Shown here one piece after another: positions 1 to 64,000 of a stretch of DNA of 64,000 bases; within the stretch, counting starts at the first letter, position 1, and every line of letters begins with the position of its first letter. The DNA is taken from assembly GCA_022703445.1 (NCBI GenBank), contig JAKLDR010000003.1, positions 36,407 to 100,406 on the forward strand. The letters are read 5' to 3'. The DNA is from Planctomycetota bacterium. Its GTDB lineage: Bacteria > Planctomycetota > SZUA-567 > JAKLDR01. The position numbers were made by a program, and so were the translations under genes. The notes beneath the pieces were generated by a model, which saw only the letters and a program-made list of their open reading frames with translations, searched no databases and was not told where the DNA came from.

Positions 1-2
1 AC

Positions 3-617
3 GGCGCCGGCCTCGACGCGGTGGTCCAGAACGGCTACCTCGGCGGCCTGCTGGCCGCCAAACACCTGCTGGGTCTCGGCTGCCGGCGGATCGCCTGGTT
101 CGGAATGAGCGGCGACGACTTCCATCCGCTGGACCGGCTGGGCGGGGCGCTGGCCGGGCTTGCCGCGGCCAACCCGAGCGTTTCCCCCGAGCTCCGGTTC
201 GCACCGAGAGGCGGCGACCTCGAGGCCGAGGCCAGGCGGATGCTCTCGGGTGCGAAGCGGCCGGAGGCGGTCATCGCCCTGTGGCAGGGCTACACCTTCG
301 CCGTCAAGCGGGCGGCGGACGGCCTGGGCCTCAAGCTGGGCCGCGACTTGGAGCTCGTGGGTTGGTGCGCCGAGGAAATGTACGACGGCTTCTACCGCCA
401 GTCGCTGGGAAGCGGCCCGCTGCCGGCCACGGTCACCTGGAGCCTCGAGACCATGGCGGCCACGGCGGTCTCGCGCCTGGCCGAACGGCGCGAGGCTCCG
501 GGGCTGCCGCCGCTCTGGCTGAAGATCCCGGTCCAGCTGCGACCGGCCACGGATGCCGGTGCGGAGGCGGTCAGTTCGGCGGCGCGGGGGGAATCGAAGC
601 GGGGGGCGCGGCGATGA
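3..617 (+). CDS. LacI-type sugar-binding domain transcriptional regulator (5' end outside window; paralog of 29833..30921)
   Basis: Frame is open from the left edge (GAGLDAVVQNGYLGGLLAAKHL...RRIAWFG...ELVGW...TVTWS) and aligns by eye with the C-terminal domain of 29833..30921. Confidence 0.8.
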   Translation, partial: GAGLDAVVQNGYLGGLLAAKHLLGLGCRRIAWFGMSGDDFHPLDRLGGALAGLAAANPSVSPELRFAPRGGDLEAEARRMLSGAKRPEAVIALWQGYTFAVKRAADGLGLKLGRDLELVGWCAEEMYDGFYRQSLGSGPLPATVTWSLETMAATAVSRLAERREAPGLPPLWLKIPVQLRPATDAGAEAVSSAARGESKRGARR

Positions 618-3469
618 TCGCGAATGCGTTTGGATCGATGGCCCTGGTCTGCGTCCTGTGTGCGACCCGGGCGCTCGCGGCCAACGGAGGCCCCGACGCC
701 CTGGCCGCGGCGGCGGCCAAGGCCGCGCGGTGCGATCAGGGCCTCTGCGTCGTGCTCGGCGACGCCGACGGGAAGCTCTCGACCGCCCTGGCCAAGGGCA
801 GCCGTTTCTACGTGCAGGCCCTGTCCGGAGAGCGCGAAGGCGCCGAGAAGATCCGGCGCACGCTTGACGAGGCCGGTCTCGCCGGGCGCTCCTCGGCAGT
901 ATGGCGGCGGACGCCGCACCTGCCGTACCTCGACGATCTGCTCAACCTGGTGGTGGCCAATGGCTGGGGCCGGCCGGAGCTCAAGGGCCTGACGCTCTCC
1001 GAGATCGCGCGGGTCCTCTGCCCCGGGGGCGTCGCAGTCGTGGGCGCCGACGCCGGACTCGACGCCGATGCCCTCCTGGCCGAGGCCGGCAAGTTGAAGC
1101 TCGTCAAGGCCGAGAAACTCGCCCTGCCCGGCGCGTGGATCAGGCTCACCAAGCAGATGAACCCGGACTTCGGCGAGTGGACCGGCGTAGGCGGCGGGCC
1201 CGGGCTCACCCTGGTCTCGCCGGACAAGGCCTTCACCGCCCCGTACCGGGAGATCCGCTGGTGCCAGGGCCCGACCTGGGGCGCTTTCGGAACCGCCGCC
1301 TACGCCGGCGGGCGCTCCTTCCATCTGGAAAGCACCTACATATCTCCGACCGCCAACCAGTTGTGGCTGGCAGCCCGCGACGCCCACAACGGCTGCGACC
1401 TCTGGCGAGAGAAGATCACCGGCGGCGCCGGGCTCTGCGCCGACGAGAAGCGCGTCTACTGCGCCGACGGCAAGGAACTGGTCGGCCGCGACGCGGCCAC
1501 CGGCAAGGTCGACCGGCGCTACGGGCCGCCCGCCGCCACCAGCATCGGCGTCATGGTCAGCTCGCTGGAAGACTGTCTGATCGTCAGCGGCCAGGTCATC
1601 GAGAAGGAGACCGGCAAGGTCCGCTGGAGCCGCCGCGCGAGCTGCCAGCCGGCCGGCGCGGACGGCGCGGTCTACGTCTACGACGGCCAGGGCGTGGAGG
1701 CGGTGAAGCTCGCCGACGGCTCGACGCTCTGGAAGTCCGCGCCCGCGGAGCTCTCCACGCCCAAGAACGCCTTCCGCGTCGCGATCTCCGTCAGAACGGA
1801 TACGGTTTTCCTCCAGCGCGACTCGCTGCAGGAGCCGCAGCACGTCCTCTCAGCCCTGGACCGGGCCACCGGCGCGCTGCGCTGGTCGCGCCCCTACGCC
1901 GGCACGGTGCTGCCCTACGCCGACGCCGTCTACATGATGGGCCAGGTGAACATCAAGGGCAACCCCGGGCCGACCTGGACGGAGTTGGACATCAAGACCG
2001 GCCAGGAGAAGCGCAAGCTCGATCCTCAGGTGGTGACCGGCGCGCGCTGCTGGGCGCCCACCGCCACCGAGCGCTTCATCACCAGCATAGAGGAGTCCTT
2101 CTACTTCGACCGGATCGCCTTCAAGGAGGTGCGCACCGGCCGCGGGGTGCGCTCGGGGTGCAAGATCGGCCCGGCCTTCGCCTACGGGCTGATGTACGAC
2201 CTGCCCCACACCTGCAACTGCGGCACGGTGCTGCGCGGGGTCTCGGCGCTATCCGGAGGCAGCGCGCTCCCGAAGGTCGAGGCCGCTCCGGCGCTGGTGA
2301 GCCTCGGGGCAGCCCCGGCCGGCGCGGCCGCCGCCCCCGGCGACTGGCCGCTATACCGCGGCACCCCGCAGCGGAGCTCCGCGACTGCCACGGAACTGCC
2401 CGCCGAGCTCAAGCCCGCCTGGTCCGCGGCGGTCGGCAAGTCGGCGCTGAGCCAGGCGACCGGAGCGGCGGGGCGCGTCTTCGTCGCCGAGCCCGACGCC
2501 CACCGGGTGGTGGCGCTCGACCTGGCCACCGGCAAGCCGGCCTGGACCTTCGTTGCCGAGGGGCGCGTGCCGCTGCCGCCGACCTATCACAAGGGCCTGG
2601 CCCTCTTCGCCGACAACGCCGGCTGGGTCTATTGCCTGGACGCCGCCAACGGCCGGCTCGTGTGGCAGCTCCAGGCCGCTCCGGAGCAGAAGTACATGGG
2701 CGCCTTCGGCCAGCCCGAGTCGGCCTGGCCGGTGAAGAGCGGCGTGCTGGTGCTGGGCGAGACGGCCTGCTTCTCCGCCGGCCGCACCGGGATCACCGAC
2801 GGCGGGATCACCGTCTACGGCGTCGACCCGGCCACCGGCCAGGGGCGCTGGAAGAAGACCCTGGCGCGGCTCATGCCCAACGACCTGCTGGTCGGCGACG
2901 GGACGAACCTCTTCCTGGAGCGGGTCCGCCTGAGCGCCGCCGACGGGAACGATGCCAAGCTGGGCCGGGGCTGGGACGAGATGGTCCTCCAGTCCCACGG
3001 CTACGAGCAGAACGCCGGCAACTCGATCCTCGACCTGCTCAATTCCTCCGACCCGGGCCAGATCTGGATCCGCAAGAGCCAGCCGGGCAACGCACGCGGC
3101 GGAGGGCAGGCCGTGGCCTTCGATAAAGAACGTACAGTCATGACCGGCCGAGTGGCGGTGCCGCCCAAGTTCACGCTGACCGAAGCCGAGGTGCGCGCGG
3201 CTGGCGCCTCGACCTGGACGAACCGGAGCTACACCCATCAGATGCTGGGCCTGGTCCTGGCCGGACCGCGGGTCTACTGCGCGGGCATCCCCCAGTACCG
3301 GGACAGCGAGGACAAGCCGGCGCTCTGGATTCTGTCCTCGGCCGATGGCAAGGAGCTGCAGAAGCTCCCGCTCGACGGGACACCGGTCATCGACGGGCTC
3401 TCGGCGGTCGGCGGCCGGCTGCTGCTGAGCACCGCCGACGGCCGGCTGATGTGCTTCGAGAAGAAGTGA
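614..3469 (+). CDS. Secreted PQQ-like beta-propeller repeat protein with N-terminal class I methyltransferase-like domain
   Basis: ATG 614 overlaps the upstream stop (ATGA); signal peptide; GLCVVLG...LPYLDDLLNLVV methyltransferase-like segment; DWPLYRGTPQRS and many ALDxxTGxxxW repeats. Confidence 0.8.
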   Translation: MIANAFGSMALVCVLCATRALAANGGPDALAAAAAKAARCDQGLCVVLGDADGKLSTALAKGSRFYVQALSGEREGAEKIRRTLDEAGLAGRSSAVWRRTPHLPYLDDLLNLVVANGWGRPELKGLTLSEIARVLCPGGVAVVGADAGLDADALLAEAGKLKLVKAEKLALPGAWIRLTKQMNPDFGEWTGVGGGPGLTLVSPDKAFTAPYREIRWCQGPTWGAFGTAAYAGGRSFHLESTYISPTANQLWLAARDAHNGCDLWREKITGGAGLCADEKRVYCADGKELVGRDAATGKVDRRYGPPAATSIGVMVSSLEDCLIVSGQVIEKETGKVRWSRRASCQPAGADGAVYVYDGQGVEAVKLADGSTLWKSAPAELSTPKNAFRVAISVRTDTVFLQRDSLQEPQHVLSALDRATGALRWSRPYAGTVLPYADAVYMMGQVNIKGNPGPTWTELDIKTGQEKRKLDPQVVTGARCWAPTATERFITSIEESFYFDRIAFKEVRTGRGVRSGCKIGPAFAYGLMYDLPHTCNCGTVLRGVSALSGGSALPKVEAAPALVSLGAAPAGAAAAPGDWPLYRGTPQRSSATATELPAELKPAWSAAVGKSALSQATGAAGRVFVAEPDAHRVVALDLATGKPAWTFVAEGRVPLPPTYHKGLALFADNAGWVYCLDAANGRLVWQLQAAPEQKYMGAFGQPESAWPVKSGVLVLGETACFSAGRTGITDGGITVYGVDPATGQGRWKKTLARLMPNDLLVGDGTNLFLERVRLSAADGNDAKLGRGWDEMVLQSHGYEQNAGNSILDLLNSSDPGQIWIRKSQPGNARGGGQAVAFDKERTVMTGRVAVPPKFTLTEAEVRAAGASTWTNRSYTHQMLGLVLAGPRVYCAGIPQYRDSEDKPALWILSSADGKELQKLPLDGTPVIDGLSAVGGRLLLSTADGRLMCFEKK

Positions 3470-3483
3470 GTGCCTGGTGCGCT

Positions 3484-3585
3484 GGGTGTATGTGGGTGTG
3501 TGGGTGCGCGAGTGTGTGGGTGGGGAGGCCGACGTCCGGGCTCCGATCACTCACACACTCACATACCCACAACTCACCCACGCTC
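3484..3585. repeat. Intergenic imperfect hairpin built from 8-bp GGGTGTGT / ACACACCC-like units
   Basis: GGGTGTGT, GGGTGCGC, GAGTGTGT, GGGTGGGG at 3494-3525 face ACACACTC, ACATACCC and similar units at 3553-3585. Confidence 0.75.
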
Positions 3586-3613
3586 TGAGCACTGGCCCAC
3601 GCGGAGGTTCCCC

Positions 3614-6600
3614 ATGCATCGAGTCCTGATCTGCGCACTGTCCCTCGGCCTGGCGACGGCGTCCGCCACGGCGGCGGAGCCGGCCCCGCCCAAGTTCGTC
3701 AAGAAGCCGGCCGTCGCCAGGGCCGGCGATAGGACCACCATTAGCTTCGCCGTCGACCGCGAGACCGACGTGGCCGTCTACATCGAAGACGCCAAGGGCA
3801 CGATCGTCCGGCACCTGGTCGCCGGCGTCCTCGGGAAGAACCCGCCCGAGCCGCTCAAGGCCAACTCGCTGGAGCAGTCGCTGGAGTGGGACGACAGGGA
3901 CGACGACGGCAAGCAGGCGGCCGGGGGCCCCTTCAAGATCCGCGTGGGCCTGGGCCTCAGCGCCAGCTACGCCGGCCAGCCCTTCGCGGCCAAGGGACAG
4001 TCGGGTCCGGACGCGGTCGAAAACGTTGCCGGCCTGGCCTGCGCCGGCGACGGGCGGCTCTTGGTCCTGGACAGGGGCGTGGCTTTCGAGGGCGACCACT
4101 TCTGGATGTACAAGCTGCACGCATTCCTGCGCGACGGCTCCTACGAGCGAACCATCAAGCCCTTCCCGCCGGGCACGCCGCCCGAGCGCGCCAAGGGTGC
4201 CTTCGTCAACGCCTACGGCAAGTTGAACCCACTGGTCCACTCCGTCCCCAAGATGTCCTTCTACACCCACGACGAGGTCCCGGGCCAGCCGGCGGTGCTG
4301 CCCGACGGCCGGCTGGTGCTGGCGGTCACCCCGGGACTGGCGAACCTCTCGCCCAAGGGCGGCATCGCCCACCTGGCGACGCTCGACGCCGACGGCGGGA
4401 TCTCCAGCGAGACCTACGCCGGCCCGGTGCTCAGGGCCGGCCAGGGCTGGACCGGCTTTCCCTGCCTGGCCGCCTCTGGGGATGGCAAGGCGGTCTACCT
4501 CACCGGCCTCGGTCCGATGGATCACTACGGGCCATCCAAGCCCACCCACGCGGTCTACATCGCGAAGCTGCCCGAGCGCGGCCCGGCGGAGGTCTTCTTC
4601 GGCGACCCGGCCAAGGCCGGCGCCGACGATGCCCACCTGAGCGACCCGCGCGGCCTGGCCGTCGACGGCAAGGGGCACCTGCTGGTGGCCGACCGCGGCA
4701 ACAACCGGGTGCTGGTCCTCAACGAGAAGGACCGGTCGGTGGCCGGCTCGATCCCGGTCGACGCCCCCTTCTGGGTCGCGGTCCATCCCAAGACCGGCGC
4801 GCTCTACGTCGCCTGCAAGGAGACCAGCCTGGTCAAGCTTGCCGGCTGGGACAACCCCAAGGAGCTGGCCCGCGCCGACTTTGCCAGTCTGAGGGCCAAG
4901 ACCCCCGAGCCCTACCGCTGGAGCTACCGGATGATGTTCGCGCTGGATCCGTCGGGCGCGGCGCCGCGCATCTGGGTCGCCACCAGCAGCGCTCTGCCCC
5001 AGGGCCGCGCACTGGCCGGCCTGGACGACCAGGGCGAGCGCTTCTCCGAGCCGGCTCCGGCCAGGTTCTTCATGCCTCCGCTCTTCCGCCGGCCGGCCGC
5101 CGACCCGACCCGCCGGGAGGTGGGCACCTCAACCGACAACGATTTCCGGATCCTGGACGAAACGACCGGCGCCTTCCGCACGCTCGCCGGCCTATCCGCC
5201 CAGGGCCGCAGCCATCGGATCGGGCCGGACGGGGCCATCTACGCTCAGGATCACTGGGGCAAGGGCGGCGGCGTCTGCCGCTGGGACCGCAACGGCAAGC
5301 CGCTGCCCTTCGCGGCTACGGCCTCCGACCCGTGGCTGCGCGGGCGGATGCCCTATGGCAGCAACGGGTTCACCGACTGGGAGCGCGACTTCTCGGTGGC
5401 CCGCAACGGCGACATCTACGTCAAGGCCCAGGGGCCGGTCTACCACGGGCTCAGCACCGTCCGGGTCTACGACCGGGACGGCAACTTCAAGCGCGTCGCC
5501 ATCCACTCGGTGACGGAGGGCGGCTACGGCCCGCGGCTTGACGCGCGCGGCAACCTCTACTTCATGGAGGCCTGCAAGGAGCCCGGCCGGCTCTGGCCCG
5601 ACGAGTTCAAGGGGCGCCTGATCAACTCGGCACACGAGGCCTGGATCGACAACATCTACGGCAGCATCGTCAAGTTCGGCCCGGAGGGCGGCGCGCTCTG
5701 GTACCAGTCCGATTCGCTGTCGCCGGTGACCTACGAGGGCTGGGGCGTGGCCTTCGAGAAGGGCCGGCCCGGAGGCAAGAAGACGCTGTCCGAGCTCAAG
5801 ACGACGGGCGGCGCGCTCGTCGGGACCATCGCCCAGGCGCCGGTGTGGCTGGCCTTCCCGCGGATGGGCATCGACGCCGCGGCCCACAAGAAGGTGACCC
5901 TGCGGCTGAAGAACGGCACCGGCGGCGACAAGGCGACGCTCGCCTGGCAAACGGTGTCCGGGGACGGCAGGGAATTCACCAAGTCCGTGGAGATCAAGCC
6001 CAACAGCGACTTCACCGAGTACGTCTTCGACCTAGCCGGTGAGGCCGGCTGGAAGGGCGCCCTCTGGAACCTGCAGCTGAGCCCCACCAACGCGGCCTCG
6101 GGCTCCTTCCAGATCGCCTCGGTCCGGATCGGCGAGGCCGACTCCAAGCTGGCCTGGAACTTCGACGCCGAGGACTCGCCCGAACTCCGCCTGCCGGCGG
6201 CCATGAAGAAGGAGAAGGTGGCGGCCAACCACCGGAACTCCGCGGTCGAGCTCCAGGGTGCCAAGTGGTGGCGGCCGGGGTTCTCGCCGATCGCCAGCGG
6301 GGCCACCGGCTTCTGCGCCTGTACCGCCTCGGACTTCGACGTCGACGACTTCGGCCGGGTCTTCGCGCCGGACACCGGCCGTTTCCGGGTGGGGGTGCTC
6401 GACGCCAACGGCAACGAGATTGCCTCCATCGGCGAGTACGGCAACCAGGATTGCTGCGGGCCGGACAGCTACGTCCTCGACCCGGCCGGCAGGTTCCTGC
6501 GCCCTCGGAAGGCCGACGACCCCAAGGAGATCGCCAGCCCATCGGCCAAGCCGGAGATCGGCCTGGCCTGGGTCATCGGCGTCGCTGTCACCGACCGGCA

Positions 6601-6685
6601 CGCCTACGTGGACGACCTCATCAACAAGCGCATCCTGCGCCTCCGGCTCGGCTACGCCGCGGAGGAGACGGTCGGAGTGCCGTGA
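3614..6685 (+). CDS. Secreted FlgD-like Ig plus NHL/SMP-30-type beta-propeller protein with an inserted CBM-like domain
   Basis: GGAGG at 3603-3607, ATG 3614, signal peptide; ISFAVDRETDVAVYIEDAKGTIVRHL (FlgD-like); PRGLAVDGKGHLLVADRGNNRVLVL (NHL). Confidence 0.7.
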   Translation: MHRVLICALSLGLATASATAAEPAPPKFVKKPAVARAGDRTTISFAVDRETDVAVYIEDAKGTIVRHLVAGVLGKNPPEPLKANSLEQSLEWDDRDDDGKQAAGGPFKIRVGLGLSASYAGQPFAAKGQSGPDAVENVAGLACAGDGRLLVLDRGVAFEGDHFWMYKLHAFLRDGSYERTIKPFPPGTPPERAKGAFVNAYGKLNPLVHSVPKMSFYTHDEVPGQPAVLPDGRLVLAVTPGLANLSPKGGIAHLATLDADGGISSETYAGPVLRAGQGWTGFPCLAASGDGKAVYLTGLGPMDHYGPSKPTHAVYIAKLPERGPAEVFFGDPAKAGADDAHLSDPRGLAVDGKGHLLVADRGNNRVLVLNEKDRSVAGSIPVDAPFWVAVHPKTGALYVACKETSLVKLAGWDNPKELARADFASLRAKTPEPYRWSYRMMFALDPSGAAPRIWVATSSALPQGRALAGLDDQGERFSEPAPARFFMPPLFRRPAADPTRREVGTSTDNDFRILDETTGAFRTLAGLSAQGRSHRIGPDGAIYAQDHWGKGGGVCRWDRNGKPLPFAATASDPWLRGRMPYGSNGFTDWERDFSVARNGDIYVKAQGPVYHGLSTVRVYDRDGNFKRVAIHSVTEGGYGPRLDARGNLYFMEACKEPGRLWPDEFKGRLINSAHEAWIDNIYGSIVKFGPEGGALWYQSDSLSPVTYEGWGVAFEKGRPGGKKTLSELKTTGGALVGTIAQAPVWLAFPRMGIDAAAHKKVTLRLKNGTGGDKATLAWQTVSGDGREFTKSVEIKPNSDFTEYVFDLAGEAGWKGALWNLQLSPTNAASGSFQIASVRIGEADSKLAWNFDAEDSPELRLPAAMKKEKVAANHRNSAVELQGAKWWRPGFSPIASGATGFCACTASDFDVDDFGRVFAPDTGRFRVGVLDANGNEIASIGEYGNQDCCGPDSYVLDPAGRFLRPRKADDPKEIASPSAKPEIGLAWVIGVAVTDRHAYVDDLINKRILRLRLGYAAEETVGVP

Positions 6686-6726
6686 AGGATGGGTGGAAGG
6701 CGGAATGCCCTTCTTCCGCTCAGTCC

Positions 6727-6749
6727 CCCTCTCCCCTTGAGGGAGAGGG
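6727..6749. repeat. REP-like perfect hairpin CCCTCTCCC-CTTGA-GGGAGAGGG
   Basis: 9-bp perfect stem with 5-nt loop, intergenic, after the stop at 6685. Confidence 0.7.
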
Positions 6750-6781
6750 AATCTGCAAGGAAGACTTAATTCCTCCCCGCC

Positions 6782-6810
6782 TTGACCGGGTCCGGCCGGG
6801 CCCCTACAAT
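6782..6810 (+). promoter_or_regulatory. sigma70-type promoter, probably giving a leaderless mRNA
   Basis: TTGACC (6782-6787) - 17 nt - TACAAT (6805-6810); ATG follows 7 nt later, no Shine-Dalgarno. Confidence 0.7.
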
Positions 6811-6817
6811 CCGGGCC

Positions 6818-7714
6818 ATGATCGATCTGAAGAAGCTGCTCAAGGACAGGCGCGTCCTGGTCTCCGACGGGGCCTGGGGCACGGAGCTGGCCAAGCGGGG
6901 CCTCGGCGCCGGAGAGGTGCCCGAGCGGTGGAACGTTGAGCGGCCGGACGAGGTCCGCGGCGTGGCCGCGTCCTATGTGGCGGCCGGCAGCGACATCATC
7001 CTCACCAACAGCTTCGGCGGGACGAGCATCAAACTGGCGCGCTCGGGGCTGGCCGGCCGGGCCGGTGAGTTCAACCTCGCTGCCGCGGAACTCTCGAAGA
7101 AGGCGGCGGCAGGGAAGGCGCTGGTCTTCGCCTCGGTCGGATCCTGCGGGGAGATCCTCGAGCCCTACGGGGAGCTCACGCCGGAGAAGGCCCAGGCCAG
7201 CTTCGCCGAGCAGGTCCGCTGGCTGGCCGAGGGCGGGGCCGACGGCATCGTCATCGAGACCCTGGCCGACCTGGGCGAGGCCAGGATCGCGCTGTCCGCC
7301 GCTAAGGAGTCCTGCCGCCTGCCCGTCGTGGTATCGATGACCTTCGAGAAGGGTCCGGGCGGGATCGCCACCATGATGGGCGTGCGGCCCGAGCAGGCCG
7401 CCGCCGAGCTCACCGCCGCCGGTGCCGACATGGTCGGCGCCAACTGCGGCGCGGGCATCGAGCAGATGATCGAGGTGACCCGGGCGCTCCGCGCCGCCAC
7501 CAAGCTGCCGCTCTGGATCAAGCCCAACGCCGGCAAGCCCGAGCTGGTCGGCGGCCGGACCGTGTACCGCGAGACGCCGGCCGAGTTCGCGGCGCGGGCA
7601 GCGGAACTCGTCGCCGCCGGTGCCGCGGTGGTCGGCGGCTGCTGCGGCACGACGCCCGAGCACATCCGGCTGATGGTCGAGGCCGTGGCCAGGCTGCGGG
7701 CGGCCAAGAGATGA
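6818..7714 (+). CDS. Homocysteine S-methyltransferase family protein (stand-alone MetH N-terminal domain)
   Basis: DGAWGTEL, DIILTNSFG, VGANC, KPNAG, VGGCCGTTPEHI motifs. Confidence 0.92.
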   Translation: MIDLKKLLKDRRVLVSDGAWGTELAKRGLGAGEVPERWNVERPDEVRGVAASYVAAGSDIILTNSFGGTSIKLARSGLAGRAGEFNLAAAELSKKAAAGKALVFASVGSCGEILEPYGELTPEKAQASFAEQVRWLAEGGADGIVIETLADLGEARIALSAAKESCRLPVVVSMTFEKGPGGIATMMGVRPEQAAAELTAAGADMVGANCGAGIEQMIEVTRALRAATKLPLWIKPNAGKPELVGGRTVYRETPAEFAARAAELVAAGAAVVGGCCGTTPEHIRLMVEAVARLRAAKR

Positions 7715-8745
7715 GCGGCCCCGCGCCAGCCGAGCCCCGGCGCAGCCCCTGGCGCCGCACGCTGCTCATCGTCGCCGCCAACGCCGGCCTGCTGCTCCTC
7801 GGACTGGCCGCGCTGCTCTGGCTCGACTGCCGCCGCACCGGCGGGGTCGCGCTGGCCTTCGCCTCGGACGATCCGCCGGTCCCGGCACGCGACTGCATCG
7901 CGCGGCTGGGGGGGCAGGAGTGGGCACTGCGGCATCTGCGCCTCTACCTGGCCATGCCCGGCTGGGTGGCGCCGCACCGCGCCCAGGCGGTGGGGCTGCT
8001 CGGACCGTGCGGGCCGGCGGCCCGGGAGCGCCTCCTGGCAACGCTGGCCGACGACGACCCGGCGGTGCGCGCCGCGGCGGCCCGCGGAACCGGGATGCTC
8101 GGCCGCGATGCCGCCGATGCCCAGCCCGGGCTCGCCCGCATGCTCTCCGACCCTTCGGCCGAGGCCCGCGCCGCGGCGGCCGGGGCCCTGGGCCTGGCCG
8201 GCCCGCCCTTCAGTTCCGCCGTCGGCCCCCTGGCCACCACCCTGGAGATCGACCCCGACGGGCAGGCCCGCGCCGCGGCGGCCGAAGCCCTCGGCCGGAT
8301 CGGGCCCATCGAGCCCGTGGCGGAGACCGCGGTCAAGGCCCTGGCCGGGGCCCTGGCCGACCGGGACTGGCTGGTCTGCGACGCCGCCGCCGAGGCCCTG
8401 GGGCGCTTCGGGCCCGCGGCGCGGCCGGCGGTTCCGGTGCTGATCCGGGCGCTGGGAGCGCGCCCCGAGGGCCGCTCCGAGCAGGCCGACGCCCTGGCCC
8501 GCTCCGCGGCCATCGGCGCTCTGGGCCGGCTCGGCCCGGCCGCGGCGGAGGCCGCGCCGACCCTGACCCGCCTGCTGGGCGACCGCAAGCCGGTGGTGCG
8601 CGCCGCCGCCGCCGAGGCGCTCGGCCGGATCGGCCCGTCAGCCGTTCCGTCGCAGGCGGCGCTGGAACGCACGCTCATGGACGAGTCCCCCGAAGTGCGC
8701 GCGGCCGCCTCGGCGGCGCTGCGGGCGCTGCGCGGCGGGAAGTGA
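7711..8745 (+). CDS. Membrane-anchored HEAT (PBS lyase-like) repeat protein
   Basis: N-terminal hydrophobic helix; repeated L.D.dp.VRaAAAeALGriG units; ATGA overlap with the upstream gene. Confidence 0.85.
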   Translation: MSGPAPAEPRRSPWRRTLLIVAANAGLLLLGLAALLWLDCRRTGGVALAFASDDPPVPARDCIARLGGQEWALRHLRLYLAMPGWVAPHRAQAVGLLGPCGPAARERLLATLADDDPAVRAAAARGTGMLGRDAADAQPGLARMLSDPSAEARAAAAGALGLAGPPFSSAVGPLATTLEIDPDGQARAAAAEALGRIGPIEPVAETAVKALAGALADRDWLVCDAAAEALGRFGPAARPAVPVLIRALGARPEGRSEQADALARSAAIGALGRLGPAAAEAAPTLTRLLGDRKPVVRAAAAEALGRIGPSAVPSQAALERTLMDESPEVRAAASAALRALRGGK

Positions 8746-8781
8746 CCGGCGGCACCGTCCCCGGACGAAACGGAACCGATT

Positions 8782-10110
8782 ATGCTGGTGATTCTCAGCG
8801 ATCTGCATTTCTCCGACGGCACCCTGGCCCCCGAGGGGGCGCGTGAGGGCTGGAACATCCCGGCGCGGGCCTTCCGGTACCTGGCCGACGACCTGCGGGC
8901 CATCATCGGCAACGAGCGGATCAACGTCCGCGAGGTCCGGCTGGTGCTGCTCGGCGACGTCTTCGACCTGCTGCGCTCGGCCTCCTGGGGCCGGCCCGGC
9001 CCGGCGCCCTGGGACGCGCCCTACCCGGACCTGGAGGCCCGCGCGGCGGAGATCCTCGAGGGCGTCGTGCGCGAGAACGACCTGGCCTTCTCCGAGATCC
9101 GCGACTGGAAGGAGATGCTCGGACTGCTCCCCGAGAGGGTCCACGTCCACTATGTGCCCGGCAACCACGACCGGCTGGTCAACCTGTTCCCCTCGACGCG
9201 CCGGATCGCCGCCGGGGCCCTGGGACTGGACCCGGGCGTCCAGCCCCCAGACGCGCCCTTCGCCCACGGCTTCTCCTCAGCCGAGTACGGCGTGCTCGCC
9301 AGGCACGGCCAGCAGTTCGACGGGCTCAACTGGGGCGGCTCCTTCGAGGCCGCCGGCCTCGGCGAAGCCGTGGTGGCGCGGCTCTTCAACGCCTTCCCGG
9401 AGCGGGCCCGGGCGCTCCTCGATCCGGCCGACCCGGAGACGGCTCCGATTCTGGAGCGGCTCGAGGAGCTCGACCACGTCCGGCCGCTCTGGGCCGTGCC
9501 ACGCTGGTTCCAGGGCATGCTGGCCTCCGCGGGCCGGGAGTCGACCCGCGCGGCACTGCGCGCCGCCTGGTCCGAGACCGCCGCGGCCTTCGCCGCCGAG
9601 CCGTTCGTCCACGGGCAGATGAGCCCCTGGAACCCGCTGGCCAGGGCCAACCTCGCCGCCCGGCTGATCCGCACGCCCTGGGGCCTGGCCGAGCGCCTCT
9701 GCCGGCTCAGGCCCCTGCGCTGGCTGATCGACGATTCGGACGCGAAGTACGCCAGGGCCGCGGCCGAGGAGGCGGCCGCGCAGTTCCCAGATCGCAGCTC
9801 CCAGTTCCCAGCGGAACATGGGGTCCGCACACTGGGAACTGAGAACAGGGAACTGGGAACTGGCCACTCCGTCGTCTACGGCCACACCCACGTCGCCCGA
9901 CAGGTGGCCATCGACGTCCGCGGCGACGCGCCGCTGATGTACTTCAACTCCGGCACCTGGCGGCGGGTGGTAGGCCCCGCGGAGCTCGGCCCCTCCGGCG
10001 CGACCGCGCGGCCCTTCGCCTCCTGGCAGGTGATGAGCTACCTGCTCTTCTACCGCCCGGAGGAGAACCGCGGCTACCGCTTCGAGACCTGGCAGGGAAC
10101 GCGCGGGTAG
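8782..10110 (+). CDS. Calcineurin-like metallophosphoesterase
   Basis: SDLH, LGDVFD, GNHD, HG, GHTH and NSGTW motifs in canonical order. Confidence 0.85.
   Translation: MLVILSDLHFSDGTLAPEGAREGWNIPARAFRYLADDLRAIIGNERINVREVRLVLLGDVFDLLRSASWGRPGPAPWDAPYPDLEARAAEILEGVVRENDLAFSEIRDWKEMLGLLPERVHVHYVPGNHDRLVNLFPSTRRIAAGALGLDPGVQPPDAPFAHGFSSAEYGVLARHGQQFDGLNWGGSFEAAGLGEAVVARLFNAFPERARALLDPADPETAPILERLEELDHVRPLWAVPRWFQGMLASAGRESTRAALRAAWSETAAAFAAEPFVHGQMSPWNPLARANLAARLIRTPWGLAERLCRLRPLRWLIDDSDAKYARAAAEEAAAQFPDRSSQFPAEHGVRTLGTENRELGTGHSVVYGHTHVARQVAIDVRGDAPLMYFNSGTWRRVVGPAELGPSGATARPFASWQVMSYLLFYRPEENRGYRFETWQGTRG
9781..9862. repeat. Heptamer hairpin (CAGTTCC / CTGGGAA) lying in frame inside the CDS
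   Basis: CAGTTCC CAGATCG CAGCTCC CAGTTCC (9781-9808) opposite CTGGGAA CTGAGAA CAGGGAA CTGGGAA (9832-9859). Confidence 0.8.
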
Positions 10111-10130
10111 CGCACCGCCGCCCCCTGCTG

Positions 10131-10158
10131 TTGCTTCAGCCCCCGGCGATGCTAGAAT
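10131..10158 (+). promoter_or_regulatory. sigma70-type extended -10 promoter, probably giving a leaderless mRNA
   Basis: TTGCTT (10131-10136) - 16 nt - TAGAAT (10153-10158) preceded by TGc; ATG 10166 follows 7 nt later. Confidence 0.65.
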
Positions 10159-10165
10159 CCCGGCC

Positions 10166-12745
10166 ATGATAGAGTTCCATCGGACCGGGCCGGACGCCGG
10201 CCGGAGCCTCCGTCCGGCGCGGCGCCCATGGCTGCTGCTGCCCGCGCTGCTCGCCCTGGCGGCGGGCTGCGACCCGATCATCATCACCTGGGGCGCGCCG
10301 AAAGGGCCGGTGCCCCGCGAGGAGCAGGCCTTCCGGAAGGTCGAGGCCGAGTACCTCCGGCACATCGCGCGCAACCCCGCGGACCCGGCCGCCCCGGCGG
10401 AACTGGCCGAGCGCTACCGCGCCCGCGGGGACTTCGCCCGGGCCGAAGAGTACTTCCGCAAGTCGCTGGCCGCCTCGGAGCGCTTCTACTTCGCCCGCGC
10501 CGGGCTGGCCCGCCTCTACCTGGACTCGGGTCGCCCGGCCGAGGCCGCGACGGAGGCCGAGAAGGCCGCCGCCGACAACCCCGGCGACGCCCGGGCCTTC
10601 GCCCTGCTGGCCCGCGCCCGGCGCGCCAACTCCGATGCGGCCGGCGAGCGCAAGGCGCTCGACGACGGGCTCCGGCTCGACCCGGAGAGCGTCGAGCTGC
10701 TCCTCGACAAGGCCGGCCTGGAGCTCCGCGCGAAGCGCCCCGCCGCCGCCGAGGCGCTCTGCCGCCGGGCCGTCAAGGTCGCCCCGGACAACGCCTCCGC
10801 CCGCGCCGACCTGGCCATGGCGCTGGCCGCCGCGGGCCGCCCGGCCGAGGCGGTCGCTTCCGCCGAGGAGGCCGCCCGGCTCGACGCATCCTCGCCCGCC
10901 GTCTGGGAGACGCTGGGCCGCTGCCGGGAACTGGCCGGCGACGGTCCGGGCGCGGAAGAGGCCCTGCGCCGGGCGCTGAAGCTCGACCCCGACCTGGCCT
11001 CCGCGCGCGAGCGCCTGGCCCTGCTGCTGGAGCTCTCCGGCCGGCCGTTCGAAGCCGAGACCGAGTTCCGCGAGCTGGTCACCCGGGCGCCGCAGCAGCG
11101 CCTGCCCCTGGAACACCTGGCGCTGCTGTGCCGCGCGCGGGGCTCGTCCGCCGGAGAGCTCGACGCCCGGCTGAGGCTGGCCCGGGCCTTTCCGGATGAC
11201 GCCGAGGCCCAGCGCGAAGCGGCGCTGGCCCTGGAGCGCTGCGGCGACCTGCCCCGGTCCCTGGAGCTCTGGGAGCGCCTGCGGAAACTGCGCCCCGGCG
11301 ACGCCGAGGCCCACCGGGCCCTGGCCCGGATCTGGACCAGGCTCGGCAAGGCCGGCACGGCCACGTTCCACCACAAGGCGGCGCTCGAAAAGGACCCCAA
11401 CGACTGCGACGCCCTGGCCGCGCTGGCGGCCATGGCCGTCGAGGAGGGGCGCCTGGACGAGGCCCGCGCCCTCTGCGAGCGGTGGGTCAAGGCCGACCCG
11501 GACGGCGTCGGGGCCCGCCTCGCCCTGGGCGCCGTGCTGGCCGCCGCCGGCGACAACGCCCGCGCCGCCGAGGAACTCGAGGCAGCCATCCGGCTCGACG
11601 CCTCGGTGGCCGTCGCCCACCGCGAACTGGCCGCCGTCCTGCGCAAGCTCGACCAGCCGGAGCGCGCCGCGGCCGAGGCCCGCCGGGCCGTGGAACTGGC
11701 CCCCCACGATGCCGCAGCCTGGGCGGTGCTCGGCCGCATCGAGAAGGACGCCGGGCGCAAGGCCGAGGCGGCCGCCGCGCTGGCCCGCGCCGTCGAGGAG
11801 TCCCCGGCCCCCGGCCCCGATCGGCTCTGGGCGGCCTTCGACGCCGCCTCCGAAGCCGGCGACTCCCGCGCCGCCGCCGGCTTCGCCCGGAAGCTGGCGG
11901 TCATGGAGCGCGAGCGGCCCGCGGCGGCCCGGGCGCTGGCCCGGATGTCCGCGGCGGGCTCCGCCCCCGGCGAGGAGCTTTACTGGCTGGGCACGGCCCT
12001 GGCCGCCTCCACGCCGGCCGACCCGCGCTGGCGCGGGGACCGCCGTAGGTTCGATGAACTCTGCCGCGAGGCCCGCGCGGCCGAGGCGGCGCTCGGGCTC
12101 TACCGGGCGGACCTGGAGCGCGACCCGCGCAGCACGACGGCCCTGGCCGGCATGGCCGCCGTCGAGCGGCTGCGCGGCAACCTGGCGGCGGCCGCCGGCC
12201 TCTACGAGCGCTGGCTCGCCGTCGAACCGGCCTCGCGGCCGGCCGCGGCGGCGCTCTCGGTGATCTACGCCCGGCAGACCCGGGATGCGGCCGCCGGGAG
12301 CCGTCCCGAGGAGAAACGCATGCGCGAGAAGGCCCTCGGCGCGGCGCTGCGCCTGGTGGCCATCGACCCGCAGAGCGCCCCGGCCCGGCTGATCCTGGCC
12401 CGGGCCTACGGCGCGACCGGCGATGCCCGCCGGCGGGAGCTGGAGCTCCGCGCGGCCATCAAGTTCGACCCCAAGAACGCCGCCGCCCGCAACAACCTTG
12501 GCGTCGCCCTGGCCGGCTCCGGGCGCCTGGCCGAGGCCCGCGCGGAGTTCGAGCGGGCCGCCGAGCTGGCCCCCAAGGCCGCCTGGCCGCCCCACAACCT
12601 GGCGGTGCTCACCAGCCGGGACCTGGCTGATCCCGAGGTGGCCGGGCGCCACCGGGCCAGGGTCGCGGCGCTGACCGGCGCCGGCGCCGAGGCCCCGCCC
12701 GACGCCGACGGCTACTGGGAGTTCGTCCCCGAAGAGGAGCGCTGA
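10166..12745 (+). CDS. Tetratricopeptide repeat lipoprotein
   Basis: Lipobox-like LALAAGC; many TPR units (A..LDP....A...LG..L). Confidence 0.85.
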   Translation: MIEFHRTGPDAGRSLRPARRPWLLLPALLALAAGCDPIIITWGAPKGPVPREEQAFRKVEAEYLRHIARNPADPAAPAELAERYRARGDFARAEEYFRKSLAASERFYFARAGLARLYLDSGRPAEAATEAEKAAADNPGDARAFALLARARRANSDAAGERKALDDGLRLDPESVELLLDKAGLELRAKRPAAAEALCRRAVKVAPDNASARADLAMALAAAGRPAEAVASAEEAARLDASSPAVWETLGRCRELAGDGPGAEEALRRALKLDPDLASARERLALLLELSGRPFEAETEFRELVTRAPQQRLPLEHLALLCRARGSSAGELDARLRLARAFPDDAEAQREAALALERCGDLPRSLELWERLRKLRPGDAEAHRALARIWTRLGKAGTATFHHKAALEKDPNDCDALAALAAMAVEEGRLDEARALCERWVKADPDGVGARLALGAVLAAAGDNARAAEELEAAIRLDASVAVAHRELAAVLRKLDQPERAAAEARRAVELAPHDAAAWAVLGRIEKDAGRKAEAAAALARAVEESPAPGPDRLWAAFDAASEAGDSRAAAGFARKLAVMERERPAAARALARMSAAGSAPGEELYWLGTALAASTPADPRWRGDRRRFDELCREARAAEAALGLYRADLERDPRSTTALAGMAAVERLRGNLAAAAGLYERWLAVEPASRPAAAALSVIYARQTRDAAAGSRPEEKRMREKALGAALRLVAIDPQSAPARLILARAYGATGDARRRELELRAAIKFDPKNAAARNNLGVALAGSGRLAEARAEFERAAELAPKAAWPPHNLAVLTSRDLADPEVAGRHRARVAALTGAGAEAPPDADGYWEFVPEEER

Positions 12746-12770
12746 GGCCGCCCAGGCGGAGCATCCGTCC

Positions 12771-13517
12771 ATGAGCCACCGACAACCCGGGGAGTTCACC
12801 GACCGCAGCGCCTATCGCCGGCGCATGGAGCCCTCCGGCCTGGCCGCGTTCGTAGTCCGGGCCGGCGAGAGCGACCTGCACATCTCCGCCTCGCGGGAGC
12901 TGCCCGGACTGGCCGGGAGGGAGCTGGAGTCCGTCCGCGCGGCGCTCGAGGGCTACATCCGATCCAACCCGAAGTTCCGGACCACCCTGGAGCCCTGGCC
13001 CGAGGACCCGGCCGCGCCGCAGATCGTGCGCGAGATGATCGCCGCCGGGGCGACCGCCGGCGTCGGGCCGATGGCCGCGGTGGCCGGGGCGGTGGCCGCG
13101 GCCGTGGGCCGGAGGCTCCTCGGGCAGTGCCGGGAGGTCATCGTCGAGAACGGCGGGGACATCTTCATCGCCGGGCGCGAGGAGCGCATCGCGGCGATCT
13201 TCGCCGGGGATTCGCCGCTCTCCATGAAGCTGGGCCTGAAGCTCCCGCCGGCGCCGGCCGGCTGCGGCCTGGCCACCAGCTCCGGGACGGTGGGGCCGTC
13301 GCTGTCCTTCGGCAAGGCCGACGCAGCCGTGGCCTTCGCCGCCGACGCGGCGCTGGCCGACGCCGCGGCCACGGCCATCGGCAACCGGGTGAAGCGCCCC
13401 GAGGACCTGGCCGCGGCCATGGAGTTCGCCGAGGGCATCCCCGGCCTCGCCGGCGCCCTGGCCGTAATCGGCGAGAACCTGGCGGCGTGGGGCGAGATGG
13501 AGCTGGTCGAACTATAG
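12771..13517 (+). CDS. UPF0280 family protein (ApbE superfamily)
   Basis: ESDLHI, VGPMAAVAGAVA, VENGGDIF, ATSSGTVGPSLSFGKADAA, ADAAATAIGN. Confidence 0.88.
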   Translation: MSHRQPGEFTDRSAYRRRMEPSGLAAFVVRAGESDLHISASRELPGLAGRELESVRAALEGYIRSNPKFRTTLEPWPEDPAAPQIVREMIAAGATAGVGPMAAVAGAVAAAVGRRLLGQCREVIVENGGDIFIAGREERIAAIFAGDSPLSMKLGLKLPPAPAGCGLATSSGTVGPSLSFGKADAAVAFAADAALADAAATAIGNRVKRPEDLAAAMEFAEGIPGLAGALAVIGENLAAWGEMELVEL

Positions 13518-13521
13518 GATG

Positions 13522-13748
13522 CCGCGGAGACGCGGAGGCGGCCGCGGAACGACGTCTCAACAGTCAACAACCAACGATTGGCGCAAGAGGCCGATCTCCA
13601 ATAAGAACGGCGCGGCCACCAGCCGCTGAAGCGTCCATTGTCATCGATGAGATCACTCCTTGGTTGTTGGTGGTTGGTTGTTGCATGTTGCGTGTTCGTG
13701 CTGTCCACGCGTCCTCGCGTCGCCGTGCCGCTCCGTTGCTCTCCGCGG
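13522..13748. repeat. Nested intergenic hairpin: outer CCGCGGAG/CTCCGCGG inverted repeat, inner heptamer arms
   Basis: TCAACAG TCAACAA CCAACGA (13557-13577) opposite TGGTTGT TGGTGGT TGGTTGT TGCATGT TGCGTGT (13661-13695). Confidence 0.7.
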
Positions 13749-13838
13749 ATTTTCCCGTGCCCTGACCGCTCCACGGGTGTTTAGCTTCCCTCATGGCCGC
13801 TCCCGCCCCGCCGGATGGGAGCCGAAGGAGACGAGGAC

Positions 13839-14885
13839 ATGATGCCACGCAGAGCGATTATCCCCCTGTTGGCCCTGGCGCTGCTGACCGGAGCGGGTCC
13901 GGGCCGGACCACCGCCGGCGAGGAGGTCGCCGTCGGCAGCGCCGACCGGGTCATCCGCGCCACGGTCAGCAAGGTCGAGGAGAAGGACGGCGTCCTGGCC
14001 GTGACCATCCCGGCCGGCAAGGCCGACGGGGTCCGCGAGGGGTTCGAGTTCATCAGCCAGTGGCGGGGCTGGACCGGCAAGGTGATCGCGGTGACCGAGG
14101 GCAGCTCGGTCCTCGAGGTCAAGGCCGAGCTCAAGCCCAGGGTCTCTGTCGGCGATCTCGCCGAGACACGCCTGACTACCGTCCTGGCCGAGGCCAGGCC
14201 CGGCGAGAAGCCGCCCGAGCCCGCCCCGGTCAGGGCCGAGGCCGTCGAAGGCCTGCAGCTCGTCCTGATCAAGCGCGAGACCGTCACCAAATTCGCGGCC
14301 TACGTCGACAAGGACGGCAACCCAGTCAGACCCGCGTGGGGCCAGCAGAAGCCGCCGGAGGGAGCCGTGGAGAAGGTCACGGAGACCAAGTCCTACGAGC
14401 TCTGCGCGCGGCTTAGAAACGTCGGCGACAAGCCCGTCGCCCTGGGCTGCAACCGGGGCCAGTGGGGCCTGGCTTGGTCCGCGCCATCCATAAAGCTCTC
14501 CGCCCGCGACGCGGAGGGCAAGGAGGTGCCCCGCGCGGACATGGGCATGCCCACCGGCGAGAGGACCGGACCGTCGGCCGTCGTGGTGCTCAAGCCCGGC
14601 CAGTTCCTGGAGCAGCAGTTCCAGTGGCTGCCGTTCAGGTTCCCGGCCGAGGGCAAGTACGTGATCTGGGCCACGCTCGAAGACCAGCCCCGCCCCGAGG
14701 CTCTGCCCGGGGTGACCCCCTGGAGCGGCAAGCTCAAGAGCAACGACGTGGACTGGGAGTACAAGGGCAGGATGGCCGTTCCCGGCGGCGGCCCATGGGG
14801 CGGTCCGGGCGGAGGCCAAGGCGGAGGCCCCGGCGGGCAGCCCGCACCGGCCCCGGTTCCGCTGCCGGGAAAGGAAGTGTTCTGA
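13839..14885 (+). CDS. Secreted hypothetical protein with Gly/Pro-rich C-terminus
   Basis: Purine-rich leader, signal peptide MMPRRAIIPLLALALLTG, normal codon usage; no family recognised. Confidence 0.65.
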   Translation: MMPRRAIIPLLALALLTGAGPGRTTAGEEVAVGSADRVIRATVSKVEEKDGVLAVTIPAGKADGVREGFEFISQWRGWTGKVIAVTEGSSVLEVKAELKPRVSVGDLAETRLTTVLAEARPGEKPPEPAPVRAEAVEGLQLVLIKRETVTKFAAYVDKDGNPVRPAWGQQKPPEGAVEKVTETKSYELCARLRNVGDKPVALGCNRGQWGLAWSAPSIKLSARDAEGKEVPRADMGMPTGERTGPSAVVVLKPGQFLEQQFQWLPFRFPAEGKYVIWATLEDQPRPEALPGVTPWSGKLKSNDVDWEYKGRMAVPGGGPWGGPGGGQGGGPGGQPAPAPVPLPGKEVF

Positions 14886-14948
14886 CGAAGCCGGACGGAG
14901 TAAGGCAGCCGCTCTTCCGCCGCGGCGGGGACCAGATGGGACGCCTGC

Positions 14949-15842
14949 CTATTCCGCCCTGGCAGCCGGCCTGGTCAATCTGCACCCCGCCGGCACCTCG
15001 AAGAGCCCCGGGTCGAGCTTCTCGGGCAGCTCCAGTCTGGTGACCTCGAACTCGGAGAGCCGCGGGATGCCCGAGCCGGGCAGCCGGCCGATGATCCGGG
15101 CCTTCAGCGCGAAGCTCTGGCGGCGCCTGAGCTCCTTGAGCAGGCCGGGCGAGAAGTCGCCCGTCAGCGCGCGGATCTCGCTCATGTCGCAAGGGATGAG
15201 CAGTCCCTCGGCCGCCCATTCCTCTATGCGCAGCTCGCCGTCCTCAAGGTAGCTGATGTGCCGGCATTTGCGGCCGAGGATCTCGACGGTCTGCGGGTCG
15301 GCCCGAACCTCGATCCGCGGCTGGCGCTGGCCGAGGACCACTTCGTAGGCCCTGCGCTTCTCGGGAGGCAGCCGCTCCTCGCGGAGGCGCCTGGCCAGCA
15401 ACTCGCGAACGCCGCGCACGCTTTCCGCCGCTTCGGCGAAGGTGACCTCGGCATAGGTGCCGTCGGCGGCGTTGATCTGCCACATGAGCTTCCGGTCCAG
15501 ACGGAGGATGCCGACCGGGGCCGGGGCTGAAGGCCGTGCACCGGAGGCCGGGCTCAGCGTCTCGGTGCGCAGCCCCTTGTCAGAGGCATAGATGCGCTGC
15601 GCCAGTCTGGACTCCGAATCGTTGCCCAGGGCGTCGGTCATGACCCGTCGGCCGGTCGTCTCATACACCAGGAAAGGCGGTCGGAGCGCCGCGACGTCCG
15701 GCACCGGTCCGGCGGGCGCCTGGCCGGCCGCTCCGGGGCCGTCCGGGCCCGCGGAAGCCTCCTGGCCACGGAAGCAGCCGGCCGGGGCCAGGAGCAGGAT
15801 CATCACAAGCGGCAGGGCGATGGCGGAGCACAGTTCACGCAT
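14949..15842 (-). CDS. Probable lipoprotein, DUF4412-like
   Basis: LLLAPAGC lipobox-like signal; GILRLDRKLMWQINAADGTY, ILGRKCRHI, LDPGLFEVPAG patterns. Confidence 0.6.
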   Translation of the reverse strand: MRELCSAIALPLVMILLLAPAGCFRGQEASAGPDGPGAAGQAPAGPVPDVAALRPPFLVYETTGRRVMTDALGNDSESRLAQRIYASDKGLRTETLSPASGARPSAPAPVGILRLDRKLMWQINAADGTYAEVTFAEAAESVRGVRELLARRLREERLPPEKRRAYEVVLGQRQPRIEVRADPQTVEILGRKCRHISYLEDGELRIEEWAAEGLLIPCDMSEIRALTGDFSPGLLKELRRRQSFALKARIIGRLPGSGIPRLSEFEVTRLELPEKLDPGLFEVPAGCRLTRPAARAE

Positions 15843-15947
15843 GGGAAGCGACCTCCGCCGGGCAGTGTAGCGCCGGGACACCCGCTGTCAAAGCGGGGAG
15901 CGCGGATCCGAGGTACGGCCGCCCCACCCGTCGCTGGAGAATCTGCC

Positions 15948-15979
15948 TTGACAACGGGGGGGGGCGGGCGTATCAATAT
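15948..15979 (+). promoter_or_regulatory. Possible sigma70 promoter of the TPR-rpsT unit
   Basis: Perfect TTGACA (15948-15953); -10 is ambiguous (TATCAA 15971 or CAATAT 15974); G9 run in the spacer. Confidence 0.45.
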
Positions 15980-15985
15980 CGAACC

Positions 15986-17392
15986 ATGGCTACCGACACC
16001 AGCAAACTGATCGAGAAGGCCCGCGAGGCGGTCCAGCGCCGGAACTACGCCTACGCGCTGGACCTCTACCAGCAGGCCCTGGTGCTCGATCCCGACAAGG
16101 TCGACCCCCGGCGCGAGCTGCGGGCCACCGCCAGCCGCTACGTCAAGGAAAACGGCATATCCCCCAGCTCGGCGTGGATCAAAGGCCTGGGCTCGGTCTT
16201 CAAGATCCTGCTCATGGGCTCCTCGCCCAAGAACGCCGAGAAGCTGATGATCGAGTGCGAGAAGTTCCTGGTCAACGACCCCGGCAACCTGTGGGTCTCG
16301 ACCAAGCTGGGCCTGGCCGCCCTGCAGCTGGGCTACTACAACGCGGCCGTGGCCGTCTTCGAGGACGTCCGCCAGAGCCACCCCGGCAACGTCCCGAACC
16401 TCTACCACCTGGGAGCCGCCTACGAGGCCAAGGAGGACAGCAAGGCGGCCATCGCCGTCTACGAGGCCGTCGTCAAGCTGGCCCCCCACGAGCACCTCGC
16501 ACCGCAGAAGATCAAGGACCTCTCGGCCATCGTCACCACCGGGGTCTTCACCAAGGGGGCCATGCAGGGCGCCAAGAGCATCGTCAAGGACGACAAGGCC
16601 CACGAGAAGTTCGAGGTCGAAGCCCACGAGATCCGTTCGCTGGAACAGCGCTCCAAGGCACTGGCCTTCCAGCAGGAGGCCCTGGCCAAGGCCGGAACCG
16701 ACCCGCGCCACCAGGCCACCTACCAGATGAAGATCGGCGACCTCTGGCTGCTGGTCGATCCGGACTTCGCGCAGGCCGAGGCCGCCTACCGCAAGGCCAA
16801 GGAGCTCCAGCCCACCGACAAGACCTACGACTTCCGCCTCGACGACGTCGAGATCAAGCGGATGGACAAGGCCCTCAAGGAGCTGGAAGCCAGGCAGGCC
16901 GCCGCCCCGTCCGACGCGGGCCTGAAGGCCGAGGCCCAGAAGCTCAAGGCCAAGCGCAACGAGTTCCGGATGAAGTCCTACGAACAGCGCGCTGCCTTCC
17001 GCCCCATGGACATGAACGTGGCCTTCACCCTGGGCAACATCTACTTCGCCCTGGGCAAGCTGGACGAGGCCATCGGCCAGTACCAGCGCACGGTCGGCGA
17101 CCCGTCCAAGCGCAGCGATTCGCTCAATTCGCTGGGCATCTGCTTCTCCCGCAAGCAGCAGTTCGATCTCGCCGCCAAGCAGTTCCAGACCGCGCTCGAC
17201 GGCATCGAGGTGATGAACGAGCGCAAGAAGGCCATCCTCTACAACCTGGGCGACTGCCTGGCCAAGATGCCCGGCCGGCACGACGAAGCCCTCAAGATCT
17301 TCACCCAGCTGTACGAGGCGGACATCGGTTTCAAGGACGTCGCCAAGCGCCTGGAAGAGCTGCGGAAGTCCCCCAGCCCCAAGGCCGGCTGA
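15986..17392 (+). CDS. Tetratricopeptide repeat protein
   Basis: TPR units such as YALDLYQQALVLDP, LGNIYFALGKLDEAIGQYQ, LGICFSRKQQFDLAAKQFQ. Confidence 0.85.
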   Translation: MATDTSKLIEKAREAVQRRNYAYALDLYQQALVLDPDKVDPRRELRATASRYVKENGISPSSAWIKGLGSVFKILLMGSSPKNAEKLMIECEKFLVNDPGNLWVSTKLGLAALQLGYYNAAVAVFEDVRQSHPGNVPNLYHLGAAYEAKEDSKAAIAVYEAVVKLAPHEHLAPQKIKDLSAIVTTGVFTKGAMQGAKSIVKDDKAHEKFEVEAHEIRSLEQRSKALAFQQEALAKAGTDPRHQATYQMKIGDLWLLVDPDFAQAEAAYRKAKELQPTDKTYDFRLDDVEIKRMDKALKELEARQAAAPSDAGLKAEAQKLKAKRNEFRMKSYEQRAAFRPMDMNVAFTLGNIYFALGKLDEAIGQYQRTVGDPSKRSDSLNSLGICFSRKQQFDLAAKQFQTALDGIEVMNERKKAILYNLGDCLAKMPGRHDEALKIFTQLYEADIGFKDVAKRLEELRKSPSPKAG

Positions 17393-17421
17393 CCGTTTAG
17401 AGAAGAGAGGAAAGTTCCAGG

Positions 17422-17706
17422 ATGCCCCACACCAACAGCGCCATGAAGCGGGTTCGCCAGAACCAGCGCCGCAACGCCACCAACCGCGCCGCCCGCACCC
17501 AGCTGCACACCGTCCTCAAGAAGGCCCGCGCGGCCATCGCCGCAGCCCCCAAGGATGCGGCCACCGAGAAGGTCCTGCGCACGGCGTTCGGCGTGCTCGA
17601 CCGCTCCGCCCGCAAGGGGCTGATCAAGAAGAACGAGGCCGACCGCCGCAAGGCGCGGCTGTGCCTGGCCCGCGACAAGGCCGCGGCCGGCTCGCGTCAG
17701 GGCTGA
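17422..17706 (+). CDS. rpsT: 30S ribosomal protein S20
   Basis: SAMKRVRQNQRRNATNR...LDRSARKGLIKKNEADRRKARL; 94 aa and basic. Confidence 0.95.
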   Translation: MPHTNSAMKRVRQNQRRNATNRAARTQLHTVLKKARAAIAAAPKDAATEKVLRTAFGVLDRSARKGLIKKNEADRRKARLCLARDKAAAGSRQG

Positions 17707-17748
17707 CCTCAGACGCTTCGCAGGCAGGCCTCCGGCCCGGGAATGCCC

Positions 17749-17771
17749 CGGCGCCGGAGGCGCTGTTTTTT
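17749..17771 (+). terminator. Intrinsic terminator after rpsT
   Basis: CGGCGCC-GGA-GGCGCTG stem followed by TTTTTT. Confidence 0.7.
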
Positions 17772-17793
17772 CCGGCGGCCGCCAGCCCGGACG

Positions 17794-18753
17794 TCAGCCC
17801 CTGTCGAACGGTTTCTGGCGATCGAAGTCCGGGTTCCAGTCGTCGGCCGACTCCAGCTCCTGGCGCCAGCCGTTCTCGAAGCCCAGCCGGTCGGCCTCGT
17901 CGAGGACCGCCTGGTACTCCTCCGGACGCAGGCGGCGGCCCAGGTCCGGGTCGCCGGCCACCTCCGGCGTCGGCCGGTACTGGGACATCAGCGAGAGCCA
18001 CACCGCCGGTGAGAGCTCCCTGGCAACGAGCCGCAGCGCCTCGACGGAGTTGTCCACGTGGCCGGGGATCACCAGATGCCGGACGATCATTCCGCGCATG
18101 GCCACGCCGGAGTCCGGGTCCAGCACCAACTCCGCTCCGGTGCGCACATAAAGCCCCCGGAGGGCGGTCATGGCCACCTCCGGGTAGTTGCCGGCGCCAG
18201 AGAGCCGCGCGGCCAGCTCGCCGTCCGCATACTTGAAATCCGGCAGGTAGACATCGATCAGCCCGGAAATCCCCCGCAGGCTTTCCGGGCACTCGTAGGC
18301 ATTGGTGTTCAGCACGAAGGGCACGGCGGCACCGCGCGCACGCAACGCCGCGGCCAGGGCCTCCACCTGCGGGCCCACATGCGCGGTGGACACGAAGCCC
18401 ACCCCGGATGCGCCGCCCTCGAGCAGCCGCAGGACCTCGTCGGCGGCTACGTCCAGGGATCCGATCCGCGCCGGGGAACCCGGCCGGCTGATCTGCCAGT
18501 TCTGGCAATAGACACATTTCAAATTACAGCCGGCGAAGAAGACGTTGGCAATGCCTCCCGGCCCGGAGATGGCCGGCTCTTCGCCGCGGTGCAGGCAGAT
18601 GGAGGCCACCTCGGCTCCGGCGCCGGCCCCGCATCGACCGCGCCCGCCGGAGCGGCGGTCAACGCGGCACTGCCGCGGGCAGGCCGCGCAGCTGGCCAGG
18701 CGGCCGTCGGCAGACAGCCGCAGATCGGGGCTGGGCATCGGCGTCAGGGTCAT
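17794..18753 (-). CDS. Radical SAM protein, PflX-like family
   Basis: CAACPRQCRVDR N-terminus; GCNLKCVYCQN; DVYLPDFKY; IVRHLVIPG; SLMSQYRP. Confidence 0.88.
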   Translation of the reverse strand: MTLTPMPSPDLRLSADGRLASCAACPRQCRVDRRSGGRGRCGAGAGAEVASICLHRGEEPAISGPGGIANVFFAGCNLKCVYCQNWQISRPGSPARIGSLDVAADEVLRLLEGGASGVGFVSTAHVGPQVEALAAALRARGAAVPFVLNTNAYECPESLRGISGLIDVYLPDFKYADGELAARLSGAGNYPEVAMTALRGLYVRTGAELVLDPDSGVAMRGMIVRHLVIPGHVDNSVEALRLVARELSPAVWLSLMSQYRPTPEVAGDPDLGRRLRPEEYQAVLDEADRLGFENGWRQELESADDWNPDFDRQKPFDRG

Positions 18754-18759
18754 GCCGTC

Positions 18760-18787
18760 AGGATACGGCCGCCGGCCCGGAGGTCAA
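18760..18787 (-). promoter_or_regulatory. sigma70-type promoter, probably giving a leaderless mRNA
   Basis: Minus strand TTGACC (18787-18782) - 16 nt - TATCCT (18765-18760); ATG 18753 follows 6 nt later. Confidence 0.6.
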
Positions 18788-18799
18788 AGGCAGGCGACG

Positions 18800-18870
18800 G
18801 GTTCAGGTGTCAGGTGTCAGCACGGGGCTCGGCTCTGACACCTGACACCTGACACCTGACACCTGACACC
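18800..18870. repeat. Heptamer hairpin (GTGTCAG)2 ... (CTGACAC)5
   Basis: Five perfect CTGACAC copies at 18835-18869; inverted copies at 18807-18820. Confidence 0.9.
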
Positions 18871-18883
18871 GGGGACTCCCGTC

Positions 18884-21535
18884 TTACTTCTTCGCCGCTC
18901 CCATCGCCGGCTCGAAGGTCTTCAAGCTCGCCTTCTCCAGCCGCGCGGCCAGGATCTCCTGAGAGTTCGAGTGGAAGAGGGCCAGCTTCATCCCGGGGTC
19001 GTAGGCCACGACCAGGTTGATGTCCGAGTAGGGCTTGTCGTTGACCCGCGGCTGCCCGTCGCTGCAGGGGAGCGCGAGGCCGACCCACTTCTTCCCCTCG
19101 ATGTCGTAGGCCAGGTTGCCGGTCGAGCCGCCCGAGGTCTGCCGGCCGGCCGACAAGACCATGTCCAGCTCGGGGATGTAGGCGCACCCGCGCATGTAGA
19201 TGCCCACCGGCGAGCCGGGCGACTCGGAGGTGACTTCGCCGGTCTTCATGTCGTAGCGGCACACGGGGTTGCCGCCGTTCGAGATCCACAGGCAGTCGCG
19301 CTTGGCGTCGTGGCAGACGCCGGCGGTGTCGCAGTAGGCCGACGGCAGCTTGCCCTTGACCGGCAGCTTGCTCCAGCTCTTCGCCTTGGCATCGTAGAGC
19401 TGGAGGTTGCCGTTGTAGTCCCAGTAGACGACTCCCCGGGGCGTGCCGGTCATGTTGACCTTGGTCCCGCCGCCGTTCTCCTGGAGCGGCGGGTACTCCC
19501 ACTCGCGGCGGGCCGGGTCGTAGACCCAGGTGTGGCCGCGCACGCAGTAGACCGCCTTGCCGGAGGCCTCGTCGAAGGCCGAACAGTCCCAGACGTGGGT
19601 CGGCACGGTCGGCCGGTTGCGGAAGGTCTGGTTGAAAAATGCGCAGAAGCTGGCCGCCTGGTAGGGGAACTCCTCGCCGTAACCCTGGCTCCAGGCCGCG
19701 GTGCGCAGGCTGTAGTGGGCCACGTCGGTGAAGTGGCAGACGCTGTGCCCGCCGCCGAAGGAGATCCACTGGTGGCGCCCGGTGTCGTAGAGCGCCTTGC
19801 CCCAGGGGTGCGAGTTGGCCGCCTTGGGCGGCTTGGGCAGGGCGGTCCACTGGTTGGCGGGCATCTCCTTGAGAAGCTTCCCGATGGCCTCCGGGTCGGG
19901 CTTGGCCGCCCGGTCGTAGTCGGCGGGTGTGTCGAAGACGATCCTGGCGGAGCCCGGCGCGACGCCGGCCTTGTCCGACCCGGCGTCGGCGGCGCCCGGG
20001 TCGACCTTCATGCCGCAGGTGATCCGGGCGTTCTTGTTCTTGGGATCCACTCCGGCCACGACCAGCACGTCATCGGCGCCAACGTCCCCGTAGGCGTCGA
20101 CCGGACCGTCCTTCGACGGGCCCGCCAGCTGCTTCCACTCGTTGGCGTCGAGGTCGTAAGTCCAGAGATCCTGAGGCGACGGCGCGTTGCCGTGCGGCGA
20201 GCCGTAGCCGCTGGTGAAGGCGATGGCGCCGTAGAGCACCACGCGCTTGCTCTTGGGGAGCCAGGCCATGACCTGGCCGGAACGCGGCGCGGGGGCGACC
20301 TTGGGCCAGCGCTGCTCCCAGCTGCGCGTCTTGCAGTCGTAGACCCAGGTGTCGGCCAGGTACCCGTCGAGGCGGCAGCCGCCGAAGAGGACGAGCCTGT
20401 CCTTGCCGGCGCAGGCCACCATCCCGGCCGCGGCCCGGCCGCAGGGCTCGACGTCGAGAGCCCGCTCGGCGAAGTCCGCGGTTTCGACCAGGGCCTGGCC
20501 CTCGGCCAGCGTCTCCCCGGAGATCTTGCCGCCGACCTTGCCGGCCAGCGCCTTGAAGCCGGCCGCGACCTTCTCCAGCATCGGCAGCGCCGCCTTGGGC
20601 GCGCCGGCCTCGCCTCCGGACAGCTTGGCCGCGCCAAGCTTGCCAGCGAGCTTCTCGGCGGCGGCGGCAACCGCGTTGGCCGCGGCGGCTAGGTCCGCCT
20701 TGGCCTCGGCCTCGTTCTCGGTGACGTGGTAGCGGTTGCGACAGGCGTTGAGGCACGCGGACGCGGAGGCCAGGAGCGCGCCGGCCTCGGCGTTGAGATC
20801 CTTCATCTCCTTGGAGCCGGGCGAGAGCTTCTTCCATTCCTTGCCGGCGGGCGAGAAGGTCCAGGTCCCGGGCGTGCCGCCGGCCTCGTCGCTGGTGCCG
20901 CCGATGGAGACGATCTCCTTGTTGACCGGGTCCCAGGCCATGGTCCCGTAGATCAGCCAGCAGTTGGTGCTCTTGCTGAACTTCGGCACTTTGAGATTCG
21001 TCCAGACGCCGGTCTTGGGGTCCAACGTCAGGGTGGCGTCGAAGTGGTAGGCGTAGAGCTTGCCGTCGTCCGGGTTGTAGGCCCACTGGCGGAAGAGCCC
21101 CGGATCCCACTCGTAGGGGTTGTACCCGCGCACGATGCGCATCACGCCGTCCTTGGCGGCCTTGAGCGGGACGTCCCGGCGATCGAAGCCGGCGAACTGG
21201 CCGTCGGAGGGGCCGCTCTCGGCCTTGCCGGCCGAGCCCGGCGGATAGACGTTGGTCCACTTGCCGGCGGCCGGATCGAAGTGCTCGGTGTCCTCGTGGG
21301 CGGTCTTCTTCGCGCTGCCGCCGGCGACCACGAACCGGCCCAGCGCCGGATCGTGGAAGAAGGCCGGCCAATCGCGGGCCCCGGTGGCCTCCTGGGACAG
21401 CTTAACCCAGGTGTTCGCCGGAGCGGACTTCAGGGCCGGGTTGTCGGCCGCGCCTCCGCCGTCCGCCGCGCGTGCCGCCTGCATCGCGGCCAGCAACACC
21501 GCCATGACCAGTAGGGGATGTGATTGCGACCTCAT
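18884..21535 (-). CDS. Secreted kelch-like beta-propeller protein with a helical insert
   Basis: GGAGG upstream; signal peptide; MAWDPVNKEIVSIGG, LVLFGG...LADTWVYD, PAPRSGQVMAW repeats. Confidence 0.75.
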   Translation of the reverse strand: MRSQSHPLLVMAVLLAAMQAARAADGGGAADNPALKSAPANTWVKLSQEATGARDWPAFFHDPALGRFVVAGGSAKKTAHEDTEHFDPAAGKWTNVYPPGSAGKAESGPSDGQFAGFDRRDVPLKAAKDGVMRIVRGYNPYEWDPGLFRQWAYNPDDGKLYAYHFDATLTLDPKTGVWTNLKVPKFSKSTNCWLIYGTMAWDPVNKEIVSIGGTSDEAGGTPGTWTFSPAGKEWKKLSPGSKEMKDLNAEAGALLASASACLNACRNRYHVTENEAEAKADLAAAANAVAAAAEKLAGKLGAAKLSGGEAGAPKAALPMLEKVAAGFKALAGKVGGKISGETLAEGQALVETADFAERALDVEPCGRAAAGMVACAGKDRLVLFGGCRLDGYLADTWVYDCKTRSWEQRWPKVAPAPRSGQVMAWLPKSKRVVLYGAIAFTSGYGSPHGNAPSPQDLWTYDLDANEWKQLAGPSKDGPVDAYGDVGADDVLVVAGVDPKNKNARITCGMKVDPGAADAGSDKAGVAPGSARIVFDTPADYDRAAKPDPEAIGKLLKEMPANQWTALPKPPKAANSHPWGKALYDTGRHQWISFGGGHSVCHFTDVAHYSLRTAAWSQGYGEEFPYQAASFCAFFNQTFRNRPTVPTHVWDCSAFDEASGKAVYCVRGHTWVYDPARREWEYPPLQENGGGTKVNMTGTPRGVVYWDYNGNLQLYDAKAKSWSKLPVKGKLPSAYCDTAGVCHDAKRDCLWISNGGNPVCRYDMKTGEVTSESPGSPVGIYMRGCAYIPELDMVLSAGRQTSGGSTGNLAYDIEGKKWVGLALPCSDGQPRVNDKPYSDINLVVAYDPGMKLALFHSNSQEILAARLEKASLKTFEPAMGAAKK

Positions 21536-21609
21536 GTCTTTGTCCCTCCAAAACAACTTCCGTTGGCAGGGCAGGCAGAAGATTGCCTGCTTCGGCTCCC
21601 GTCGCAGCC

Positions 21610-24279
21610 TCAGCGCGCCCCCCCGATGGCCGCCCCGACTTCCCCGGCTACGACCAACAGCCGTGCGTCAGCTTCAGAGCGCCCCACCTCCCAGCGCCGG
21701 ATGACGGCCTCGGAGCGCGCGTCGAGCAGCCGGTTGACCCGCTGCTCCAGGTCGCCGCTGAGCCGCTTCTCCTCTATCGCCCGCTGCAGGAAGATGAGGG
21801 CCTCGGCGAGCTGCACGCCCTCGCGGAGCATCTCGAAGCGCTCGGTGGCGATGGCCCCGGCCTCGCCGGGGGCCAGTATGGCCCGGGTGCTGTTGTTCGG
21901 GCCGCCGGTCCCGCGGCCGCAGCCGACGGAGTAGAACCGCCCATTGGCGCCCTTGATCGGGAAGAAGTCGGCGCCGAAGTCGCTCAGCCCGTCGTGTCCG
22001 CGCATGATTTCGCTCTCGGGAATGTCGCGCAGCACGGTCAGCTCCGAGTTGTCGTAGAAGCCGTTGCGGAAGGTGTAGCAGCAGAAGCCCGGGCGCGGCT
22101 TGAGCAGCGCCCGGTACCCCCGGGGAGCCACCGGGCCGGCAGTCCAGACGGCGTCCGCCTGGCGCACCGGCATGGAGACGTCCTTCTCCGACGAGACGAA
22201 GCGCATCCCCAGGGTCCCATTGTGCGCGGTGTAGCTCCACTGCGCGTCAGGCCAGATCTTCCGGCAGACATCCACGACCCGCGGGTCCGGCGGGTAGCAG
22301 TAGCTGTTGTGGCCCACAGCCGTCACGTCCCACCACCCGCGCGCCTCGATTCGCTTACGGACCTCGTCGAGCACCGGCTTCCAGAACTTCAGGCTCTCAT
22401 CCGTGCCGGGCATGGGCTGCTCCAGGGACTCGAGCTTGCCCGAAGCCGGGTCGAGCACGGTGACCGGCATGCGGTCGTTGCAGACCATCTGGCCGTTCTT
22501 CATCTTGATCCCGGGCCAGCAATTGACCCGCAGCAGGGTCGGCTTGCCGATGGTCTTGGTGACGAGGTCCATGTACTTGTCGAAGGCGCCGAAGTCGTAC
22601 CGGAATGAGCCGTCCGGCTGCCGGACCCAGCGGACCAGCGACTGCTCGTTGCTGCAGTCCGCCCGGTTCTCGCTGTAGAAGTTGACGGCCAGGTTGACGG
22701 CGACCTGTCGCGAGTTGATCTCGGCCATCAGCTCCAGGGACTTGGCCATCAGCGCCAGGTGCCGGTCGCTCCAGAGTTCGGCGCCGTAGTGCTTGGCGAT
22801 CGCGTCCTCGGAGAGGAGGGCGAAGTTGTGAGTCCGGAAGTCCCGGGGATCGGGCAGGCACCAGGCGGAGACCTCGACCCGCAGCGGAACGGTAGTGGGC
22901 GCCAGGCCCTGGGCGGAGACGGTCACGGAGCCCTCGTAGCGTCCGGGCTGCGCGTCCTTCGGGACCCGCACGCTGAACCAGAGCGGGGCCAGCGCCCCGC
23001 AGGTGCCCCGGAAGCCGGCGCCACGGCGCTCCCGGGGCACAGGGGCGTTGACCACGGCGATCTCGGCGGGGACGGCATCGAGGAGGCCGTCGAAGCGGTG
23101 CGGCGGCGCCCAGGACTTGCCGGTCTCGGCCGGAGCGGCATAGCGCACGCGCACCGCGGCGGCCGGGATGCTCGCGCCGCCCCCGCCAGGCCCCGAGCCG
23201 GTCGACGGGACTCGGACCAGCTCGGAGACCTGCACCTTGAGGCCCCTGATGGCCCGGTCCGAGCTGACCACCAGCCGGCCCGAGAAGACGCCGTTCCTGG
23301 CGGCCGCCACCTCGATGGGCAGAGGCCGGCCCGGATCGCCGTAGTCGAAGGCGGTCACCGTCTCGTAGGCGGCCACGTTCCAGACCTGGATGCCGCCGGG
23401 GCGTCCGATGTTGGGCGTCGCGCCGCCGCCGGGTGCGGTCAGGCTGATGCTCTTGAGGCCGGCGTAGGCCCACATGCCCGGAACGGTGCCCATCCCGCTG
23501 CCCGCGCGGGCGGCGCGCCGGGCGGCTATGGCCGGCTCGTTTATCGCCGCCCGATGAATCCGGACGGCCAGGACGTTGCCCCCCTTGACCAGGAGCCTGG
23601 CGGGAACGGTTACGTCGGTCAGCCGGCGGTAGCGGCGCTCGAAGCCGGCGGGATTCCTGGCCGGATCCTGCAGATAGGTGCCGTCGGCCTCGCAGTGCAG
23701 GTCGTCGGGGTACTTCTCGGCCAGGGTGTCGACCTTGAGCTCTCCAGCCGGCAGGTGGCCGCGGGTCAACTCCTGGCCGTTGACGTAGACCGCTGCACCA
23801 CCTACGTACTCGAGCGAGAGCTTCAGGTCCCCGGCTTTCTCCGGGTCTTCGGCCATGAACTTCCAGCGCAGGCAGATGATCGAGTTGGGCGCCGCGGTGT
23901 AGCGCGCAGCCTGGCTGTGGCCGGTGGCGCTTCCCGGGGCCAACTCCACCGGAGGGTTCTGGCGCTCCCAGCAGGAGTCGTCGAACTCGGGCTTCATCCA
24001 GCCGTCGGGGGGCGGCGGCGACTGGTAGGTTTCCAGCGGCTTGGGGTCCTTGCCGACCGGCTCGAGGGGAACACTGAGCTTGCCGTCCCGGGCGATGCAG
24101 ACGGGTGTCCGGAAGACCAGATAGGAGCGCAGGTAGCTGTCGTTGCTCAGGACGGTCGCTCCGGCCGACGCCGGGACCGCCTTGTCCTCCGCGGACCGCG
24201 CCGGCGGAGCGGCCGCCAACAGCGCTGCGGCCAGGACCACCCGCACGACGAGGTAGCAGATGCGTCTGAACTCGGTCAT
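21610..24279 (-). CDS. Secreted GH123/DUF4091-like protein, paralog 3 (jelly-roll domain plus barrel)
   Basis: GGAGGG RBS; signal peptide; GGAAVYVNGQELTRGHLPAG, PLWFSVRVPKDAQPGRYEGSVTV, TERFEMLREGVQLAE. Confidence 0.7.
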   Translation of the reverse strand: MTEFRRICYLVVRVVLAAALLAAAPPARSAEDKAVPASAGATVLSNDSYLRSYLVFRTPVCIARDGKLSVPLEPVGKDPKPLETYQSPPPPDGWMKPEFDDSCWERQNPPVELAPGSATGHSQAARYTAAPNSIICLRWKFMAEDPEKAGDLKLSLEYVGGAAVYVNGQELTRGHLPAGELKVDTLAEKYPDDLHCEADGTYLQDPARNPAGFERRYRRLTDVTVPARLLVKGGNVLAVRIHRAAINEPAIAARRAARAGSGMGTVPGMWAYAGLKSISLTAPGGGATPNIGRPGGIQVWNVAAYETVTAFDYGDPGRPLPIEVAAARNGVFSGRLVVSSDRAIRGLKVQVSELVRVPSTGSGPGGGGASIPAAAVRVRYAAPAETGKSWAPPHRFDGLLDAVPAEIAVVNAPVPRERRGAGFRGTCGALAPLWFSVRVPKDAQPGRYEGSVTVSAQGLAPTTVPLRVEVSAWCLPDPRDFRTHNFALLSEDAIAKHYGAELWSDRHLALMAKSLELMAEINSRQVAVNLAVNFYSENRADCSNEQSLVRWVRQPDGSFRYDFGAFDKYMDLVTKTIGKPTLLRVNCWPGIKMKNGQMVCNDRMPVTVLDPASGKLESLEQPMPGTDESLKFWKPVLDEVRKRIEARGWWDVTAVGHNSYCYPPDPRVVDVCRKIWPDAQWSYTAHNGTLGMRFVSSEKDVSMPVRQADAVWTAGPVAPRGYRALLKPRPGFCCYTFRNGFYDNSELTVLRDIPESEIMRGHDGLSDFGADFFPIKGANGRFYSVGCGRGTGGPNNSTRAILAPGEAGAIATERFEMLREGVQLAEALIFLQRAIEEKRLSGDLEQRVNRLLDARSEAVIRRWEVGRSEADARLLVVAGEVGAAIGGAR

Positions 24280-24293
24280 CGCGCCCTCCGCTC

Positions 24294-27149
24294 TCACTTG
24301 GCGTCAGAGCCTGTAAAGAACCTGGCACGCTCCTCGGCGCCCGGCGCCTTGCCGCCCGCGGCGGCCGCCGCCGCGGCGTAGAGATCCCAGCTCCGCTCCT
24401 GCCAGCCGCCGCAGTACTCGCCGATGCGCGTCGAGGGCGAGCCCGGCGGCAGTATCAGGGTCTCCTCAATGCGCCGGTCGAGCATGGCCTGGGCGGCGCG
24501 ACCGGGCCCGGTCTGGCCCCAGGCCTCCTCCAGCTTGCGCTCCAGGAAGATGCGCGCTTCGGTCTCCTGTACGCCCTCGACCAGACACTCGAAGCGGGCG
24601 GTGCTCTCCGCGCCCTCCGGCCCGGGGCCGAGCACGGAGTTGACCGTGGCCCCGACGTGGCCGCCCTTATAGATGCCCGCCCAGTAATCCGCGCCCATCC
24701 GGCCGATGCCTCGAACCCCGGCCAATTCCGCCCGCTCCGGCGCGATCCGGAAGCAGAACGGCACCGAGTCGGTGTACAGCGTTATCGCCGAGCTCAGCAC
24801 CCGCGGGAAGACCAGGCGCATCGCCGGGTTCTTCCAGCCGCGGTTGCCGCAGACGACCCAGCGGCCTGTCGCCTTGTCCTTGGCCAGGGGCTCGCGCAAG
24901 TCGTAGATGCTGGTGACCAGCGTGAAGGGATCCTTGGCGGCCTTGTTCATGCCCTTGGAGTGAGCGTGGCAGCCGCGGGCCCAGCCGACCTCGGGGGCCA
25001 CCTCGCCGAAAGCCTTGACCATCCCGAAGAAGTTGGCGTCGAGCCCGTCCCACGGGTAGCCCCAGCACCCGGCTTTCTCCAGACCGCGCTTCTTGAGAAC
25101 CTCGACGAAGCCTTTGGCGAACGGCTCCAGCACCTTCTTCGCGTCGGGGGAATCGAGGGCCGGCAGATCGACCCCTTCGGTCTTGCCGGAGGACTCATCC
25201 CGGGCCAGAACCCGCAGCTTGACGATGTTGGACGCGCCGTAGAAGGGGTCGTTGTAGACCACCGCGCAGACCGCCCGGGGCGTGCAGCCGGCCTTGAGCG
25301 CGACGTCCAGGTACTTCTCGAGCCGGGAGAGATCGCAGCCCCAGCTGCCGTCGGCCTTCTTCACGAATACGACCGGCGAGTCCTGGTTGTTGCCGAACTC
25401 CGAGCCCATGGCCACCGGCACGATCACGATGGCGTTGTTGACGCGCGAGAGCTGCCGGAAGCTCGCGGTCATCAGCTTGAGGTGCTCGTCGGACCAGGCC
25501 GCGACCTTGTACTGCTTGGCCACTCCGTAGGGCGACTGCTCCAGCGCCACCACCGTCTCGAACTTCTGCGGCTCGGGCAGCGTCCAGTCCATGACCTGGA
25601 GGCGCAGCGGCACGCGGACCTCCTCGGCCCCGGCCTTGAGGGCGAGCGCGCCGGAGTACTCGCCCGGCGCGGCGTCGCGCGGCACGGCCACGGTGACCCA
25701 CACCGGCTGGCAGCTGCCGGCCGGGACGGACGCGGGCGCGGCGGCGCCGAGCTGGTCGAAGACCAGGGTTTCGGCGGCGGTCTTGGCGTTGGCCGCCTTG
25801 TCGAGAAGCAGACGGTTGCCGGCCAGGCGCTGCAGCTCCAGCGTGATGTTCGCGCTCTGTCCGGACTCGGTATCGAAGTTGTTCAGGCCCGCGGTGGGCA
25901 CCGGCGTGGACAGGGGCAGCCCCCGGGCGAAGCGGACGGAGACGGCCGCCGCCGGGATCTTCCCTCCGCCGGCCGAGGTCAGCTCGGTGACCGAGGCGGA
26001 GAGGCCGTTGATCGCCTTGTCGGTGCCGAGCACCACCTGCCCGGAATAGGTCCCGCCGCGCGCCCCGACCAGCCGCACCGGACTGGCCGCGGCGCTGCCG
26101 CTGGGGCCGAACTCGGGAGAGAGGTAACGGCGGTGCAGGTCGTCGGACCAGGCCTGCAGTCCGGCCGGCCGGCCCTCCAGAGCCACCGCGCCCGGCGGGT
26201 CGACGGCCGCATCCATCTCGAGCAGGCCCCCGTGCAGCCAGGAGTAGCCGCCCATCGAGTCCCAGACGTCGCCCAGGCGCTTGCGGTCGGTAACGATGGC
26301 GTTGAGGTCGCTGCGGTGGACCTCCACCGCCACGACGTTGACGCCCTTCCGGAGGAGACCGGCCGGGACCTCTAGCGGCCCGAGCGTCCGGTTGCGCAGC
26401 TTGAAGAGCTCGTCCCATTCCGGCCTGGTGATCTGGTAGTTGCCGCCGTTCCACCAGGAGTGGTAGCCGATGGCCTCGGGGTTGGACTTGTTCTTGACCG
26501 GCTCGCCGGTGCGGTAGTCGCCCTTGCCCCAGGCCCGGGAGAACTCCGGCAGCGGCCGGCCCTGGAGCGTGTATGCCTCGGCGGGGTAGACCACTCCGCC
26601 GACGTCGGCCGCCACCTTGCCGGCCGGGAGATGGCCGCGGCCGATCTCCTGGCCGTTGACGTAGACGACCGCACCGCCGCGATAGGCGAGCCTGATGGTC
26701 AGGCGCTTGACCTTGGCCGGATCGTCGACCAGCAGCTGCTGGCGGAAGCAGGACAGGCCCACGCCGTGCGAAGGCGCGCAGCCCTCGGAGCTGAAGCAGG
26801 GCGGCCGCGGGTGGCCGGCGGTGAAGGGCAGGCGCGCGCGCTGCCAGGCGGAGTCGTTGAACTCTGCAGCGGCCCAGTCCGCCGGCGGCGGCGCCGATTT
26901 GATGAGCAGGGTAAGCGGCGACCTCTCGCCGTGCCCCGAGTATACGAACTCGTAGCAGCCGGTGTCTTTGCCGGTCGCCGCGGGGGCCGCCGGATCGGCC
27001 GCCAGCCGCGCCGGCGAGAGCATGAAGTAGTGCCGCCAGTAGCCGGCCATCAGGTCGAGGTTGCCGGCGGCTGCCGGGGGCTCACCGGCCGGGGCCGTGG
27101 CGCACAACAGCGAGCAGAAGAGCCCGGTGATCGCGATGCGTCCGAACAT
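24294..27149 (-). CDS. Secreted GH123/DUF4091-like protein, paralog 2
   Basis: Start at MFGRIAITG with RBS and signal peptide; QPVWVTVAVPRDAAPGEYSG, TARFECLVEGVQETE. Confidence 0.7.
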   Translation of the reverse strand: MFGRIAITGLFCSLLCATAPAGEPPAAAGNLDLMAGYWRHYFMLSPARLAADPAAPAATGKDTGCYEFVYSGHGERSPLTLLIKSAPPPADWAAAEFNDSAWQRARLPFTAGHPRPPCFSSEGCAPSHGVGLSCFRQQLLVDDPAKVKRLTIRLAYRGGAVVYVNGQEIGRGHLPAGKVAADVGGVVYPAEAYTLQGRPLPEFSRAWGKGDYRTGEPVKNKSNPEAIGYHSWWNGGNYQITRPEWDELFKLRNRTLGPLEVPAGLLRKGVNVVAVEVHRSDLNAIVTDRKRLGDVWDSMGGYSWLHGGLLEMDAAVDPPGAVALEGRPAGLQAWSDDLHRRYLSPEFGPSGSAAASPVRLVGARGGTYSGQVVLGTDKAINGLSASVTELTSAGGGKIPAAAVSVRFARGLPLSTPVPTAGLNNFDTESGQSANITLELQRLAGNRLLLDKAANAKTAAETLVFDQLGAAAPASVPAGSCQPVWVTVAVPRDAAPGEYSGALALKAGAEEVRVPLRLQVMDWTLPEPQKFETVVALEQSPYGVAKQYKVAAWSDEHLKLMTASFRQLSRVNNAIVIVPVAMGSEFGNNQDSPVVFVKKADGSWGCDLSRLEKYLDVALKAGCTPRAVCAVVYNDPFYGASNIVKLRVLARDESSGKTEGVDLPALDSPDAKKVLEPFAKGFVEVLKKRGLEKAGCWGYPWDGLDANFFGMVKAFGEVAPEVGWARGCHAHSKGMNKAAKDPFTLVTSIYDLREPLAKDKATGRWVVCGNRGWKNPAMRLVFPRVLSSAITLYTDSVPFCFRIAPERAELAGVRGIGRMGADYWAGIYKGGHVGATVNSVLGPGPEGAESTARFECLVEGVQETEARIFLERKLEEAWGQTGPGRAAQAMLDRRIEETLILPPGSPSTRIGEYCGGWQERSWDLYAAAAAAAGGKAPGAEERARFFTGSDAK

Positions 27150-27163
27150 GGTCACTCCCCCCG

Positions 27164-29836
27164 CTACTTGCTGCCGAAGAACCTGGCCCTGTCGTCTGCC
27201 GACGGCGCGCGCCCGCCGAAGGCCGCCGCGGCAGCGGCGTAGAGGTCCCAGCTGCGCTCCTGCCAGCCGCCGTAGTACTCGCTCATGGCCGTCTCCCCGT
27301 CGCCGCAGGGCACGGCTGAGAGGGCCCGGATGCGCGCCTCGAGCACCGACTTGGCCGGCTCGGCCCCGTCCTTCCCGGCCTTCTCGAGCTGGATGCGGGC
27401 CTCGGCCTCCTGCAGCCCCTCGCGCAGCGCCTCGAAGCGCGCCGAACCTTCGGCCCCCTCCGGGCCCGGGTACAGCAGGTAGGTCTGGAAGGGCGCGTAC
27501 CAGTTGGAGAAGACCAGCGGCGGCCAGTAGTCGGCGCCGATCCGGCCGAACCCGGAGACGCCGTTGACCAGGCAGTTCTCCGGCATCCAGCGCATGGCCA
27601 TGGGCGTCTCGAAGACGCCGGCGGCCTGGATGGCTGAGGCGCACCGCGGGAAGAGCACCAGGCCGGGCTTCTTCCAGCCCTGCCGGCTGACCACCTGGCC
27701 CTCCCGGGTGAACGGCTCCTGGCCGGTGCGGATGACCATGTCCAGGTTGGCCGTGGTGCTGCCCTTGGGGAACGCCTGCCCGCGGAAGCCCTCGTGGCTG
27801 GCCCGGGCCCAGCCCACGCCCGGGCACTCGGCCGCCAGCGCCTCGGCCATGGCCATCACGCCGTTGGGCGAGTCGTAGAACCAGGCCCAGTACATCTTCT
27901 CGAAACCCTTCGACTTCACACGGGCGCTGACCGCCTTGGCGAAGGGCACGAAGAGCTTCTTCCACTCGTCGGAGTCGCCAGGCGGCAGCTTGAGTTCGCC
28001 CTTCTGCCCGCCGTCGAGGGTGGTCACACCGCGGTAGGTCATCGCCCAGCCCTTGCCGCTGTTGCTCCAGCCGAGCTCGAGCACCACGCTGGCGTTCTTG
28101 CCCCAGTGCTTGGCGACCAGGTCGAGGTAACGGTCGAGGTTCTTCCAGTCGTAGTCGTAGCCGCCGCCCGTCTTCACCCAGGGAACCAGCGACTCGGTGT
28201 TGTCGGACTCGCCGCCGGTCACCAGCGGCAGGATGACCAGGTCGTTGCCGACCTCGGCCAGCATCCGGACGGAGCGCTCCAGGTGCTTCCAGTGGTCCTC
28301 GGACCACGGCGCGCACTTGTACTGGGCAGGGGCGCTCCAGGGAGAGCTCTGCAGCCCCGTGAAGGTGGCCAGGTCCCGGCCATCGGGCAGAAGCCAGTCC
28401 ATGACCTGGAGCCGCACCTCGGCCTTGAGCGCCTGACCAGCCTGGATGGTGAGCGTGCCGCGGTACTGCCCGGCCGGCGCGTCCTTCGGCACCCGGACCG
28501 TCACCCAGACAGGCTGGCAGCTGTTCGCCGGGACCGAGACCGGGGGCTTCTCGGCCAGCTGGTCAAAGAGGGCGATGACCTTGCCCTCGGCCCAGACCTC
28601 CTTGCCCGGCCAGCCGCGCCCGAAGCCCCAGCCCCGGTAGTCGCAGCCATCCAGGGCGTTGAAGGCCAACAGCCGGAGGGCGTGGTCGTCGTAATTCTCG
28701 CGCTTGCCGTAGGCCCAGGCCCGCGGGAGGTTGTCCAGGGGCGTGCCGAGGCCGTAGCGCAGCTGGACGGCCGAGGCCGGGATCTTCCCGGCGCCCCCGA
28801 CCTGCTCCAGGTCGCTCATCTGCGCGGAGACGCCGCCCAGGGCCGCCGAGGTACCGACCACGGCCATCCCGGAGTGGACGCCGTTGCGCCCGCCGACGAT
28901 GCGCACGATTGCGGGGGCGGCGCCCGTCTCGCCCCAGTCGCGGCTGACGACGCGCCGGTGGATGTCCTCGGCCCACACCTGCACTCCGGAAGGCCGGGAC
29001 GGACGGACCGCCGCGTCGGCGGGCGTTGGCTTGAGCGAAAGGTTGAGCACGTACAGGTGCGGCCAGGGCAGATCCTTGTAGCCGTTCATGGAGCCCGGGC
29101 TCCACTTGTTCGCCAGAGGCTGGTAGCCCGAGCGGATTACGGCCAACGCCAGGACGTTGCTGCCCTTGACCAGCAGCTTGGGGTCGAGCGACAGGGTCAC
29201 GCGGCGGAAGCGCTCGGCCGTCTCGGAGGGGGCCTTCCAGTCGTTCATGTCCGCGGGGTAGTTGTGCTTGTTGACGGGGATGCCCCAGGCATAGGCCTCC
29301 GGCGGATAGCCCTCGGCCAGCGTCTCGGGGGTGAGCGCCCCGGCGGCCAGGCCCTTGCGGGCGACTTCCTTGCCGTTGAGGTAGACGACCGCCCCGCCGA
29401 TGAACGTGACCGCGAACTCGAGCTTGGTCACCCGGGCCGGGTCGGGGACCTCGAAGCTGGCGCGGGCCAGGGCCATGCGGACCCCTGGGTCGTACATGTA
29501 GCCGCCCTCGTGCGGGCCGGCCTTCTGCCTGACCCAGAGAGAGTCGTCGAAACCCGGCTCGGCCCAGCCGGCGGGGATGTCCCCGGACTGGACCCGCGCC
29601 TGGCTGGCGCCGATATGCCAGCCGCGGTAGTAGTTGAGGATGCCGGTGGGCTTGCCGGCCGCATCCACGACCATCGGCGGGCGCAGCACCAGGCGGTAGC
29701 GCCAGTAGCTGCCCTCCCACTTGAGGATCGCGCCGTCCGAGGCGGCCGCGGGTGCGGCTGGCTCAGCGGCCCGGACGTTTCCGAAGAGGATCGCGGAGAA
29801 GGACAGGAGCACCGCAGCCATCGCGTGGATCTTCAT
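27164..29836 (-). CDS. Secreted GH123/DUF4091-like protein, paralog 1
   Basis: Start MKIHAMAAV overlaps the regulator stop (ATGA); QPVWVTVRVPKDAPAGQYRG, SARFEALREGLQEAE. Confidence 0.7.
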   Translation of the reverse strand: MKIHAMAAVLLSFSAILFGNVRAAEPAAPAAASDGAILKWEGSYWRYRLVLRPPMVVDAAGKPTGILNYYRGWHIGASQARVQSGDIPAGWAEPGFDDSLWVRQKAGPHEGGYMYDPGVRMALARASFEVPDPARVTKLEFAVTFIGGAVVYLNGKEVARKGLAAGALTPETLAEGYPPEAYAWGIPVNKHNYPADMNDWKAPSETAERFRRVTLSLDPKLLVKGSNVLALAVIRSGYQPLANKWSPGSMNGYKDLPWPHLYVLNLSLKPTPADAAVRPSRPSGVQVWAEDIHRRVVSRDWGETGAAPAIVRIVGGRNGVHSGMAVVGTSAALGGVSAQMSDLEQVGGAGKIPASAVQLRYGLGTPLDNLPRAWAYGKRENYDDHALRLLAFNALDGCDYRGWGFGRGWPGKEVWAEGKVIALFDQLAEKPPVSVPANSCQPVWVTVRVPKDAPAGQYRGTLTIQAGQALKAEVRLQVMDWLLPDGRDLATFTGLQSSPWSAPAQYKCAPWSEDHWKHLERSVRMLAEVGNDLVILPLVTGGESDNTESLVPWVKTGGGYDYDWKNLDRYLDLVAKHWGKNASVVLELGWSNSGKGWAMTYRGVTTLDGGQKGELKLPPGDSDEWKKLFVPFAKAVSARVKSKGFEKMYWAWFYDSPNGVMAMAEALAAECPGVGWARASHEGFRGQAFPKGSTTANLDMVIRTGQEPFTREGQVVSRQGWKKPGLVLFPRCASAIQAAGVFETPMAMRWMPENCLVNGVSGFGRIGADYWPPLVFSNWYAPFQTYLLYPGPEGAEGSARFEALREGLQEAEARIQLEKAGKDGAEPAKSVLEARIRALSAVPCGDGETAMSEYYGGWQERSWDLYAAAAAAFGGRAPSADDRARFFGSK

Positions 29837-30921
29837 TTCTGTGCCTCCCTCAGGGTGACCGGAATCTTGATGAGCACTGGGCGCAGCTTCGGCTCGGCGC
29901 GCCGCTCGGACAGCCGCCGGACGGCCGCGCGGCCGAGTTCCGCAGCGCTCCAGACCATGGTGGCCGGCGGCCCGTCGCCGCCGAATAGCGGGCGGTAGAC
30001 CCGCTCGTACTGCTCCTCCGGAGACCAGCCCACGATCTCCAGGTCCCTGCCCGGCACCATGCCGCGCTCGCGGGCGGCGCGGTGCAGCGCCGCCGCCGAC
30101 TCGTGCCACAGGCCCAGCGCCGCGGTCGGCCGCTCCGGCCGGGAGAGCATCTCCCGGGCCGCCTCGAGCGCCCCGGCGCGCGCGGTGTCGGCCAGCAGCT
30201 CCGGCTCGATCCGCAGCCCGGCCAGGGCCAGGCCCGCTACGGCTCCGCCGAAGCGCTCGGCGCCCTGGGCGCTTTCGGAGATCGGACCGAGCCAGCCGAT
30301 CCGCCTGTGCCCGCGCGAGGCCAGGTGGCTCACGGCCAGCAGCGCGCCCTGGAAACCGTCCTGCACCACCGCATCCATGCCCATCTCCGGAACCCAGGCA
30401 TCGACCATGACCGCCGGCAGCCCCATCCCCCGAACCGCCGCCGTCAGCTCCGGGCGGTTGGTGTCCAGGATCATGCCGCACGCGCGGCAGCTCTGGAGCT
30501 GCGCGGCGACCTCCTGCACCGGCCGGGCGCCGGCATCGATCGTCAGCAGCGACCACCCCCGGGCCGAGGCGGCCTGTTGGAGCGCAGCGAGGAGCATCTG
30601 ACGGAAGAGATCCCAGGACCCGGGGCCGGCCGGATCGCTCATGACGAAGGCGACCGGCAGCCCGCGGTCCGGGTCGTTCGCCATGGCCTGGGCGCGATGC
30701 CCATGGCGCGGCTCGCAGGCCACCAGCCCCTCCGCCTGCAGGCGTTTGACAGCGCGCCGCGCCGTCTCGCGGGAGACGCCGTACTTGGCACCCAGCTCGC
30801 GCACGGTGGGCAGGACCTGCCCGGCGGCGATGGCGCCGGAGTAAAGCATGCTCTTAAGTTCATCGGCAAGGGCTGCGTATCCCTGTCCGCAGCTCACTTG
30901 CGACAACCTTTTGACACGCAT
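29833..30921 (-). CDS. GntR winged-HTH plus LacI-type ligand-binding transcriptional regulator (AraR-like architecture)
   Basis: GQVLPTVRELGAKYGVSRETARRAVKRLQAEGLV followed by a periplasmic-binding-protein-like domain; GGAGG 8 nt upstream. Confidence 0.88.
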   Translation of the reverse strand: MRVKRLSQVSCGQGYAALADELKSMLYSGAIAAGQVLPTVRELGAKYGVSRETARRAVKRLQAEGLVACEPRHGHRAQAMANDPDRGLPVAFVMSDPAGPGSWDLFRQMLLAALQQAASARGWSLLTIDAGARPVQEVAAQLQSCRACGMILDTNRPELTAAVRGMGLPAVMVDAWVPEMGMDAVVQDGFQGALLAVSHLASRGHRRIGWLGPISESAQGAERFGGAVAGLALAGLRIEPELLADTARAGALEAAREMLSRPERPTAALGLWHESAAALHRAARERGMVPGRDLEIVGWSPEEQYERVYRPLFGGDGPPATMVWSAAELGRAAVRRLSERRAEPKLRPVLIKIPVTLREAQK

Positions 30922-30939
30922 GGTGACAACCTCCGGACA

Positions 30940-30968
30940 ACATTACACCGCAGGGATGACATTGTCAA
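30940..30968 (-). promoter_or_regulatory. sigma70 promoter of the regulator/GH123-like operon with an overlapping palindrome
   Basis: Minus strand TTGACA (30968-30963) - 17 nt - TAATGT (30945-30940); TGACA-T-TGTCA palindrome at 30957-30967. Confidence 0.7.
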
Positions 30969-31162
30969 TGGAATTTGGAAATGTGCGATCGCTCACCACA
31001 AGACGCCTGATTATGCCACTTGCTGATGCGCGGCCTTGGCAATGATGGAGTTCAGCGATAGCACGTAGGTCATATCAGCTGCACACCAGAGGAGGTTGTC
31101 AAGGAGTCAGGGCGCCGGGTGAGCGTAGAGGAGGGCTGTGCTATGGGTCTGGCTCGGAATGG

Positions 31163-31861
31163 CTAGGCCGGAATTGACAGGGTACTCGTTCGCTGCTGAC
31201 CGACCTCGTTGGTCTGCCAGACCTTCCTGGTCTCAACATCCAGACATGACAGCCAGCCGCCGTCGGAGGCGTTGGTGTCAAGGCAGACGGCAAACCCTCT
31301 GTCCACCGGCAGCCCGGAGCGCTGCCTGGTATGGCCGCAGACGATGATCTTGCCGGAGACGTGCGGGGCGGCGGTTTCGAAGAGTGCCCAACGGAGTGCC
31401 TTGGGATCCTGCTCGACGAGAGGCCGGTCTGGTGCGCACATTCCGTGGACGAAGATGTGCTGCTCGGTCTCGAAGAAGTCGACGCAGGATGCGACGAACT
31501 GCCAGTGGGCGACCGGCACTGCCCTGAGGTCGTTGCCGCCGCCCGGGGGCGCATAGGAGGCCAAGGTCCGGTCGCCGCCGAAGTTCATCCAGGTGCCGAC
31601 GGCGCTGAACCCGTCCCGGGCCGCAAGCATCAGTTCCTCGTGGTTGCCCAGGAGGGCGACGAGGTTCGTTTGGCTCTTCAGCGCGATGAGCCGGTCAATC
31701 ACCCGGCGGGAGTCTGGCCCGGTGTCGACGAAGTCCCCGAGGACCACGACGGTGTCCTCCAGCCGCGGGGCGACCGCATCCAGCAGGGCCGAGAGCGCGG
31801 TGTGGCAGCCGTGGATGTCGCCGATGGCCAGGAGTCTGGCCCCACCGGGCCTCATGTGCAT
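31163..31861 (-). CDS. Ser/Thr protein phosphatase (PphA-like metallophosphoesterase)
   Basis: IGDIHGC, LGDFVDTGPDS, LGNHE, FVHG, CGHT, DT motifs. Confidence 0.9.
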   Translation of the reverse strand: MHMRPGGARLLAIGDIHGCHTALSALLDAVAPRLEDTVVVLGDFVDTGPDSRRVIDRLIALKSQTNLVALLGNHEELMLAARDGFSAVGTWMNFGGDRTLASYAPPGGGNDLRAVPVAHWQFVASCVDFFETEQHIFVHGMCAPDRPLVEQDPKALRWALFETAAPHVSGKIIVCGHTRQRSGLPVDRGFAVCLDTNASDGGWLSCLDVETRKVWQTNEVGQQRTSTLSIPA

Positions 31862-31869
31862 GCGTTGCC

Positions 31870-32313
31870 TCAGTCTTCTTCCACGGGAACGACGCGGATT
31901 CCGGCCTCGATCAACATGGCGGCTATTCGCTCGGCTTCTTCTTCGTCTTCCAGGAGCAGGGCTTGTTGTGCCGTAAGGTCCCGTGGTTGCCAGATGGTGA
32001 CGGAAGCATCCTTTGCCACGATCTTCAGGCCTTGCAGATCCGCGTTCTTCATCAGCCGTCTGGCTTCCATGCCTGACCGTACGCCCAGATCCACCTGCCC
32101 GATTCCGCGTATGGCCGCGACAACTTCTGCTGCGGGCTTCTCTCGATACTCCGGGATGACCCGGCGCAAGGCTGCTATCTCATCTGTCGTCGGGGATGCA
32201 CCCCTGAAACACACCGCAAGTGCCAGTTGGTCGCGGTTGTGGCGGACGAGCTCCCACTCATGGGACGGATCCATGCCGCACTGCTGCAAAGCCCGTCGCA
32301 GCTTATCTGTCAC
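31870..32313 (-). CDS. Hypothetical protein
   Basis: GTG with GGAGAAGG upstream, TAGAAT at 32348-32343; lies 8 bp upstream of the phosphatase; no family recognised. Confidence 0.55.
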   Translation of the reverse strand: MTDKLRRALQQCGMDPSHEWELVRHNRDQLALAVCFRGASPTTDEIAALRRVIPEYREKPAAEVVAAIRGIGQVDLGVRSGMEARRLMKNADLQGLKIVAKDASVTIWQPRDLTAQQALLLEDEEEAERIAAMLIEAGIRVVPVEED

Positions 32314-32378
32314 GCATGCCTTCTCCCGCCGAGCCAGATGAGATTCTAGCGTTACATGGCCTGTTCGTCATCGTCATG

Positions 32379-32445
32379 ATCCGCGTTCATCTGCGCTTGC
32401 CGCGGCGCAGCCGAAGGCGAAGCCGGGTTCATCTGCGGCTGATCC
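32379..32445. repeat. REP-like element with a GTTCATCTGCG direct repeat
   Basis: 11-mer at 32385-32395 and 32427-32437 with a GCC-GAA-GGC mini-hairpin between; sits just after a stop codon. Confidence 0.6.
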
Positions 32446-32461
32446 GTCGCCGTTGTTGTGG

Positions 32462-35400
32462 TTACTGCGCGCCCTTGCTGATGCTCTCGTAATACCTCTT
32501 CACCAGCTCCTCGTACCCCGCCGGCACGCCGCCTTCCATGGCGTCGTAGAGCTCGTCTCTGAGGCGCTTGGGGATCATCGCGGAGTTGTCCTGCCGGACC
32601 TGGCTCTCGGCCGCGGCGAAATCGCGGGTGGTCTTGAGGCCCTCGAGCATCACGTTGCGCTTCCGGGCGATGTTCTGGTAGCGGCCGTCCTTCATGTCCA
32701 CGGAGGTCTCGCGCATGAGGTTGATCACCCGGTCGAGGTCGGTGGTGGGCTGGTTCCGGACCTTGAGGTCCAGGGCCAGCCGCTCGGCGCGGGCGAGCAA
32801 CTGGGCCTGCTTGCCGGCGAGGCGCCCCACGTCCTTCTGGACCTCGGGGGGCGGGGGACCCTCCAGCCCCTCGCCGCCGCCGCCGCCGACCTTGCCGCCG
32901 CCGGTGGCGCCGCCGGCCGGGTCCTTGGACGTGTCCTTGATGTCGCCCTTGAGGAATGCGTCGGGCGTGAGCCTGGTCGGCGTGTTCCGGCCGCCCTTGC
33001 CGGTGGCGGTGTCCTCCACGAACTCGCCGGCGGCCTTCCCCGTGCGGCCCTCGCCGGAGCGGCCGTTGATCTCCGAGGAGTTGGGCAGGCGGTTGCCGGT
33101 CACGCCCTGGGCGGACATGTTGCTGATCGGCCCGTCCATGGCGTCCCAGCCGGCGCCCTTGTCGAGCGAGTCGGCCCAGGCCGAGGTGGCGTCCTCCATG
33201 TCCTCGAAGATGTCCTCCTGCTCCTCCATGAGGTCGCCGATCAGGTCCTCGAGTTCGTGGGGCAGCTCGGCCATGGGCGTCTGGTTCTCGCCCACCGGCT
33301 CCTCCATCTTCCACTGCTGGCGGTCGGGCGTGTCCGGCAGCCACTTCTCGATGTGGGTGGTGAGCGCCTCGGCCAGCTCCAGCCCGGCCTGCTCCAGCGG
33401 CACGGCGACCTCGGCCGTCTTCTGGGTGAGCGCGTCCTTGGCCATCTCCACTTCGCTGTAGGTCTCCACGAGCTCCTTGAGCAGCTGGGCGTCGGTGAAG
33501 TCCTGCTTCTGGAGCTTGGAGAGGTCCGAGGCCGCGTCCTTCATGAACTTGGCCCACTTGTCCTCAGTGGCGGCCAGGGCCTCCTGCTTCTTCTTGTCGG
33601 CCTCGGTCATGTCCTCGACCGGGGTCTTGGCCAGGTCGTGGGTGGCCTCGATGACCTTCTTCTGCTCGTCGATGAAGTTCTTGAGGAGCTCGTCCAGCCT
33701 GGCCAGGGCCTTCCTGGCGTCATCGGGCAGATCCGTGCCGGTCTTCAGATCCTCCTTGGTCGCCTGGGCCTCGAGCTTCTCGACCAGGGCCAGGAGCTCG
33801 CGCAGCGTCTTGATGACCAGGTCCTGGGCGCCGGTGAGCCTGGCCTGGGCGGCCGGCTCGCGCGCGGCCTTGGCCGAGCCGGCCAGCGCCGCGGCGGCCT
33901 TCTCGGCGTCGAGCTCCGGGCCGGCGGCCAGGAGCAGCACCGCGCCGCGGATCCTCCGGGCGGCCGCGTCCTCCTGCGGCGCGGCGTCGGCAGCCGAGAT
34001 GGTCTCCCGGCGGACGGCCTCCTGCGCCGCCCCCAGCGCGGCGCAGCCGGCGAGCAGCGCCTTGTCGTCGGCCGGGGGCCTGCCCAGCAGCGTCCCGGCC
34101 TCGGCCCGGGCGGCGGTCTGGCGCTCGAGGACCTTCTTGAGGCGCGCCAGGAACTCGGCCAGGTCCTTGAGGCGCTCGGCGCCGGCCTTCTTGGGATCGA
34201 CCAGCTTGACCTGGAAGGTCGGGCTCTGGCCGGTCTGGAGGCGATCGGAGGCCTCCAGGTGGTAGATGATGACGTCGCCGGGGTCGAAGTCCCGCGCGGA
34301 GAGCGTCCAGCTGCGCACGAGCTGGGCGGACTTCCGGTCCGGAAAGTCCTTCCACTCGGTCAGCGTCTGAAGCTCACCGCCGCGGTTGCGGCGGTAGCGC
34401 AGCGCCGCCGACTTCAGCCCGTAGTCGTCGGTGGCCACGGCGGCGACGGCCAGCGTCGCGCCGACCGGCAGCTCCACGTCGCGCCCCGGGGCGCTGACCC
34501 GCACGGCCGGGGGGGCGTCGGGCACGGCCACTATCGGGTAGCTCGGCGGGTTGAGGTTGCGCGTGCCGGCCTCATCGGTCACCGCGATGGAGTAGCTGCC
34601 GGACTTCTCCACCAGGAACCGGCCGGAGAGCCCCGCGCCGCCGGGGAGCGGTTCGAGCCGCACCGACTCGGCCCCGGCGATGTCCACGCGGCCGTCGACG
34701 ACCGGGTGGTTGGCGCGCACCGCGATGGTCACCTCGGTGCCGACCGGCACGCGGATCTCGCGGTTCCGGGTCCGGGGGAAGCTCACGGGCTCCAGTCCGG
34801 CATAGGCCGGGTAGCGGTAGGCCAGGTCCACCTCGCGGACTTCCGGCCGCTCGACGACCGTGAGGGTGTAGCGCCCGGTCTGGCTGTCGCCGACTTCGAT
34901 CCGATAGCGGACCTCGCGCTCCAGACGGCTGAAGGTGTAGGTGTAGGTCTCGCCGTCGGCCGACTCCATGCGCCGGACGAACTCCGGACCGCTCCGCTCG
35001 CGGTAGACGATCCGACCGTCCGGGGCGCGCCCTTCGCCGGCCGGCGCGATCCTCGCGGTGACGGTCACGTCCGAGCCGGCCACGACGGTGGCGTCCCCGG
35101 GCTCCACGCCCAGGATGCTGACGCTGCCCTTCTGGGGTATGAAGGTGCCGGGCATGGCCAGGCGCGCCAGGGCCGAACCCATCCGGGCGGGGGCCAGCGC
35201 GAAGACCAGGGCCAGCAGCAGGAGACTCGCCCCGGCGAACTGCACGAGGCGCGTCCGGCGCCGGCGGTCGACGATCACCGCCGGGTCCAGCGCCGCGGCC
35301 GACTCGGCGGCCAGCGCCACCGTCGCGGCCACCAGGTCCCCCCCGACCGGTCTGACCTGTCCGCCTTCTTCGTTGCCCAGCTGCAGTCCGGCGATGAGCA

Positions 35401-35716
35401 GGTTGCCGAGCTCCGGCTCGCTGGTCTCGGCCAGCCGGGCCACGCGCTCGAGCGGGATGCGCTCGAACATGGGCCGGCCGACGAGCCAGCCGATCCCGGC
35501 GGCCAGCGCGGCCAGCGCCAGGACGAGCAGCGCCCAGCGCACCCCGTCCGGGAAGTGGAAGAGGGCCTCGGCTCCGGCCAGGAGCAGGACCAGCGCGGCC
35601 AGCCCCGCCGCCAGCTGGAGCAGCCCGGCCAGCACCAGGCTGGTCCGCCAGCGGTCGCGCACGACCGCCAGGCGGTCGGCGAGGATCAGCCTGGAGCGCT
35701 GGGCTTCCGGGGACAT
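32462..35716 (-). CDS. DUF4175-like membrane-anchored Ig-fold and coiled-coil protein
   Basis: N-terminal TM helices; YRYPAYAGLEP, VPDAPPAVRV, ATDDYGL; acidic helical C-terminus ending VPAGYEELVKRYYESI; GGAGG before ATG 35716. Confidence 0.72.
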   Translation of the reverse strand: MSPEAQRSRLILADRLAVVRDRWRTSLVLAGLLQLAAGLAALVLLLAGAEALFHFPDGVRWALLVLALAALAAGIGWLVGRPMFERIPLERVARLAETSEPELGNLLIAGLQLGNEEGGQVRPVGGDLVAATVALAAESAAALDPAVIVDRRRRTRLVQFAGASLLLLALVFALAPARMGSALARLAMPGTFIPQKGSVSILGVEPGDATVVAGSDVTVTARIAPAGEGRAPDGRIVYRERSGPEFVRRMESADGETYTYTFSRLEREVRYRIEVGDSQTGRYTLTVVERPEVREVDLAYRYPAYAGLEPVSFPRTRNREIRVPVGTEVTIAVRANHPVVDGRVDIAGAESVRLEPLPGGAGLSGRFLVEKSGSYSIAVTDEAGTRNLNPPSYPIVAVPDAPPAVRVSAPGRDVELPVGATLAVAAVATDDYGLKSAALRYRRNRGGELQTLTEWKDFPDRKSAQLVRSWTLSARDFDPGDVIIYHLEASDRLQTGQSPTFQVKLVDPKKAGAERLKDLAEFLARLKKVLERQTAARAEAGTLLGRPPADDKALLAGCAALGAAQEAVRRETISAADAAPQEDAAARRIRGAVLLLAAGPELDAEKAAAALAGSAKAAREPAAQARLTGAQDLVIKTLRELLALVEKLEAQATKEDLKTGTDLPDDARKALARLDELLKNFIDEQKKVIEATHDLAKTPVEDMTEADKKKQEALAATEDKWAKFMKDAASDLSKLQKQDFTDAQLLKELVETYSEVEMAKDALTQKTAEVAVPLEQAGLELAEALTTHIEKWLPDTPDRQQWKMEEPVGENQTPMAELPHELEDLIGDLMEEQEDIFEDMEDATSAWADSLDKGAGWDAMDGPISNMSAQGVTGNRLPNSSEINGRSGEGRTGKAAGEFVEDTATGKGGRNTPTRLTPDAFLKGDIKDTSKDPAGGATGGGKVGGGGGEGLEGPPPPEVQKDVGRLAGKQAQLLARAERLALDLKVRNQPTTDLDRVINLMRETSVDMKDGRYQNIARKRNVMLEGLKTTRDFAAAESQVRQDNSAMIPKRLRDELYDAMEGGVPAGYEELVKRYYESISKGAQ

Positions 35717-35784
35717 CGACCCTCCGGCGATCAGTCCTCCACCCCGACAGCCGGCCCGATGGCCGCCTGCCCGAGCATACAACT

Positions 35785-35790
35785 ATTATA
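35785..35790 (-). promoter_or_regulatory. Perfect -10 box TATAAT
   Basis: ATTATA on the plus strand in an AT-rich patch; no clear -35. Confidence 0.5.
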
Positions 35791-35910
35791 ACGGGAGCTG
35801 CCGCGAAATCTTTAGCGCCCGGGAACCGGGCCTGGCGGCCCGTATGAGTTGAATGAGTGGCGGGGACCGCGTTGCGCCCGTACCGTCCACTTGCTCAGCG
35901 GGCCGCCAGC

Positions 35911-36849
35911 CTAACCACCGCAGCCGCCGCAGCCCCCACCGCAACCGCCGCCTCCGCAGCCACCGCCACCGCCTCCGTCCCCACCCCCGCCGATGTCCAG
36001 CCCTCCCCAGCCACCCCCGCCGCAGCCGGAGCCGCAGCCTCCGGTCCAGCTGCCGCCGTCGCTGCCGGACTTGACCGCCTTGGGATAGGCCGTCTTCACA
36101 AACGGGAACTTGATGGCGGGCAGGGCGGCCAGTCCCCACAGGGCCGCCAGAAGCACAACCTCACTGCTGGCCCCTCCGGCGGCGAGATCCCGGGCCCGGG
36201 CCCTGAGCCCGCGGAAGGAGCGCCGCAGCTCGCTCAACAACCGGTCGCCCAGGGCCGTCCTTGGACGACGGGTCACCACGCGCACAGAGAAAATGGCTAT
36301 GCCGGCGAGGACCAGCAGGAAGATGACGTTGTGGTGCCCACGGGACACGGCCACGCAGATCTTGACGGCAGCCGTCCCCAGCAGGACGACCAGCGCGACG
36401 GTTATGGCGATGGCCCGCGCGCGCCGCCGGTCCGCTCCGGGGACGAGATCCAGCCGTTCCAGTTCCTCCTGGTACTGCTGGCATACGGCGCACACCGAGA
36501 GGGGAGGATGCTCGAAGATGGAACAGGCCGGGTTCCTCGTCTTGAAGTGCGTGAGGACGATCTTCTCCAGAGGACGCCGGACCATGGCCTCCGACCACTC
36601 TAGGGCCAGGACCTCCCCGTTGCTGGCCTTGAGCAGACCGCGGTCGATCAGCGACACGGTGGCCACCCGCAGGGCCTCGTCCCGTCCCCCGCGCAGATAG
36701 GCTATGGCATAGGGGTCGGTCAGGCGCGGCAGTTCCTGGTCTCCCGACTCGCTCCCCCAGAGCCAGAACCGCAGGGCGACCAGGACGGCGAATCCCAGGC
36801 CAACATAGAAGGCCAGAAATTCAGGCCCGGACAGGTCGAAGGGGTTCAT
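35911..36849 (-). CDS. TIGR04222-like membrane protein with Gly/Cys-rich C-terminal tail
   Basis: MNPFDLSGPEFLAFY start; DPYAIAYLRGG; TM helices; tail GGCGSGCGGG...GCGGGGCGGGCGGCGG. Confidence 0.85.
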   Translation of the reverse strand: MNPFDLSGPEFLAFYVGLGFAVLVALRFWLWGSESGDQELPRLTDPYAIAYLRGGRDEALRVATVSLIDRGLLKASNGEVLALEWSEAMVRRPLEKIVLTHFKTRNPACSIFEHPPLSVCAVCQQYQEELERLDLVPGADRRRARAIAITVALVVLLGTAAVKICVAVSRGHHNVIFLLVLAGIAIFSVRVVTRRPRTALGDRLLSELRRSFRGLRARARDLAAGGASSEVVLLAALWGLAALPAIKFPFVKTAYPKAVKSGSDGGSWTGGCGSGCGGGGWGGLDIGGGGDGGGGGGCGGGGCGGGCGGCGG

Positions 36850-37598
36850 CGCAGGTTCTCCCGCGCGAGGAATTCCTCCGCGCGGGCCTGGAGCGCTTCG
36901 GCCAGTTCCATCAGACGGAAGACCAGGCGGGGCCCCGCGCCGGGAGGAAGGCTCTCCCGTTCCCGCGCCTCGGAGATGCCGGCGAGCGCCTCGTCCCAGG
37001 GGCCGCCGGGCAGCCCGGAAGCCAGACGCCGGAGCGACTCACGGGGGGACGCGGCCGGACGACCCTCCAGGCAGCACAGGGCCGCGGCTCCGGAGCGCAG
37101 AGGACCGGCCACTCCGGCCACCACGGCGGCCAGCTGCTCCTCGCGCGCGCCGGCCAGAGCGTAACTGGCGCGCAGCCTCAGGCGCAGGTTGAGAAGCACC
37201 TGCCGGGCGTGGCGGGCCAGCAGGGCCGGGGGAATGCACCGGCCCTCGAACGGATCGCGGCCGAAGATCACCTGCCGGCGGACCAGCACGTCAGCGAACT
37301 TGACCGGGAAGGCCTCCATGGCCGCGGGGACCTCGGCCTCCAGCAGGAACATGATCTCCAGGCGCACAGCGGCATGGGCCAGGCTGCAGGCCTCGCGCAG
37401 GCCGTCGGCCAGCGTCCTATCGAAGCGCTTGAGCACCAGGATGAGGTTCACATCCGAGGCCGGCCGTATCCGGCCCTCGGCCGCCGAGCCGTACAACACG
37501 GCGGCGAGCAGATCCCCGCCGAGCGCGGCCCGGGCCGCGCCGAGAAACTCGTCGAGATGCTTCCGGACCATTTCCGTCATCGAACCGTCCCGACTCAT
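36846..37598 (-). CDS. Nucleotidyltransferase-domain protein (pol-beta-like)
   Basis: AVLYGSAAEGRIRPASDVNLILVL; helical C-terminal part. Confidence 0.75.
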   Translation of the reverse strand: MSRDGSMTEMVRKHLDEFLGAARAALGGDLLAAVLYGSAAEGRIRPASDVNLILVLKRFDRTLADGLREACSLAHAAVRLEIMFLLEAEVPAAMEAFPVKFADVLVRRQVIFGRDPFEGRCIPPALLARHARQVLLNLRLRLRASYALAGAREEQLAAVVAGVAGPLRSGAAALCCLEGRPAASPRESLRRLASGLPGGPWDEALAGISEARERESLPPGAGPRLVFRLMELAEALQARAEEFLARENLR

Positions 37599-37620
37599 GG
37601 CTTCCTCCCTACGACGGCCA

Positions 37621-38739
37621 TCACGCCCCAGCCCCGCTGCGAATCAGCGCCGCAACCTCCGAGTCGAATCCGCCCTGCGGATCATCCGCCGCATCCTGCC
37701 GGCGGGCCAGCCAGCATCCCGGATCGGCGCGGAAGGCGTCGCCGCCGGCCGCCAGGGCCAGGCATCGCGCGCCGCCGCGGCATTCCAGCGAGTGGAAGCA
37801 GCGCTCACATCCGGCCGGCACTCGCCGGCGGTCGCGGAGCTCCCTGAGAATCGGAGACTCGAAGTACAGGTCGCGCAACGATGCATGCCGGACGTCACCA
37901 ACCGGGAGCGGCAGGCGGCGGCAGGGCAGAACTGCTCCGTCGGGCAAAAGGGCCAGCAGGGACTCGCCGGCAACGCAGCGGTACGGGAGGCCGCCGGCGA
38001 CCAGGAACTGCAGCGCCCGGCCCATGGCGATCTCGGTGCGGCCGGCCGGCCGGCAGCGGCGCTCCCGCAGCATCAGCCGGAAGAACCCCTCGGCCTCCTC
38101 CGGCCCGAGGGTCGCACCCGAGAGGTCCGCGCCGCGACCGCAGGGCACCAGGCGATCGGCCCAGACCCGCCGGACGCCGAGCCGCCGTCCGAGGCCGGCC
38201 ACGTCCGGGAACTCCCGCCAGTTGCCACGGTGCGCGGTGAAGGCGATCACCGCGTGGATCCCGGCGGCCACCAGGTGACGCAGGCCGGCGGTGGCCGCCG
38301 CGTGACTGCCGCGCCCGCGGATGCGGTCGTGGGTCTCCTCTCCGCCCTCGACGCTCACCTGGACGAACGCCGGGCGGAGTTCCGCCAGGCGCCGGGCCAG
38401 GCCTCCGTCGATGAGCGTGCCGTTGGTCAGGATGGCGAAGGAACGGCGCGGAGAGGAGCCGGCCAGGAGCTCAAGCAGCCCCCACAGGTCGGGCCGCAGG
38501 AAGGGCTCGCCGCCGGTCAGGGTTATGTGGCCGCGCGCCGGGCGTCCGCCGAGGCGGCCCATCTCCGCCAGCAGCAACTCGAACTGGGCGAGGACTCCGG
38601 GCAGTTCCCCGAAGGGCATCTCCGTGCCGTCCGCGTCGTCCTGATAGCAGTGGGCGCAGCTCAGGTTGCAGCGATCAGTTAGGTGCCACTGAAGGAGAAG
38701 GCGGCCGACCGCCGGCTGGGCATGTTCCGGAAGCGGCAT
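37621..38739 (-). CDS. Radical SAM/SPASM domain protein
   Basis: CNLSCAHC, LTGGEPFL, ILTNG; C-terminal C...DGAVLPC...CERC...CRGGARC...DPGC; GGAGGG before ATG 38739. Confidence 0.9.
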   Translation of the reverse strand: MPLPEHAQPAVGRLLLQWHLTDRCNLSCAHCYQDDADGTEMPFGELPGVLAQFELLLAEMGRLGGRPARGHITLTGGEPFLRPDLWGLLELLAGSSPRRSFAILTNGTLIDGGLARRLAELRPAFVQVSVEGGEETHDRIRGRGSHAAATAGLRHLVAAGIHAVIAFTAHRGNWREFPDVAGLGRRLGVRRVWADRLVPCGRGADLSGATLGPEEAEGFFRLMLRERRCRPAGRTEIAMGRALQFLVAGGLPYRCVAGESLLALLPDGAVLPCRRLPLPVGDVRHASLRDLYFESPILRELRDRRRVPAGCERCFHSLECRGGARCLALAAGGDAFRADPGCWLARRQDAADDPQGGFDSEVAALIRSGAGA

Positions 38740-38915
38740 TCGGCCCTCCGCCACCGCGCCGGCGGCATCGCCCGCCCCGCGGCACCGGCGCGGATTATCC
38801 GCCGGCTCCGGAGGAAAGCAAGGCTCGGAACCGAGGCATGCTCCGGGCCAGGCACAGTCCACTCCCGGCGCCCAGGCCGAGGCCGGTCCGGGTGGGGAAG
38901 GGGCTTACCGGCCGA

Positions 38916-40082
38916 CTAAGATCCGCCGCCGGACGAAGCCGGCGTTCGGTCGTCGGCCGGGCCCGGCCGGCCCATCTCCCGCAGCCAGCGGTAGTGCGCG
39001 GCCACCCCCGCCCAGAACGAGCGGTGCTCACGGTACTTCACCCCGAAGTCCCGGCAGGTCTCCTCGACCACCTTGGACAGGGCCGGATAGTTGATGTGGC
39101 AGACTATCGGCAGCAGGTGGTGCTCGCAGTGATAGTTGAGTCCGCCCAGGGCCCAGGTGGCCACCGGGTTGCGCTTGGAGAAGTCCAGGGCCACCCGGGC
39201 CTGATGGACCGCCCAGGGCGTTTCGATGCGGCCGTCCCGCGGCAGCGGGAACTCCGACTCGGCCACGCAGTGCGGCAGCTGGAAGACGACGCTGAGCAGG
39301 ATGCCCAGGACCAGCACCACCACCCCATAGTAGAAGGCCACGACCCAGACGGGATGGAAGAGCAGCGGCATCCCGAAGGCCAGCGCCAGGAAGACCGCCT
39401 TGCCCCCCAGGAAGAGGGCCAGGTCCAGCCCCTTGGGCCGGGGGAAGCGGTGCGGGCCGAGCTGGCCGCTGAAGATGATCTTGAAGTCTGTGACCAACTG
39501 CAGTTTGACGGCCAGCAGGCCGTAGAGCGGCCAGAGGTAGAGATGCTGCCAGCGGTGGAACCACAGCCGCCGCTTGTGCGGGCTCAGCCGGCCGATCCCG
39601 CCCAGGTCGATGTCGGTGTCGTAGCCGGTGATATTGACGTAGCGGTGGTGGATGACGACGTGCTTGCGATGCCAGACATAGGAGCTGGCCCCGATCAGGT
39701 CCATGGTCATGGCCGCTAACTTGTTGACCCATGGGTGCGCCGAATAGGCCTTGTGGCCGCCGTCGTGCTGGATGTTGAAGCCGATGCCCGCCGTGCAGAT
39801 CCCCAGGGCAACGGCCAGCGACAGTCCCTGCCAAAGGGTCGAGGCCGCAAACACCAGGAGGACGTAGGAGGCCGCGAACGCGACGAGGATGACCGCTGAC
39901 TTGAGGTACATCTGCCAGCAGTCGCGCGGCCGCCGCCCGGTGGTGCGGAAGTACTCGTCGACCCGGCGGCGCAGCTCGAGTTCGAAGGCGTTGTCACCGG
40001 CGAATTCCAGGCGGACCGGCTCCGCCCCGGCTGGCTCGGGCCGGCGGGGAGGGCCTTCGCCCAGCATCTGTTCGTCCGACAT
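38916..40082 (-). CDS. Membrane fatty acid (acyl-lipid/acyl-CoA) desaturase
   Basis: Three histidine boxes QHDGGH, HVVIHH, HCEHH; TM segments. Confidence 0.9.
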   Translation of the reverse strand: MSDEQMLGEGPPRRPEPAGAEPVRLEFAGDNAFELELRRRVDEYFRTTGRRPRDCWQMYLKSAVILVAFAASYVLLVFAASTLWQGLSLAVALGICTAGIGFNIQHDGGHKAYSAHPWVNKLAAMTMDLIGASSYVWHRKHVVIHHRYVNITGYDTDIDLGGIGRLSPHKRRLWFHRWQHLYLWPLYGLLAVKLQLVTDFKIIFSGQLGPHRFPRPKGLDLALFLGGKAVFLALAFGMPLLFHPVWVVAFYYGVVVLVLGILLSVVFQLPHCVAESEFPLPRDGRIETPWAVHQARVALDFSKRNPVATWALGGLNYHCEHHLLPIVCHINYPALSKVVEETCRDFGVKYREHRSFWAGVAAHYRWLREMGRPGPADDRTPASSGGGS

Positions 40083-40266
40083 GATGGTTCCCGGCAACGG
40101 TTCCAACACCCGCTCCCCAGACGGTGTCGCTCTGTCATTCCTGGTCCCCGCCAACGACCAAGGCCGGGGGCCGAGACTAGTAACGCGTTCGAGGGCAATA
40201 CTCATCCCGAGTTCGTCGCCCCAACCGCACGCTGCGACCGGCCCGGACGCCGGCGCAGTAGAGCGG

Positions 40267-43200
40267 CTATGGCTGGGCGGTCTTCCTGTCCAACACCTCT
40301 CGGATCTTCGCGGCCAGCGCCTCGGCCGTGAAAGGCTTGCCGATGAAGTCCACGCCGTCGGCCAGAATCCCGCGCTGAACTATGTGCTTCTCGGCGTGGC
40401 CGGACATGAACAGCACCCGCTTGACCTTGCCGCGGTCCTTGAGCATTTTGACCAGCGTGGGCCCGCTCACCCCGGGCAGGACCACGTCGGAGAGCAGCAG
40501 GTCGACCGGCCCCTCGCGCGCCTCGGCCTTGCGGATGGCGTCGCCCGCGGTCCTGCAGGGCAGCACCATGTACCCCAGCTCCTGGAGCTCGTCGGTCAGG
40601 AGCTGGCAGACGGAGGGCTCGTCCTCCAGGAGGAGGATGGTCTCGGACCCGCGCGGCGTGGCGGCCTTGGGTTCGTTCGGGGCGGCGTTGGTCGCCCCTC
40701 TCGCGTTCTCCGTCCCCTCGGCCGGGAAGTAGATGCTGAAGGTCGTGCCTCGCCCGGCCAGGCTGTCCACGCGGATGTGGCCGCCGCTCTGCTGAACGAT
40801 CCCGTATACCGAGGACAGCCCCAGGCCGGTGCCATCCCCGACCTGCTTGGTGGTGAAGAACGGCTCGAAGAGATGCTCGCGGGCCTCCGCGCTCAAGCCC
40901 GCCCCGGTGTCGGCGACGGCCAAGAGCGCGTAACGGCCCGGGGGAATGTCCCCGTGACCCCCGCTGGCGGCGGCCGGGATCCGGATGTTCGCCGTGCGGA
41001 TGATGAAGCGCCCCCCGGCGGGCATGGCGTCCCGGGCATTGGCGGCCAGGTTCATGATGACCTGGGCGATCTGGGTCGGGTCGGCCAGCACCGGCCAGGG
41101 GTCGGACTGGAGTTCGAAGGCCACGGCGATGTCCTCGCCCAGGACCGTGGGCAGCATCTTGCGCATTCCGTCCACGGTTTCGTTGAGATCCAACACCACC
41201 GGGTTGATGACCTGCTTGCGGCTGAAAGCCAGGAGCTGCCGGGTCAGGTTGACGGCCTGTTCGCCGGCCTTGGTCATCTGTTCGACGGCGGAACGATGCC
41301 CGGCGCCCAGCCCGCCGTCGCGCAGCACCCGCCGGCCGTAGCCGGTGACCACCGTCATCAGATTGTTGAAGTCGTGAGCCACGCCGCCGGCCAGCCGCCC
41401 CACAGCCTCCAACTTCTGGGAATGGGCCAGCTGCTCCGTGGCCTTCCTGAGCCCCGCCTCGGCCCGCTCGCGCTCGGCTATTTCCTCCCGGAGGGTGCCG
41501 ACCAGCCGCTCCAGCTCATTGGTGCGCTCACGAACCAGCTCCTCCAGGCGCTCCCGGTGCTGCTGGAGCGCCTGCTCCGCCCGCTGGCGTTGTATGGCGA
41601 TGGACACCAGGTCGGCCACCGCTTTCATGAGGGACAGCTCGTCGGCGGCAAAGCGCGGGCGCGTCCTGGTGCCGAACGACAGCGTGCCCAGCACCTCCCC
41701 CTGGGCCATCAGCGGGTGGCAGGCGTAGGCCTGGATGCCGTAGGACTTGACCAGTTCGGTGCGCGGGTCGGGCGTCTCCTGGATGTTCTCGGCCACGATG
41801 CGCTGGGCGCTCTGCGCCGCGCACCCGCAGACGGCCACGCCGTAGTCCAGCCACTGGATCTCGCGGGCCTCCTCCTCTGGGATGCCGGCGCAGGCGTTGA
41901 GGCGCAGCCGCCCGGAGGGTTTGTCGGCCAGGAAATTGAAGAAGGCCTGGCAGTCCAGGAAGGCCATGACCTCCCGGCAGAGGCCCTCCACCGTGGCCTG
42001 GGGGGAGCCGGCCTTGAGGAGCTCCCCGGCCGTCTTGGCCAGGACGTCGTTGCGCCAGTTGCTGCGGCGCAGGTTCTCCTCAGCCCGCTTGCGTTCGGAG
42101 ATGTCCATGCCCGTGGCGACGGCACCGCGCACCCGACCATGAGCATCGAAGAGCGGCACGGCGCTCATGAGCAGGGATAGCACACGCCCGTCCGGGAACC
42201 GCAGTTCGATCGTTTCGTTGGCCACCGGCCGGCCGGTGGCGGCCGCAACCTGTGCGGGCAGTTCCTCGGGTCTCAGCTCCACCCCGTCGCGGAACGCCTT
42301 GTAGGTAGTGGCCGCATCACCCGGCGAGGCACTGGCGGAGATGTTCGCGCCCCGCGGCACCCGCATTACCAGCGCGTCGGCATAGCTGTTGCCGGTGATC
42401 CGCAGACACCGGGGGTCGTGCGCAATCCACACGGCCACGGGAGCGGCGTCCAGCAGCGTCTGGACCTCCGCGGCGCGCAGTTCGGCCTCGGCCCGGGCTG
42501 AGGCCAGCGCCTCTTCGCCCCGCTTGCGCTCGGTGATGTCGAAGCACAGGCCGGACATGCGCACCGCTTTGCCGTTCCCGTCCCGGCTGGTTTCGCCGAC
42601 GGCACTGATCCAGCGCACTTCCCCCGAGGGCAGGACCACCCGGTACTCATTGTTGAGTCTGGTGCCATCGCGGATGGCGGCGTTCCCCCGCTCCTCTGCA
42701 GCCTGGCGGTCGTCCGGATGCATGATCTCGCGCCAGGTGTCGAAATCGGCCACCTTCCTGGACGGGTCCAGCCCGAACAGACGGTACAGCTCGGGAGACC
42801 AGTCCAGCCTGGCCGTGGCCAGGTCCCAGTCCCAGGCTCCGGCTCCCGCCGATTGCTGCGCGATTGCCAGTTTGCCGTGAGCGGCCTGCAGCGCCTGCTC
42901 GGCCCGCGCGCGCTCCGCTCGCGCGCGGAGCGCGGCGATCCCTTGGGACAGGTCGCCGGCCAGTTCAGCCAGCAGTCGGGTCTCGTCCTCCGAGAACGCA
43001 TCCGGTTCCTGCGAGTAGACGTTGATGGCTCCGAAGGCCTTGCCTCCCTCCAGGAGCGGCAGGACCACGGACGAAGCATAGCCGCGCCTGCGGGCATCCT
43101 CGCACCAGGGCGCAAAGGCCGGGTCGACGAGCATGTTCCGGCAGCCGGTCGGCCGGCCCGTGCGGATGGCCGTGCCCGTGGGGCCGCGGCCGCGCTCGGT

Positions 43201-44937
43201 GTCGGCCCAGGTGATCTGCAGGGTTGCGAGGTACCCCGCCTCCATACCGGCCCAGGCCACCGGCCGGACGGTCTTGGCCTCGTCGTCATCGGCGTAGCCG
43301 ATCCAAACCATGGCGTGGCCGCAGTCCTCGCTGACGATCCGGCAGACCTCCCTGAGGTACTGGCCCTCGTCCTCGGCGCGCAGCATGGCCTGATTGCTGT
43401 TGCTGATCGCCCGCAGGGCGCGGTTGAGCTTGCGGAGTTCGGCCTCATGGGCGTCGCGCTCGGCCAGCAACCGGGCCAGCTTGATGTTGCCGTAGCTCAG
43501 CTGCGAGATCATCCGGGCCAGCTTCAGGAAGAAGCGCATGCCCGTTTCCACCGCCTCACGGCTCAAGCGCGGCACCCGGTCGAGCGCGGCCAGGTAGCCT
43601 GCCTCGTCGAACCCGTAGCGCCGGGACTGCGATCTGAAGAGCTCGCGATCGGGCTGTTCGTCATCGAAGAAGAACTGGCCCATGAACACGTTGCCGACGT
43701 GCCGCTCGCCGATCATGATCGGCGTCGAGACGTCCCACATGTGGTTCTTGCACTTGTAGAGCTTGAACTCTCCCGCCGGCACGTCCTTGGTCAACAACAG
43801 GTCGCTCTCGACGCAGTTGCGGCAGGTCTCGGGATGCACGCGGTGGAACTGCGTGCAGATGTCCTGCCAGCCCTCGCCGACCAGCACCTTGCCCTTGAGG
43901 TCGATGATGGCCATGGGCACGCCGACCAGCTTGTGGAACTCGTCCATCAGCGACTGGATGGCCCCGGCGTCGATGATGTCGGACAGCTCCAGATGGCCAA
44001 CATCGCCCTCGGGGGTCAGGATGCTCTCGAGTTTGCGGCGGACACGCTCCTCGCTCTCCCGCAGGGCCTCCTGCGCGCGGCGCTTGTCGGTGGCGTCGTG
44101 GAAGACCAGCACCGCGCCGGTCACGACGCCGGCCGCGTCGCGAATGGGGGCGGCGCTGTCCTCGATGGGCACCTGGCGGCCGTCGCGGGAAATCAGAGCG
44201 GTGTGGTTGGCCAGGGCGATTACCTTGCCCTCACGGAGCACGCGGGTGAAGACGTCTTCGCCAGGCGCCCCGGTCTGCTCGTCGACAATCCGGAACACCT
44301 CCTGCGCCGGCCGGCCGATGGCCTCCGCCTCGGGCCAGCCGGTCAGTTCCGAGGCGCTCGGGTTGATGAACGCGATCTTCCCGGAGGAATCGGCCGCCAG
44401 CACGGCATCGCCGATGCTGACCAGCGTGACCCGCAGCCATTCGCGCTGCTGAGCGAGCGCCTCCCGGCTCTCGCGCAGCGCCGCTTCGCGGTCGTAGGCC
44501 GCCGCCTTGGTCCGGTCGCGCCGGTAGAGCGCGGCGACGGCGCTCATGAACAGGCCCATGCCGGCGAAGATGACCAGCCCCAGGCGTTCGACGGGTGACT
44601 CGACGGCCAGCCCTTCCGGAGGAAGGATCCACAGCGCCGTGGCCAGCATGGACAGGGCGGTGGCCAGCAGGCCCGGCCAGAAACCGGCCAGCAGCGCCGC
44701 GGCCATGACCATGGGATAGAACGTGATGTAGGTGGGCAGTCCGGGGCCGACCCAGGCGGTCAGCGCCAGCCGCAGGCCCAGCCCAGCCGCCGCCGCCGCC
44801 GCCGCCAGGCCGAAGCGCCACGCCCACCCGAGCGGCGCCTGCGGCCGGAGGCCCGCCGGGAACGGAGCGATCAGCCCGATCCATCGGCTCAGGACGTTCT
44901 GGTCGGACGATCCGGGTGCTTCTGAGTCAGGCGTCAT
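40267..44937 (-). CDS. Hybrid sensor kinase: TM sensor - PAS - PocR - GAF - PAS - PAS - GAF - HisKA - HATPase - REC
   Basis: H-box GGVAHDFNNLM, N-box NLAANARDAM, GTGLGL; PocR-like WQDICTQFHR..HPET..NC; REC DLLLSDVVLP. Confidence 0.9.
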   Translation of the reverse strand: MTPDSEAPGSSDQNVLSRWIGLIAPFPAGLRPQAPLGWAWRFGLAAAAAAAGLGLRLALTAWVGPGLPTYITFYPMVMAAALLAGFWPGLLATALSMLATALWILPPEGLAVESPVERLGLVIFAGMGLFMSAVAALYRRDRTKAAAYDREAALRESREALAQQREWLRVTLVSIGDAVLAADSSGKIAFINPSASELTGWPEAEAIGRPAQEVFRIVDEQTGAPGEDVFTRVLREGKVIALANHTALISRDGRQVPIEDSAAPIRDAAGVVTGAVLVFHDATDKRRAQEALRESEERVRRKLESILTPEGDVGHLELSDIIDAGAIQSLMDEFHKLVGVPMAIIDLKGKVLVGEGWQDICTQFHRVHPETCRNCVESDLLLTKDVPAGEFKLYKCKNHMWDVSTPIMIGERHVGNVFMGQFFFDDEQPDRELFRSQSRRYGFDEAGYLAALDRVPRLSREAVETGMRFFLKLARMISQLSYGNIKLARLLAERDAHEAELRKLNRALRAISNSNQAMLRAEDEGQYLREVCRIVSEDCGHAMVWIGYADDDEAKTVRPVAWAGMEAGYLATLQITWADTERGRGPTGTAIRTGRPTGCRNMLVDPAFAPWCEDARRRGYASSVVLPLLEGGKAFGAINVYSQEPDAFSEDETRLLAELAGDLSQGIAALRARAERARAEQALQAAHGKLAIAQQSAGAGAWDWDLATARLDWSPELYRLFGLDPSRKVADFDTWREIMHPDDRQAAEERGNAAIRDGTRLNNEYRVVLPSGEVRWISAVGETSRDGNGKAVRMSGLCFDITERKRGEEALASARAEAELRAAEVQTLLDAAPVAVWIAHDPRCLRITGNSYADALVMRVPRGANISASASPGDAATTYKAFRDGVELRPEELPAQVAAATGRPVANETIELRFPDGRVLSLLMSAVPLFDAHGRVRGAVATGMDISERKRAEENLRRSNWRNDVLAKTAGELLKAGSPQATVEGLCREVMAFLDCQAFFNFLADKPSGRLRLNACAGIPEEEAREIQWLDYGVAVCGCAAQSAQRIVAENIQETPDPRTELVKSYGIQAYACHPLMAQGEVLGTLSFGTRTRPRFAADELSLMKAVADLVSIAIQRQRAEQALQQHRERLEELVRERTNELERLVGTLREEIAERERAEAGLRKATEQLAHSQKLEAVGRLAGGVAHDFNNLMTVVTGYGRRVLRDGGLGAGHRSAVEQMTKAGEQAVNLTRQLLAFSRKQVINPVVLDLNETVDGMRKMLPTVLGEDIAVAFELQSDPWPVLADPTQIAQVIMNLAANARDAMPAGGRFIIRTANIRIPAAASGGHGDIPPGRYALLAVADTGAGLSAEAREHLFEPFFTTKQVGDGTGLGLSSVYGIVQQSGGHIRVDSLAGRGTTFSIYFPAEGTENARGATNAAPNEPKAATPRGSETILLLEDEPSVCQLLTDELQELGYMVLPCRTAGDAIRKAEAREGPVDLLLSDVVLPGVSGPTLVKMLKDRGKVKRVLFMSGHAEKHIVQRGILADGVDFIGKPFTAEALAAKIREVLDRKTAQP

Positions 44938-45032
44938 GCTGTTAGTAGCCCAGACTGCCTGGCAGCGTCGGCCGCCCCTATTCCAGATGGTCGATCATGC
45001 AGGACCAACCCGATGTTTCAAGCGCAACAGAT

Positions 45033-45608
45033 TCAGGCCCGGAGACCGTTGGCCGTGGCGTAGCCGGCCAGCTGTCTCTTGAGCATCTGCCGGCCCCGGA
45101 AGATCCGGCTCATGACCGTGCCTATCGGACACCGCAGGGCACGGGCGATTTCCGCATAGCTCAGATCCTCCACTGCGGAAAGCAGCAGCGGGATGCGGAA
45201 GTCCGCCGGAATTGATGCCACCGCCCTGCTGACCTCGTCATCCAGGCCCTCCGAGAAGGAGCGGCCTCCGTCGGGGAGGGAGTCGCCCTCACCCGTACCC
45301 ATGAAGGGCTGCACGTCCTCGTAGCGGACGTTCTCAAACCTGGCGGAGCAGCGGCTGAAGCGGTCCACATTGAGGTTCGAAAGGATCTTGAGCAGCCAGG
45401 CCTTGCAGTTGGTGTCCGCCCTGAACCGGTGGAAGGCCCGGAAGGCCCGATAGTAGGCCTCCTGCACCAGATCGTCGGCATCGTGGTCGTTGCGGGTCAT
45501 GTAGCGCGCCACCCGATACACCGAGTCGAGATGCGGCAGCGCAATCCTCTCGAAATCTGTCTTGGCATCCGACTTCTCCGGGGCTTCCTTCACGATCGCT
45601 CTGATCAC
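45033..45608 (-). CDS. ECF RNA polymerase sigma factor
   Basis: DADDLVQEAYYRAF, AWLLKIL, SYAEIARALRCPIGTVMSRIFRGR; GTG 45608 with AAGGAG. Confidence 0.88.
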   Translation of the reverse strand: MIRAIVKEAPEKSDAKTDFERIALPHLDSVYRVARYMTRNDHDADDLVQEAYYRAFRAFHRFRADTNCKAWLLKILSNLNVDRFSRCSARFENVRYEDVQPFMGTGEGDSLPDGGRSFSEGLDDEVSRAVASIPADFRIPLLLSAVEDLSYAEIARALRCPIGTVMSRIFRGRQMLKRQLAGYATANGLRA

Positions 45609-45653
45609 CGGCAGCTCCTTTCGTCGTTTTCCCTTATTGGCGATGGGCCATTG

Positions 45654-45669
45654 AGCAACGCTCATGCCA
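45654..45669 (-). promoter_or_regulatory. sigma54 (-24/-12) promoter
   Basis: TGGCATG-AGCG-TTGCT on the minus strand. Confidence 0.75.
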
Positions 45670-45798
45670 CCTGCGTCGACCGCCAGCGCCATAGCGTTTG
45701 GCTCTGAACCGGGGCTACAGTCGACTTGCCCGGCATAGCCGATTGCGATGGTCGGGTGGGTGGACCATAGCGTTTGGCTGCGGTCACGGCATGGTCGG

Positions 45799-47979
45799 CT
45801 ATCGGCTGCAGACCGAGCGGACCTCCTCCATGGTGGTGTGGCCGGCCAGGTGCTTCTCGATCCCATCCTGCTTGAGGGTGCGCATGCCCTGGCTTGCGGC
45901 CACCTTGCGGATCTCCGCGGCGCTGGCCTGGCGGCAGACCAGCTCCTTGATCTCGTCGGTGGCCACCAGCAGTTCGTGCACCGCCATGCGCCCGCGGTAG
46001 CCCAGGTCTCCGCACTCCGGACAGCCGCCGGGACGCGCGGAGCAGACCGGCCGGGCCGGCGGAAAGCCCAGCGCGTCGAAGGCCTCGTCGGCCCGGTATT
46101 CCTGGCGAAGGGCCCCCAGCCGCCCGGCGGTCAGCGGCCCGGCCAGGCGGCAGCGCCGACAGAGGGTGCGCACCAACCGCTGAGCGAGCACCCCCAGGAG
46201 CGCATCCGAGAAGGAGTAGGGATCCAGGCCCAGATTCAGAAGCCGCACCACGGTCTCCGGCGCGCTGTTGGTGTGCAGGGTGGAGAACACCAGGTGCCCG
46301 GTGAGGCTGGACTCCACGGCGATGCCGGCGGTCTCCCGGTCGCGCATCTCCCCGATCATGATCACATCCGGGTCGGCGCGCAGGAAGGAGCGCAGCGCCG
46401 AGGCGAAGGTCACGCCCGCCTTGGGATTGACCTGCACCTGGCGCAGGCCAGGCTGGCTGATCTCCACCGGATCCTCCACCGTGAGTATCTTGACGTCGTC
46501 CCGGCTGATCTGGGCCAGGGCGCTGTGCAGCGTGGTGGTCTTGCCCGAGCCGGTCGGCCCCACGCACAGGACGATCCCGTAGGGCTGGTGGATGAGTCGC
46601 AGGAAGGCCTCGCGGTTCGCAGCGGACAGGGCCAACTCGTCGATGGGCCGGGCCTGGGCGGCCGCCAGGAGGCGCAGCACGGCGTCCTCGGCGCCCGCGA
46701 CCGTGGGATAGGTCTCCACCCGGATGTCCAGGTCCAGCTTGGCCCAACGCCGGAACTTGATCTTGCCGGACTGCGGCTTGCGCCGTTCGGCGATGTCCAG
46801 GTCGGCCATGATCTTGAGCCTGGAAATCAGGGCCTTGCCGTGCTTACGGGGCAGGCTCCCCGTCCGACGCATGATCCCGTCGACCCGGTAGCGCACCGCG
46901 CCATCGCCCTGCACGGCGGGTTCGAAATGGATGTCCGAGGCGCCGAGGGCGTGGGCTTCCTCGATCCGCTGGTTGACCAGCCGGGCGACCTCGCTGTCGT
47001 CCTCCAGGATGGAACGGTCCTCCTCCTCCTGGAGCGATGCCAGCTGCTCGGCGGACAGGCTGTCGACCAGATCGCCGGTGCCGGCGTCGTCCCGGGCGGG
47101 CTCCACCCCGGCCAGCCGGTCGAGGGCCGCAAGGATGTCCTCGGCCAGGGCCACGCGGCACTCCAGGGCCCCGCCGTCCAGCAGCGACCGGACGTGGTCG
47201 CGGGCGACAACGTCCTTGGGGTTGGCCATGGCCACCACGGTCTTCCAGCCAACGGTTGCCACCGGCACGCTCAGTGTGGACCGGAGCTGGTCGATGTGTT
47301 CCAGCACGGCCTGGCGGGGCGGTTCCGGCGGACTGGAGAAATCGTGGGCGGCGCAGCCGAAGAAGTCCTCCAGGCTGGCCAGCAGCTCAGCCTTGGGGAC
47401 CCCGTAGGCCCCGAGCAGGACCTGGTCGGCGGAGATGCCCTCCTCCTTGGCCACGCCCATGGCCATCTCCACCTGCCGCTCGGTGAGCACTCCGCGGTCG
47501 ATCAGACCCTGATGGCGGCTGCGGCGCCGGCCGAAGTCATCGATGCGATGGCTGTGGGCCTCGGTGGCGCTGCCAAGCTCGCTGAGGATCTTCGCGGCGG
47601 GCCCGGAGGGGGCGACGAAGTGCTCGAACAGCCGCGCCTCGATCATGAAGGTCTCGATCTCCTGGGCCATGGCCAGGGCCCGGAGCGCCGAGACCCCGTT
47701 GGCGTCCACGTCCTCCAGGCGGGAGCTGGTCTGCTCGACGGCCCGCAACACCAGGACGGTCAGCCGCCCGACATTGGCCGCGGTCAGCGCCTGCTCGTCG
47801 GCAATGGTCCGGAGCTGGCGGAGCAGCCTGCCGTGGCCCGCCTCTTCGGCGGCCAGCCGATCCCAGAACTCGCGCTGGCCGGAAAGCTTGGTGGCGAAGA
47901 TCTCGTAGAGCCGCTGGATCGCCTCCTCGTGGGCGGCGAGCAGCTCGATCAGCCGCAGGACTTCAGCGTTGCCTGGCAT
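45799..47979 (-). CDS. GspE/PilB-family ATPase with N-terminal ferritin/rubrerythrin-like domain
   Basis: GPTGSGKTT, TVEDPVE, RADPDVIMIGEMRD, GHLVFSTLHTN, CxxC..CxxC; N-terminal EExxH and ExxH helices. Confidence 0.88.
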   Translation of the reverse strand: MPGNAEVLRLIELLAAHEEAIQRLYEIFATKLSGQREFWDRLAAEEAGHGRLLRQLRTIADEQALTAANVGRLTVLVLRAVEQTSSRLEDVDANGVSALRALAMAQEIETFMIEARLFEHFVAPSGPAAKILSELGSATEAHSHRIDDFGRRRSRHQGLIDRGVLTERQVEMAMGVAKEEGISADQVLLGAYGVPKAELLASLEDFFGCAAHDFSSPPEPPRQAVLEHIDQLRSTLSVPVATVGWKTVVAMANPKDVVARDHVRSLLDGGALECRVALAEDILAALDRLAGVEPARDDAGTGDLVDSLSAEQLASLQEEEDRSILEDDSEVARLVNQRIEEAHALGASDIHFEPAVQGDGAVRYRVDGIMRRTGSLPRKHGKALISRLKIMADLDIAERRKPQSGKIKFRRWAKLDLDIRVETYPTVAGAEDAVLRLLAAAQARPIDELALSAANREAFLRLIHQPYGIVLCVGPTGSGKTTTLHSALAQISRDDVKILTVEDPVEISQPGLRQVQVNPKAGVTFASALRSFLRADPDVIMIGEMRDRETAGIAVESSLTGHLVFSTLHTNSAPETVVRLLNLGLDPYSFSDALLGVLAQRLVRTLCRRCRLAGPLTAGRLGALRQEYRADEAFDALGFPPARPVCSARPGGCPECGDLGYRGRMAVHELLVATDEIKELVCRQASAAEIRKVAASQGMRTLKQDGIEKHLAGHTTMEEVRSVCSR

Positions 47980-48024
47980 TCAGGTCTTCGCGTCCCCTCA
48001 CGGCCCGGCTTCGGGCGGGCGGAC

Positions 48025-49392
48025 TCAGCGCGGCACAGGCTGCGGCCGGAAGCGGCTGGCGCCCTGGACCATGCAGGTGCGCACCCAGGCCTGCTCGTTG
48101 CCGTCCGGGAAGTGGTCGATCTGGCAGTGCAGATGGTGCTCACCCTCGTACTCGACGGGCTCGACCCGCTGCGGCGTGCACCCCATGTTCAGGGACCGGT
48201 TCAGGCTGGGGCAGTCCACCTGGATGTCCATGCGCAGGGCCTCCTCCGCGATGCGCCCGGCGCTCACGCCGCCGGGCAGCGGTCCGACCAGCAGGAGCTC
48301 CGAGGCGGATATCTCGCGGGTCAGACCGAAGCTGGGCCCGTTGTCCACCGGGGCCTTGCGTTGGCTGTCCAGGAAGCGGTACTCCGCCCGGAGTTGGGCG
48401 GGGAAGCGCAGCAGATAGCGGGCCGGGCCCTCCGTCTGGTTGTAGACCAGCTTGCGCCAGGCGGCCATGGCCGACTCGGGGGCCACGCACACCCGGATCC
48501 GGCGGCCCAGTCCCGCGCGGAGTTCCTCGACCGCGGCCGGGGCGGGCGGGACGCCCATGGCCAGGGTCACGGCGCCGTCCTGCTCGCCGAGCGGGATGGA
48601 GTGGTGCTTCATGAGCAGGTGCCGGGGCAGCGCGGCGGCCAGCTTCAGGTCCGGCTTCTCGACACCCGGGTCGGCGAAAGGCAGCCGGGCCTGCTCGGCC
48701 AGGGCCCTGGCCACGGCGGCCTCGTCGACCAGGCCGCGCTGGACCAGTTCCTGCCCGATGGGGTGTATCCCGGAGAACTCATCCTTGAGAAACCGCTCGA
48801 AGCGCATCGGGTCCAGAGCCCCGTTGTGCAGCAGAATCTCGCCCAGGAAGAGCTTGTCCCGGCCGGCGTCCGGCGGCGCATCCGACCCGGTCGGGACGGA
48901 GGACGCCCGCTCCGCGGAGCTTTCCGGTTTCCCGGAATCGGAGAGGGCCTTCTCCGACCGGCCGGGCTCGTGCTGGCTGGCCCCTGTCGACAGAGGCTCC
49001 GTGCGCCAGACGCGCAGTTTGGTCATGGCCAGCGAGACCAGCACCTCCTTGAGTCGCTCGCGGATGCCGGCATCCAGCCCCAGGAAACTGACGCCCACGC
49101 CCACCCGCCCACGGCGGTCGCGCGGATCGATCCGGTGGACGATGCTCCAGACCTCGAAACCCCGACTCTCGCCTTCCACCTTCAGATGGAACCCCATTCC
49201 GTCGCCGATCTGCAGGGGGAAGCGGGCCTCCTCCGGCCAGTCGAAGAGCAGGTGCACGCCGCCATCGCTGATGTCGGCCACCAGCGCCTGGTCCGGCAGC
49301 GTCCCGCAGCGCTCGCAGGTGAACCCCGCGGCGCTGCTCAGCTTGGAGGTCAGGCGCACACCCTGGCGCCGCTCCGCCCTCGATTCGATCAT
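48025..49392 (-). CDS. PilZ - MshEN/GspE-N - PilZ-like protein
   Basis: ERRQGVR...DISDGG; LFLGEILL and IGQELVQRGLV; RFPAQL...REISAS. Confidence 0.72.
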   Translation of the reverse strand: MIESRAERRQGVRLTSKLSSAAGFTCERCGTLPDQALVADISDGGVHLLFDWPEEARFPLQIGDGMGFHLKVEGESRGFEVWSIVHRIDPRDRRGRVGVGVSFLGLDAGIRERLKEVLVSLAMTKLRVWRTEPLSTGASQHEPGRSEKALSDSGKPESSAERASSVPTGSDAPPDAGRDKLFLGEILLHNGALDPMRFERFLKDEFSGIHPIGQELVQRGLVDEAAVARALAEQARLPFADPGVEKPDLKLAAALPRHLLMKHHSIPLGEQDGAVTLAMGVPPAPAAVEELRAGLGRRIRVCVAPESAMAAWRKLVYNQTEGPARYLLRFPAQLRAEYRFLDSQRKAPVDNGPSFGLTREISASELLLVGPLPGGVSAGRIAEEALRMDIQVDCPSLNRSLNMGCTPQRVEPVEYEGEHHLHCQIDHFPDGNEQAWVRTCMVQGASRFRPQPVPR

Positions 49393-49432
49393 GGCTGGCC
49401 CTCCCGGCTGCGGACTCACGATGACGTCCTGG

Positions 49433-49448
49433 AGCAAGGCTCGTGCCA
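49433..49448 (-). promoter_or_regulatory. sigma54 (-24/-12) promoter
   Basis: TGGCACG-AGCC-TTGCT on the minus strand, full consensus. Confidence 0.85.
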
Positions 49449-49542
49449 TCGGAGCCCTGCCTGGAAACCGGGCGGAACGGCCGTTATGCCTCATCGATTG
49501 CGATGGTGGACGGCAGCGCCTCTAGTCTTTGGAATCGGTCCT

Positions 49543-49570
49543 TTGACAAGGGGAGGGAATAACTTACACT
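49543..49570 (+). promoter_or_regulatory. sigma70 promoter of the kinase/activator pair
   Basis: TTGACA (49543-49548) - 16 nt - TACACT (49565-49570) in an AT-rich patch. Confidence 0.65.
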
Positions 49571-49609
49571 GCGAAGCCGTAAAGCACCCGGAAGGCGGGA
49601 TAGCGATCT

Positions 49610-50380
49610 GTGGACCAGGCCATAGTGAACAGCGGCGACACGGCGGCGAAATTCGCTGGACCCCGGCGGCGGGAGCGCGATGTGCAGGCCCCTGGCCGGG
49701 AGCAGGCTCTGGTGCTTAGCGAGCTGGCCTCCAGCCTGGCCCACGAGATGAAGAACCCCCTGGCGGGCATGATGCTTTCGGCCGGCCGCCTGGAGCGGGC
49801 GCTGCACCAAGACGAGAAGCTCGGGCTCATCGCCGGATCCCTGTGCGCGTCCATCCGCGCCCTGTCCGATACCGTGGACCGCATAACCGGGGCGATGGGC
49901 CAGCCGGAGCCGAACCTGGAACCGATGGATCTCAACCGGGCCATAGAGGATGCGGCCGGGGTCATCGAGCGCCAGGCCGAGGCCCAGGGGATCAGGATCG
50001 TCCGGGCGCTGGCCCCGGGAATCCCCGCGGTCCGCGGTGACCCGGCGCTGCTCGGGTGTGCGCTCCGGAACATCCTGGCCAACGCCGTCGAGGCCATGCC
50101 CTCCGGGGGCGTCCTGCGCCTGGAGTCGCGGGCCACGCCGGAGGGCGGGGCCGAGGCGCTCGTCGCGGACAGCGGTCCGGGCGTGCCTCCCGAGCTGGCC
50201 GCCAATCCCTTCAAGCCGTTCCGCTCCACCAAGCCGGGCCGGGCCGGGCTGGGGCTGAGCTTGGTGCGCCGGGTGCTGGAGCTGCACGGCGGCGAGGCCG
50301 GGCTGCGCCCGGGCGCGGGCGGCGGGACCGAGGCGGTGCTCGCGTTCCCCGCGGCCGGAGAGGGCGGTCGACCGGCATGA
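49610..50380 (+). CDS. Histidine kinase (HisKA + HATPase) without an evident sensor domain
   Basis: LAHEMKNPLAGM, NILANAVEAM, DSGPGV, GLGLSLV. Confidence 0.88.
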   Translation: MDQAIVNSGDTAAKFAGPRRRERDVQAPGREQALVLSELASSLAHEMKNPLAGMMLSAGRLERALHQDEKLGLIAGSLCASIRALSDTVDRITGAMGQPEPNLEPMDLNRAIEDAAGVIERQAEAQGIRIVRALAPGIPAVRGDPALLGCALRNILANAVEAMPSGGVLRLESRATPEGGAEALVADSGPGVPPELAANPFKPFRSTKPGRAGLGLSLVRRVLELHGGEAGLRPGAGGGTEAVLAFPAAGEGGRPA

Positions 50381-51735
50381 GGACTCCGCCCAGGATCCTG
50401 GTCATCGAGGACGACACCGACGTCCGCGAGCAGTTGCTGGCCACCTTCCGCGACGAGGGCTACGAAGTCACGGCCTGCGGCACGGTCCGGGAGGGCAAGG
50501 CCCTCCTGAAGAGCACCGGCTTCGCCCTGGTGACCACCGACCTGCGCCTGCCCGACGCCAGCGGCCTGGAGGTGGTGCGGCACATCCAGGCCTCCTGCCC
50601 GGACTGTCCGGTCCTGGTGCTCACCGCCTTCGCCAGCGTCGACTCGGCGGTCGAGGCCATGCGCCACGGGGCGTTTCACTACCTGGCCAAGCCCTTCTCG
50701 GTGAACGGCCTGTTGGTCGAGGTCGAGCGGGCCCTGGAGCACGCGCGGCTGCTCCGCGAGCGGAGCCAGCTCCGGGAGCGGCTCTCGGCCGAGAGCGGCC
50801 TGGGCCGCATCCTGGGCGGCAGTCCGGCCATCGAGTCGGTGCGCGGGCTGATCCGCGAGGTGGCCAGGACCTCCACCACCGTGCTGATCACCGGCGAGAC
50901 CGGGACCGGCAAGGAACTGGTGGCCAACGCCCTGCACTACGAGAGCCCCCGGGCCACCGGTCCGCTGGTCAAGCTGAACTGCGCTGCGCTCACCGAGACC
51001 CTGCTGGAGTCGGAGCTCTTCGGTCACGAGAAGGGCGCCTTTACCGGGGCCGAGCGCTCCCGTGCGGGCCGGTTCGAGCGGGCCGACGGCGGGACCCTGT
51101 TCCTGGACGAGATATCGGAGATGGGCCCCCACGTCCAGGCCAAGCTGCTGCGGGTGCTCCAGGGCGAGGCTTTCGAGCGGGTGGGCGGCGACCAGCCGCT
51201 GCGGCCGGACGTCCGGTTGGTGGCCGCCACCAACCGTGATCCGCAGCAGGCGGTCGCGGAGGGCAAGCTGCGCCAGGACCTGTTCTTCCGGCTGAACATC
51301 GTCTGCGTCGAAGTCCCCCCGCTCCGGAAGCGGCCCGAGGACATCCCGCTGCTGGCCAGGCACTTTCTGGGGATCTTCGCGGACCGGTTCGGCAGAGGCC
51401 AGGCCTCCCTGGACGACGAGGCGCTCAACGCCCTGTGCGCCTACCCGTGGCCCGGGAACGTCCGGGAGCTGGAGAACTGCATCGAACGGGCGGTGATCGT
51501 GGCGCAGGACGGCACCGTGCGCCGGCGGAACCTCCCCGCGCCCATCAGCGGGATCGAAGCAGAGCCGCCCGGCGCGCCCCTGAACCTCGAAGCCCTGGAG
51601 AAGCGGGCCATCCTGCAGGCCCTGCGCGAAACGGGCGGCAACAAGTCCCAGGCCGCCGCCAAGTTGGGGATCTTCCCCTCTTCCCTTTATAAGAAGATGA
51701 AACGCTTTGACATACCTCTGCAGCCTGAACCGTAG
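50377..51735 (+). CDS. sigma54-dependent response regulator (NtrC/AtoC type)
   Basis: REC domain; GETGTGKE; GAFTGA; FLDEI; WPGNVRELEN; Fis-type HTH. Confidence 0.95.
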   Translation: MRTPPRILVIEDDTDVREQLLATFRDEGYEVTACGTVREGKALLKSTGFALVTTDLRLPDASGLEVVRHIQASCPDCPVLVLTAFASVDSAVEAMRHGAFHYLAKPFSVNGLLVEVERALEHARLLRERSQLRERLSAESGLGRILGGSPAIESVRGLIREVARTSTTVLITGETGTGKELVANALHYESPRATGPLVKLNCAALTETLLESELFGHEKGAFTGAERSRAGRFERADGGTLFLDEISEMGPHVQAKLLRVLQGEAFERVGGDQPLRPDVRLVAATNRDPQQAVAEGKLRQDLFFRLNIVCVEVPPLRKRPEDIPLLARHFLGIFADRFGRGQASLDDEALNALCAYPWPGNVRELENCIERAVIVAQDGTVRRRNLPAPISGIEAEPPGAPLNLEALEKRAILQALRETGGNKSQAAAKLGIFPSSLYKKMKRFDIPLQPEP

Positions 51736-51823
51736 CCTTCGGCCATGGCCGCGTCTGCCGGACACAGCTGAAGTGTACGCTCGTAGCCTCTGCGCAGCAC
51801 ACCCCCACCGCAGCCTGATTCCG

Positions 51824-51839
51824 TGGCATGGAGCTTGCG
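51824..51839 (+). promoter_or_regulatory. sigma54 (-24/-12) promoter
   Basis: TGGCATG-GAGC-TTGCG. Confidence 0.75.
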
Positions 51840-51883
51840 AATCCGCGCTGCGTGGGCGAACTGACAGCTAAGGAGGGCCGATA

Positions 51884-52264
51884 GTGGCGAAGATCCTGGT
51901 GCTCGACGATGAGAGTCAGTGGCTGGAGCTGGTTCGGGACAAGCTCCTCGCCATGGGCCACGAGGTGCGGACCACGGCCGACTGCCTGGACGCCCTCAGA
52001 CAGATCGAGGCCGACCTTCCCGACCTGGCAATCATAGACCTACGCATGCCGGTCAGCGGGAGCACCATGCTCCGAGCGATGCGCGAGGACTGGCCGGAGC
52101 TACCGGTGGTGATGCACACCGTCTACAGCGGCTATCGCGACGCCCCCAGTCTCAATGGCATCGCCGGCTTCGCAGTCAAGAACCCGGAGCTGACCGAGCT
52201 GATCAAGGTGGTGGAGAACGTGCTGGCGCAGAAGCAGCGCTGCGCCGAGACGTCTTCGACTTGA
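51884..52264 (+). CDS. Single-domain response regulator
   Basis: KILVLDDE, DLAIIDLRMP; AAGGAGG before GTG. Confidence 0.88.
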   Translation: MAKILVLDDESQWLELVRDKLLAMGHEVRTTADCLDALRQIEADLPDLAIIDLRMPVSGSTMLRAMREDWPELPVVMHTVYSGYRDAPSLNGIAGFAVKNPELTELIKVVENVLAQKQRCAETSST

Positions 52265-52358
52265 TGCCCTGGAGGTTGGACGCGACTGCCTGGCCATCGC
52301 GATGCGCGCACCAGTGGCCATGCGGCCCATTGGGGAGCTCGCACGAAGGGAGGATCCG

Positions 52359-52550
52359 ATGAAGGTCCTGGTCGACGCCAACCTCTGCGAGGGATGCGGC
52401 CCGTGCGAAGAGGTCTGCCCGGAGGTGTTCCGGATAGTCGACAACCTCGCCCGGGTCATAGCCGATCCGGTGCCCCCCGAGTCCGAAGGGGCCTGCCGTC
52501 AGGCGGTCGAGAGCTGTCCGACCAACGCCATATCCGTTGTGGAAGAGTAG
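52359..52550 (+). CDS. Ferredoxin (single cluster type)
   Basis: CEGCGPCEEVCPEVF...CPTNAI; GGGAGG RBS. Confidence 0.9.
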   Translation: MKVLVDANLCEGCGPCEEVCPEVFRIVDNLARVIADPVPPESEGACRQAVESCPTNAISVVEE

Positions 52551-52585
52551 GATCACATCGAGCCGAAGAGGCGTCGGGACCAAAC

Positions 52586-53152
52586 ATGCAGGTAATTGGC
52601 CCGTTGATGATCGAGCACCGCCTGATCGGGCGCATGCTCGCGCTCGTGCGCCTCGAACTGGAGGGTGTCCGGCGCGGCCGACCGCTGAACCCCGGCTTCG
52701 TCCAGGCGGCGGTCGACTTCATCCGCGTCTATGCGGACCGGGTCCATCACGGCAAGGAGGAGGACCTTCTGTTCCGCGAACTGGCCCGGAAGAGCCTGAC
52801 GCCGCCTGACCGGGCGGCGATGGATGAGCTGGTCAGGGAGCACGCCTGGGCGCGCAAGCGCGCCGGAGAACTGGCCGGCGCCTCCGAGCGGCTGGCCGGG
52901 GGTGGTTCGGGGGCTGCCGACGATATCGCCAAGGCTCTCCTGGACCTGGTCGAGTTCTACCCGAAGCACATCGAACGCGAGGACCGAAGGTTCTTCCCCG
53001 CTGCCACGGCGTACCTCTCCGAGCAGGAGCAGCAGGCCATGCTCCGGGAGTTTGCGGATTTCGACCGCGGTCTGATCCACGAGATATACAGGGGGCTGGT
53101 CGCCAGCCTCGAGATGGCCCGATTGCCGGGGCAAGAGCCGGAATCAGATTAG
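52586..53152 (+). CDS. Hemerythrin/HHE cation-binding domain protein
   Basis: EHRLI, HHGKEEDLLF, EHAWAR, HIEREDRRFFP. Confidence 0.88.
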   Translation: MQVIGPLMIEHRLIGRMLALVRLELEGVRRGRPLNPGFVQAAVDFIRVYADRVHHGKEEDLLFRELARKSLTPPDRAAMDELVREHAWARKRAGELAGASERLAGGGSGAADDIAKALLDLVEFYPKHIEREDRRFFPAATAYLSEQEQQAMLREFADFDRGLIHEIYRGLVASLEMARLPGQEPESD

Positions 53153-53357
53153 CCAGGAATTACCTGCGTCCGAGTCCCGTTGACCTTGCGCATCCTGAAG
53201 AAGGAAAGCTCCGGCCGCGACGGGCCGGGAACGAGTTGGAGGAAGGGGGCCAGGCAACCCGCGGGCAAGGCGACGCCCCGATGCCAACGCACGTGGCTCC
53301 GCCCGGTGGCGGCGCCTGACGGATACGACCTGAGGCACTCTGACGGGAGAGACTGAG

Positions 53358-53582
53358 ATGGAAAGCGCCACGAACAAGACCGAAACCCAGGAGCTCCGCG
53401 AGAAGCTGGACGTGCTCAAGCAGGACTTCGTCGATGTCGCCAGGACGGCGAAGGCCCGCGCGGTCGACGGCACCACCCAATGGGTCAGGGAGCACCCCCT
53501 GGCAGGCATGGGCATCGCAGCGGGCCTCGGCGCAGGCGTCGGGCTGGCGATCGGCCTGTTGGTCGGACGCAACCGCAGTTAG
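53358..53582 (+). CDS. DUF883 / ElaB-YqjD-like tail-anchored small protein
   Basis: LREKLDVLKQD...WVREHPLAGMGIAAGLGAGVGLAIGLLVGR. Confidence 0.75.
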   Translation: MESATNKTETQELREKLDVLKQDFVDVARTAKARAVDGTTQWVREHPLAGMGIAAGLGAGVGLAIGLLVGRNRS

Positions 53583-53627
53583 CACAGGCATAGCGGCCGC
53601 GGGATCATTCCGCACGGGACGTCCGAA

Positions 53628-55460
53628 ATGTGCGGGATAATCGGCTGCGTGGGCCGCACGCCCGCCGCGGCCATCGTGCTCGACGGTCTGCAGGCCCTCG
53701 AATACCGCGGCTACGATTCGGCGGGCCTGGCCGTCCTGGATGGCGACAAGCTCCTGGTCGAGCGGGTCTCCGGCCGGATCGCCGACCTCCGGGCCCGGCT
53801 AGCGGGCCGCCGGCTCCCGGGCACGACGGCCATCGGCCACACGCGCTGGGCCACCCACGGCATGCCCAGCGAGGCCAACGCCCACCCTCATGCGGACTGC
53901 GCCGGCCGGGTGGCGGTCGTGCACAACGGGATCATCGAGAATCATCGCGCGCTCCGCCGGGCGCTGGAAGCCGATGGCCACAAGTTCAGCTCGGAGACCG
54001 ACTCGGAGGTGCTCGCCCACCTGGTGGAGCGGAGCCTGGCCGGCGGGGCCGACCTGCCCTCGGCGCTCCGGCGGGCCATGCGCGAAATCGAGGGCTCGGC
54101 GGCGGTGGCCTGCATCTCGGCCGACTCGCCGGGCGTGATCGTCGCGGCGCGCCGGGGGAGCCCGCTGGCCATCGGCGTGTCCGAGGGCCGGCAGTTCGTG
54201 GCCTCCGACGCCCTGCCCATCGTCGAGCACACCCGCCGGGTCATCTACCTGGAGGACGACGAGCTGGCGGTTCTCGCCTCCGACCGGGTCGAGCTGTTTG
54301 ACCGCGACGGGCTGCCCGTGCCGCGATCGCCCACCGTCATCGTCTGGAACGCGGTGGCCATCCAGAAGGAAGGCTACGCACACTTCATGCTCAAGGAGAT
54401 CCACGAGCAGCCCCGGGCCATCGAAGACACGCTCCGCGGGCGGGTCGCCCCGGGCCTCATTGGCGTCGAGTTCGGCGAGGAACTGCCGGCCGGGCTCCTC
54501 GCCGGCATGCAGCGCATGGTCATCGTCGGGATGGGCACGTCCTGGCACGCCGGCCTCATCGGCCGGAACATGATCGAGCGCCTGGCCCGCCTGCCCGTTC
54601 AGGTGGACTACGCTGCCGATTTCCGGTACCGGGATCCGGTGATCGACGAGCACACCCTGGTGCTGGCCATCTCCCAGTCCGGGGAGACGGCCGACACCCT
54701 GGAAGCCGTGCGCCTGGCCAAGTCCCTGGGAGTCCGCACGGCGGTCATCGCCAACGTGGTGGACTCGTCACTGGCCCGCGAAGCGGATGGCGTCCTCTAC
54801 ACCCGTGCCGGGCCCGAGGTGGGGGTGGCCTCCACCAAGGCCTTCACCAGCCAGATCACCGCGCTCTGCATGCTGGCCATCCGCCTCGGGCTGGAGCGCG
54901 GGGCGCTGGCCAAGGCGGAGGCCGTCCGGCGCATCAACGACCTCTGCGCCACCGGCGGGGAACTCCGCAAGGTGCTGGATACGGGCGCGGCGGTCGAGCG
55001 GCTCGCCGGGAAATACGCCCAGGCGCGGGACTTCCTGTTCCTGGGGCGCGGCGCGGGGTACCCGCTGGCCCTTGAAGGGGCGCTGAAGCTCAAGGAGGTG
55101 GCCTACATTCACGCCGAGGGCTACCACGCCGCCGAGATGAAGCACGGTCCCATCGCGCTGGTCGACGCCAACATGCCGGTGCTCTTCCTGGCCCTGAAGG
55201 GCCGGCGCTACGAGAAGATCATGAGCAACATCCAGGAGATCCGGGCCCGCGGCGGCAGGGTCATTGCCGTGGCCTCGCTCGGCGACGAGGAGATCGTCAA
55301 CCAGGCCGACGACGTGCTCTACGTGCCCGACGAGGTGGGCATGATGAACGCGGTCCTGGCAACCGTGCCGCTGCAGCTGCTCGCCTACCACGTGGCGGTG
55401 GCCCGCGGCTGCGACGTGGACCGGCCGCGGAACCTGGCCAAGAGCGTTACCGTGGAGTGA
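53628..55460 (+). CDS. glmS: Glutamine-fructose-6-phosphate transaminase (isomerizing)
   Basis: MCGI start; LEYRGYDSAG; GHTRWATHG; SQSGETADT; VASTKAFT; EMKHGPIAL; PRNLAKSVTVE. Confidence 0.97.
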   Translation: MCGIIGCVGRTPAAAIVLDGLQALEYRGYDSAGLAVLDGDKLLVERVSGRIADLRARLAGRRLPGTTAIGHTRWATHGMPSEANAHPHADCAGRVAVVHNGIIENHRALRRALEADGHKFSSETDSEVLAHLVERSLAGGADLPSALRRAMREIEGSAAVACISADSPGVIVAARRGSPLAIGVSEGRQFVASDALPIVEHTRRVIYLEDDELAVLASDRVELFDRDGLPVPRSPTVIVWNAVAIQKEGYAHFMLKEIHEQPRAIEDTLRGRVAPGLIGVEFGEELPAGLLAGMQRMVIVGMGTSWHAGLIGRNMIERLARLPVQVDYAADFRYRDPVIDEHTLVLAISQSGETADTLEAVRLAKSLGVRTAVIANVVDSSLAREADGVLYTRAGPEVGVASTKAFTSQITALCMLAIRLGLERGALAKAEAVRRINDLCATGGELRKVLDTGAAVERLAGKYAQARDFLFLGRGAGYPLALEGALKLKEVAYIHAEGYHAAEMKHGPIALVDANMPVLFLALKGRRYEKIMSNIQEIRARGGRVIAVASLGDEEIVNQADDVLYVPDEVGMMNAVLATVPLQLLAYHVAVARGCDVDRPRNLAKSVTVE

Positions 55461-55514
55461 GGCCGAGGACGAAGGCAGCCTGCCGGGCCGTGTTGCGCAT
55501 GATGCTCCAGGGCC

Positions 55515-56567
55515 TCAGCGCCTCACCCCGTCCAGGACCTCGCGCACGCGGCCGATCAGCGCCTCCGCCGTGAAGGGCTTCTGGAGGTAATTCGTACCCG
55601 GCGGAAGCGCCCCGCTCCGGACGGCCGCGTGTTCGGGGTAGCCGGACATGAAGAGCACCTTGATGCCCGGGCGCGCGGCGCCGAGCCGCTCCGCCACCTC
55701 CGGCCCGCCCACCCGGGGCATGATCATGTCGGTGACCAGCAGGTCGATGGCCCCGCAGTGCCCGCTGGCCGCATGCAGAGCCTGATCGCCGTCGCAGGCT
55801 TCCAGGATGACATAGCCCTGACCGGCGAGGGCCTCGAGAACCTCCGCCCGGATCGAGGGCTCGTCCTCCGCCAACAGGATGGTCTCCGTGCCACGCAAAA
55901 GCACGACCGGCTCGTCCGGAGACTGGGGCGATCCGACGCGACCATCGGCGCGGGGCAGGTAGATTCTGAGGATCGTGCCGTGGCCGGGCTCGCTGTAGAG
56001 CCAGATGTGCCCGCCGTTCCGGCTGACGATGCCATGGACAATGCACAGGCCCAGGCTGGCGCCCTCGCCCGGCGTCTTGGCGGGGAAGAAGGGCTCGAAG
56101 AGCCGGCTACGGGTCGTGGCATCCATGCCCGCCCCGGTGTCGCTGATCGTCAGCATGACGTATTGCCCGGGCGCGACCCGCTCGTGCCAGAACGCGCTCT
56201 TCTCGTCAACTTCGGCATTGCCGGTTTCGATAGTGAGCTCGCCGCCCTCGGGCATGGCATCACGGGCGTTGGCGGACAGGTTCAGAAGCACCTGCTCCAT
56301 CTGGGCGGTATCGGCCCTGGCAGCCCAGAGATCGGCAGCCAGGCACATCCGGAGATCGACGCCATCGCCGATCTCTCGCCTGATCATCGTCTCCATGCCC
56401 TTGAGTATGGAGTTGAGGTCCAGCGGGCCTGGCCGGACCGCCTGCCTGCCATCCGGGACCGGATGCCGCCGGGCGGGCGCGGCGGCGTGGTCGCAACGGC
56501 CCCTATGAGAGCTCGCGTCACCAGCGCGCAACCGTTCGTCGGTCAGACTGCTTTCGGCAACGCTCAT
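55515..56567 (-). CDS. HATPase + REC protein lacking the HisKA/H-box (truncated hybrid kinase)
   Basis: GGAGG before ATG 56567; NLSANARDAM, DTGAGMD, FEPFF, REC DLLVTD; no AHDFNN-like box. Confidence 0.7.
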   Translation of the reverse strand: MSVAESSLTDERLRAGDASSHRGRCDHAAAPARRHPVPDGRQAVRPGPLDLNSILKGMETMIRREIGDGVDLRMCLAADLWAARADTAQMEQVLLNLSANARDAMPEGGELTIETGNAEVDEKSAFWHERVAPGQYVMLTISDTGAGMDATTRSRLFEPFFPAKTPGEGASLGLCIVHGIVSRNGGHIWLYSEPGHGTILRIYLPRADGRVGSPQSPDEPVVLLRGTETILLAEDEPSIRAEVLEALAGQGYVILEACDGDQALHAASGHCGAIDLLVTDMIMPRVGGPEVAERLGAARPGIKVLFMSGYPEHAAVRSGALPPGTNYLQKPFTAEALIGRVREVLDGVRR

Positions 56568-56885
56568 GGTCGCGCCTCCGCTCGCCCGATGCCGCCCCTG
56601 GCGCGACGCGTTCGACAGCCCGCGCCCCAAGGCACCGGGATCGGGATCATCAGGCAGCTACTTAATGGCCTGGGGTCCGGATTTATTCCGGCGGCCCGGA
56701 AGTGCCCTATCTCTGGACGCCCCGGGGATCGCTCCATACGGGTCGCTTGCCCTTTGCAGCCACCCAGGCATGTCCTTTGGCTAGATCTGGCCGGACAGGT
56801 CATAGCCTGAGTGTCTGCAGGTCCTCAGTGCGGGCCGGACGGGCGCCGAGGTCCGGCCAGGGGAGGACGAGGCAGGCATCATCCC

Positions 56886-56901
56886 TGGCCCGCCAGTTGC
56901 T
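56886..56901 (+). promoter_or_regulatory. sigma54 (-24/-12) promoter
   Basis: TGGCCCG-CCAG-TTGCT, ending 12 bp before ATG 56914. Confidence 0.65.
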
Positions 56902-56913
56902 GGACCGCCAGCC

Positions 56914-57480
56914 ATGCCCCGACTCGCGAACCTGCCGCTGAACCCCGAGACCATCGTCTACCCCGGCGGAGACCTGGGGAAGGCCAGGGCCAGCGCCTAT
57001 CTCAACGTCCTGATGCGGATGCTGGCCCTGCCCGGCATGAGTCGGCTCGGACTGGTGACCAGGCTGCTGCGCCACGGGCTGGGAGTGCCGGCCTCGACCT
57101 CCATCAACCCCGGGTTCCACTGTCACGCGGGGAATATCCATTGTGGCGAGGGCGTGGACCTCTCCGACACCCTTTTCATCGACTATGCGCCGGTCTACAT
57201 CGGCGATGGCACCTGGTTCTCCTATCGCAACATGGTGATCACCGCCGCTCGGGACTACGAGAAGGTCACCGCCCGGCCGGTGGTGCTGGAGAGGAACGTC
57301 TGGGTCACCAGCAACGTGACCATCCTGCCCGGGGTGCGCATCGGCGAGAACAGCGTGATCGGCGCCGGCAGCGTGGTCGTCCGGGACATACCCCCCAACG
57401 TCCTGGCGGCCGGCAATCCCTGCCGGCCGATCCGGGCCGTTCAGCGCACCCGCCCCAAGCGGTCCCGGCCGGGCAGCTAG
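56914..57480 (+). CDS. Hexapeptide-repeat (LbH) O-acetyltransferase
   Basis: PVVLERNVWVTSNVTILPGVRIGENSVIGAGSVVVRDIPPNVLAAGNPCRPI. Confidence 0.9.
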   Translation: MPRLANLPLNPETIVYPGGDLGKARASAYLNVLMRMLALPGMSRLGLVTRLLRHGLGVPASTSINPGFHCHAGNIHCGEGVDLSDTLFIDYAPVYIGDGTWFSYRNMVITAARDYEKVTARPVVLERNVWVTSNVTILPGVRIGENSVIGAGSVVVRDIPPNVLAAGNPCRPIRAVQRTRPKRSRPGS

Positions 57481-57496
57481 CAGCGGAACCTGGCGT

Positions 57497-59017
57497 GTGG
57501 ACCTCAAGGCCCTCGGACGGAACACCCTGATCTACGCCGTCGGCAACATCGGGCTGCGCGCCGTGGCCTTCCTGCTCATCCCGCTCTACGCCCACCTGCT
57601 TTCCCAACCCGACTTCGGGATGCTCTACACCATCTTCTTCACCATGCAGATCATGCTGGTGCTCATGAACCTGGGCGTCCGCGAGAGCCTGGTCCGCTTC
57701 GCCAGCGAGGCCGGGCGCGCCGGCCGGATGGGCACACTGCTGGGCAGCTGCCTGCTGGTCAACCTGGCCGGCGGGGCGCTGGTGACCGGCGCAGCCATGG
57801 CCTTCCTGCTCCCCTTCCTCGGCGGGCTGCTCCACGTCGAAAACCCCGGGCGCTATGTGCTGCTGGCTTCGGCCATCACCCTGGCCCAGGTGCTCACCAA
57901 CCAGATGCTCAACTACTTCCGGGCCATCAACTCGGCCCTGCGGTTCATGGCCGCCGGGCTCTGCGTGGCCGTCGCGCTGGTCATCGCCAACGTCCTGCTG
58001 CTCGGGGTCTTCCACATGGGCATCATCGGGGCGCTGGTCGCCCAGCTGATCGTCTACGGACTGGCCTTCGCGGTGCTGGCGGCGCTGATCCTCCCCCGAC
58101 TGGGCCTGGGCGCCTCCCGGCAGGTGCTCCGCCAGGTGCTGGCCTTCGGCTCCCCCCTGGTGCTCTCCGAGTTCGCCTGGTCGGTGATGATCGCCGTGCC
58201 CGCCTACTTCCTGAGTTACCACGTGGGTCTGGCCGAAGTGGCCACCTACTCGCTGGGCGTGCGCCTGGCCCAGGTGGTGACCATCGTGCTGATCCTCCCG
58301 TTCCAGCTGGCCTACGCCCCCTACGTCTTCGCGCACCTGGACAACGCCGCCATCCGCCAGTCCATGAGCCGGGTGCTGACCTACCTGGTGCTGGCCTTCG
58401 GCGCGGTGGCCTTCGCGGTGCTGACCGGCTCGCGCTTCCTGGTGCCCCTGATCGTGCCGGCGGGCTATTCCGGGGCGGTGCTGGTGCTGCTGATGATGCT
58501 GCCGGCCGTCGGCTTCGAGGCGCTCTATGCCTTCTCGTCGACGCTGCTGCTCATCAGGCGCCGAAGCCGCGTCGCCGGGGGGCTCGCCGTGCTGGCCGGA
58601 GGAATCAGCCTGGGGCTGAATCTGGCATTGGTTCCGGCTTTCGGCCTGTACGGGGCCATCCTGGTTGTGAACCTGGCCACCGGCTTCATGGCCCTGGCGG
58701 TGCTCATTGCCGGGCTGCGCACCTACCCCTTGCGGCTGGAGGTGAAGCGCATGACCGTGGGCCTGGCCGCCTTCGCCGGGCTGGGCCTGCTCTTCCTGGC
58801 CGCGCGCGAGGCTTCCCCCCCGGCTTTCATCGCGGCAGTGGTCCTGCCGGGCCTGGCCGTTCCGGTGCTGCTCTACGTCAGCGGTTTCTTCGACCCGTCC
58901 GAGAAACGCGGCATCCGCGACGTTCTCGGGAGGAAGATCTCCTTCTGGAGACGCCCGGCCGCCCGGCCGGCGTTGCCTTCGCGGCTGGCGCAGGTTCTGC
59001 CTTCGGACCGGGTTTGA
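57497..59017 (+). CDS. Oligosaccharide flippase (Wzx family)
   Basis: LGRNTLIYAVGN...LLIPLYAHLLS..DFG; many TM helices; ATYSLGVRLA. Confidence 0.88.
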   Translation: MDLKALGRNTLIYAVGNIGLRAVAFLLIPLYAHLLSQPDFGMLYTIFFTMQIMLVLMNLGVRESLVRFASEAGRAGRMGTLLGSCLLVNLAGGALVTGAAMAFLLPFLGGLLHVENPGRYVLLASAITLAQVLTNQMLNYFRAINSALRFMAAGLCVAVALVIANVLLLGVFHMGIIGALVAQLIVYGLAFAVLAALILPRLGLGASRQVLRQVLAFGSPLVLSEFAWSVMIAVPAYFLSYHVGLAEVATYSLGVRLAQVVTIVLILPFQLAYAPYVFAHLDNAAIRQSMSRVLTYLVLAFGAVAFAVLTGSRFLVPLIVPAGYSGAVLVLLMMLPAVGFEALYAFSSTLLLIRRRSRVAGGLAVLAGGISLGLNLALVPAFGLYGAILVVNLATGFMALAVLIAGLRTYPLRLEVKRMTVGLAAFAGLGLLFLAAREASPPAFIAAVVLPGLAVPVLLYVSGFFDPSEKRGIRDVLGRKISFWRRPAARPALPSRLAQVLPSDRV

Positions 59018-59160
59018 TGTCCGATCATTTCGTTTGACCAGCTCGCGAGCATCGGAAGTGTATGCCCACTCGGGCTGCGGCGGCCGATTGGGAATGCCGC
59101 GGACCTGCATCCCGAACAATTGCCAGCTCATCCATGAACACCCCGGAGCCGCGACCGCCA

Positions 59161-59176
59161 TGGCATGGACCTTGCT
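59161..59176 (+). promoter_or_regulatory. sigma54 (-24/-12) promoter
   Basis: TGGCATG-GACC-TTGCT upstream of ATG 59211. Confidence 0.78.
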
Positions 59177-59210
59177 CAACGGCCCCCTCGGGAAAGGCGG
59201 TGCTCCGACC

Positions 59211-60026
59211 ATGCATCCTCAAGGCAGGGCAATCATCCGGAGCGCCGTCGTCCCCGTGGCCGAACCATCCTCGAGTTCCGGTTCGGCCAGGAGCGCGGCA
59301 TATCTAGTATGCGTCGCCGCGCTCTTGCTGGCCGGGGCGGCGGGCTGTCGCGGGTCTTCGGTGGCGTCGAATCCCGCGTTGCCCGTCGACCCCGGCCCTA
59401 TACCGACTGTCCTGGTGCCGGGCGACACCATCGAGGTCAAGTTCTACTACACTCCGGAGCTCAACGACGTCCAGACCATCAGGCCCGACGGCAGGATCAT
59501 GCTCCATCTGGTCGGCGAGGTGGTCGCCAGTGGCAGGACGCCGGTCGAGCTGGCCAACGCGATCCGGGACCTGTACCTCAAACAGCTCCGCGAGCCCATG
59601 CCGGTGGTGCTGGTGCGCAGCTTCAGCACCAGGCGGGTCTACGTGATCGGCGAGGTGCTCACCCCCGGGGCGGTGGCCGTCCCCGGCGCGCCGCTGTCGG
59701 TGCTCGAGGCCGTGGCCCTCGCCGGCGGCCCCAATCCGCGGACCGCCGAGACCCGCAGCGTGCTGGTCATCCGCAGGATGCCCGACGGCCGCTGCCGGGG
59801 CTTCGGGGTCGATCTCAGCGGGACCCTGGCCGGCGGGTCCGCCGATATCGGCAGCCTTCAGCCGCAGGACATCGTGTATGTGCCGCGCACCCGGATCGTC
59901 GAGATCGACCAGTGGATCAACCAGCACATCAACCAGATCATCCCCCGGCTGGGGCTGATCTACACGTACACCTCGGGCGGCGTGACTTCCGGGGTGAACC
60001 TGAGCAACGGAGTGGCCGGCCCCTGA
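59211..60026 (+). CDS. Polysaccharide export lipoprotein (Wza family)
   Basis: LLAGAAGC lipobox; LVPGDTIEV...IRPDGRI; VYVIGEV; LQPQDIVYVP. Confidence 0.88.
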   Translation: MHPQGRAIIRSAVVPVAEPSSSSGSARSAAYLVCVAALLLAGAAGCRGSSVASNPALPVDPGPIPTVLVPGDTIEVKFYYTPELNDVQTIRPDGRIMLHLVGEVVASGRTPVELANAIRDLYLKQLREPMPVVLVRSFSTRRVYVIGEVLTPGAVAVPGAPLSVLEAVALAGGPNPRTAETRSVLVIRRMPDGRCRGFGVDLSGTLAGGSADIGSLQPQDIVYVPRTRIVEIDQWINQHINQIIPRLGLIYTYTSGGVTSGVNLSNGVAGP

Positions 60027-60077
60027 TGGCCCGTCGGCGCGGTGCCGGGGCGGTCAGAAGTCCGGTTGGAGGCGACC

Positions 60078-62411
60078 ATGGCCACCGACAGTGAGCAGCG
60101 CGGTAGAGCCACGGCCGGCGACCTGCGCGATGTCGCCGGCGTGCTCTTTCGCCGCGCGTGGCTGATCGCCGGCTCGATCGCCGTGGTCGTGGGCCTGAGC
60201 GCCGCGGTGCTGGCCGTGCTGGGCAGCGTCTACCGCTCGGAGGCCAAACTGCTGGTGCGCGTCGGCCGGGAGAGCGTGGCTCTGGACCCCACCGCCACCA
60301 CCGGACAGATGGTCAGCCTGGCCCTGAACCGCGTCAACGAGATCAACTCGGAGATCGAGATCCTCACCAGCCGGCAGCTGGCCAGCCGGGTGGTGGCCGA
60401 CATCGGCGCGGGGAACATCCTCCGGCCGGCAGGCCGCTGGTCCGGGATGGCCGCGGCCGTCGCCGACGAGGGGGCCGCCCCGGGCGATCAGCAGGACGAC
60501 TCCGGGATGCAGCGCGCTGTGGACGCATTCGCCAAGCGCCTGGAGGTCCGGGCGATCAAGGACAGCAGCGTCCTGACCGTCTCCTACGAGGCGGCCGACC
60601 CGCTCATGGCCCAGGAGGTGCTGCAGAAGCTGCTGGCCAACTACCTCGATGCGCACATCACCGCGCACCGCACAGCCGGGTCGCTGGGATTCTTCGCGCG
60701 CGAGACCACGGCGCTCGGCGAGAGCCTCGGCCGCACCGAACTGGCCCTCCGGGACCTCAAGAACGAGTCCGGGATCGTCTCCGTAGAGGCCCAGCGCGAG
60801 ACGCTCTCGCAGCGCCTGGCCGAGCTCAACCAGGCCTCCAGCCGCAACCGGACCGCCCTGGCCGTCTCCCGGGCGCGGCTGGCCGTCCTCTTGAAGCAGC
60901 TGGCCGCGCAGCCTGCCATGGTCCTGGCCCAGGAGAACACCGGCATGGCCGGCACCGCGGTGGAGTTCATGCGCCAGAAACTCTACGAACTGCAGACCGA
61001 GGAGCAGGCGCTCCTGATCCGCTACATGCCGGAGAGCGCCCCGGTGACCAGCATCCGCAGGCAGATCGAGGAGTCCAAGGTCATCCTGGCGCGCGAGGAG
61101 TCCGGCCACAAGGAGATCCACCTGGAGGCCAACGTGGTCCGCCGGGAACTGGAGCTCAAATCCCTGGCCGAGCAAGACAACCTGGCCGCGCTCGAGGCCG
61201 AGGGCGCCGCACTGGCCGGCAACCTGGCCGCGGCGAGCGACACGCTGCGGACGCTCAACGAGGTCACCCGGCGCAGCGCGCAGCTCGAGCGGCAGCGGGA
61301 CTTCGAGAAGGCCATGCTGGAAGGCTATGCCGGCAAGAGCGAGCAGGCCCGGATCGACCAGGAACTGGAGGCCCAGCGGATCTCCAACATCAGCGTGCTC
61401 CAGGCGGCAACGCTCCCGGACAAGCCGGTGCGCCCTAACAAGTCGCTGGTGCTGGCCCTGGCCCTGCTGCTGGGCCTGACCGGCGGGCTGGCCCTGGCCT
61501 TCACGGTTGACCGCCTGGACCACTCCTTCCACGGCCCCCAGGACCTGGAGCGGGCCATTTCCGCCCCGGTGCTCACCGCGGTGCCCCGCGCCGGAACGCC
61601 GGTAGTGCTGCTCGATGCTCTGGTCGCCCAGGGCAAGCCAGCCGCCAAAGCGCCGGCCCTCACGGTGCTCGCCCTGGACGGTCCGCCTGCACCTTCCGCA
61701 CCGGCCACGTCCGCCGCCGGTTCCCGGCCCACGGACGGTACGGATCCCGGCGCCAGCAGGAGGCACCACCGCCACCATCGGCACATGCGGCGCCAGTTGG
61801 ATGCCTACGACGAGCTGCGCGACGAACTGATGATCCTGCGGGGCGGGACCCTGCCGGCCACCTTCGGTGTGCTCGGGCCCACCGGCGGGGAGGGTGCCAG
61901 CACGGTGGCCACCAATCTGGCCATCAAGCTGGCCGGCAGCGGCGACGGCCCGGGGCTGCTGGTGGATTGCCACCTGGACCGGCCGGCCATGCACGACATG
62001 TTCGACCTGCCCCTGTCACCCGGCTTGGGCGAGTTGATCAGCGGGCGCGTGGCCGACGGGGCGCTGATCCGGTCGCCCCTCCCGCACCTGGACGTGCTGA
62101 CCGCCGGCCGGACCGGACGCTTCCTGCCCATGACCCAGAAACTGCAAGCGCTGAGGCTGCTCCTGGGCGAGTGGAAGAAGCGCTACCGTTTCGTGGTGCT
62201 GGATCTGCCGCCCGCCTGTGGTGCGGGCAGCGCGGTGCGCAAGGCCAGCCTGCTTGACGGGGTGGTCATGGTGGTCCAGGCCGAACGCTCGCGCCGCGAG
62301 ATCGTGGAGCGCGCCTGGCGGCTGCTGACCACGGCCAAGATCGAACTTCTCGGCCTGGTCCTCAATCAGCGCCGGTTCCCGCTTCCCCAGTGGCTGTACG
62401 AAAGACTCTGA
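60078..62411 (+). CDS. Polysaccharide co-polymerase (Wzc/GumC-like) with a degenerate tyrosine-kinase domain
   Basis: GGAGG RBS; two TM helices flanking a coiled coil; GEGAST in place of GEGKST; LLVDC; VVLDLPP. Confidence 0.88.
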   Translation: MATDSEQRGRATAGDLRDVAGVLFRRAWLIAGSIAVVVGLSAAVLAVLGSVYRSEAKLLVRVGRESVALDPTATTGQMVSLALNRVNEINSEIEILTSRQLASRVVADIGAGNILRPAGRWSGMAAAVADEGAAPGDQQDDSGMQRAVDAFAKRLEVRAIKDSSVLTVSYEAADPLMAQEVLQKLLANYLDAHITAHRTAGSLGFFARETTALGESLGRTELALRDLKNESGIVSVEAQRETLSQRLAELNQASSRNRTALAVSRARLAVLLKQLAAQPAMVLAQENTGMAGTAVEFMRQKLYELQTEEQALLIRYMPESAPVTSIRRQIEESKVILAREESGHKEIHLEANVVRRELELKSLAEQDNLAALEAEGAALAGNLAAASDTLRTLNEVTRRSAQLERQRDFEKAMLEGYAGKSEQARIDQELEAQRISNISVLQAATLPDKPVRPNKSLVLALALLLGLTGGLALAFTVDRLDHSFHGPQDLERAISAPVLTAVPRAGTPVVLLDALVAQGKPAAKAPALTVLALDGPPAPSAPATSAAGSRPTDGTDPGASRRHHRHHRHMRRQLDAYDELRDELMILRGGTLPATFGVLGPTGGEGASTVATNLAIKLAGSGDGPGLLVDCHLDRPAMHDMFDLPLSPGLGELISGRVADGALIRSPLPHLDVLTAGRTGRFLPMTQKLQALRLLLGEWKKRYRFVVLDLPPACGAGSAVRKASLLDGVVMVVQAERSRREIVERAWRLLTTAKIELLGLVLNQRRFPLPQWLYERL

Positions 62412-62438
62412 CCGGCCGGGCAGGAAGGAGACCAGCGC

Positions 62439-63638
62439 ATGTCATTCTGGAGAAGTATCCACGGCCTCCTGCCCACCGCCCCACGGCGCGAGGAGGAGGG
62501 CCTCGCCTCCGGGGCCGCGATGCACCGGTTGCTGGAGCAGGAACGCGCCCGCGCCGAGCGGACCGGGTTGGAGTTCTCACTGCTGACCTTCCATGTTCCG
62601 GCCGGCGAGGAGGGCCGGCGGCTCGTGCCGCGACTGGCCGCCGAGCTGTCCAGTCGCGTGCGGGCCACCGACACGGTCGGCTGGCTGGACCAGGGCCGGG
62701 TCGGCGTGCTCCTGCCGGCGACCATCCCGCCGGGCGCCCACAGGTTGGGCGACGAGACCGTCAAGCGCATGGCGGCGCTGGGCTGGCCGGTGGAGTACCA
62801 TGTCTGCGTCTTCTCCGCGCACTGCCGGCCCTGGAACCCCGCCCGGGGCTCCGGAGACGGCAATGGCGACAGCGGACACCTTCGGGACGGCGATGCGGCC
62901 GAGGCCCTCCGCGGCCAGCCGACTTCGGACGCCGGCCACCTCCGCCCGGAGGACGACGAGCCCATGGAGCCGCTGTTCGCGGTGCGCACACCCCTATGGA
63001 AGCGGACCATGGACGTGGTCGGCGCTGCGGCCGGGCTGATCGCGCTCGCGCCGCTGATGCTGCTGGTGGCGCTGGCCGTGAAGCTGACTTCGCCGGGACC
63101 GGTGCTCTTCCGGCAGGAGCGGGTGACCGTGGCCGGCCGGATCTTCACCTTCCTGAAATTCCGGAGCATGCGCTCGGACAACGACGCCTCCGGACACCGC
63201 AACTACGTGGCCGGACTGATCCACTCCGACCGGCCCATGAGGAAGCTCGAGGACGACCCGCGCATCCTGTCCCTGGGCCGGTTCCTGCGCAGAACCTGCC
63301 TGGACGAACTGCCCCAGCTCATCAACGTGCTCCGCGGGGAGATGAGCCTGGTCGGCCCGCGGCCCTGCCTGCCCTACGAGGCGGCGGAGTACGCCCGCTG
63401 GCATGCGCGGCGTTTCGACCTGCTGCCAGGCATGACCGGGCTCTGGCAGGTAAGCGGCAAGAACGAGTGCACCTTCCGGGAGATGGTCCGGCTGGACATC
63501 GCCTATGCCCGGAGACTGTCCCTGTGGCTGGATCTAAAGATCCTGTTCAGAACCCCCCTGGCGGTGCTGGGCAGCGCCGGAGGCGCTCGCTCCCAGGCCA
63601 ACGCGATGAAGGGAATGGTCCATGAGCAATCGGCTTAA
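62439..63638 (+). CDS. Priming phosphoglycosyltransferase (sugar transferase) with N-terminal degenerate GGDEF domain
   Basis: KRTMDV, SPGPVLFRQER, FLKFRSM, DDPRI, LDELPQLINVLRGEMSLVGPRP; N-terminal EQERARAER...RATDTVGW...GVLLP. Confidence 0.88.
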   Translation: MSFWRSIHGLLPTAPRREEEGLASGAAMHRLLEQERARAERTGLEFSLLTFHVPAGEEGRRLVPRLAAELSSRVRATDTVGWLDQGRVGVLLPATIPPGAHRLGDETVKRMAALGWPVEYHVCVFSAHCRPWNPARGSGDGNGDSGHLRDGDAAEALRGQPTSDAGHLRPEDDEPMEPLFAVRTPLWKRTMDVVGAAAGLIALAPLMLLVALAVKLTSPGPVLFRQERVTVAGRIFTFLKFRSMRSDNDASGHRNYVAGLIHSDRPMRKLEDDPRILSLGRFLRRTCLDELPQLINVLRGEMSLVGPRPCLPYEAAEYARWHARRFDLLPGMTGLWQVSGKNECTFREMVRLDIAYARRLSLWLDLKILFRTPLAVLGSAGGARSQANAMKGMVHEQSA

Positions 63639-64000
63639 CCTCGCCGTGGTCGGATGCGGTTACTGGGGGCCCAATCTGGCCCGCAACTTCGACTCCCTGC
63701 CGACCTGCCGGCTGGGGGCCATCTGCGACTCGAGCCGCGAGCGCCTGGGCAAGGCGCTGGTCCGCCATCCCGCGGCGCGGCCGCTGGCGTCCTTCGACGA
63801 ACTCCTTAGCGACGGGGATCTGGAGGCCGTGGCCATCGCCACCCCGGTGCGCACCCACTATGAGCTGGCCCGGCGGGCGCTCGAGAGGGGCCTGCACGTC
63901 TTCATCGAGAAACCCATGACCTCCTCAACCGCCGAGGCCGAGGAGCTGGTCGCCCTGGCCGACAAGAAGGGCCTGGTCCTGATGGTCGGGCACGTCTTCG
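63622..64000 (+). CDS. Gfo/Idh/MocA family oxidoreductase (runs off the right edge)
   Basis: LAVVGCGYWGPNLARNF, AVAIATP, HVFIEKP, VLMVGHVF. Confidence 0.9.
   Translation, partial: MSNRLNLAVVGCGYWGPNLARNFDSLPTCRLGAICDSSRERLGKALVRHPAARPLASFDELLSDGDLEAVAIATPVRTHYELARRALERGLHVFIEKPMTSSTAEAEELVALADKKGLVLMVGHVF

Follow-up and report, generated by a model that had tools for sequence, protein, structure and literature searches.

A ferritin-like four-helix bundle fused to a PilB/GspE-type ATPase in a Planctomycetota genome: a candidate metal or redox input domain

A ferritin-like four-helix bundle was found fused to the N-terminus of an intact ATPase of the PilB/GspE type; this fusion is real, with further occurrences in several lineages. 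With a probability of about one half, the bundle is a metal or redox input domain on an orphan motor that is linked to c-di-GMP and driven from a sigma-54 promoter. PilB/GspE motors decide when pili are built or proteins secreted, mainly in response to c-di-GMP (via MshEN or PilZ/FimX) and to partner proteins, as far as their inputs are known; metal, redox state or oxygen would join these inputs in a motor connected directly to a carboxylate-bridged metal bundle. A literature search returned no description of a ferritin-like bundle on a PilB-type ATPase, in agreement with the initial annotation, which knew of no characterised example.

The fusion gene P0001 (45799..47979, minus strand) is a single open reading frame of 726 aa within the window, i.e. 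the whole stretch of 64,000 nucleotides analysed, and the same product was predicted by public gene callers. Three regions could be distinguished: the ferritin-like (erythrin/rubrerythrin-type) four-helix-bundle domain (residues 1-150; 47530..47979, minus strand), recognised by homology, alignment, AF2 and Foldseek; an MshEN-like N1 domain (residues ~159-293; 47101..47505, minus strand), delimited by Pfam MshEN, the start of the TIGR02538 alignment (residue 159) and AF2; and the T2SSE N2 and ATPase core (residues 326-720; 45820..47004, minus strand), identified by Pfam T2SSE and motifs. Pfam MshEN covered residues 221-293 (28.2 bits, cut-off 23.1), which places the bundle ahead of N1, as initially proposed, and a predicted helix continuing from bundle helix D (H127-161) leads into the N1 domain. 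GC3 was 0.93 in codons 1-155 and 0.91 in the remainder of the gene, which indicates that this frame is coding throughout its first 150 codons. An over-extended reading frame, conceivable in a 70 % GC genome, was ruled out by GC3, conservation and independent gene calls. An assembly chimera was likewise discarded, as an identical 726-aa protein was encountered on 11 contigs that had been assembled independently.

Residues 1-160, used as query in an exhaustive phmmer search, yielded 877 matches at E<=1e-3, 89 of them at E<=1e-10. The corresponding family counts ~877 database representatives and, among the matches listed, is mostly composed of stand-alone proteins of 155 aa. The stand-alone members P0005, P0026 and P0008 exceeded the Pfam Rubrerythrin gathering threshold of 22.8 bits (25.6, 25.5 and 28.8 bits, respectively), and the links from the bundle to this gathering-passing family ranged from E 1e-17 to 1e-10; the bundle itself remained under the threshold with 13.4 bits (E 0.1). 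The bundle gave nothing significant when scanned directly against Pfam and NCBIfam, phmmer of the bundle alone against PDB sequences gave chance matches only, and NCBIfam contains no family for the stand-alone homologs. A word-indexed homolog search with region 1-160 returned the query only, because its relatives are less than 50 % identical. The family profile matched symerythrin (3qhb, E 4.8e-6), TM1526 (E 1e-3) and also EncB. AF2 applied to the bundle with a 113-sequence alignment gave a pLDDT of 95 and a pTM of 0.88, and the leading Foldseek matches in the PDB were all ferritin-like di-iron proteins, almost all of the top 50 being ferritin-like. The E-values were weak, none being lower than 6.8e-3 (TM 0.5-0.68), which is usual for helical bundles. 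The similarity is thus a true homology to the erythrin/rubrerythrin branch of the ferritin-like superfamily and not a chance pattern, and the ferritin/rubrerythrin-like nature initially assigned to the N-terminal 150 aa was borne out by the phmmer family with its Pfam-passing homologs, the symerythrin match and the structure predictions.

The four motifs on which that assignment was built are all present in the bundle (HEEAIQRLY 17-25, EEAGH 45-49, EIETFMIE 107-114 and TEAH 139-142). Among the 113-122 sequences aligned, Y25, E46, H49, E109 and H142 were invariant while E18 and E114 were kept in at least 90 %; W39 was also conserved. The glutamate of TEAH (E140), however, is not conserved, and the helix-D motif reads T139-x-x-H142. 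The canonical di-iron ligand set consists of a Glu in helix A, ExxH in helix B, a Glu in helix C and ExxH in helix D. Five of these six ligands are present (E18, E46, H49, E109 and H142) and the helix-D Glu is missing, its position being occupied by T139, where 86 % of the family carry a threonine. The site is therefore not a canonical E/ExxH/E/ExxH di-iron site, so that the rubrerythrin-like site initially envisaged held for helices A to C and for H142 but not for the helix-D Glu; it may be mononuclear, accommodate another metal or be redox-inactive. E114, five residues past the helix-C ligand and located where helix C ends, possibly substitutes for the missing Glu; the putative metal ligands are E18, E46, H49, E109, E114 and H142.

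Such a site could also be that of an enzyme, and the bundle would then act as a ferroxidase, or as a peroxidase or oxidase akin to rubrerythrin and symerythrin, and take charge of local peroxide detoxification or iron handling at the motor. This is improbable. Symerythrin, rubrerythrin-family proteins and the EncB ferroxidase cargo are indeed its closest solved relatives, stand-alone family members are labelled 'rubrerythrin' in IMG, and a distant stand-alone homolog in the same genome adjoins an MntP metal efflux pump. However, the bridging Glu of helix D is missing; neither a rubredoxin-like Cys4 domain after the bundle nor another electron-transfer domain was found, the only Cys4 motif in P0001 being the ATPase zinc motif; a traffic ATPase has no apparent need of a covalently attached peroxidase; and regulatory modules occupy the same slot in relatives (see below).

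The fusion was encountered well beyond the window. A paralogous cassette is present in the same genome (contig C271), a further copy of the cassette in a same-genus genome, and bundle-ATPase fusions also in a Syntrophaceae MAG and in Planctomycetota; together with the 11 contigs, these occurrences dispose of the assembly artefact that the initial annotation had named as a possible refutation. E18, Y25, E46, H49, E109, E114 and H142 were all kept in fusions P0004, P0033, P0085, P0090 and L006 and in the paralog from the same genome. Every ligand position was retained even though fusions from different phyla share no more than 29-47 % identity. Such conservation is hardly that of a relic, i.e. 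of a ferritin-like fold that neither binds nor serves any purpose, or of an extension that is not translated. This reading could appeal to the rarity of the architecture (three of 61 related genomes), to the absence of direct detection by Pfam and to a putative ribosome-binding site lying ~14 nt from the ATG. Besides the ligands, it is opposed by a GC3 that resembles the rest of the gene, by the high AF2 confidence and by the first in-frame ATG after M1, which corresponds to M104 and falls inside the bundle, though CTG, GTG and TTG codons occur earlier in frame; we regard it as very unlikely. The TxxH family of ~877 representatives is without curated model, and the fusion provides the first hint of its function.

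The ATPase downstream proved intact, as initially annotated. Pfam T2SSE (PF00437) matched residues 326-720 with 388.6 bits (cut-off 24.9, E 3e-116), and the Walker A (GPTGSGKT, 474-481), Asp box (VEDPVE, 501-506), Walker B (DPDVIMIGEMRD, 536-547) and His box (GHLVFSTLHTN, 561-571) motifs were all complete, as were both tetracysteine pairs (CRRC 607-610 and CPEC 653-656). The protein scored under the equivalog cut-offs of both type IVa pilus PilB (TIGR02538, 464.3 bits, cut-off 675.65) and T2SS GspE (TIGR02533, 457.0 bits, cut-off 630.25). The cores of the three paralogs of this genome displayed 64-68 % mutual identity and 38-44 % identity to its other PilB/GspE proteins, and the nearest relatives of the query core were the cores of all fusion proteins. 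P0001 would accordingly be a hexameric traffic ATPase of the PilB/GspE family, in a distinct MshE-like subfamily. The initial observation that pilin and secretin genes are lacking in the window could be extended to the whole 141-kb contig, where no platform, secretin or pilin N-methyl match occurred; contigs C223, C271 and C112 gave no matches to PF00482 (T2SSF platform), PF00263 (secretin) and PF07963 (pilin N-methyl). The genes called around L006, L092, L094 and L095 showed no platform, pilin or secretin match, one flanking ORF in L006 and several in each of the three others being without Pfam match. Linkage to pilus, secretion or platform genes was absent in all of six contexts.

A survey of the 50 nearest ATPase relatives with an N-terminal extension of at least 135 aa indicated that the slot ahead of N1 is variably filled, with TPR in 26 and GAF in 18 of them, while in a third paralog of the same genome (C112) a PilZ-MshEN-PilZ module is joined directly to the ATPase core. 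With TPR, GAF, PilZ-MshEN-PilZ or ferritin-like modules, this slot reads as a signal plug-in site in the ATPase subfamily. A regulatory input role is suggested for the bundle because its slot holds GAF, TPR or PilZ-MshEN-PilZ in relatives, and gating by metal or redox state gains further weight from the invariance of the ligands in every fusion. By sequence conservation and by analogy with these relatives, the motor is probably metal- or redox-responsive. TPR is a protein-binding module rather than a sensor, and being the commonest occupant it implies that the slot may serve docking as well as sensing.

The MshEN c-di-GMP receptor relies on tandem 24-residue motifs of the form [RKPN]hGxxhhxx[GAS]hhxxxxhxxxhxx[QNKRYWST] (PMC5013675). 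This motif was absent in P0001 and in every fusion ATPase, even when its hydrophobic scaffold alone was considered; judged by its sequence, the N1 domain of the fusion has lost it. The motif is encountered instead in the neighbouring PilZ-MshEN-PilZ-like gene P0002 (48025..49392, minus strand; 455 aa from M35, with the ORF open back to 49494), which lies upstream of the ATPase gene in the same orientation, 45 bp apart. Its product displays RRxxxR and DxSxxG motifs and, at residues 216-268, a 53-residue tandem MshEN c-di-GMP motif, the second copy of which matches fully. Over its entire length, it can also be aligned with the C112 ATPase (residues 51-469; 42 % identity, E 1e-114). P0002 is thus a probable c-di-GMP receptor by its motifs.

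A PilZ-MshEN gene adjoins the ATPase gene in the window, C271, G001 and L095, and such a dedicated partner, always adjacent in the lineage of the window, would suit a bundle acting as docking or oligomerisation module, which tethers the PilZ-MshEN-PilZ protein or another partner, or pairs hexamers, any metal being structural. The high share of TPR repeats in the slot points in the same direction, and ferritin-like bundles commonly dimerise. Against this, the strictly invariant residues are the metal-ligand positions Y25, E46, H49, E109 and H142 and not surface residues, and no PilZ-MshEN gene adjoins the Syntrophaceae and Planctomycetota fusions. Docking as the sole role is therefore considered unlikely, though less so than catalysis, and the reading as a metal or redox input domain is preferred.

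A sigma-54 -24/-12 box (TGGCACGAGCCTTGC; 49434..49448, minus strand) is located 42-56 nt upstream of the P0002 start codon; scanning of the window gave five such boxes against 0.82 expected by chance. Gene calls placed a histidine kinase (49610-50380, plus strand) and an NtrC-type sigma-54 activator (50377-51735, plus strand) divergently from the cassette, and this pair (49610..51735) is likely its transcriptional regulator. The same divergent activator adjoins the paralog-type cassette in L095. The paralog cassettes (C271, L095), the C112 gene and L006 have no sigma-54 box at a convincing upstream position, so that sigma-54 control appears specific to the copy in the window. A neighbouring operon behind a second sigma-54 box encodes a response regulator, a ferredoxin and a hemerythrin. 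The paralogous cassette, the link to the PilZ-MshEN-PilZ partner and sigma-54 control had not been mentioned in the initial annotation.

In the proposed mechanism, the bundle most likely holds a di-metal site, probably of iron, formed by E18, E46-x-x-H49, E109, H142 and E114, the usual bridging Glu being replaced by Thr139. Depending on metal, redox or O2/peroxide, the state of this site would alter the bundle, and the change would travel via the connector between helix D and N1 to shift the activity of the ATPase or its binding to partners. The motor would partner with the co-transcribed PilZ-MshEN-PilZ protein, so that two signals would converge on it. The sigma-54 promoter, probably controlled by the neighbouring NtrC-type activator, would drive the P0002/P0001 pair, and the filament or secretion machine powered by the motor would be encoded elsewhere; pilin clusters that lack an ATPase occur in this genome, C113, C50 and C276 being examples. 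A bolder version, to which we give less credence than to the general one, takes the Thr-for-Glu erythrin bundle as an unrecognised type of sensor, through which Fe, O2 or peroxide gates a pilus-type motor with a second, c-di-GMP input from a detachable PilZ-MshEN-PilZ subunit. If true, surface-filament assembly would be controlled at oxic-anoxic boundaries by a switch with two inputs. The system would be compact and testable, with one soluble protein and one partner.

Among known systems, MshE/PilB-type ATPases come closest. After residue 159, P0001 shares with them the order N1 (MshEN fold), N2 and ATPase core as well as the Walker A/B, Asp and His boxes and the tetracysteine motif. Regulation through the N-terminus, exerted by MshEN in V. 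cholerae MshE (PMC5013675) and by GSPII domains in T. thermophilus PilF (PMC11731258), and the link to c-di-GMP are proposed for P0001 too. In contrast to these ATPases, it carries a ferritin-like bundle before N1, lacks the c-di-GMP motif in its own N1, scores under the NCBIfam PilB/GspE equivalog cut-offs and is not accompanied by platform, pilin or secretin genes.

With erythrin-type domains (symerythrin 3qhb, TM1526 1vjx, rubrerythrin PF02915, MbfA NF045676) the bundle has in common the four helices, E-x6-Y in helix A, ExxH in helix B, a Glu in helix C and a His in helix D, and the iron exporter MbfA is a precedent for an erythrin domain attached to the N-terminus of another kind of machine. 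It differs from them by the replacement of the helix-D Glu by Thr, the additional conserved E114, the lack of a rubredoxin domain and of a curated family, and its fusion to a traffic ATPase. The Geobacter GGDEF protein 3ezu, a borderline profile match (E 6e-3) with a fold match to its N-domain (TMq 0.61), likewise displays an N-terminal helical bundle ahead of a signalling output domain and is taken as a lead only. Hemerythrin-type di-iron sensor domains on signalling outputs, such as DcrH and Bhr-DGC (reviewed in PMC9388753), are similar in concept, with an N-terminal non-haem di-iron four-helix bundle as O2 or redox input, often in c-di-GMP circuits; they belong to a different superfamily with His-rich ligands, whereas the bundle of P0001 is carboxylate-rich and ferritin-like and its output is a motor ATPase instead of a cyclase or chemoreceptor. 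Finally, the accessory c-di-GMP receptors acting on PilB in the Xanthomonas PilB-PilZ-FimX system (PMC8389850) resemble the present arrangement in that PilZ is part of a separate protein, encoded together with the PilB-type ATPase that it presumably binds; P0002 departs from them by its PilZ-MshEN-PilZ architecture with canonical binding motifs and by the covalent fusion of this module to the core in one paralog.

The reading frame of the fusion ATPase P0001 occupies window positions 45799-47979 on the minus strand (2181 nt, 726 aa), and 47540-47979, where the initial annotation placed a ferritin/rubrerythrin-like di-iron domain fused to a GspE/PilB motor ATPase, is its 5' part. The frame was checked because the GC content of the window is ~70 %, where long spurious ORFs are common. 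Third-position GC was 0.93 in codons 1-155 and 0.91 in the remaining ones, while second-position GC was 0.45-0.46 in both parts, indicating that the N-terminal extension is coding in the same frame. The next in-frame ATG after M1 (M104) lies within the ferritin-like domain, and public gene callers predicted the same 726-aa product. Pfam assigned residues 326-720 to T2SSE (E 2.9e-116) and residues 221-293 to MshEN (28.2 bits, cut-off 23.1), and the alignment to the NCBIfam PilB model began at residue 159. Walker A, Asp box, Walker B, His box and both CxxC pairs were all intact, as had been claimed for the ATPase. Scores stayed under the equivalog cut-offs of both PilB (464 versus 675 bits) and GspE (457 versus 630 bits), so that P0001 is a superfamily member outside the canonical PilB and GspE types.

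An identical protein was encoded on 11 contigs, drawn from separate assemblies at ENA and JGI, and the fusion recurred in other genomes, which rules out an assembly artefact. Further cases were a paralogous cassette in the same genome (contig C271; bundle identity 44-46 %), one cassette including the upstream PilZ-MshEN gene in a genome of the same genus, a 733-aa fusion in a Syntrophaceae MAG, and fusions of 731 and 734 aa in Planctomycetota MAGs, annotated merely as GspE/PulE family. The architecture was rare (three of 61 related genomes), and its existence can be stated with high confidence. The ATPase cores of all fusions were the nearest to that of P0001, with 58-68 % identity versus 51-56 % for non-fusion relatives. 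In the bundle tree the fusions formed two well-supported clades on an unresolved backbone, with which a single origin would remain compatible.

The first 150 residues of P0001 (the bundle) gave only E 0.1 with Pfam Rubrerythrin and no match in a PDB sequence search. Searched exhaustively with phmmer, 1.8 billion cluster representatives yielded 877 matches at E<=1e-3, 89 of them at E<=1e-10. Among those listed, most were either stand-alone proteins, at ~155 aa, or tandemly duplicated ones, at 310-370 aa. Several homologues exceeded the Pfam Rubrerythrin gathering score (25.5-28.8 versus 22.8 bits) and some are named 'rubrerythrin' in IMG; NCBIfam held no model for them, with faint similarity to the MbfA erythrin domain and EncB only. 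A profile of 113 members matched symerythrin 3qhb (E 4.8e-6), EncB (3e-4) and designed di-iron bundles, and it covered the whole of TM1526, a ferritin-like di-iron-carboxylate protein (1e-3). With the same alignment, AlphaFold2 predicted helices at 3-31, 33-63, 70-94, 98-114 and 127-161 (pLDDT 95, pTM 0.88). The top Foldseek matches (symerythrin, MJ0754, aldehyde-deformylating oxygenase, a Dps-like protein, COQ7, bacterioferritin, ferritin and YciF) were all ferritin-like, with modest E-values (6.8e-3 or worse) and TM of 0.5-0.68. Family, profile and fold thus upheld the proposed assignment, leaving no reasonable doubt that the domain is ferritin-like. The genome also encodes a stand-alone Rubrerythrin-family protein on contig C212 (L005:5998-6495, plus strand; 26.5 bits, 25 % identical to the P0001 bundle), directly followed by an MntP manganese-efflux gene (6630-7226, plus strand). 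This pair resembles a split MbfA, which is itself an erythrin-transporter fusion.

Residues Y25, E46, H49, E109 and H142 were invariant in the bundle family (113-122 members), and E18, W39 and E114 were kept in at least 90 %. E18-x6-Y25 and E46-x-x-H49 are the classic motifs of helices A and B. Of the 'TEAH' motif noted initially, H142 proved invariant and E140 was not conserved; it is T139, threonine in 86 % of the family, that aligns with the canonical helix-D ExxH glutamate of symerythrin and TM1526. The site is consequently a variant one that retains five of the six canonical ligands and adds E114, and judged from these alignments would be compatible with a di-metal centre having an open or water-bridged position. 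That such a site, in a family partly named after rubrerythrin, makes the bundle an attached peroxidase or ferroxidase is considered improbable. All conserved site residues were kept, at 29-47 % identity, in every fusion examined (P0004, P0033, P0085, P0090, the Syntrophaceae protein and the own-genome paralog), and a functionless relic appears scarcely credible.

The N-terminal slot was surveyed in the 80 nearest relatives of the genome collection by extracting the open frame ahead of the residue-159 equivalent. Extensions of at least 135 aa were found in 50 of them, with TPR repeats in 26 and GAF domains in 18 of these 50; the bundle thus sits where the subfamily repeatedly gains accessory modules. 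In most of the closest PilB-like relatives (L007-L057 and others) extensions measured ~200-300 aa, ahead of MshEN. These nearest relatives were mostly Desulfobacterales and other Thermodesulfobacteriota, besides the planctomycetotal L015, and PilB proteins of GAF-PilB or TPR-PilB architecture seem to be frequent in such lineages. Nitrospira relatives had no extension. The only one examined for context, L034, lay among minor-pilin genes, placing at least one subfamily member in a pilin gene cluster, a setting in line with a machine like the type IV pilus. In a slot shared with TPR repeats, the bundle, with its conserved site, might serve for docking or oligomerisation, which is considered rather unlikely. 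Sensing, by a metal/redox input mechanism on the motor, has roughly even odds; helix D runs unbroken as far as residue 161, where N1 begins, in the AlphaFold2 model, and could offer a plausible route of signal transmission.

Upstream of P0001, across a 45-bp gap, lies the gene of P0002 (48025-49392, minus strand). This protein combines a PilZ domain, carrying the RRxxxR and DxSxxG motifs, with MshEN and with a C-terminal part that by eye resembles a second PilZ, one that Pfam did not detect. Residues 216-268 of P0002 show the 53-residue tandem form of the published MshEN c-di-GMP motif (PMC5013675), in which the second motif matches fully and the first departs at position 1 only; the fusion ATPases gave no match, hydrophobic scaffold included. 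A third paralog of 906 aa (C112:78907-81627, i.e. L093:4908-7628, minus strand) has the whole PilZ-MshEN-PilZ module joined straight to a PilB-type ATPase core, without its own N1 or a ferritin-like domain. P0002 aligned over its whole length with residues 51-469 of this paralog (42 % identity, E 1e-114), and the three paralog cores shared 64-68 % identity versus 38-44 % with the remaining PilB/GspE paralogs of the genome. Such a Rosetta-stone relation speaks for joint action of P0002 and P0001.

A sigma-54 -24/-12 box (TGGCACGAGCCTTGC) was found 42-56 nt upstream of the P0002 start, and the window contained five such patterns versus 0.8 expected. Divergently from the cassette run genes for a histidine kinase and an NtrC-type activator, an arrangement also seen beside a paralog-type cassette in another assembly (L095). 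No sigma-54 box was found upstream of paralog cassettes, where it is replaced by an operator-like inverted repeat, GAATATC-N4-(T)GGATATC, then TAACAT, ahead of the PilZ-MshEN gene (L004:10913-11142, C271 copy; L095:5063-5250). Downstream of the activator, a second box (51824-51838) precedes a plus-strand set (51884-53152) of a single-domain response regulator, a 4Fe-4S ferredoxin (52302-52550) and a hemerythrin-domain protein (52586-53152), possibly a redox/O2-related branch of the same local regulon; circumstantially, the neighbourhood is redox-flavoured. Another box (45655-45669, minus strand) falls within an ECF sigma-factor gene (45033-45692, minus strand), ~23 nt past its called start (45692); the true start codon would lie further downstream if the box were functional. 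Downstream of the ATPase and ECF sigma-factor genes, on the same strand, follows a 1556-aa hybrid histidine kinase (40267-44937, minus strand) with DUF4118, PAS, PocR, two GAF, PAS, HisKA/HATPase and receiver domains.

Pilin and secretin genes were reported missing from the window, and no platform, secretin or pilin motif was encountered on the window's contig C223, C271 or C112. Elsewhere in the genome, C35 and C249 carry T4P- and T2SS-type clusters that include ATPases of their own, and several pilin clusters lie on contigs without an ATPase match. Pilus genes were likewise absent from two Planctomycetota fusion loci, one beside a PAS-HD-GYP phosphodiesterase (L092:2854-4314, minus strand), the other beside a SpoIIE/STAS partner-switching set and a cNMP-gated channel (L094:1056-6883, plus strand). 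The best-supported reading, given a probability of about 0.5, is that the bundle would be a regulatory metal/redox input on an orphan, c-di-GMP-linked PilB-type motor.

As the initial annotation knew of no characterised example, so a full-text literature search turned up no account of a PilB/GspE ATPase bearing a ferritin-like or rubrerythrin-like domain, and public annotations of the fusions name the ATPase only. Regulatory N-terminal domains (MshEN, GSPII repeats) are in principle already known on such motors, and the hemerythrin family, which is unrelated, supplies examples of di-iron bundle sensors (PMC9388753).

Follow-up and report, generated by a model that had tools for sequence, protein, structure and literature searches.

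That c-di-GMP controls synthase-dependent systems (cellulose, Pel, alginate and PNAG) is textbook knowledge. In the Pel system of Pseudomonas aeruginosa, the receptor is PelD, a TM-GAF-GGDEF protein of a synthase-dependent pathway, whose degenerate GGDEF domain has the full-size fold and a third arginine, R402. PssE of Listeria monocytogenes and YdaK of Bacillus subtilis are also I-site receptors of the degenerate GGDEF type and are encoded in EPS operons.

How the I-site holds its ligand is known from the cyclase WspR. There, R242 and R198 bind the I-site c-di-GMP as an intercalated dimer between two GGDEF domains, R198 being supplied by the neighbouring domain, and replacing either one by alanine yields protein free of nucleotide on purification (PMC2270323). 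In WspR and PleD, both active cyclases, the I-site gives product inhibition.

Little is understood of how Wzx/Wzy-dependent polysaccharide synthesis is controlled after translation (PMC12802240). In Myxococcus xanthus, the phosphorylated EpsW, a separate receiver-domain response regulator, activates the large monoPGT dimer EpsZ, and in small monoPGTs a regulatory domain, for example a receiver domain, can be part of the same chain (PMC12802240). We found no published account of a GGDEF-transferase fusion, and the 2024 follow-up of the O'Toole et al. 2021 monoPGT network paper does not mention GGDEF. The preliminary description of the present gene likewise named no characterised case of this control point.

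In the window, the whole 64,000-nucleotide stretch of DNA analysed here, one gene encodes a shrunken, cytoplasmic GGDEF-derived domain (mini-GGDEF) joined by a linker to a small monotopic, PglC-type phosphoglycosyl transferase core. The first pathway step may be switched by c-di-GMP, since the dead domain retains the c-di-GMP-binding arginines. The preliminary description had gone as far as proposing that the domain binds c-di-GMP and that the first committed step is gated directly by this ligand; we regard this as evenly poised.

The protein resembles PelD in its dead GGDEF-type domain with an RxxD site, and PelD controls its exopolysaccharide machine post-translationally at the inner membrane. 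PelD is, however, a separate protein, whereas the mini-GGDEF, of about 100 aa, forms one chain with the transferase that initiates a Wzx/Wzy pathway. It is also much more truncated than PelD or PopA, and PelD is absent from the top 50 Foldseek matches and from the listed PDB sequence matches.

With PssE and YdaK it shares the degenerate GGDEF domain, the place in an EPS operon and an RxxD five residues before the GGDEF position (R75-A-T-D78, D84). Those two stand alone and act on processive glycosyltransferases, whereas the fusion here is to a phosphoglycosyl transferase. In contrast to WspR and PleD, the mini-GGDEF is without catalysis. Its I-site would thus have to act as a receptor, because no catalysis is left to inhibit.

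On the transferase side, PglC of Campylobacter matches the C-terminal domain over its whole length (34–36% identity, Foldseek E ~8e-13), but it is the catalytic core alone without an N-terminal sensor domain. The EpsZ-EpsW pair is alike in being a post-translational control point at the same Wzx/Wzy step, but neither a GGDEF-derived domain nor c-di-GMP is involved in it.

The gene and its neighbours in the window are as follows.
57497..59017, forward strand: Wzx-type flippase (Pfam Polysacc_synt, E 1e-16)
59034..60026, forward strand: Wza-type outer-membrane export protein (Pfam Poly_export, SLBB)
60042..62411, forward strand: Wzc-like polysaccharide co-polymerase with a degenerate ParA/BY-kinase-like C-terminal domain (Pfam Wzz, GNVR, ParA)
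62423..62430, forward strand: Shine-Dalgarno-like GGAAGGAG, 8 nt 5' of the ATG at 62439 (read from the sequence)
62439..63638, forward strand: mini-GGDEF / linker / small monotopic phosphoglycosyl transferase gene, 399 aa (ORF list and translation)
63622..64000, forward strand, running past the window: GFO/IDH/MocA sugar oxidoreductase (Pfam)

The transferase gene lies 27 nt after the end of the Wzc-like gene. It shares one operon with the oxidoreductase gene, because the start of the latter overlaps its stop by 17 nt. Further downstream on the contig are Wzy, GT4, a deacetylase, a FemAB/GNAT-like protein and a DegT aminotransferase. The transferase gene belongs to a Wzx/Wzy-dependent exopolysaccharide locus, for which it supplies the initiating phosphoglycosyl transferase.

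A shorter gene call (P0002) begins at M28. The same-genus orthologue (P0003), of 390 aa and identical domain architecture, shares the N-terminal peptide MS[FL]W[RK]xIHG[LM]LP (aa 1–12). The gene starts at 62439 and not at M28, because this peptide is kept in the orthologue and GGAAGGAG lies 8 nt upstream. A word-indexed protein search with aa 1–185 matches solely the window's own protein and one orthologue.

The features within the gene are the following.
62508..62816, forward strand: mini-GGDEF domain, aa 24–126 (AF2 model, Foldseek, profile and BLASTP)
62541..62561, forward strand: alpha0 motif E35-R-A-R-A-E-R41 (E35 and R41 invariant columns; R41 aligned to WspR R198)
62655..62672, forward strand: R73-V-R75-A-T-D78, I-site-type RxxD with an extra upstream arginine (aligned to cyclases)
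62688..62702, forward strand: D84-Q-G-R-V88 at the position of the GG[DE]EF active-site hairpin, motif lost (alignments)
62817..62993, forward strand: linker, aa 127–185, G/D-rich and mostly disordered (pLDDT, alignment)
62994..63578, forward strand: small monotopic phosphoglycosyl transferase domain, aa 186–380, with re-entrant helix 186–217 (Pfam, NCBIfam, Foldseek)
63303..63308, forward strand: D289-E290 in DELPQL, putative catalytic Asp-Glu dyad (codons gac gaa; invariant columns)

The N-terminal domain escapes the standard libraries. Pfam and NCBIfam give no match on aa 1–187 even at E ≤ 10, and the 399-aa protein does not reach the curated threshold of Pfam GGDEF (PF00990, 23.8 bits), which is passed by two relatives with tandem domains, P0005 (31 bits) and P0053 (45 bits). 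The profile search proposed beforehand fails with these libraries, but it succeeds with a family profile built from the N-domains of 33 relatives. The latter reaches solved cyclases in the PDB sequences (3ign at E 6.5e-10, GcbC at 1.5e-9 and WspR at ~1e-8), and every PDB match of it below E 1e-3 contains a GGDEF domain. The same profile matches canonical GGDEF genes in the phylum's genomes at E 1e-7 to 1e-14, and BLASTP finds a PAS-GGDEF protein of a related genome at E 4e-8.

The predicted fold agrees. The AlphaFold (AF2) model of the whole protein has a pLDDT of 85.9 and a pTM of 0.81, with pLDDT 94–97 across aa 24–126. Its N-domain elements (H25-42, E46-52, H57-71, E79-84, E87-92, H97-113 and E120-125) run in the order alpha0-beta1-alpha2-beta2-beta3-alpha3-beta4. 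In Foldseek with this model, PglC and WbaP rank first and ranks 5–50 are all GGDEF domains at probability 1.0. The matches to the WspR, GcbC and PleD GGDEF domains have E 1e-5 to 4e-4, and those to GGDEF structures have TM 0.5–0.64 on the target with rmsd ~3 Å. The GGDEF ancestry claimed for the domain is thereby borne out by both profile and fold.

Compared with the palm-like beta-alpha-alpha-beta-beta-alpha-beta-alpha-beta fold, the core is predicted, alpha1 is deleted and everything from alpha4-beta5 onward is absent. The deletion of alpha1 appears as a 9–10 residue gap in the BLASTP and profile alignments to cyclases, and the GTP/Mg segment DxDxFKxxND..GH..GD (beta1-alpha1) is replaced by FHVPAGEEGRR. 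The domain cannot be a cyclase, because the GTP/Mg site in alpha1 is deleted and the C-terminal third of GGDEF is missing. Both the GGDEF motif and the GTP/Mg-binding segment are lost, so it is indeed catalytically dead, as had been proposed. At about 100 aa, it is far smaller than every proven GGDEF-type receptor, a point that weighs against the c-di-GMP reading.

The preliminary description had placed RATD at the I-site and read WLDQGR, followed by GVLLP, in the GGDEF region; the translation gives exactly these residues, R75-A-T-D78 at 62661–62672, W82-L-D-Q-G-R87 at 62682–62699 and then G89-V-L-L-P93. Their assigned positions hold as well. RATD aligns with RQSD, RSSD and RKVD of real cyclases at the canonical 5-residue spacing, and D84-Q-G-R-V88 takes the GG[DE]EF position in a degenerate form. 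By the profile alignment, with residues counted by hand, R75 corresponds to WspR R242 and R41 to WspR R198.

Residue conservation was scored over 174 domain copies from relatives, and the invariant columns were taken from an alignment of 33 full-length proteins. R75 is conserved in 94% of the copies, D78 in 99%, R73 in 91% and R41 in 90%; in the full-length proteins E35, R41, R75, D78 and T95 are invariant. None of the 174 copies keeps GGDEF or GGEEF. RxRxxD is present in 152/174, R73 being a family-specific extra arginine two residues before R75. The RxxD is not a chance occurrence, given these frequencies of R, D and RxRxxD, and the I-site surface has stayed under strong selection after catalysis was lost.

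The position of the third primary I-site residue, PleD R390, is Asp or Glu in 61% of the copies and E106 here by a hand-counted mapping. This acidic residue weighs against the c-di-GMP reading. One helical turn before it, position 102 is K/R in 56% of the copies and R102 here.

The fusion is not particular to this genome, as a survey suggested beforehand now tells. The domain is matched by 862 representative clusters (50% identity, E ≤ 1e-3), and among the 150 best matches the transferase domain is found in 47/48 representatives of at least 300 aa. The N-domain comes in one, two or three tandem copies per transferase. The mini-GGDEF-transferase fusion is a widespread family that goes without annotation.

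Some matches were set aside. A single-sequence PDB search gave 3m33 (E 0.005), an irrelevant match located in the linker, and the representative P0030 proved to be an unrelated He_PIG protein of repetitive sequence. Among the weak tblastn matches in related genomes, L005 and L006 are spurious on inspection, and L003 and L007 carry in-frame stops.

After the linker, whose sequence and length vary among the relatives and whose pLDDT falls below 50 at aa 139–167, comes the complete sugar-transferase domain that had been noted in the sequence. Bac_transf (PF02397) covers aa 188–377 over profile positions 1–178 of 179 at E 1.4e-63, NCBIfam TIGR03025 matches with its C-terminal part at E 4.3e-81, and Foldseek pairs the domain with PglC (8g1n/8e37, E ~8e-13) and WbaP (8t53, E 6e-10). 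AF2 predicts a helix at aa 186–217. D289, E290, P307-R308-P309 and P205 are invariant columns in the 33 full-length proteins. We take D289-E290 to be the equivalent of the PglC catalytic Asp-Glu dyad, and presume for the Asp-Glu pair, the PRP motif and the re-entrant-helix proline the catalytic roles given in the PglC literature.

A large monoPGT of the WbaP, WcaJ or EpsZ type, which would begin with a four-TM bundle and a DUF/CoA-binding-like domain, was rejected. No TM helix is predicted before aa 186, and the NCBIfam models match over the C-terminal ~190 positions only, below their cut-offs (TIGR03025 273 vs 295 bits). The family's C-terminal YxYP motif is lost here and in the genus orthologues, which have CVFS instead.

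Our preferred reading is that the GGDEF-derived N-domain may retain a c-di-GMP-binding surface and gate the transferase through c-di-GMP, and we give it about an even chance. Intercalated c-di-GMP would bind R75/D78 of the RxxD, assisted by R73 and K/R102, and the site would be completed, in the manner of WspR and PleD, by alpha0 R41 from another N-domain. This second N-domain would be that of another transferase molecule, or the tandem copy in the two- and three-domain relatives. The binding would then alter the seating of the N-domain on the transferase core or the pairing of the cores, and so switch the transfer of sugar-1-phosphate to undecaprenyl phosphate. The most likely direction would be activation at high c-di-GMP, like that of other c-di-GMP-controlled exopolysaccharides.

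A messenger switch on the initiating transferase would be economical, because the enzyme draws on the scarce undecaprenyl-phosphate pool. If the mini-GGDEF binds c-di-GMP, it would be a new receptor class missed by the standard domain searches, and in hundreds of lineages it would tie biofilm signalling to pathways of the capsule, EPS or O-antigen type. The full version, a widespread and unrecognised receptor class in which an intercalated c-di-GMP dimer bridges R75/D78 and R41 of two modules and activates the small monotopic transferase, is put forward only tentatively. If true, it would be the first case of a second messenger directly switching the first membrane-committed step of Wzx/Wzy-dependent pathways.

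The strongest rival is that the mini-GGDEF is a ligand-free relic, a structural module by which two transferase molecules pair or one is docked to a partner, for instance a regulator, the next glycosyltransferase or the Wzc-like co-polymerase. An interface between proteins or between domains would then be made up of the conserved RxRxTD-GW and ExxRxxR residues. In the model, pTM reaches 0.81 although 30 aa of the linker are disordered, which suggests that the N-domain may be docked on the transferase core, and W82, F46 and Y125-P126, conserved in the family without an I-site role, point to packing surfaces. The tandem N-domain copies fit a scaffold also, and protein-protein regulation of an initiating transferase has its precedent in EpsW-EpsZ (PMC12802240). 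However, the strictest-kept residues are the same two arginines and aspartate that bind c-di-GMP in WspR, and an interface would have no need to keep just these three, so spaced, in hundreds of lineages once catalysis was gone. We consider the relic possible but rather improbable. W82, D84 and T95-x3-G99-A100, conserved as well, may just as readily belong to a contact surface for the transferase core or a partner protein, and in this they weigh against the c-di-GMP reading.

Less probable still, and unlikely in our judgement, is that the mini-GGDEF senses another nucleotide, namely (p)ppGpp, GTP, another cyclic dinucleotide or a UDP-sugar substrate or product, and so reports metabolic state rather than c-di-GMP. 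GGDEF domains can bind nucleotides other than c-di-GMP; PDB entries 9g85 and 9g86 are described as PleD with c-di-GMP and (p)ppGpp. The conserved R73 and the acidic R390 equivalent show that the pocket departs from the canonical I-site. But the GTP-binding half of the domain is deleted, and we know of no precedent for an RxxD site in an A-site-less domain selecting a ligand other than c-di-GMP.

Lastly, that the resemblance is by chance or the N-terminus mis-called, the real protein being the transferase core alone, is hardly credible: the blank library searches and the shorter gene call speak for it, but significant matches came from profile, pairwise and fold searches alike, each pointing to GGDEF, the 862-cluster conservation with the Foldseek and PDB-profile matches refutes chance, and the whole domain remains even with the M28 start while the orthologue keeps aa 1–12.

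The host has cyclases at hand and is taken to make c-di-GMP. Its genome has 9 canonical GGDEF genes, 8 with intact GG[DE]EF and 6 with RxxD; the nearest is 29 kb downstream and none stands beside the operon. A search of the window and of 40 kb downstream gave no Rfam match, c-di-GMP riboswitches included. In all 12/12 other family-bearing genomes tested, 11 from the phylum survey and the same-genus G001, there are 4 or more GGDEF genes. A GGDEF match occurs in about 83% of the phylum's genomes, and 12/12 would arise by chance with a probability of ~0.1. This co-occurrence of family and cyclases does not discriminate, GGDEF genes being present in most of the phylum anyway. The absence of an adjacent cyclase gene and of a riboswitch, the YxYP loss and the non-discriminating co-occurrence were counted against the c-di-GMP reading. 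In the sister species, the operon is syntenic and a DUF4118-GGDEF cyclase gene is located 8.5 kb upstream.

The transferase consists of a mini-GGDEF domain (the N-domain, aa 24–126), a linker and a small monotopic phosphoglycosyl transferase (PGT), and its reading frame and motifs are placed as follows.

62439-63638, + strand: transferase ORF, 399 aa
62661-62672, + strand: R75-A-T-D78, by translation
62682-62699, + strand: W82-L-D-Q-G-R87, by translation, then G89-V-L-L-P93

Re-translation places RATD, WLDQGR and the following GVLLP exactly where the preliminary description had them. The complete sugar-transferase domain it claimed is there as well, as aa 188–377 make the sole Pfam match of the protein (Bac_transf PF02397, E 1.4e-63) and cover profile positions 1–178 of 179. 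No Pfam match was found in aa 1–187 even at E ≤ 10, and an NCBIfam search of the 399-aa protein gave the same picture. Translation does begin at the long start, since the first twelve residues are kept in the same-genus orthologue P0003 and GGAAGGAG is located 8 nt 5′ of the ATG.

The N-domain is related to the GGDEF domains. Searching aa 24–145 against 1.84 billion representative proteins gave 862 matches at E ≤ 1e-3, of which 60 reach E ≤ 1e-10. We aligned 33 full-length relatives and their N-domains, and ran the N-domain profile against all PDB sequences. All matches below E 1e-3 contain a GGDEF domain (3ign, E 6.5e-10; GcbC, 5euh, E 1.5e-9; WspR, E ~1e-8; further DgcR, DosC and others). 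In these alignments, the family RvRatD lies over RxxD (RQSD, RSSD) of the I-site, the product-inhibition site of GGDEF cyclases, which bears out the position claimed for RATD. The family segment ldekri lies over GGEEF, and a 9–10-residue gap replaces the DxxFKxxND..GH..GD segment. Pairwise BLASTP against a PAS-GGDEF cyclase encoded in a related genome gave E 4e-8 in the same register, and when 301 genomes of the phylum were searched with the profile, canonical GGDEF genes matched at E 1e-7 to 1e-14.

From the 33-protein alignment, AlphaFold2 modelled the whole protein with a mean pLDDT of 85.9 and a pTM of 0.81; the N-domain reaches pLDDT 94–97, and the linker is disordered at aa 139–167. The modelled N-domain topology is α0(25–42)-β1(46–52)-α2(57–71)-β2(79–84)-β3(87–92)-α3(97–113)-β4(120–125). 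Foldseek against the PDB ranked PglC and WbaP at 1–4 and only GGDEF domains at 5–50 (WspR, GcbC, PleD, SiaD, DosC and others; E 1e-5 to 4e-4, probability 1.0, rmsd ~3 Å over 110–130 columns). Because the profile, BLASTP, AlphaFold2 and Foldseek results agree with the GGDEF fold originally proposed, the N-domain is, by alignment and model, a GGDEF derivative cut down to its ferredoxin-like core.

Helix α1 with the nucleotide and metal ligands and the C-terminal α4-β5 are missing, and the GG[DE]EF hairpin position reads DQGRV. The catalytic death claimed earlier is thereby upheld, and a domain so predicted cannot be a cyclase. It is a cytoplasmic, catalytically dead GGDEF remnant, and the enzyme to which it is fused is the initiating transferase encoded in an EPS operon.

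The fusion is shared by many relatives. Among the best 150 of the 862 representatives, 48 have the N-domain in a protein of 300 aa or more, and 47 of them also have the transferase domain; in the remaining one, P0120, the gene call looks frameshifted. The 48 carry one N-domain copy in 40, two in six and three in two. The 101 shorter representatives, where the domain begins at about residue 31 and the protein ends about 38 residues past it, fit truncated calls on short contigs, with some stand-alone forms possible. Two tandem relatives pass the Pfam GGDEF threshold (P0005, 31 bits; P0053, 45 bits), so some members may already carry the GGDEF label in databases. Two or three tandem modules precede the transferase in some relatives (P0005, P0053, P0009–P0012 and P0015), with RxRxxD in nearly every copy and the α0 arginine in most. 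At a cut-off of E ≤ 1e-17, the true family is present in 12 of 301 sampled genomes of the phylum.

Over 174 domain copies, the conserved positions are E35 (92%), R38 (85%) and R41 (90%) in α0, R73 (91%), R75 (94%) and D78 (99%) in RxRxxD, and G81 (98%), W82 (85%), P93 (93%), T95 (90%), G99 (83%) and A100 (89%). RxRxxD is found in 152 copies and GGDEF or GGEEF in none of the 174, and the 33 full-length proteins show no variation at E35, R41, R75, D78 and T95. A caveat for a c-di-GMP site is that the position that we take to be equivalent to PleD R390, counted from the GGEEF motif, is Asp/Glu in 61% of the copies (E106 here), and only at one helical turn before it are basic residues frequent (K/R102 in 56%, R102 here). 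Counted along the HMMER alignment to WspR, R75 lies over R242 and R41 over R198. In WspR these two hold c-di-GMP at the I-site, R198 being supplied by the neighbouring GGDEF domain, and R242A and R198A proteins both purify nucleotide-free (De et al. 2008, PMC2270323). The conservation indicates purifying selection in the family on the WspR-type residues that contact c-di-GMP.

We give an even chance to a mechanism in which c-di-GMP would be held by RxxD with the help of R73 and R102, R41 of a second module would complete the site, and the binding would pair or re-dock the N-domains and so switch the transferase. Its main rival, an N-domain that works as a ligand-free interaction or dimerisation module, is possible at clearly lower odds. 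A sensor of another nucleotide is rather improbable and ranks below the ligand-free module. A chance or mis-annotated GGDEF resemblance is excluded.

As for the ligand of the proposed c-di-GMP switch, the organism encodes nine canonical GGDEF proteins, eight with intact GG[DE]EF, predicted to be canonical c-di-GMP synthases, and six with RxxD at canonical spacing. Each of the 12 further genomes that carry the family and were tested (11 from the phylum survey and one of the same genus) has at least four GGDEF genes; this agrees with the c-di-GMP reading, but weakly, since such genes are present in most genomes of the phylum. No Rfam family matched in the window or 40 kb downstream, hence no c-di-GMP riboswitch was found there. 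A canonical 309-aa GGEEF cyclase lies 29 kb downstream of the transferase gene (G000:C223:128064-128973, + strand, own genome), and its I-site is also RATD, probably by coincidence.

The nearest known systems are the degenerate-GGDEF I-site receptors PelD, PssE and YdaK, which belong to EPS systems, and the WspR/PleD inhibitory site. What sets the present case apart is that the domain is extremely truncated and covalently joined to a small monotopic PGT, and that the pathway is of the Wzx/Wzy and not the synthase-dependent type. According to the 2025 EpsW-EpsZ paper, post-translational control of such pathways is poorly understood, and the small monoPGT fusions named there have receiver domains only (PMC12802240). 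Full-text literature searching found no paper describing the mini-GGDEF fusion, and the transferase is one more member of a widespread, apparently undescribed family.

The neighbouring genes on both sides run in the same direction as the transferase gene. Upstream are GlmS, two unassigned ORFs, Wzx, Wza and a Wzc-like co-polymerase. Downstream, the start of a GFO/IDH/MocA oxidoreductase overlaps the transferase stop by 17 nt, followed by Wzy, GT4, a polysaccharide deacetylase, a FemAB/GNAT-like protein and a DegT aminotransferase. The locus is a complete Wzx/Wzy-dependent system, probably for an amino-sugar-containing polymer. The gene order is kept in the sister species GCA_036768975.1, where the syntenic EPS locus is bordered by one more gene, missing from the corresponding place in the window.

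L022:555-1430, − strand: DUF4118-GGDEF membrane cyclase gene, 8.5 kb upstream of the orthologous transferase

The co-polymerase (60042-62411, + strand) has a degenerate kinase domain with Walker A GPTGGEGAST, Ala replacing the BY-kinase Lys of GK[ST], no C-terminal tyrosine cluster and a His/Arg-rich stretch RRHHRHHRHMRR ahead of the kinase domain. If this kinase is dead, the locus is unlikely to be controlled by tyrosine phosphorylation. Downstream of the EPS locus (L008:11016-15103, − strand, C223 ~111.0–115.1 kb), a σ54-dependent NtrC-type response regulator (REC-PAS-AAA-HTH) adjoins a PAS hybrid histidine kinase, and the two may control the nearby polysaccharide genes transcriptionally. 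Other genes of the window are as follows.

40267-44937, − strand: 1556-aa hybrid sensor kinase (DUF4118, PAS, PocR, GAF x2, PAS, HisKA, HATPase, REC)
52394-53152, + strand: 252-aa hemerythrin-domain protein just 5′ of glmS
45748-49719, + strand: long ORF, 1323 aa, no Pfam match
49564-51765, − strand: long ORF, 733 aa, no Pfam match

Given the G+C content, the last two may be real orphan genes or shadow ORFs.
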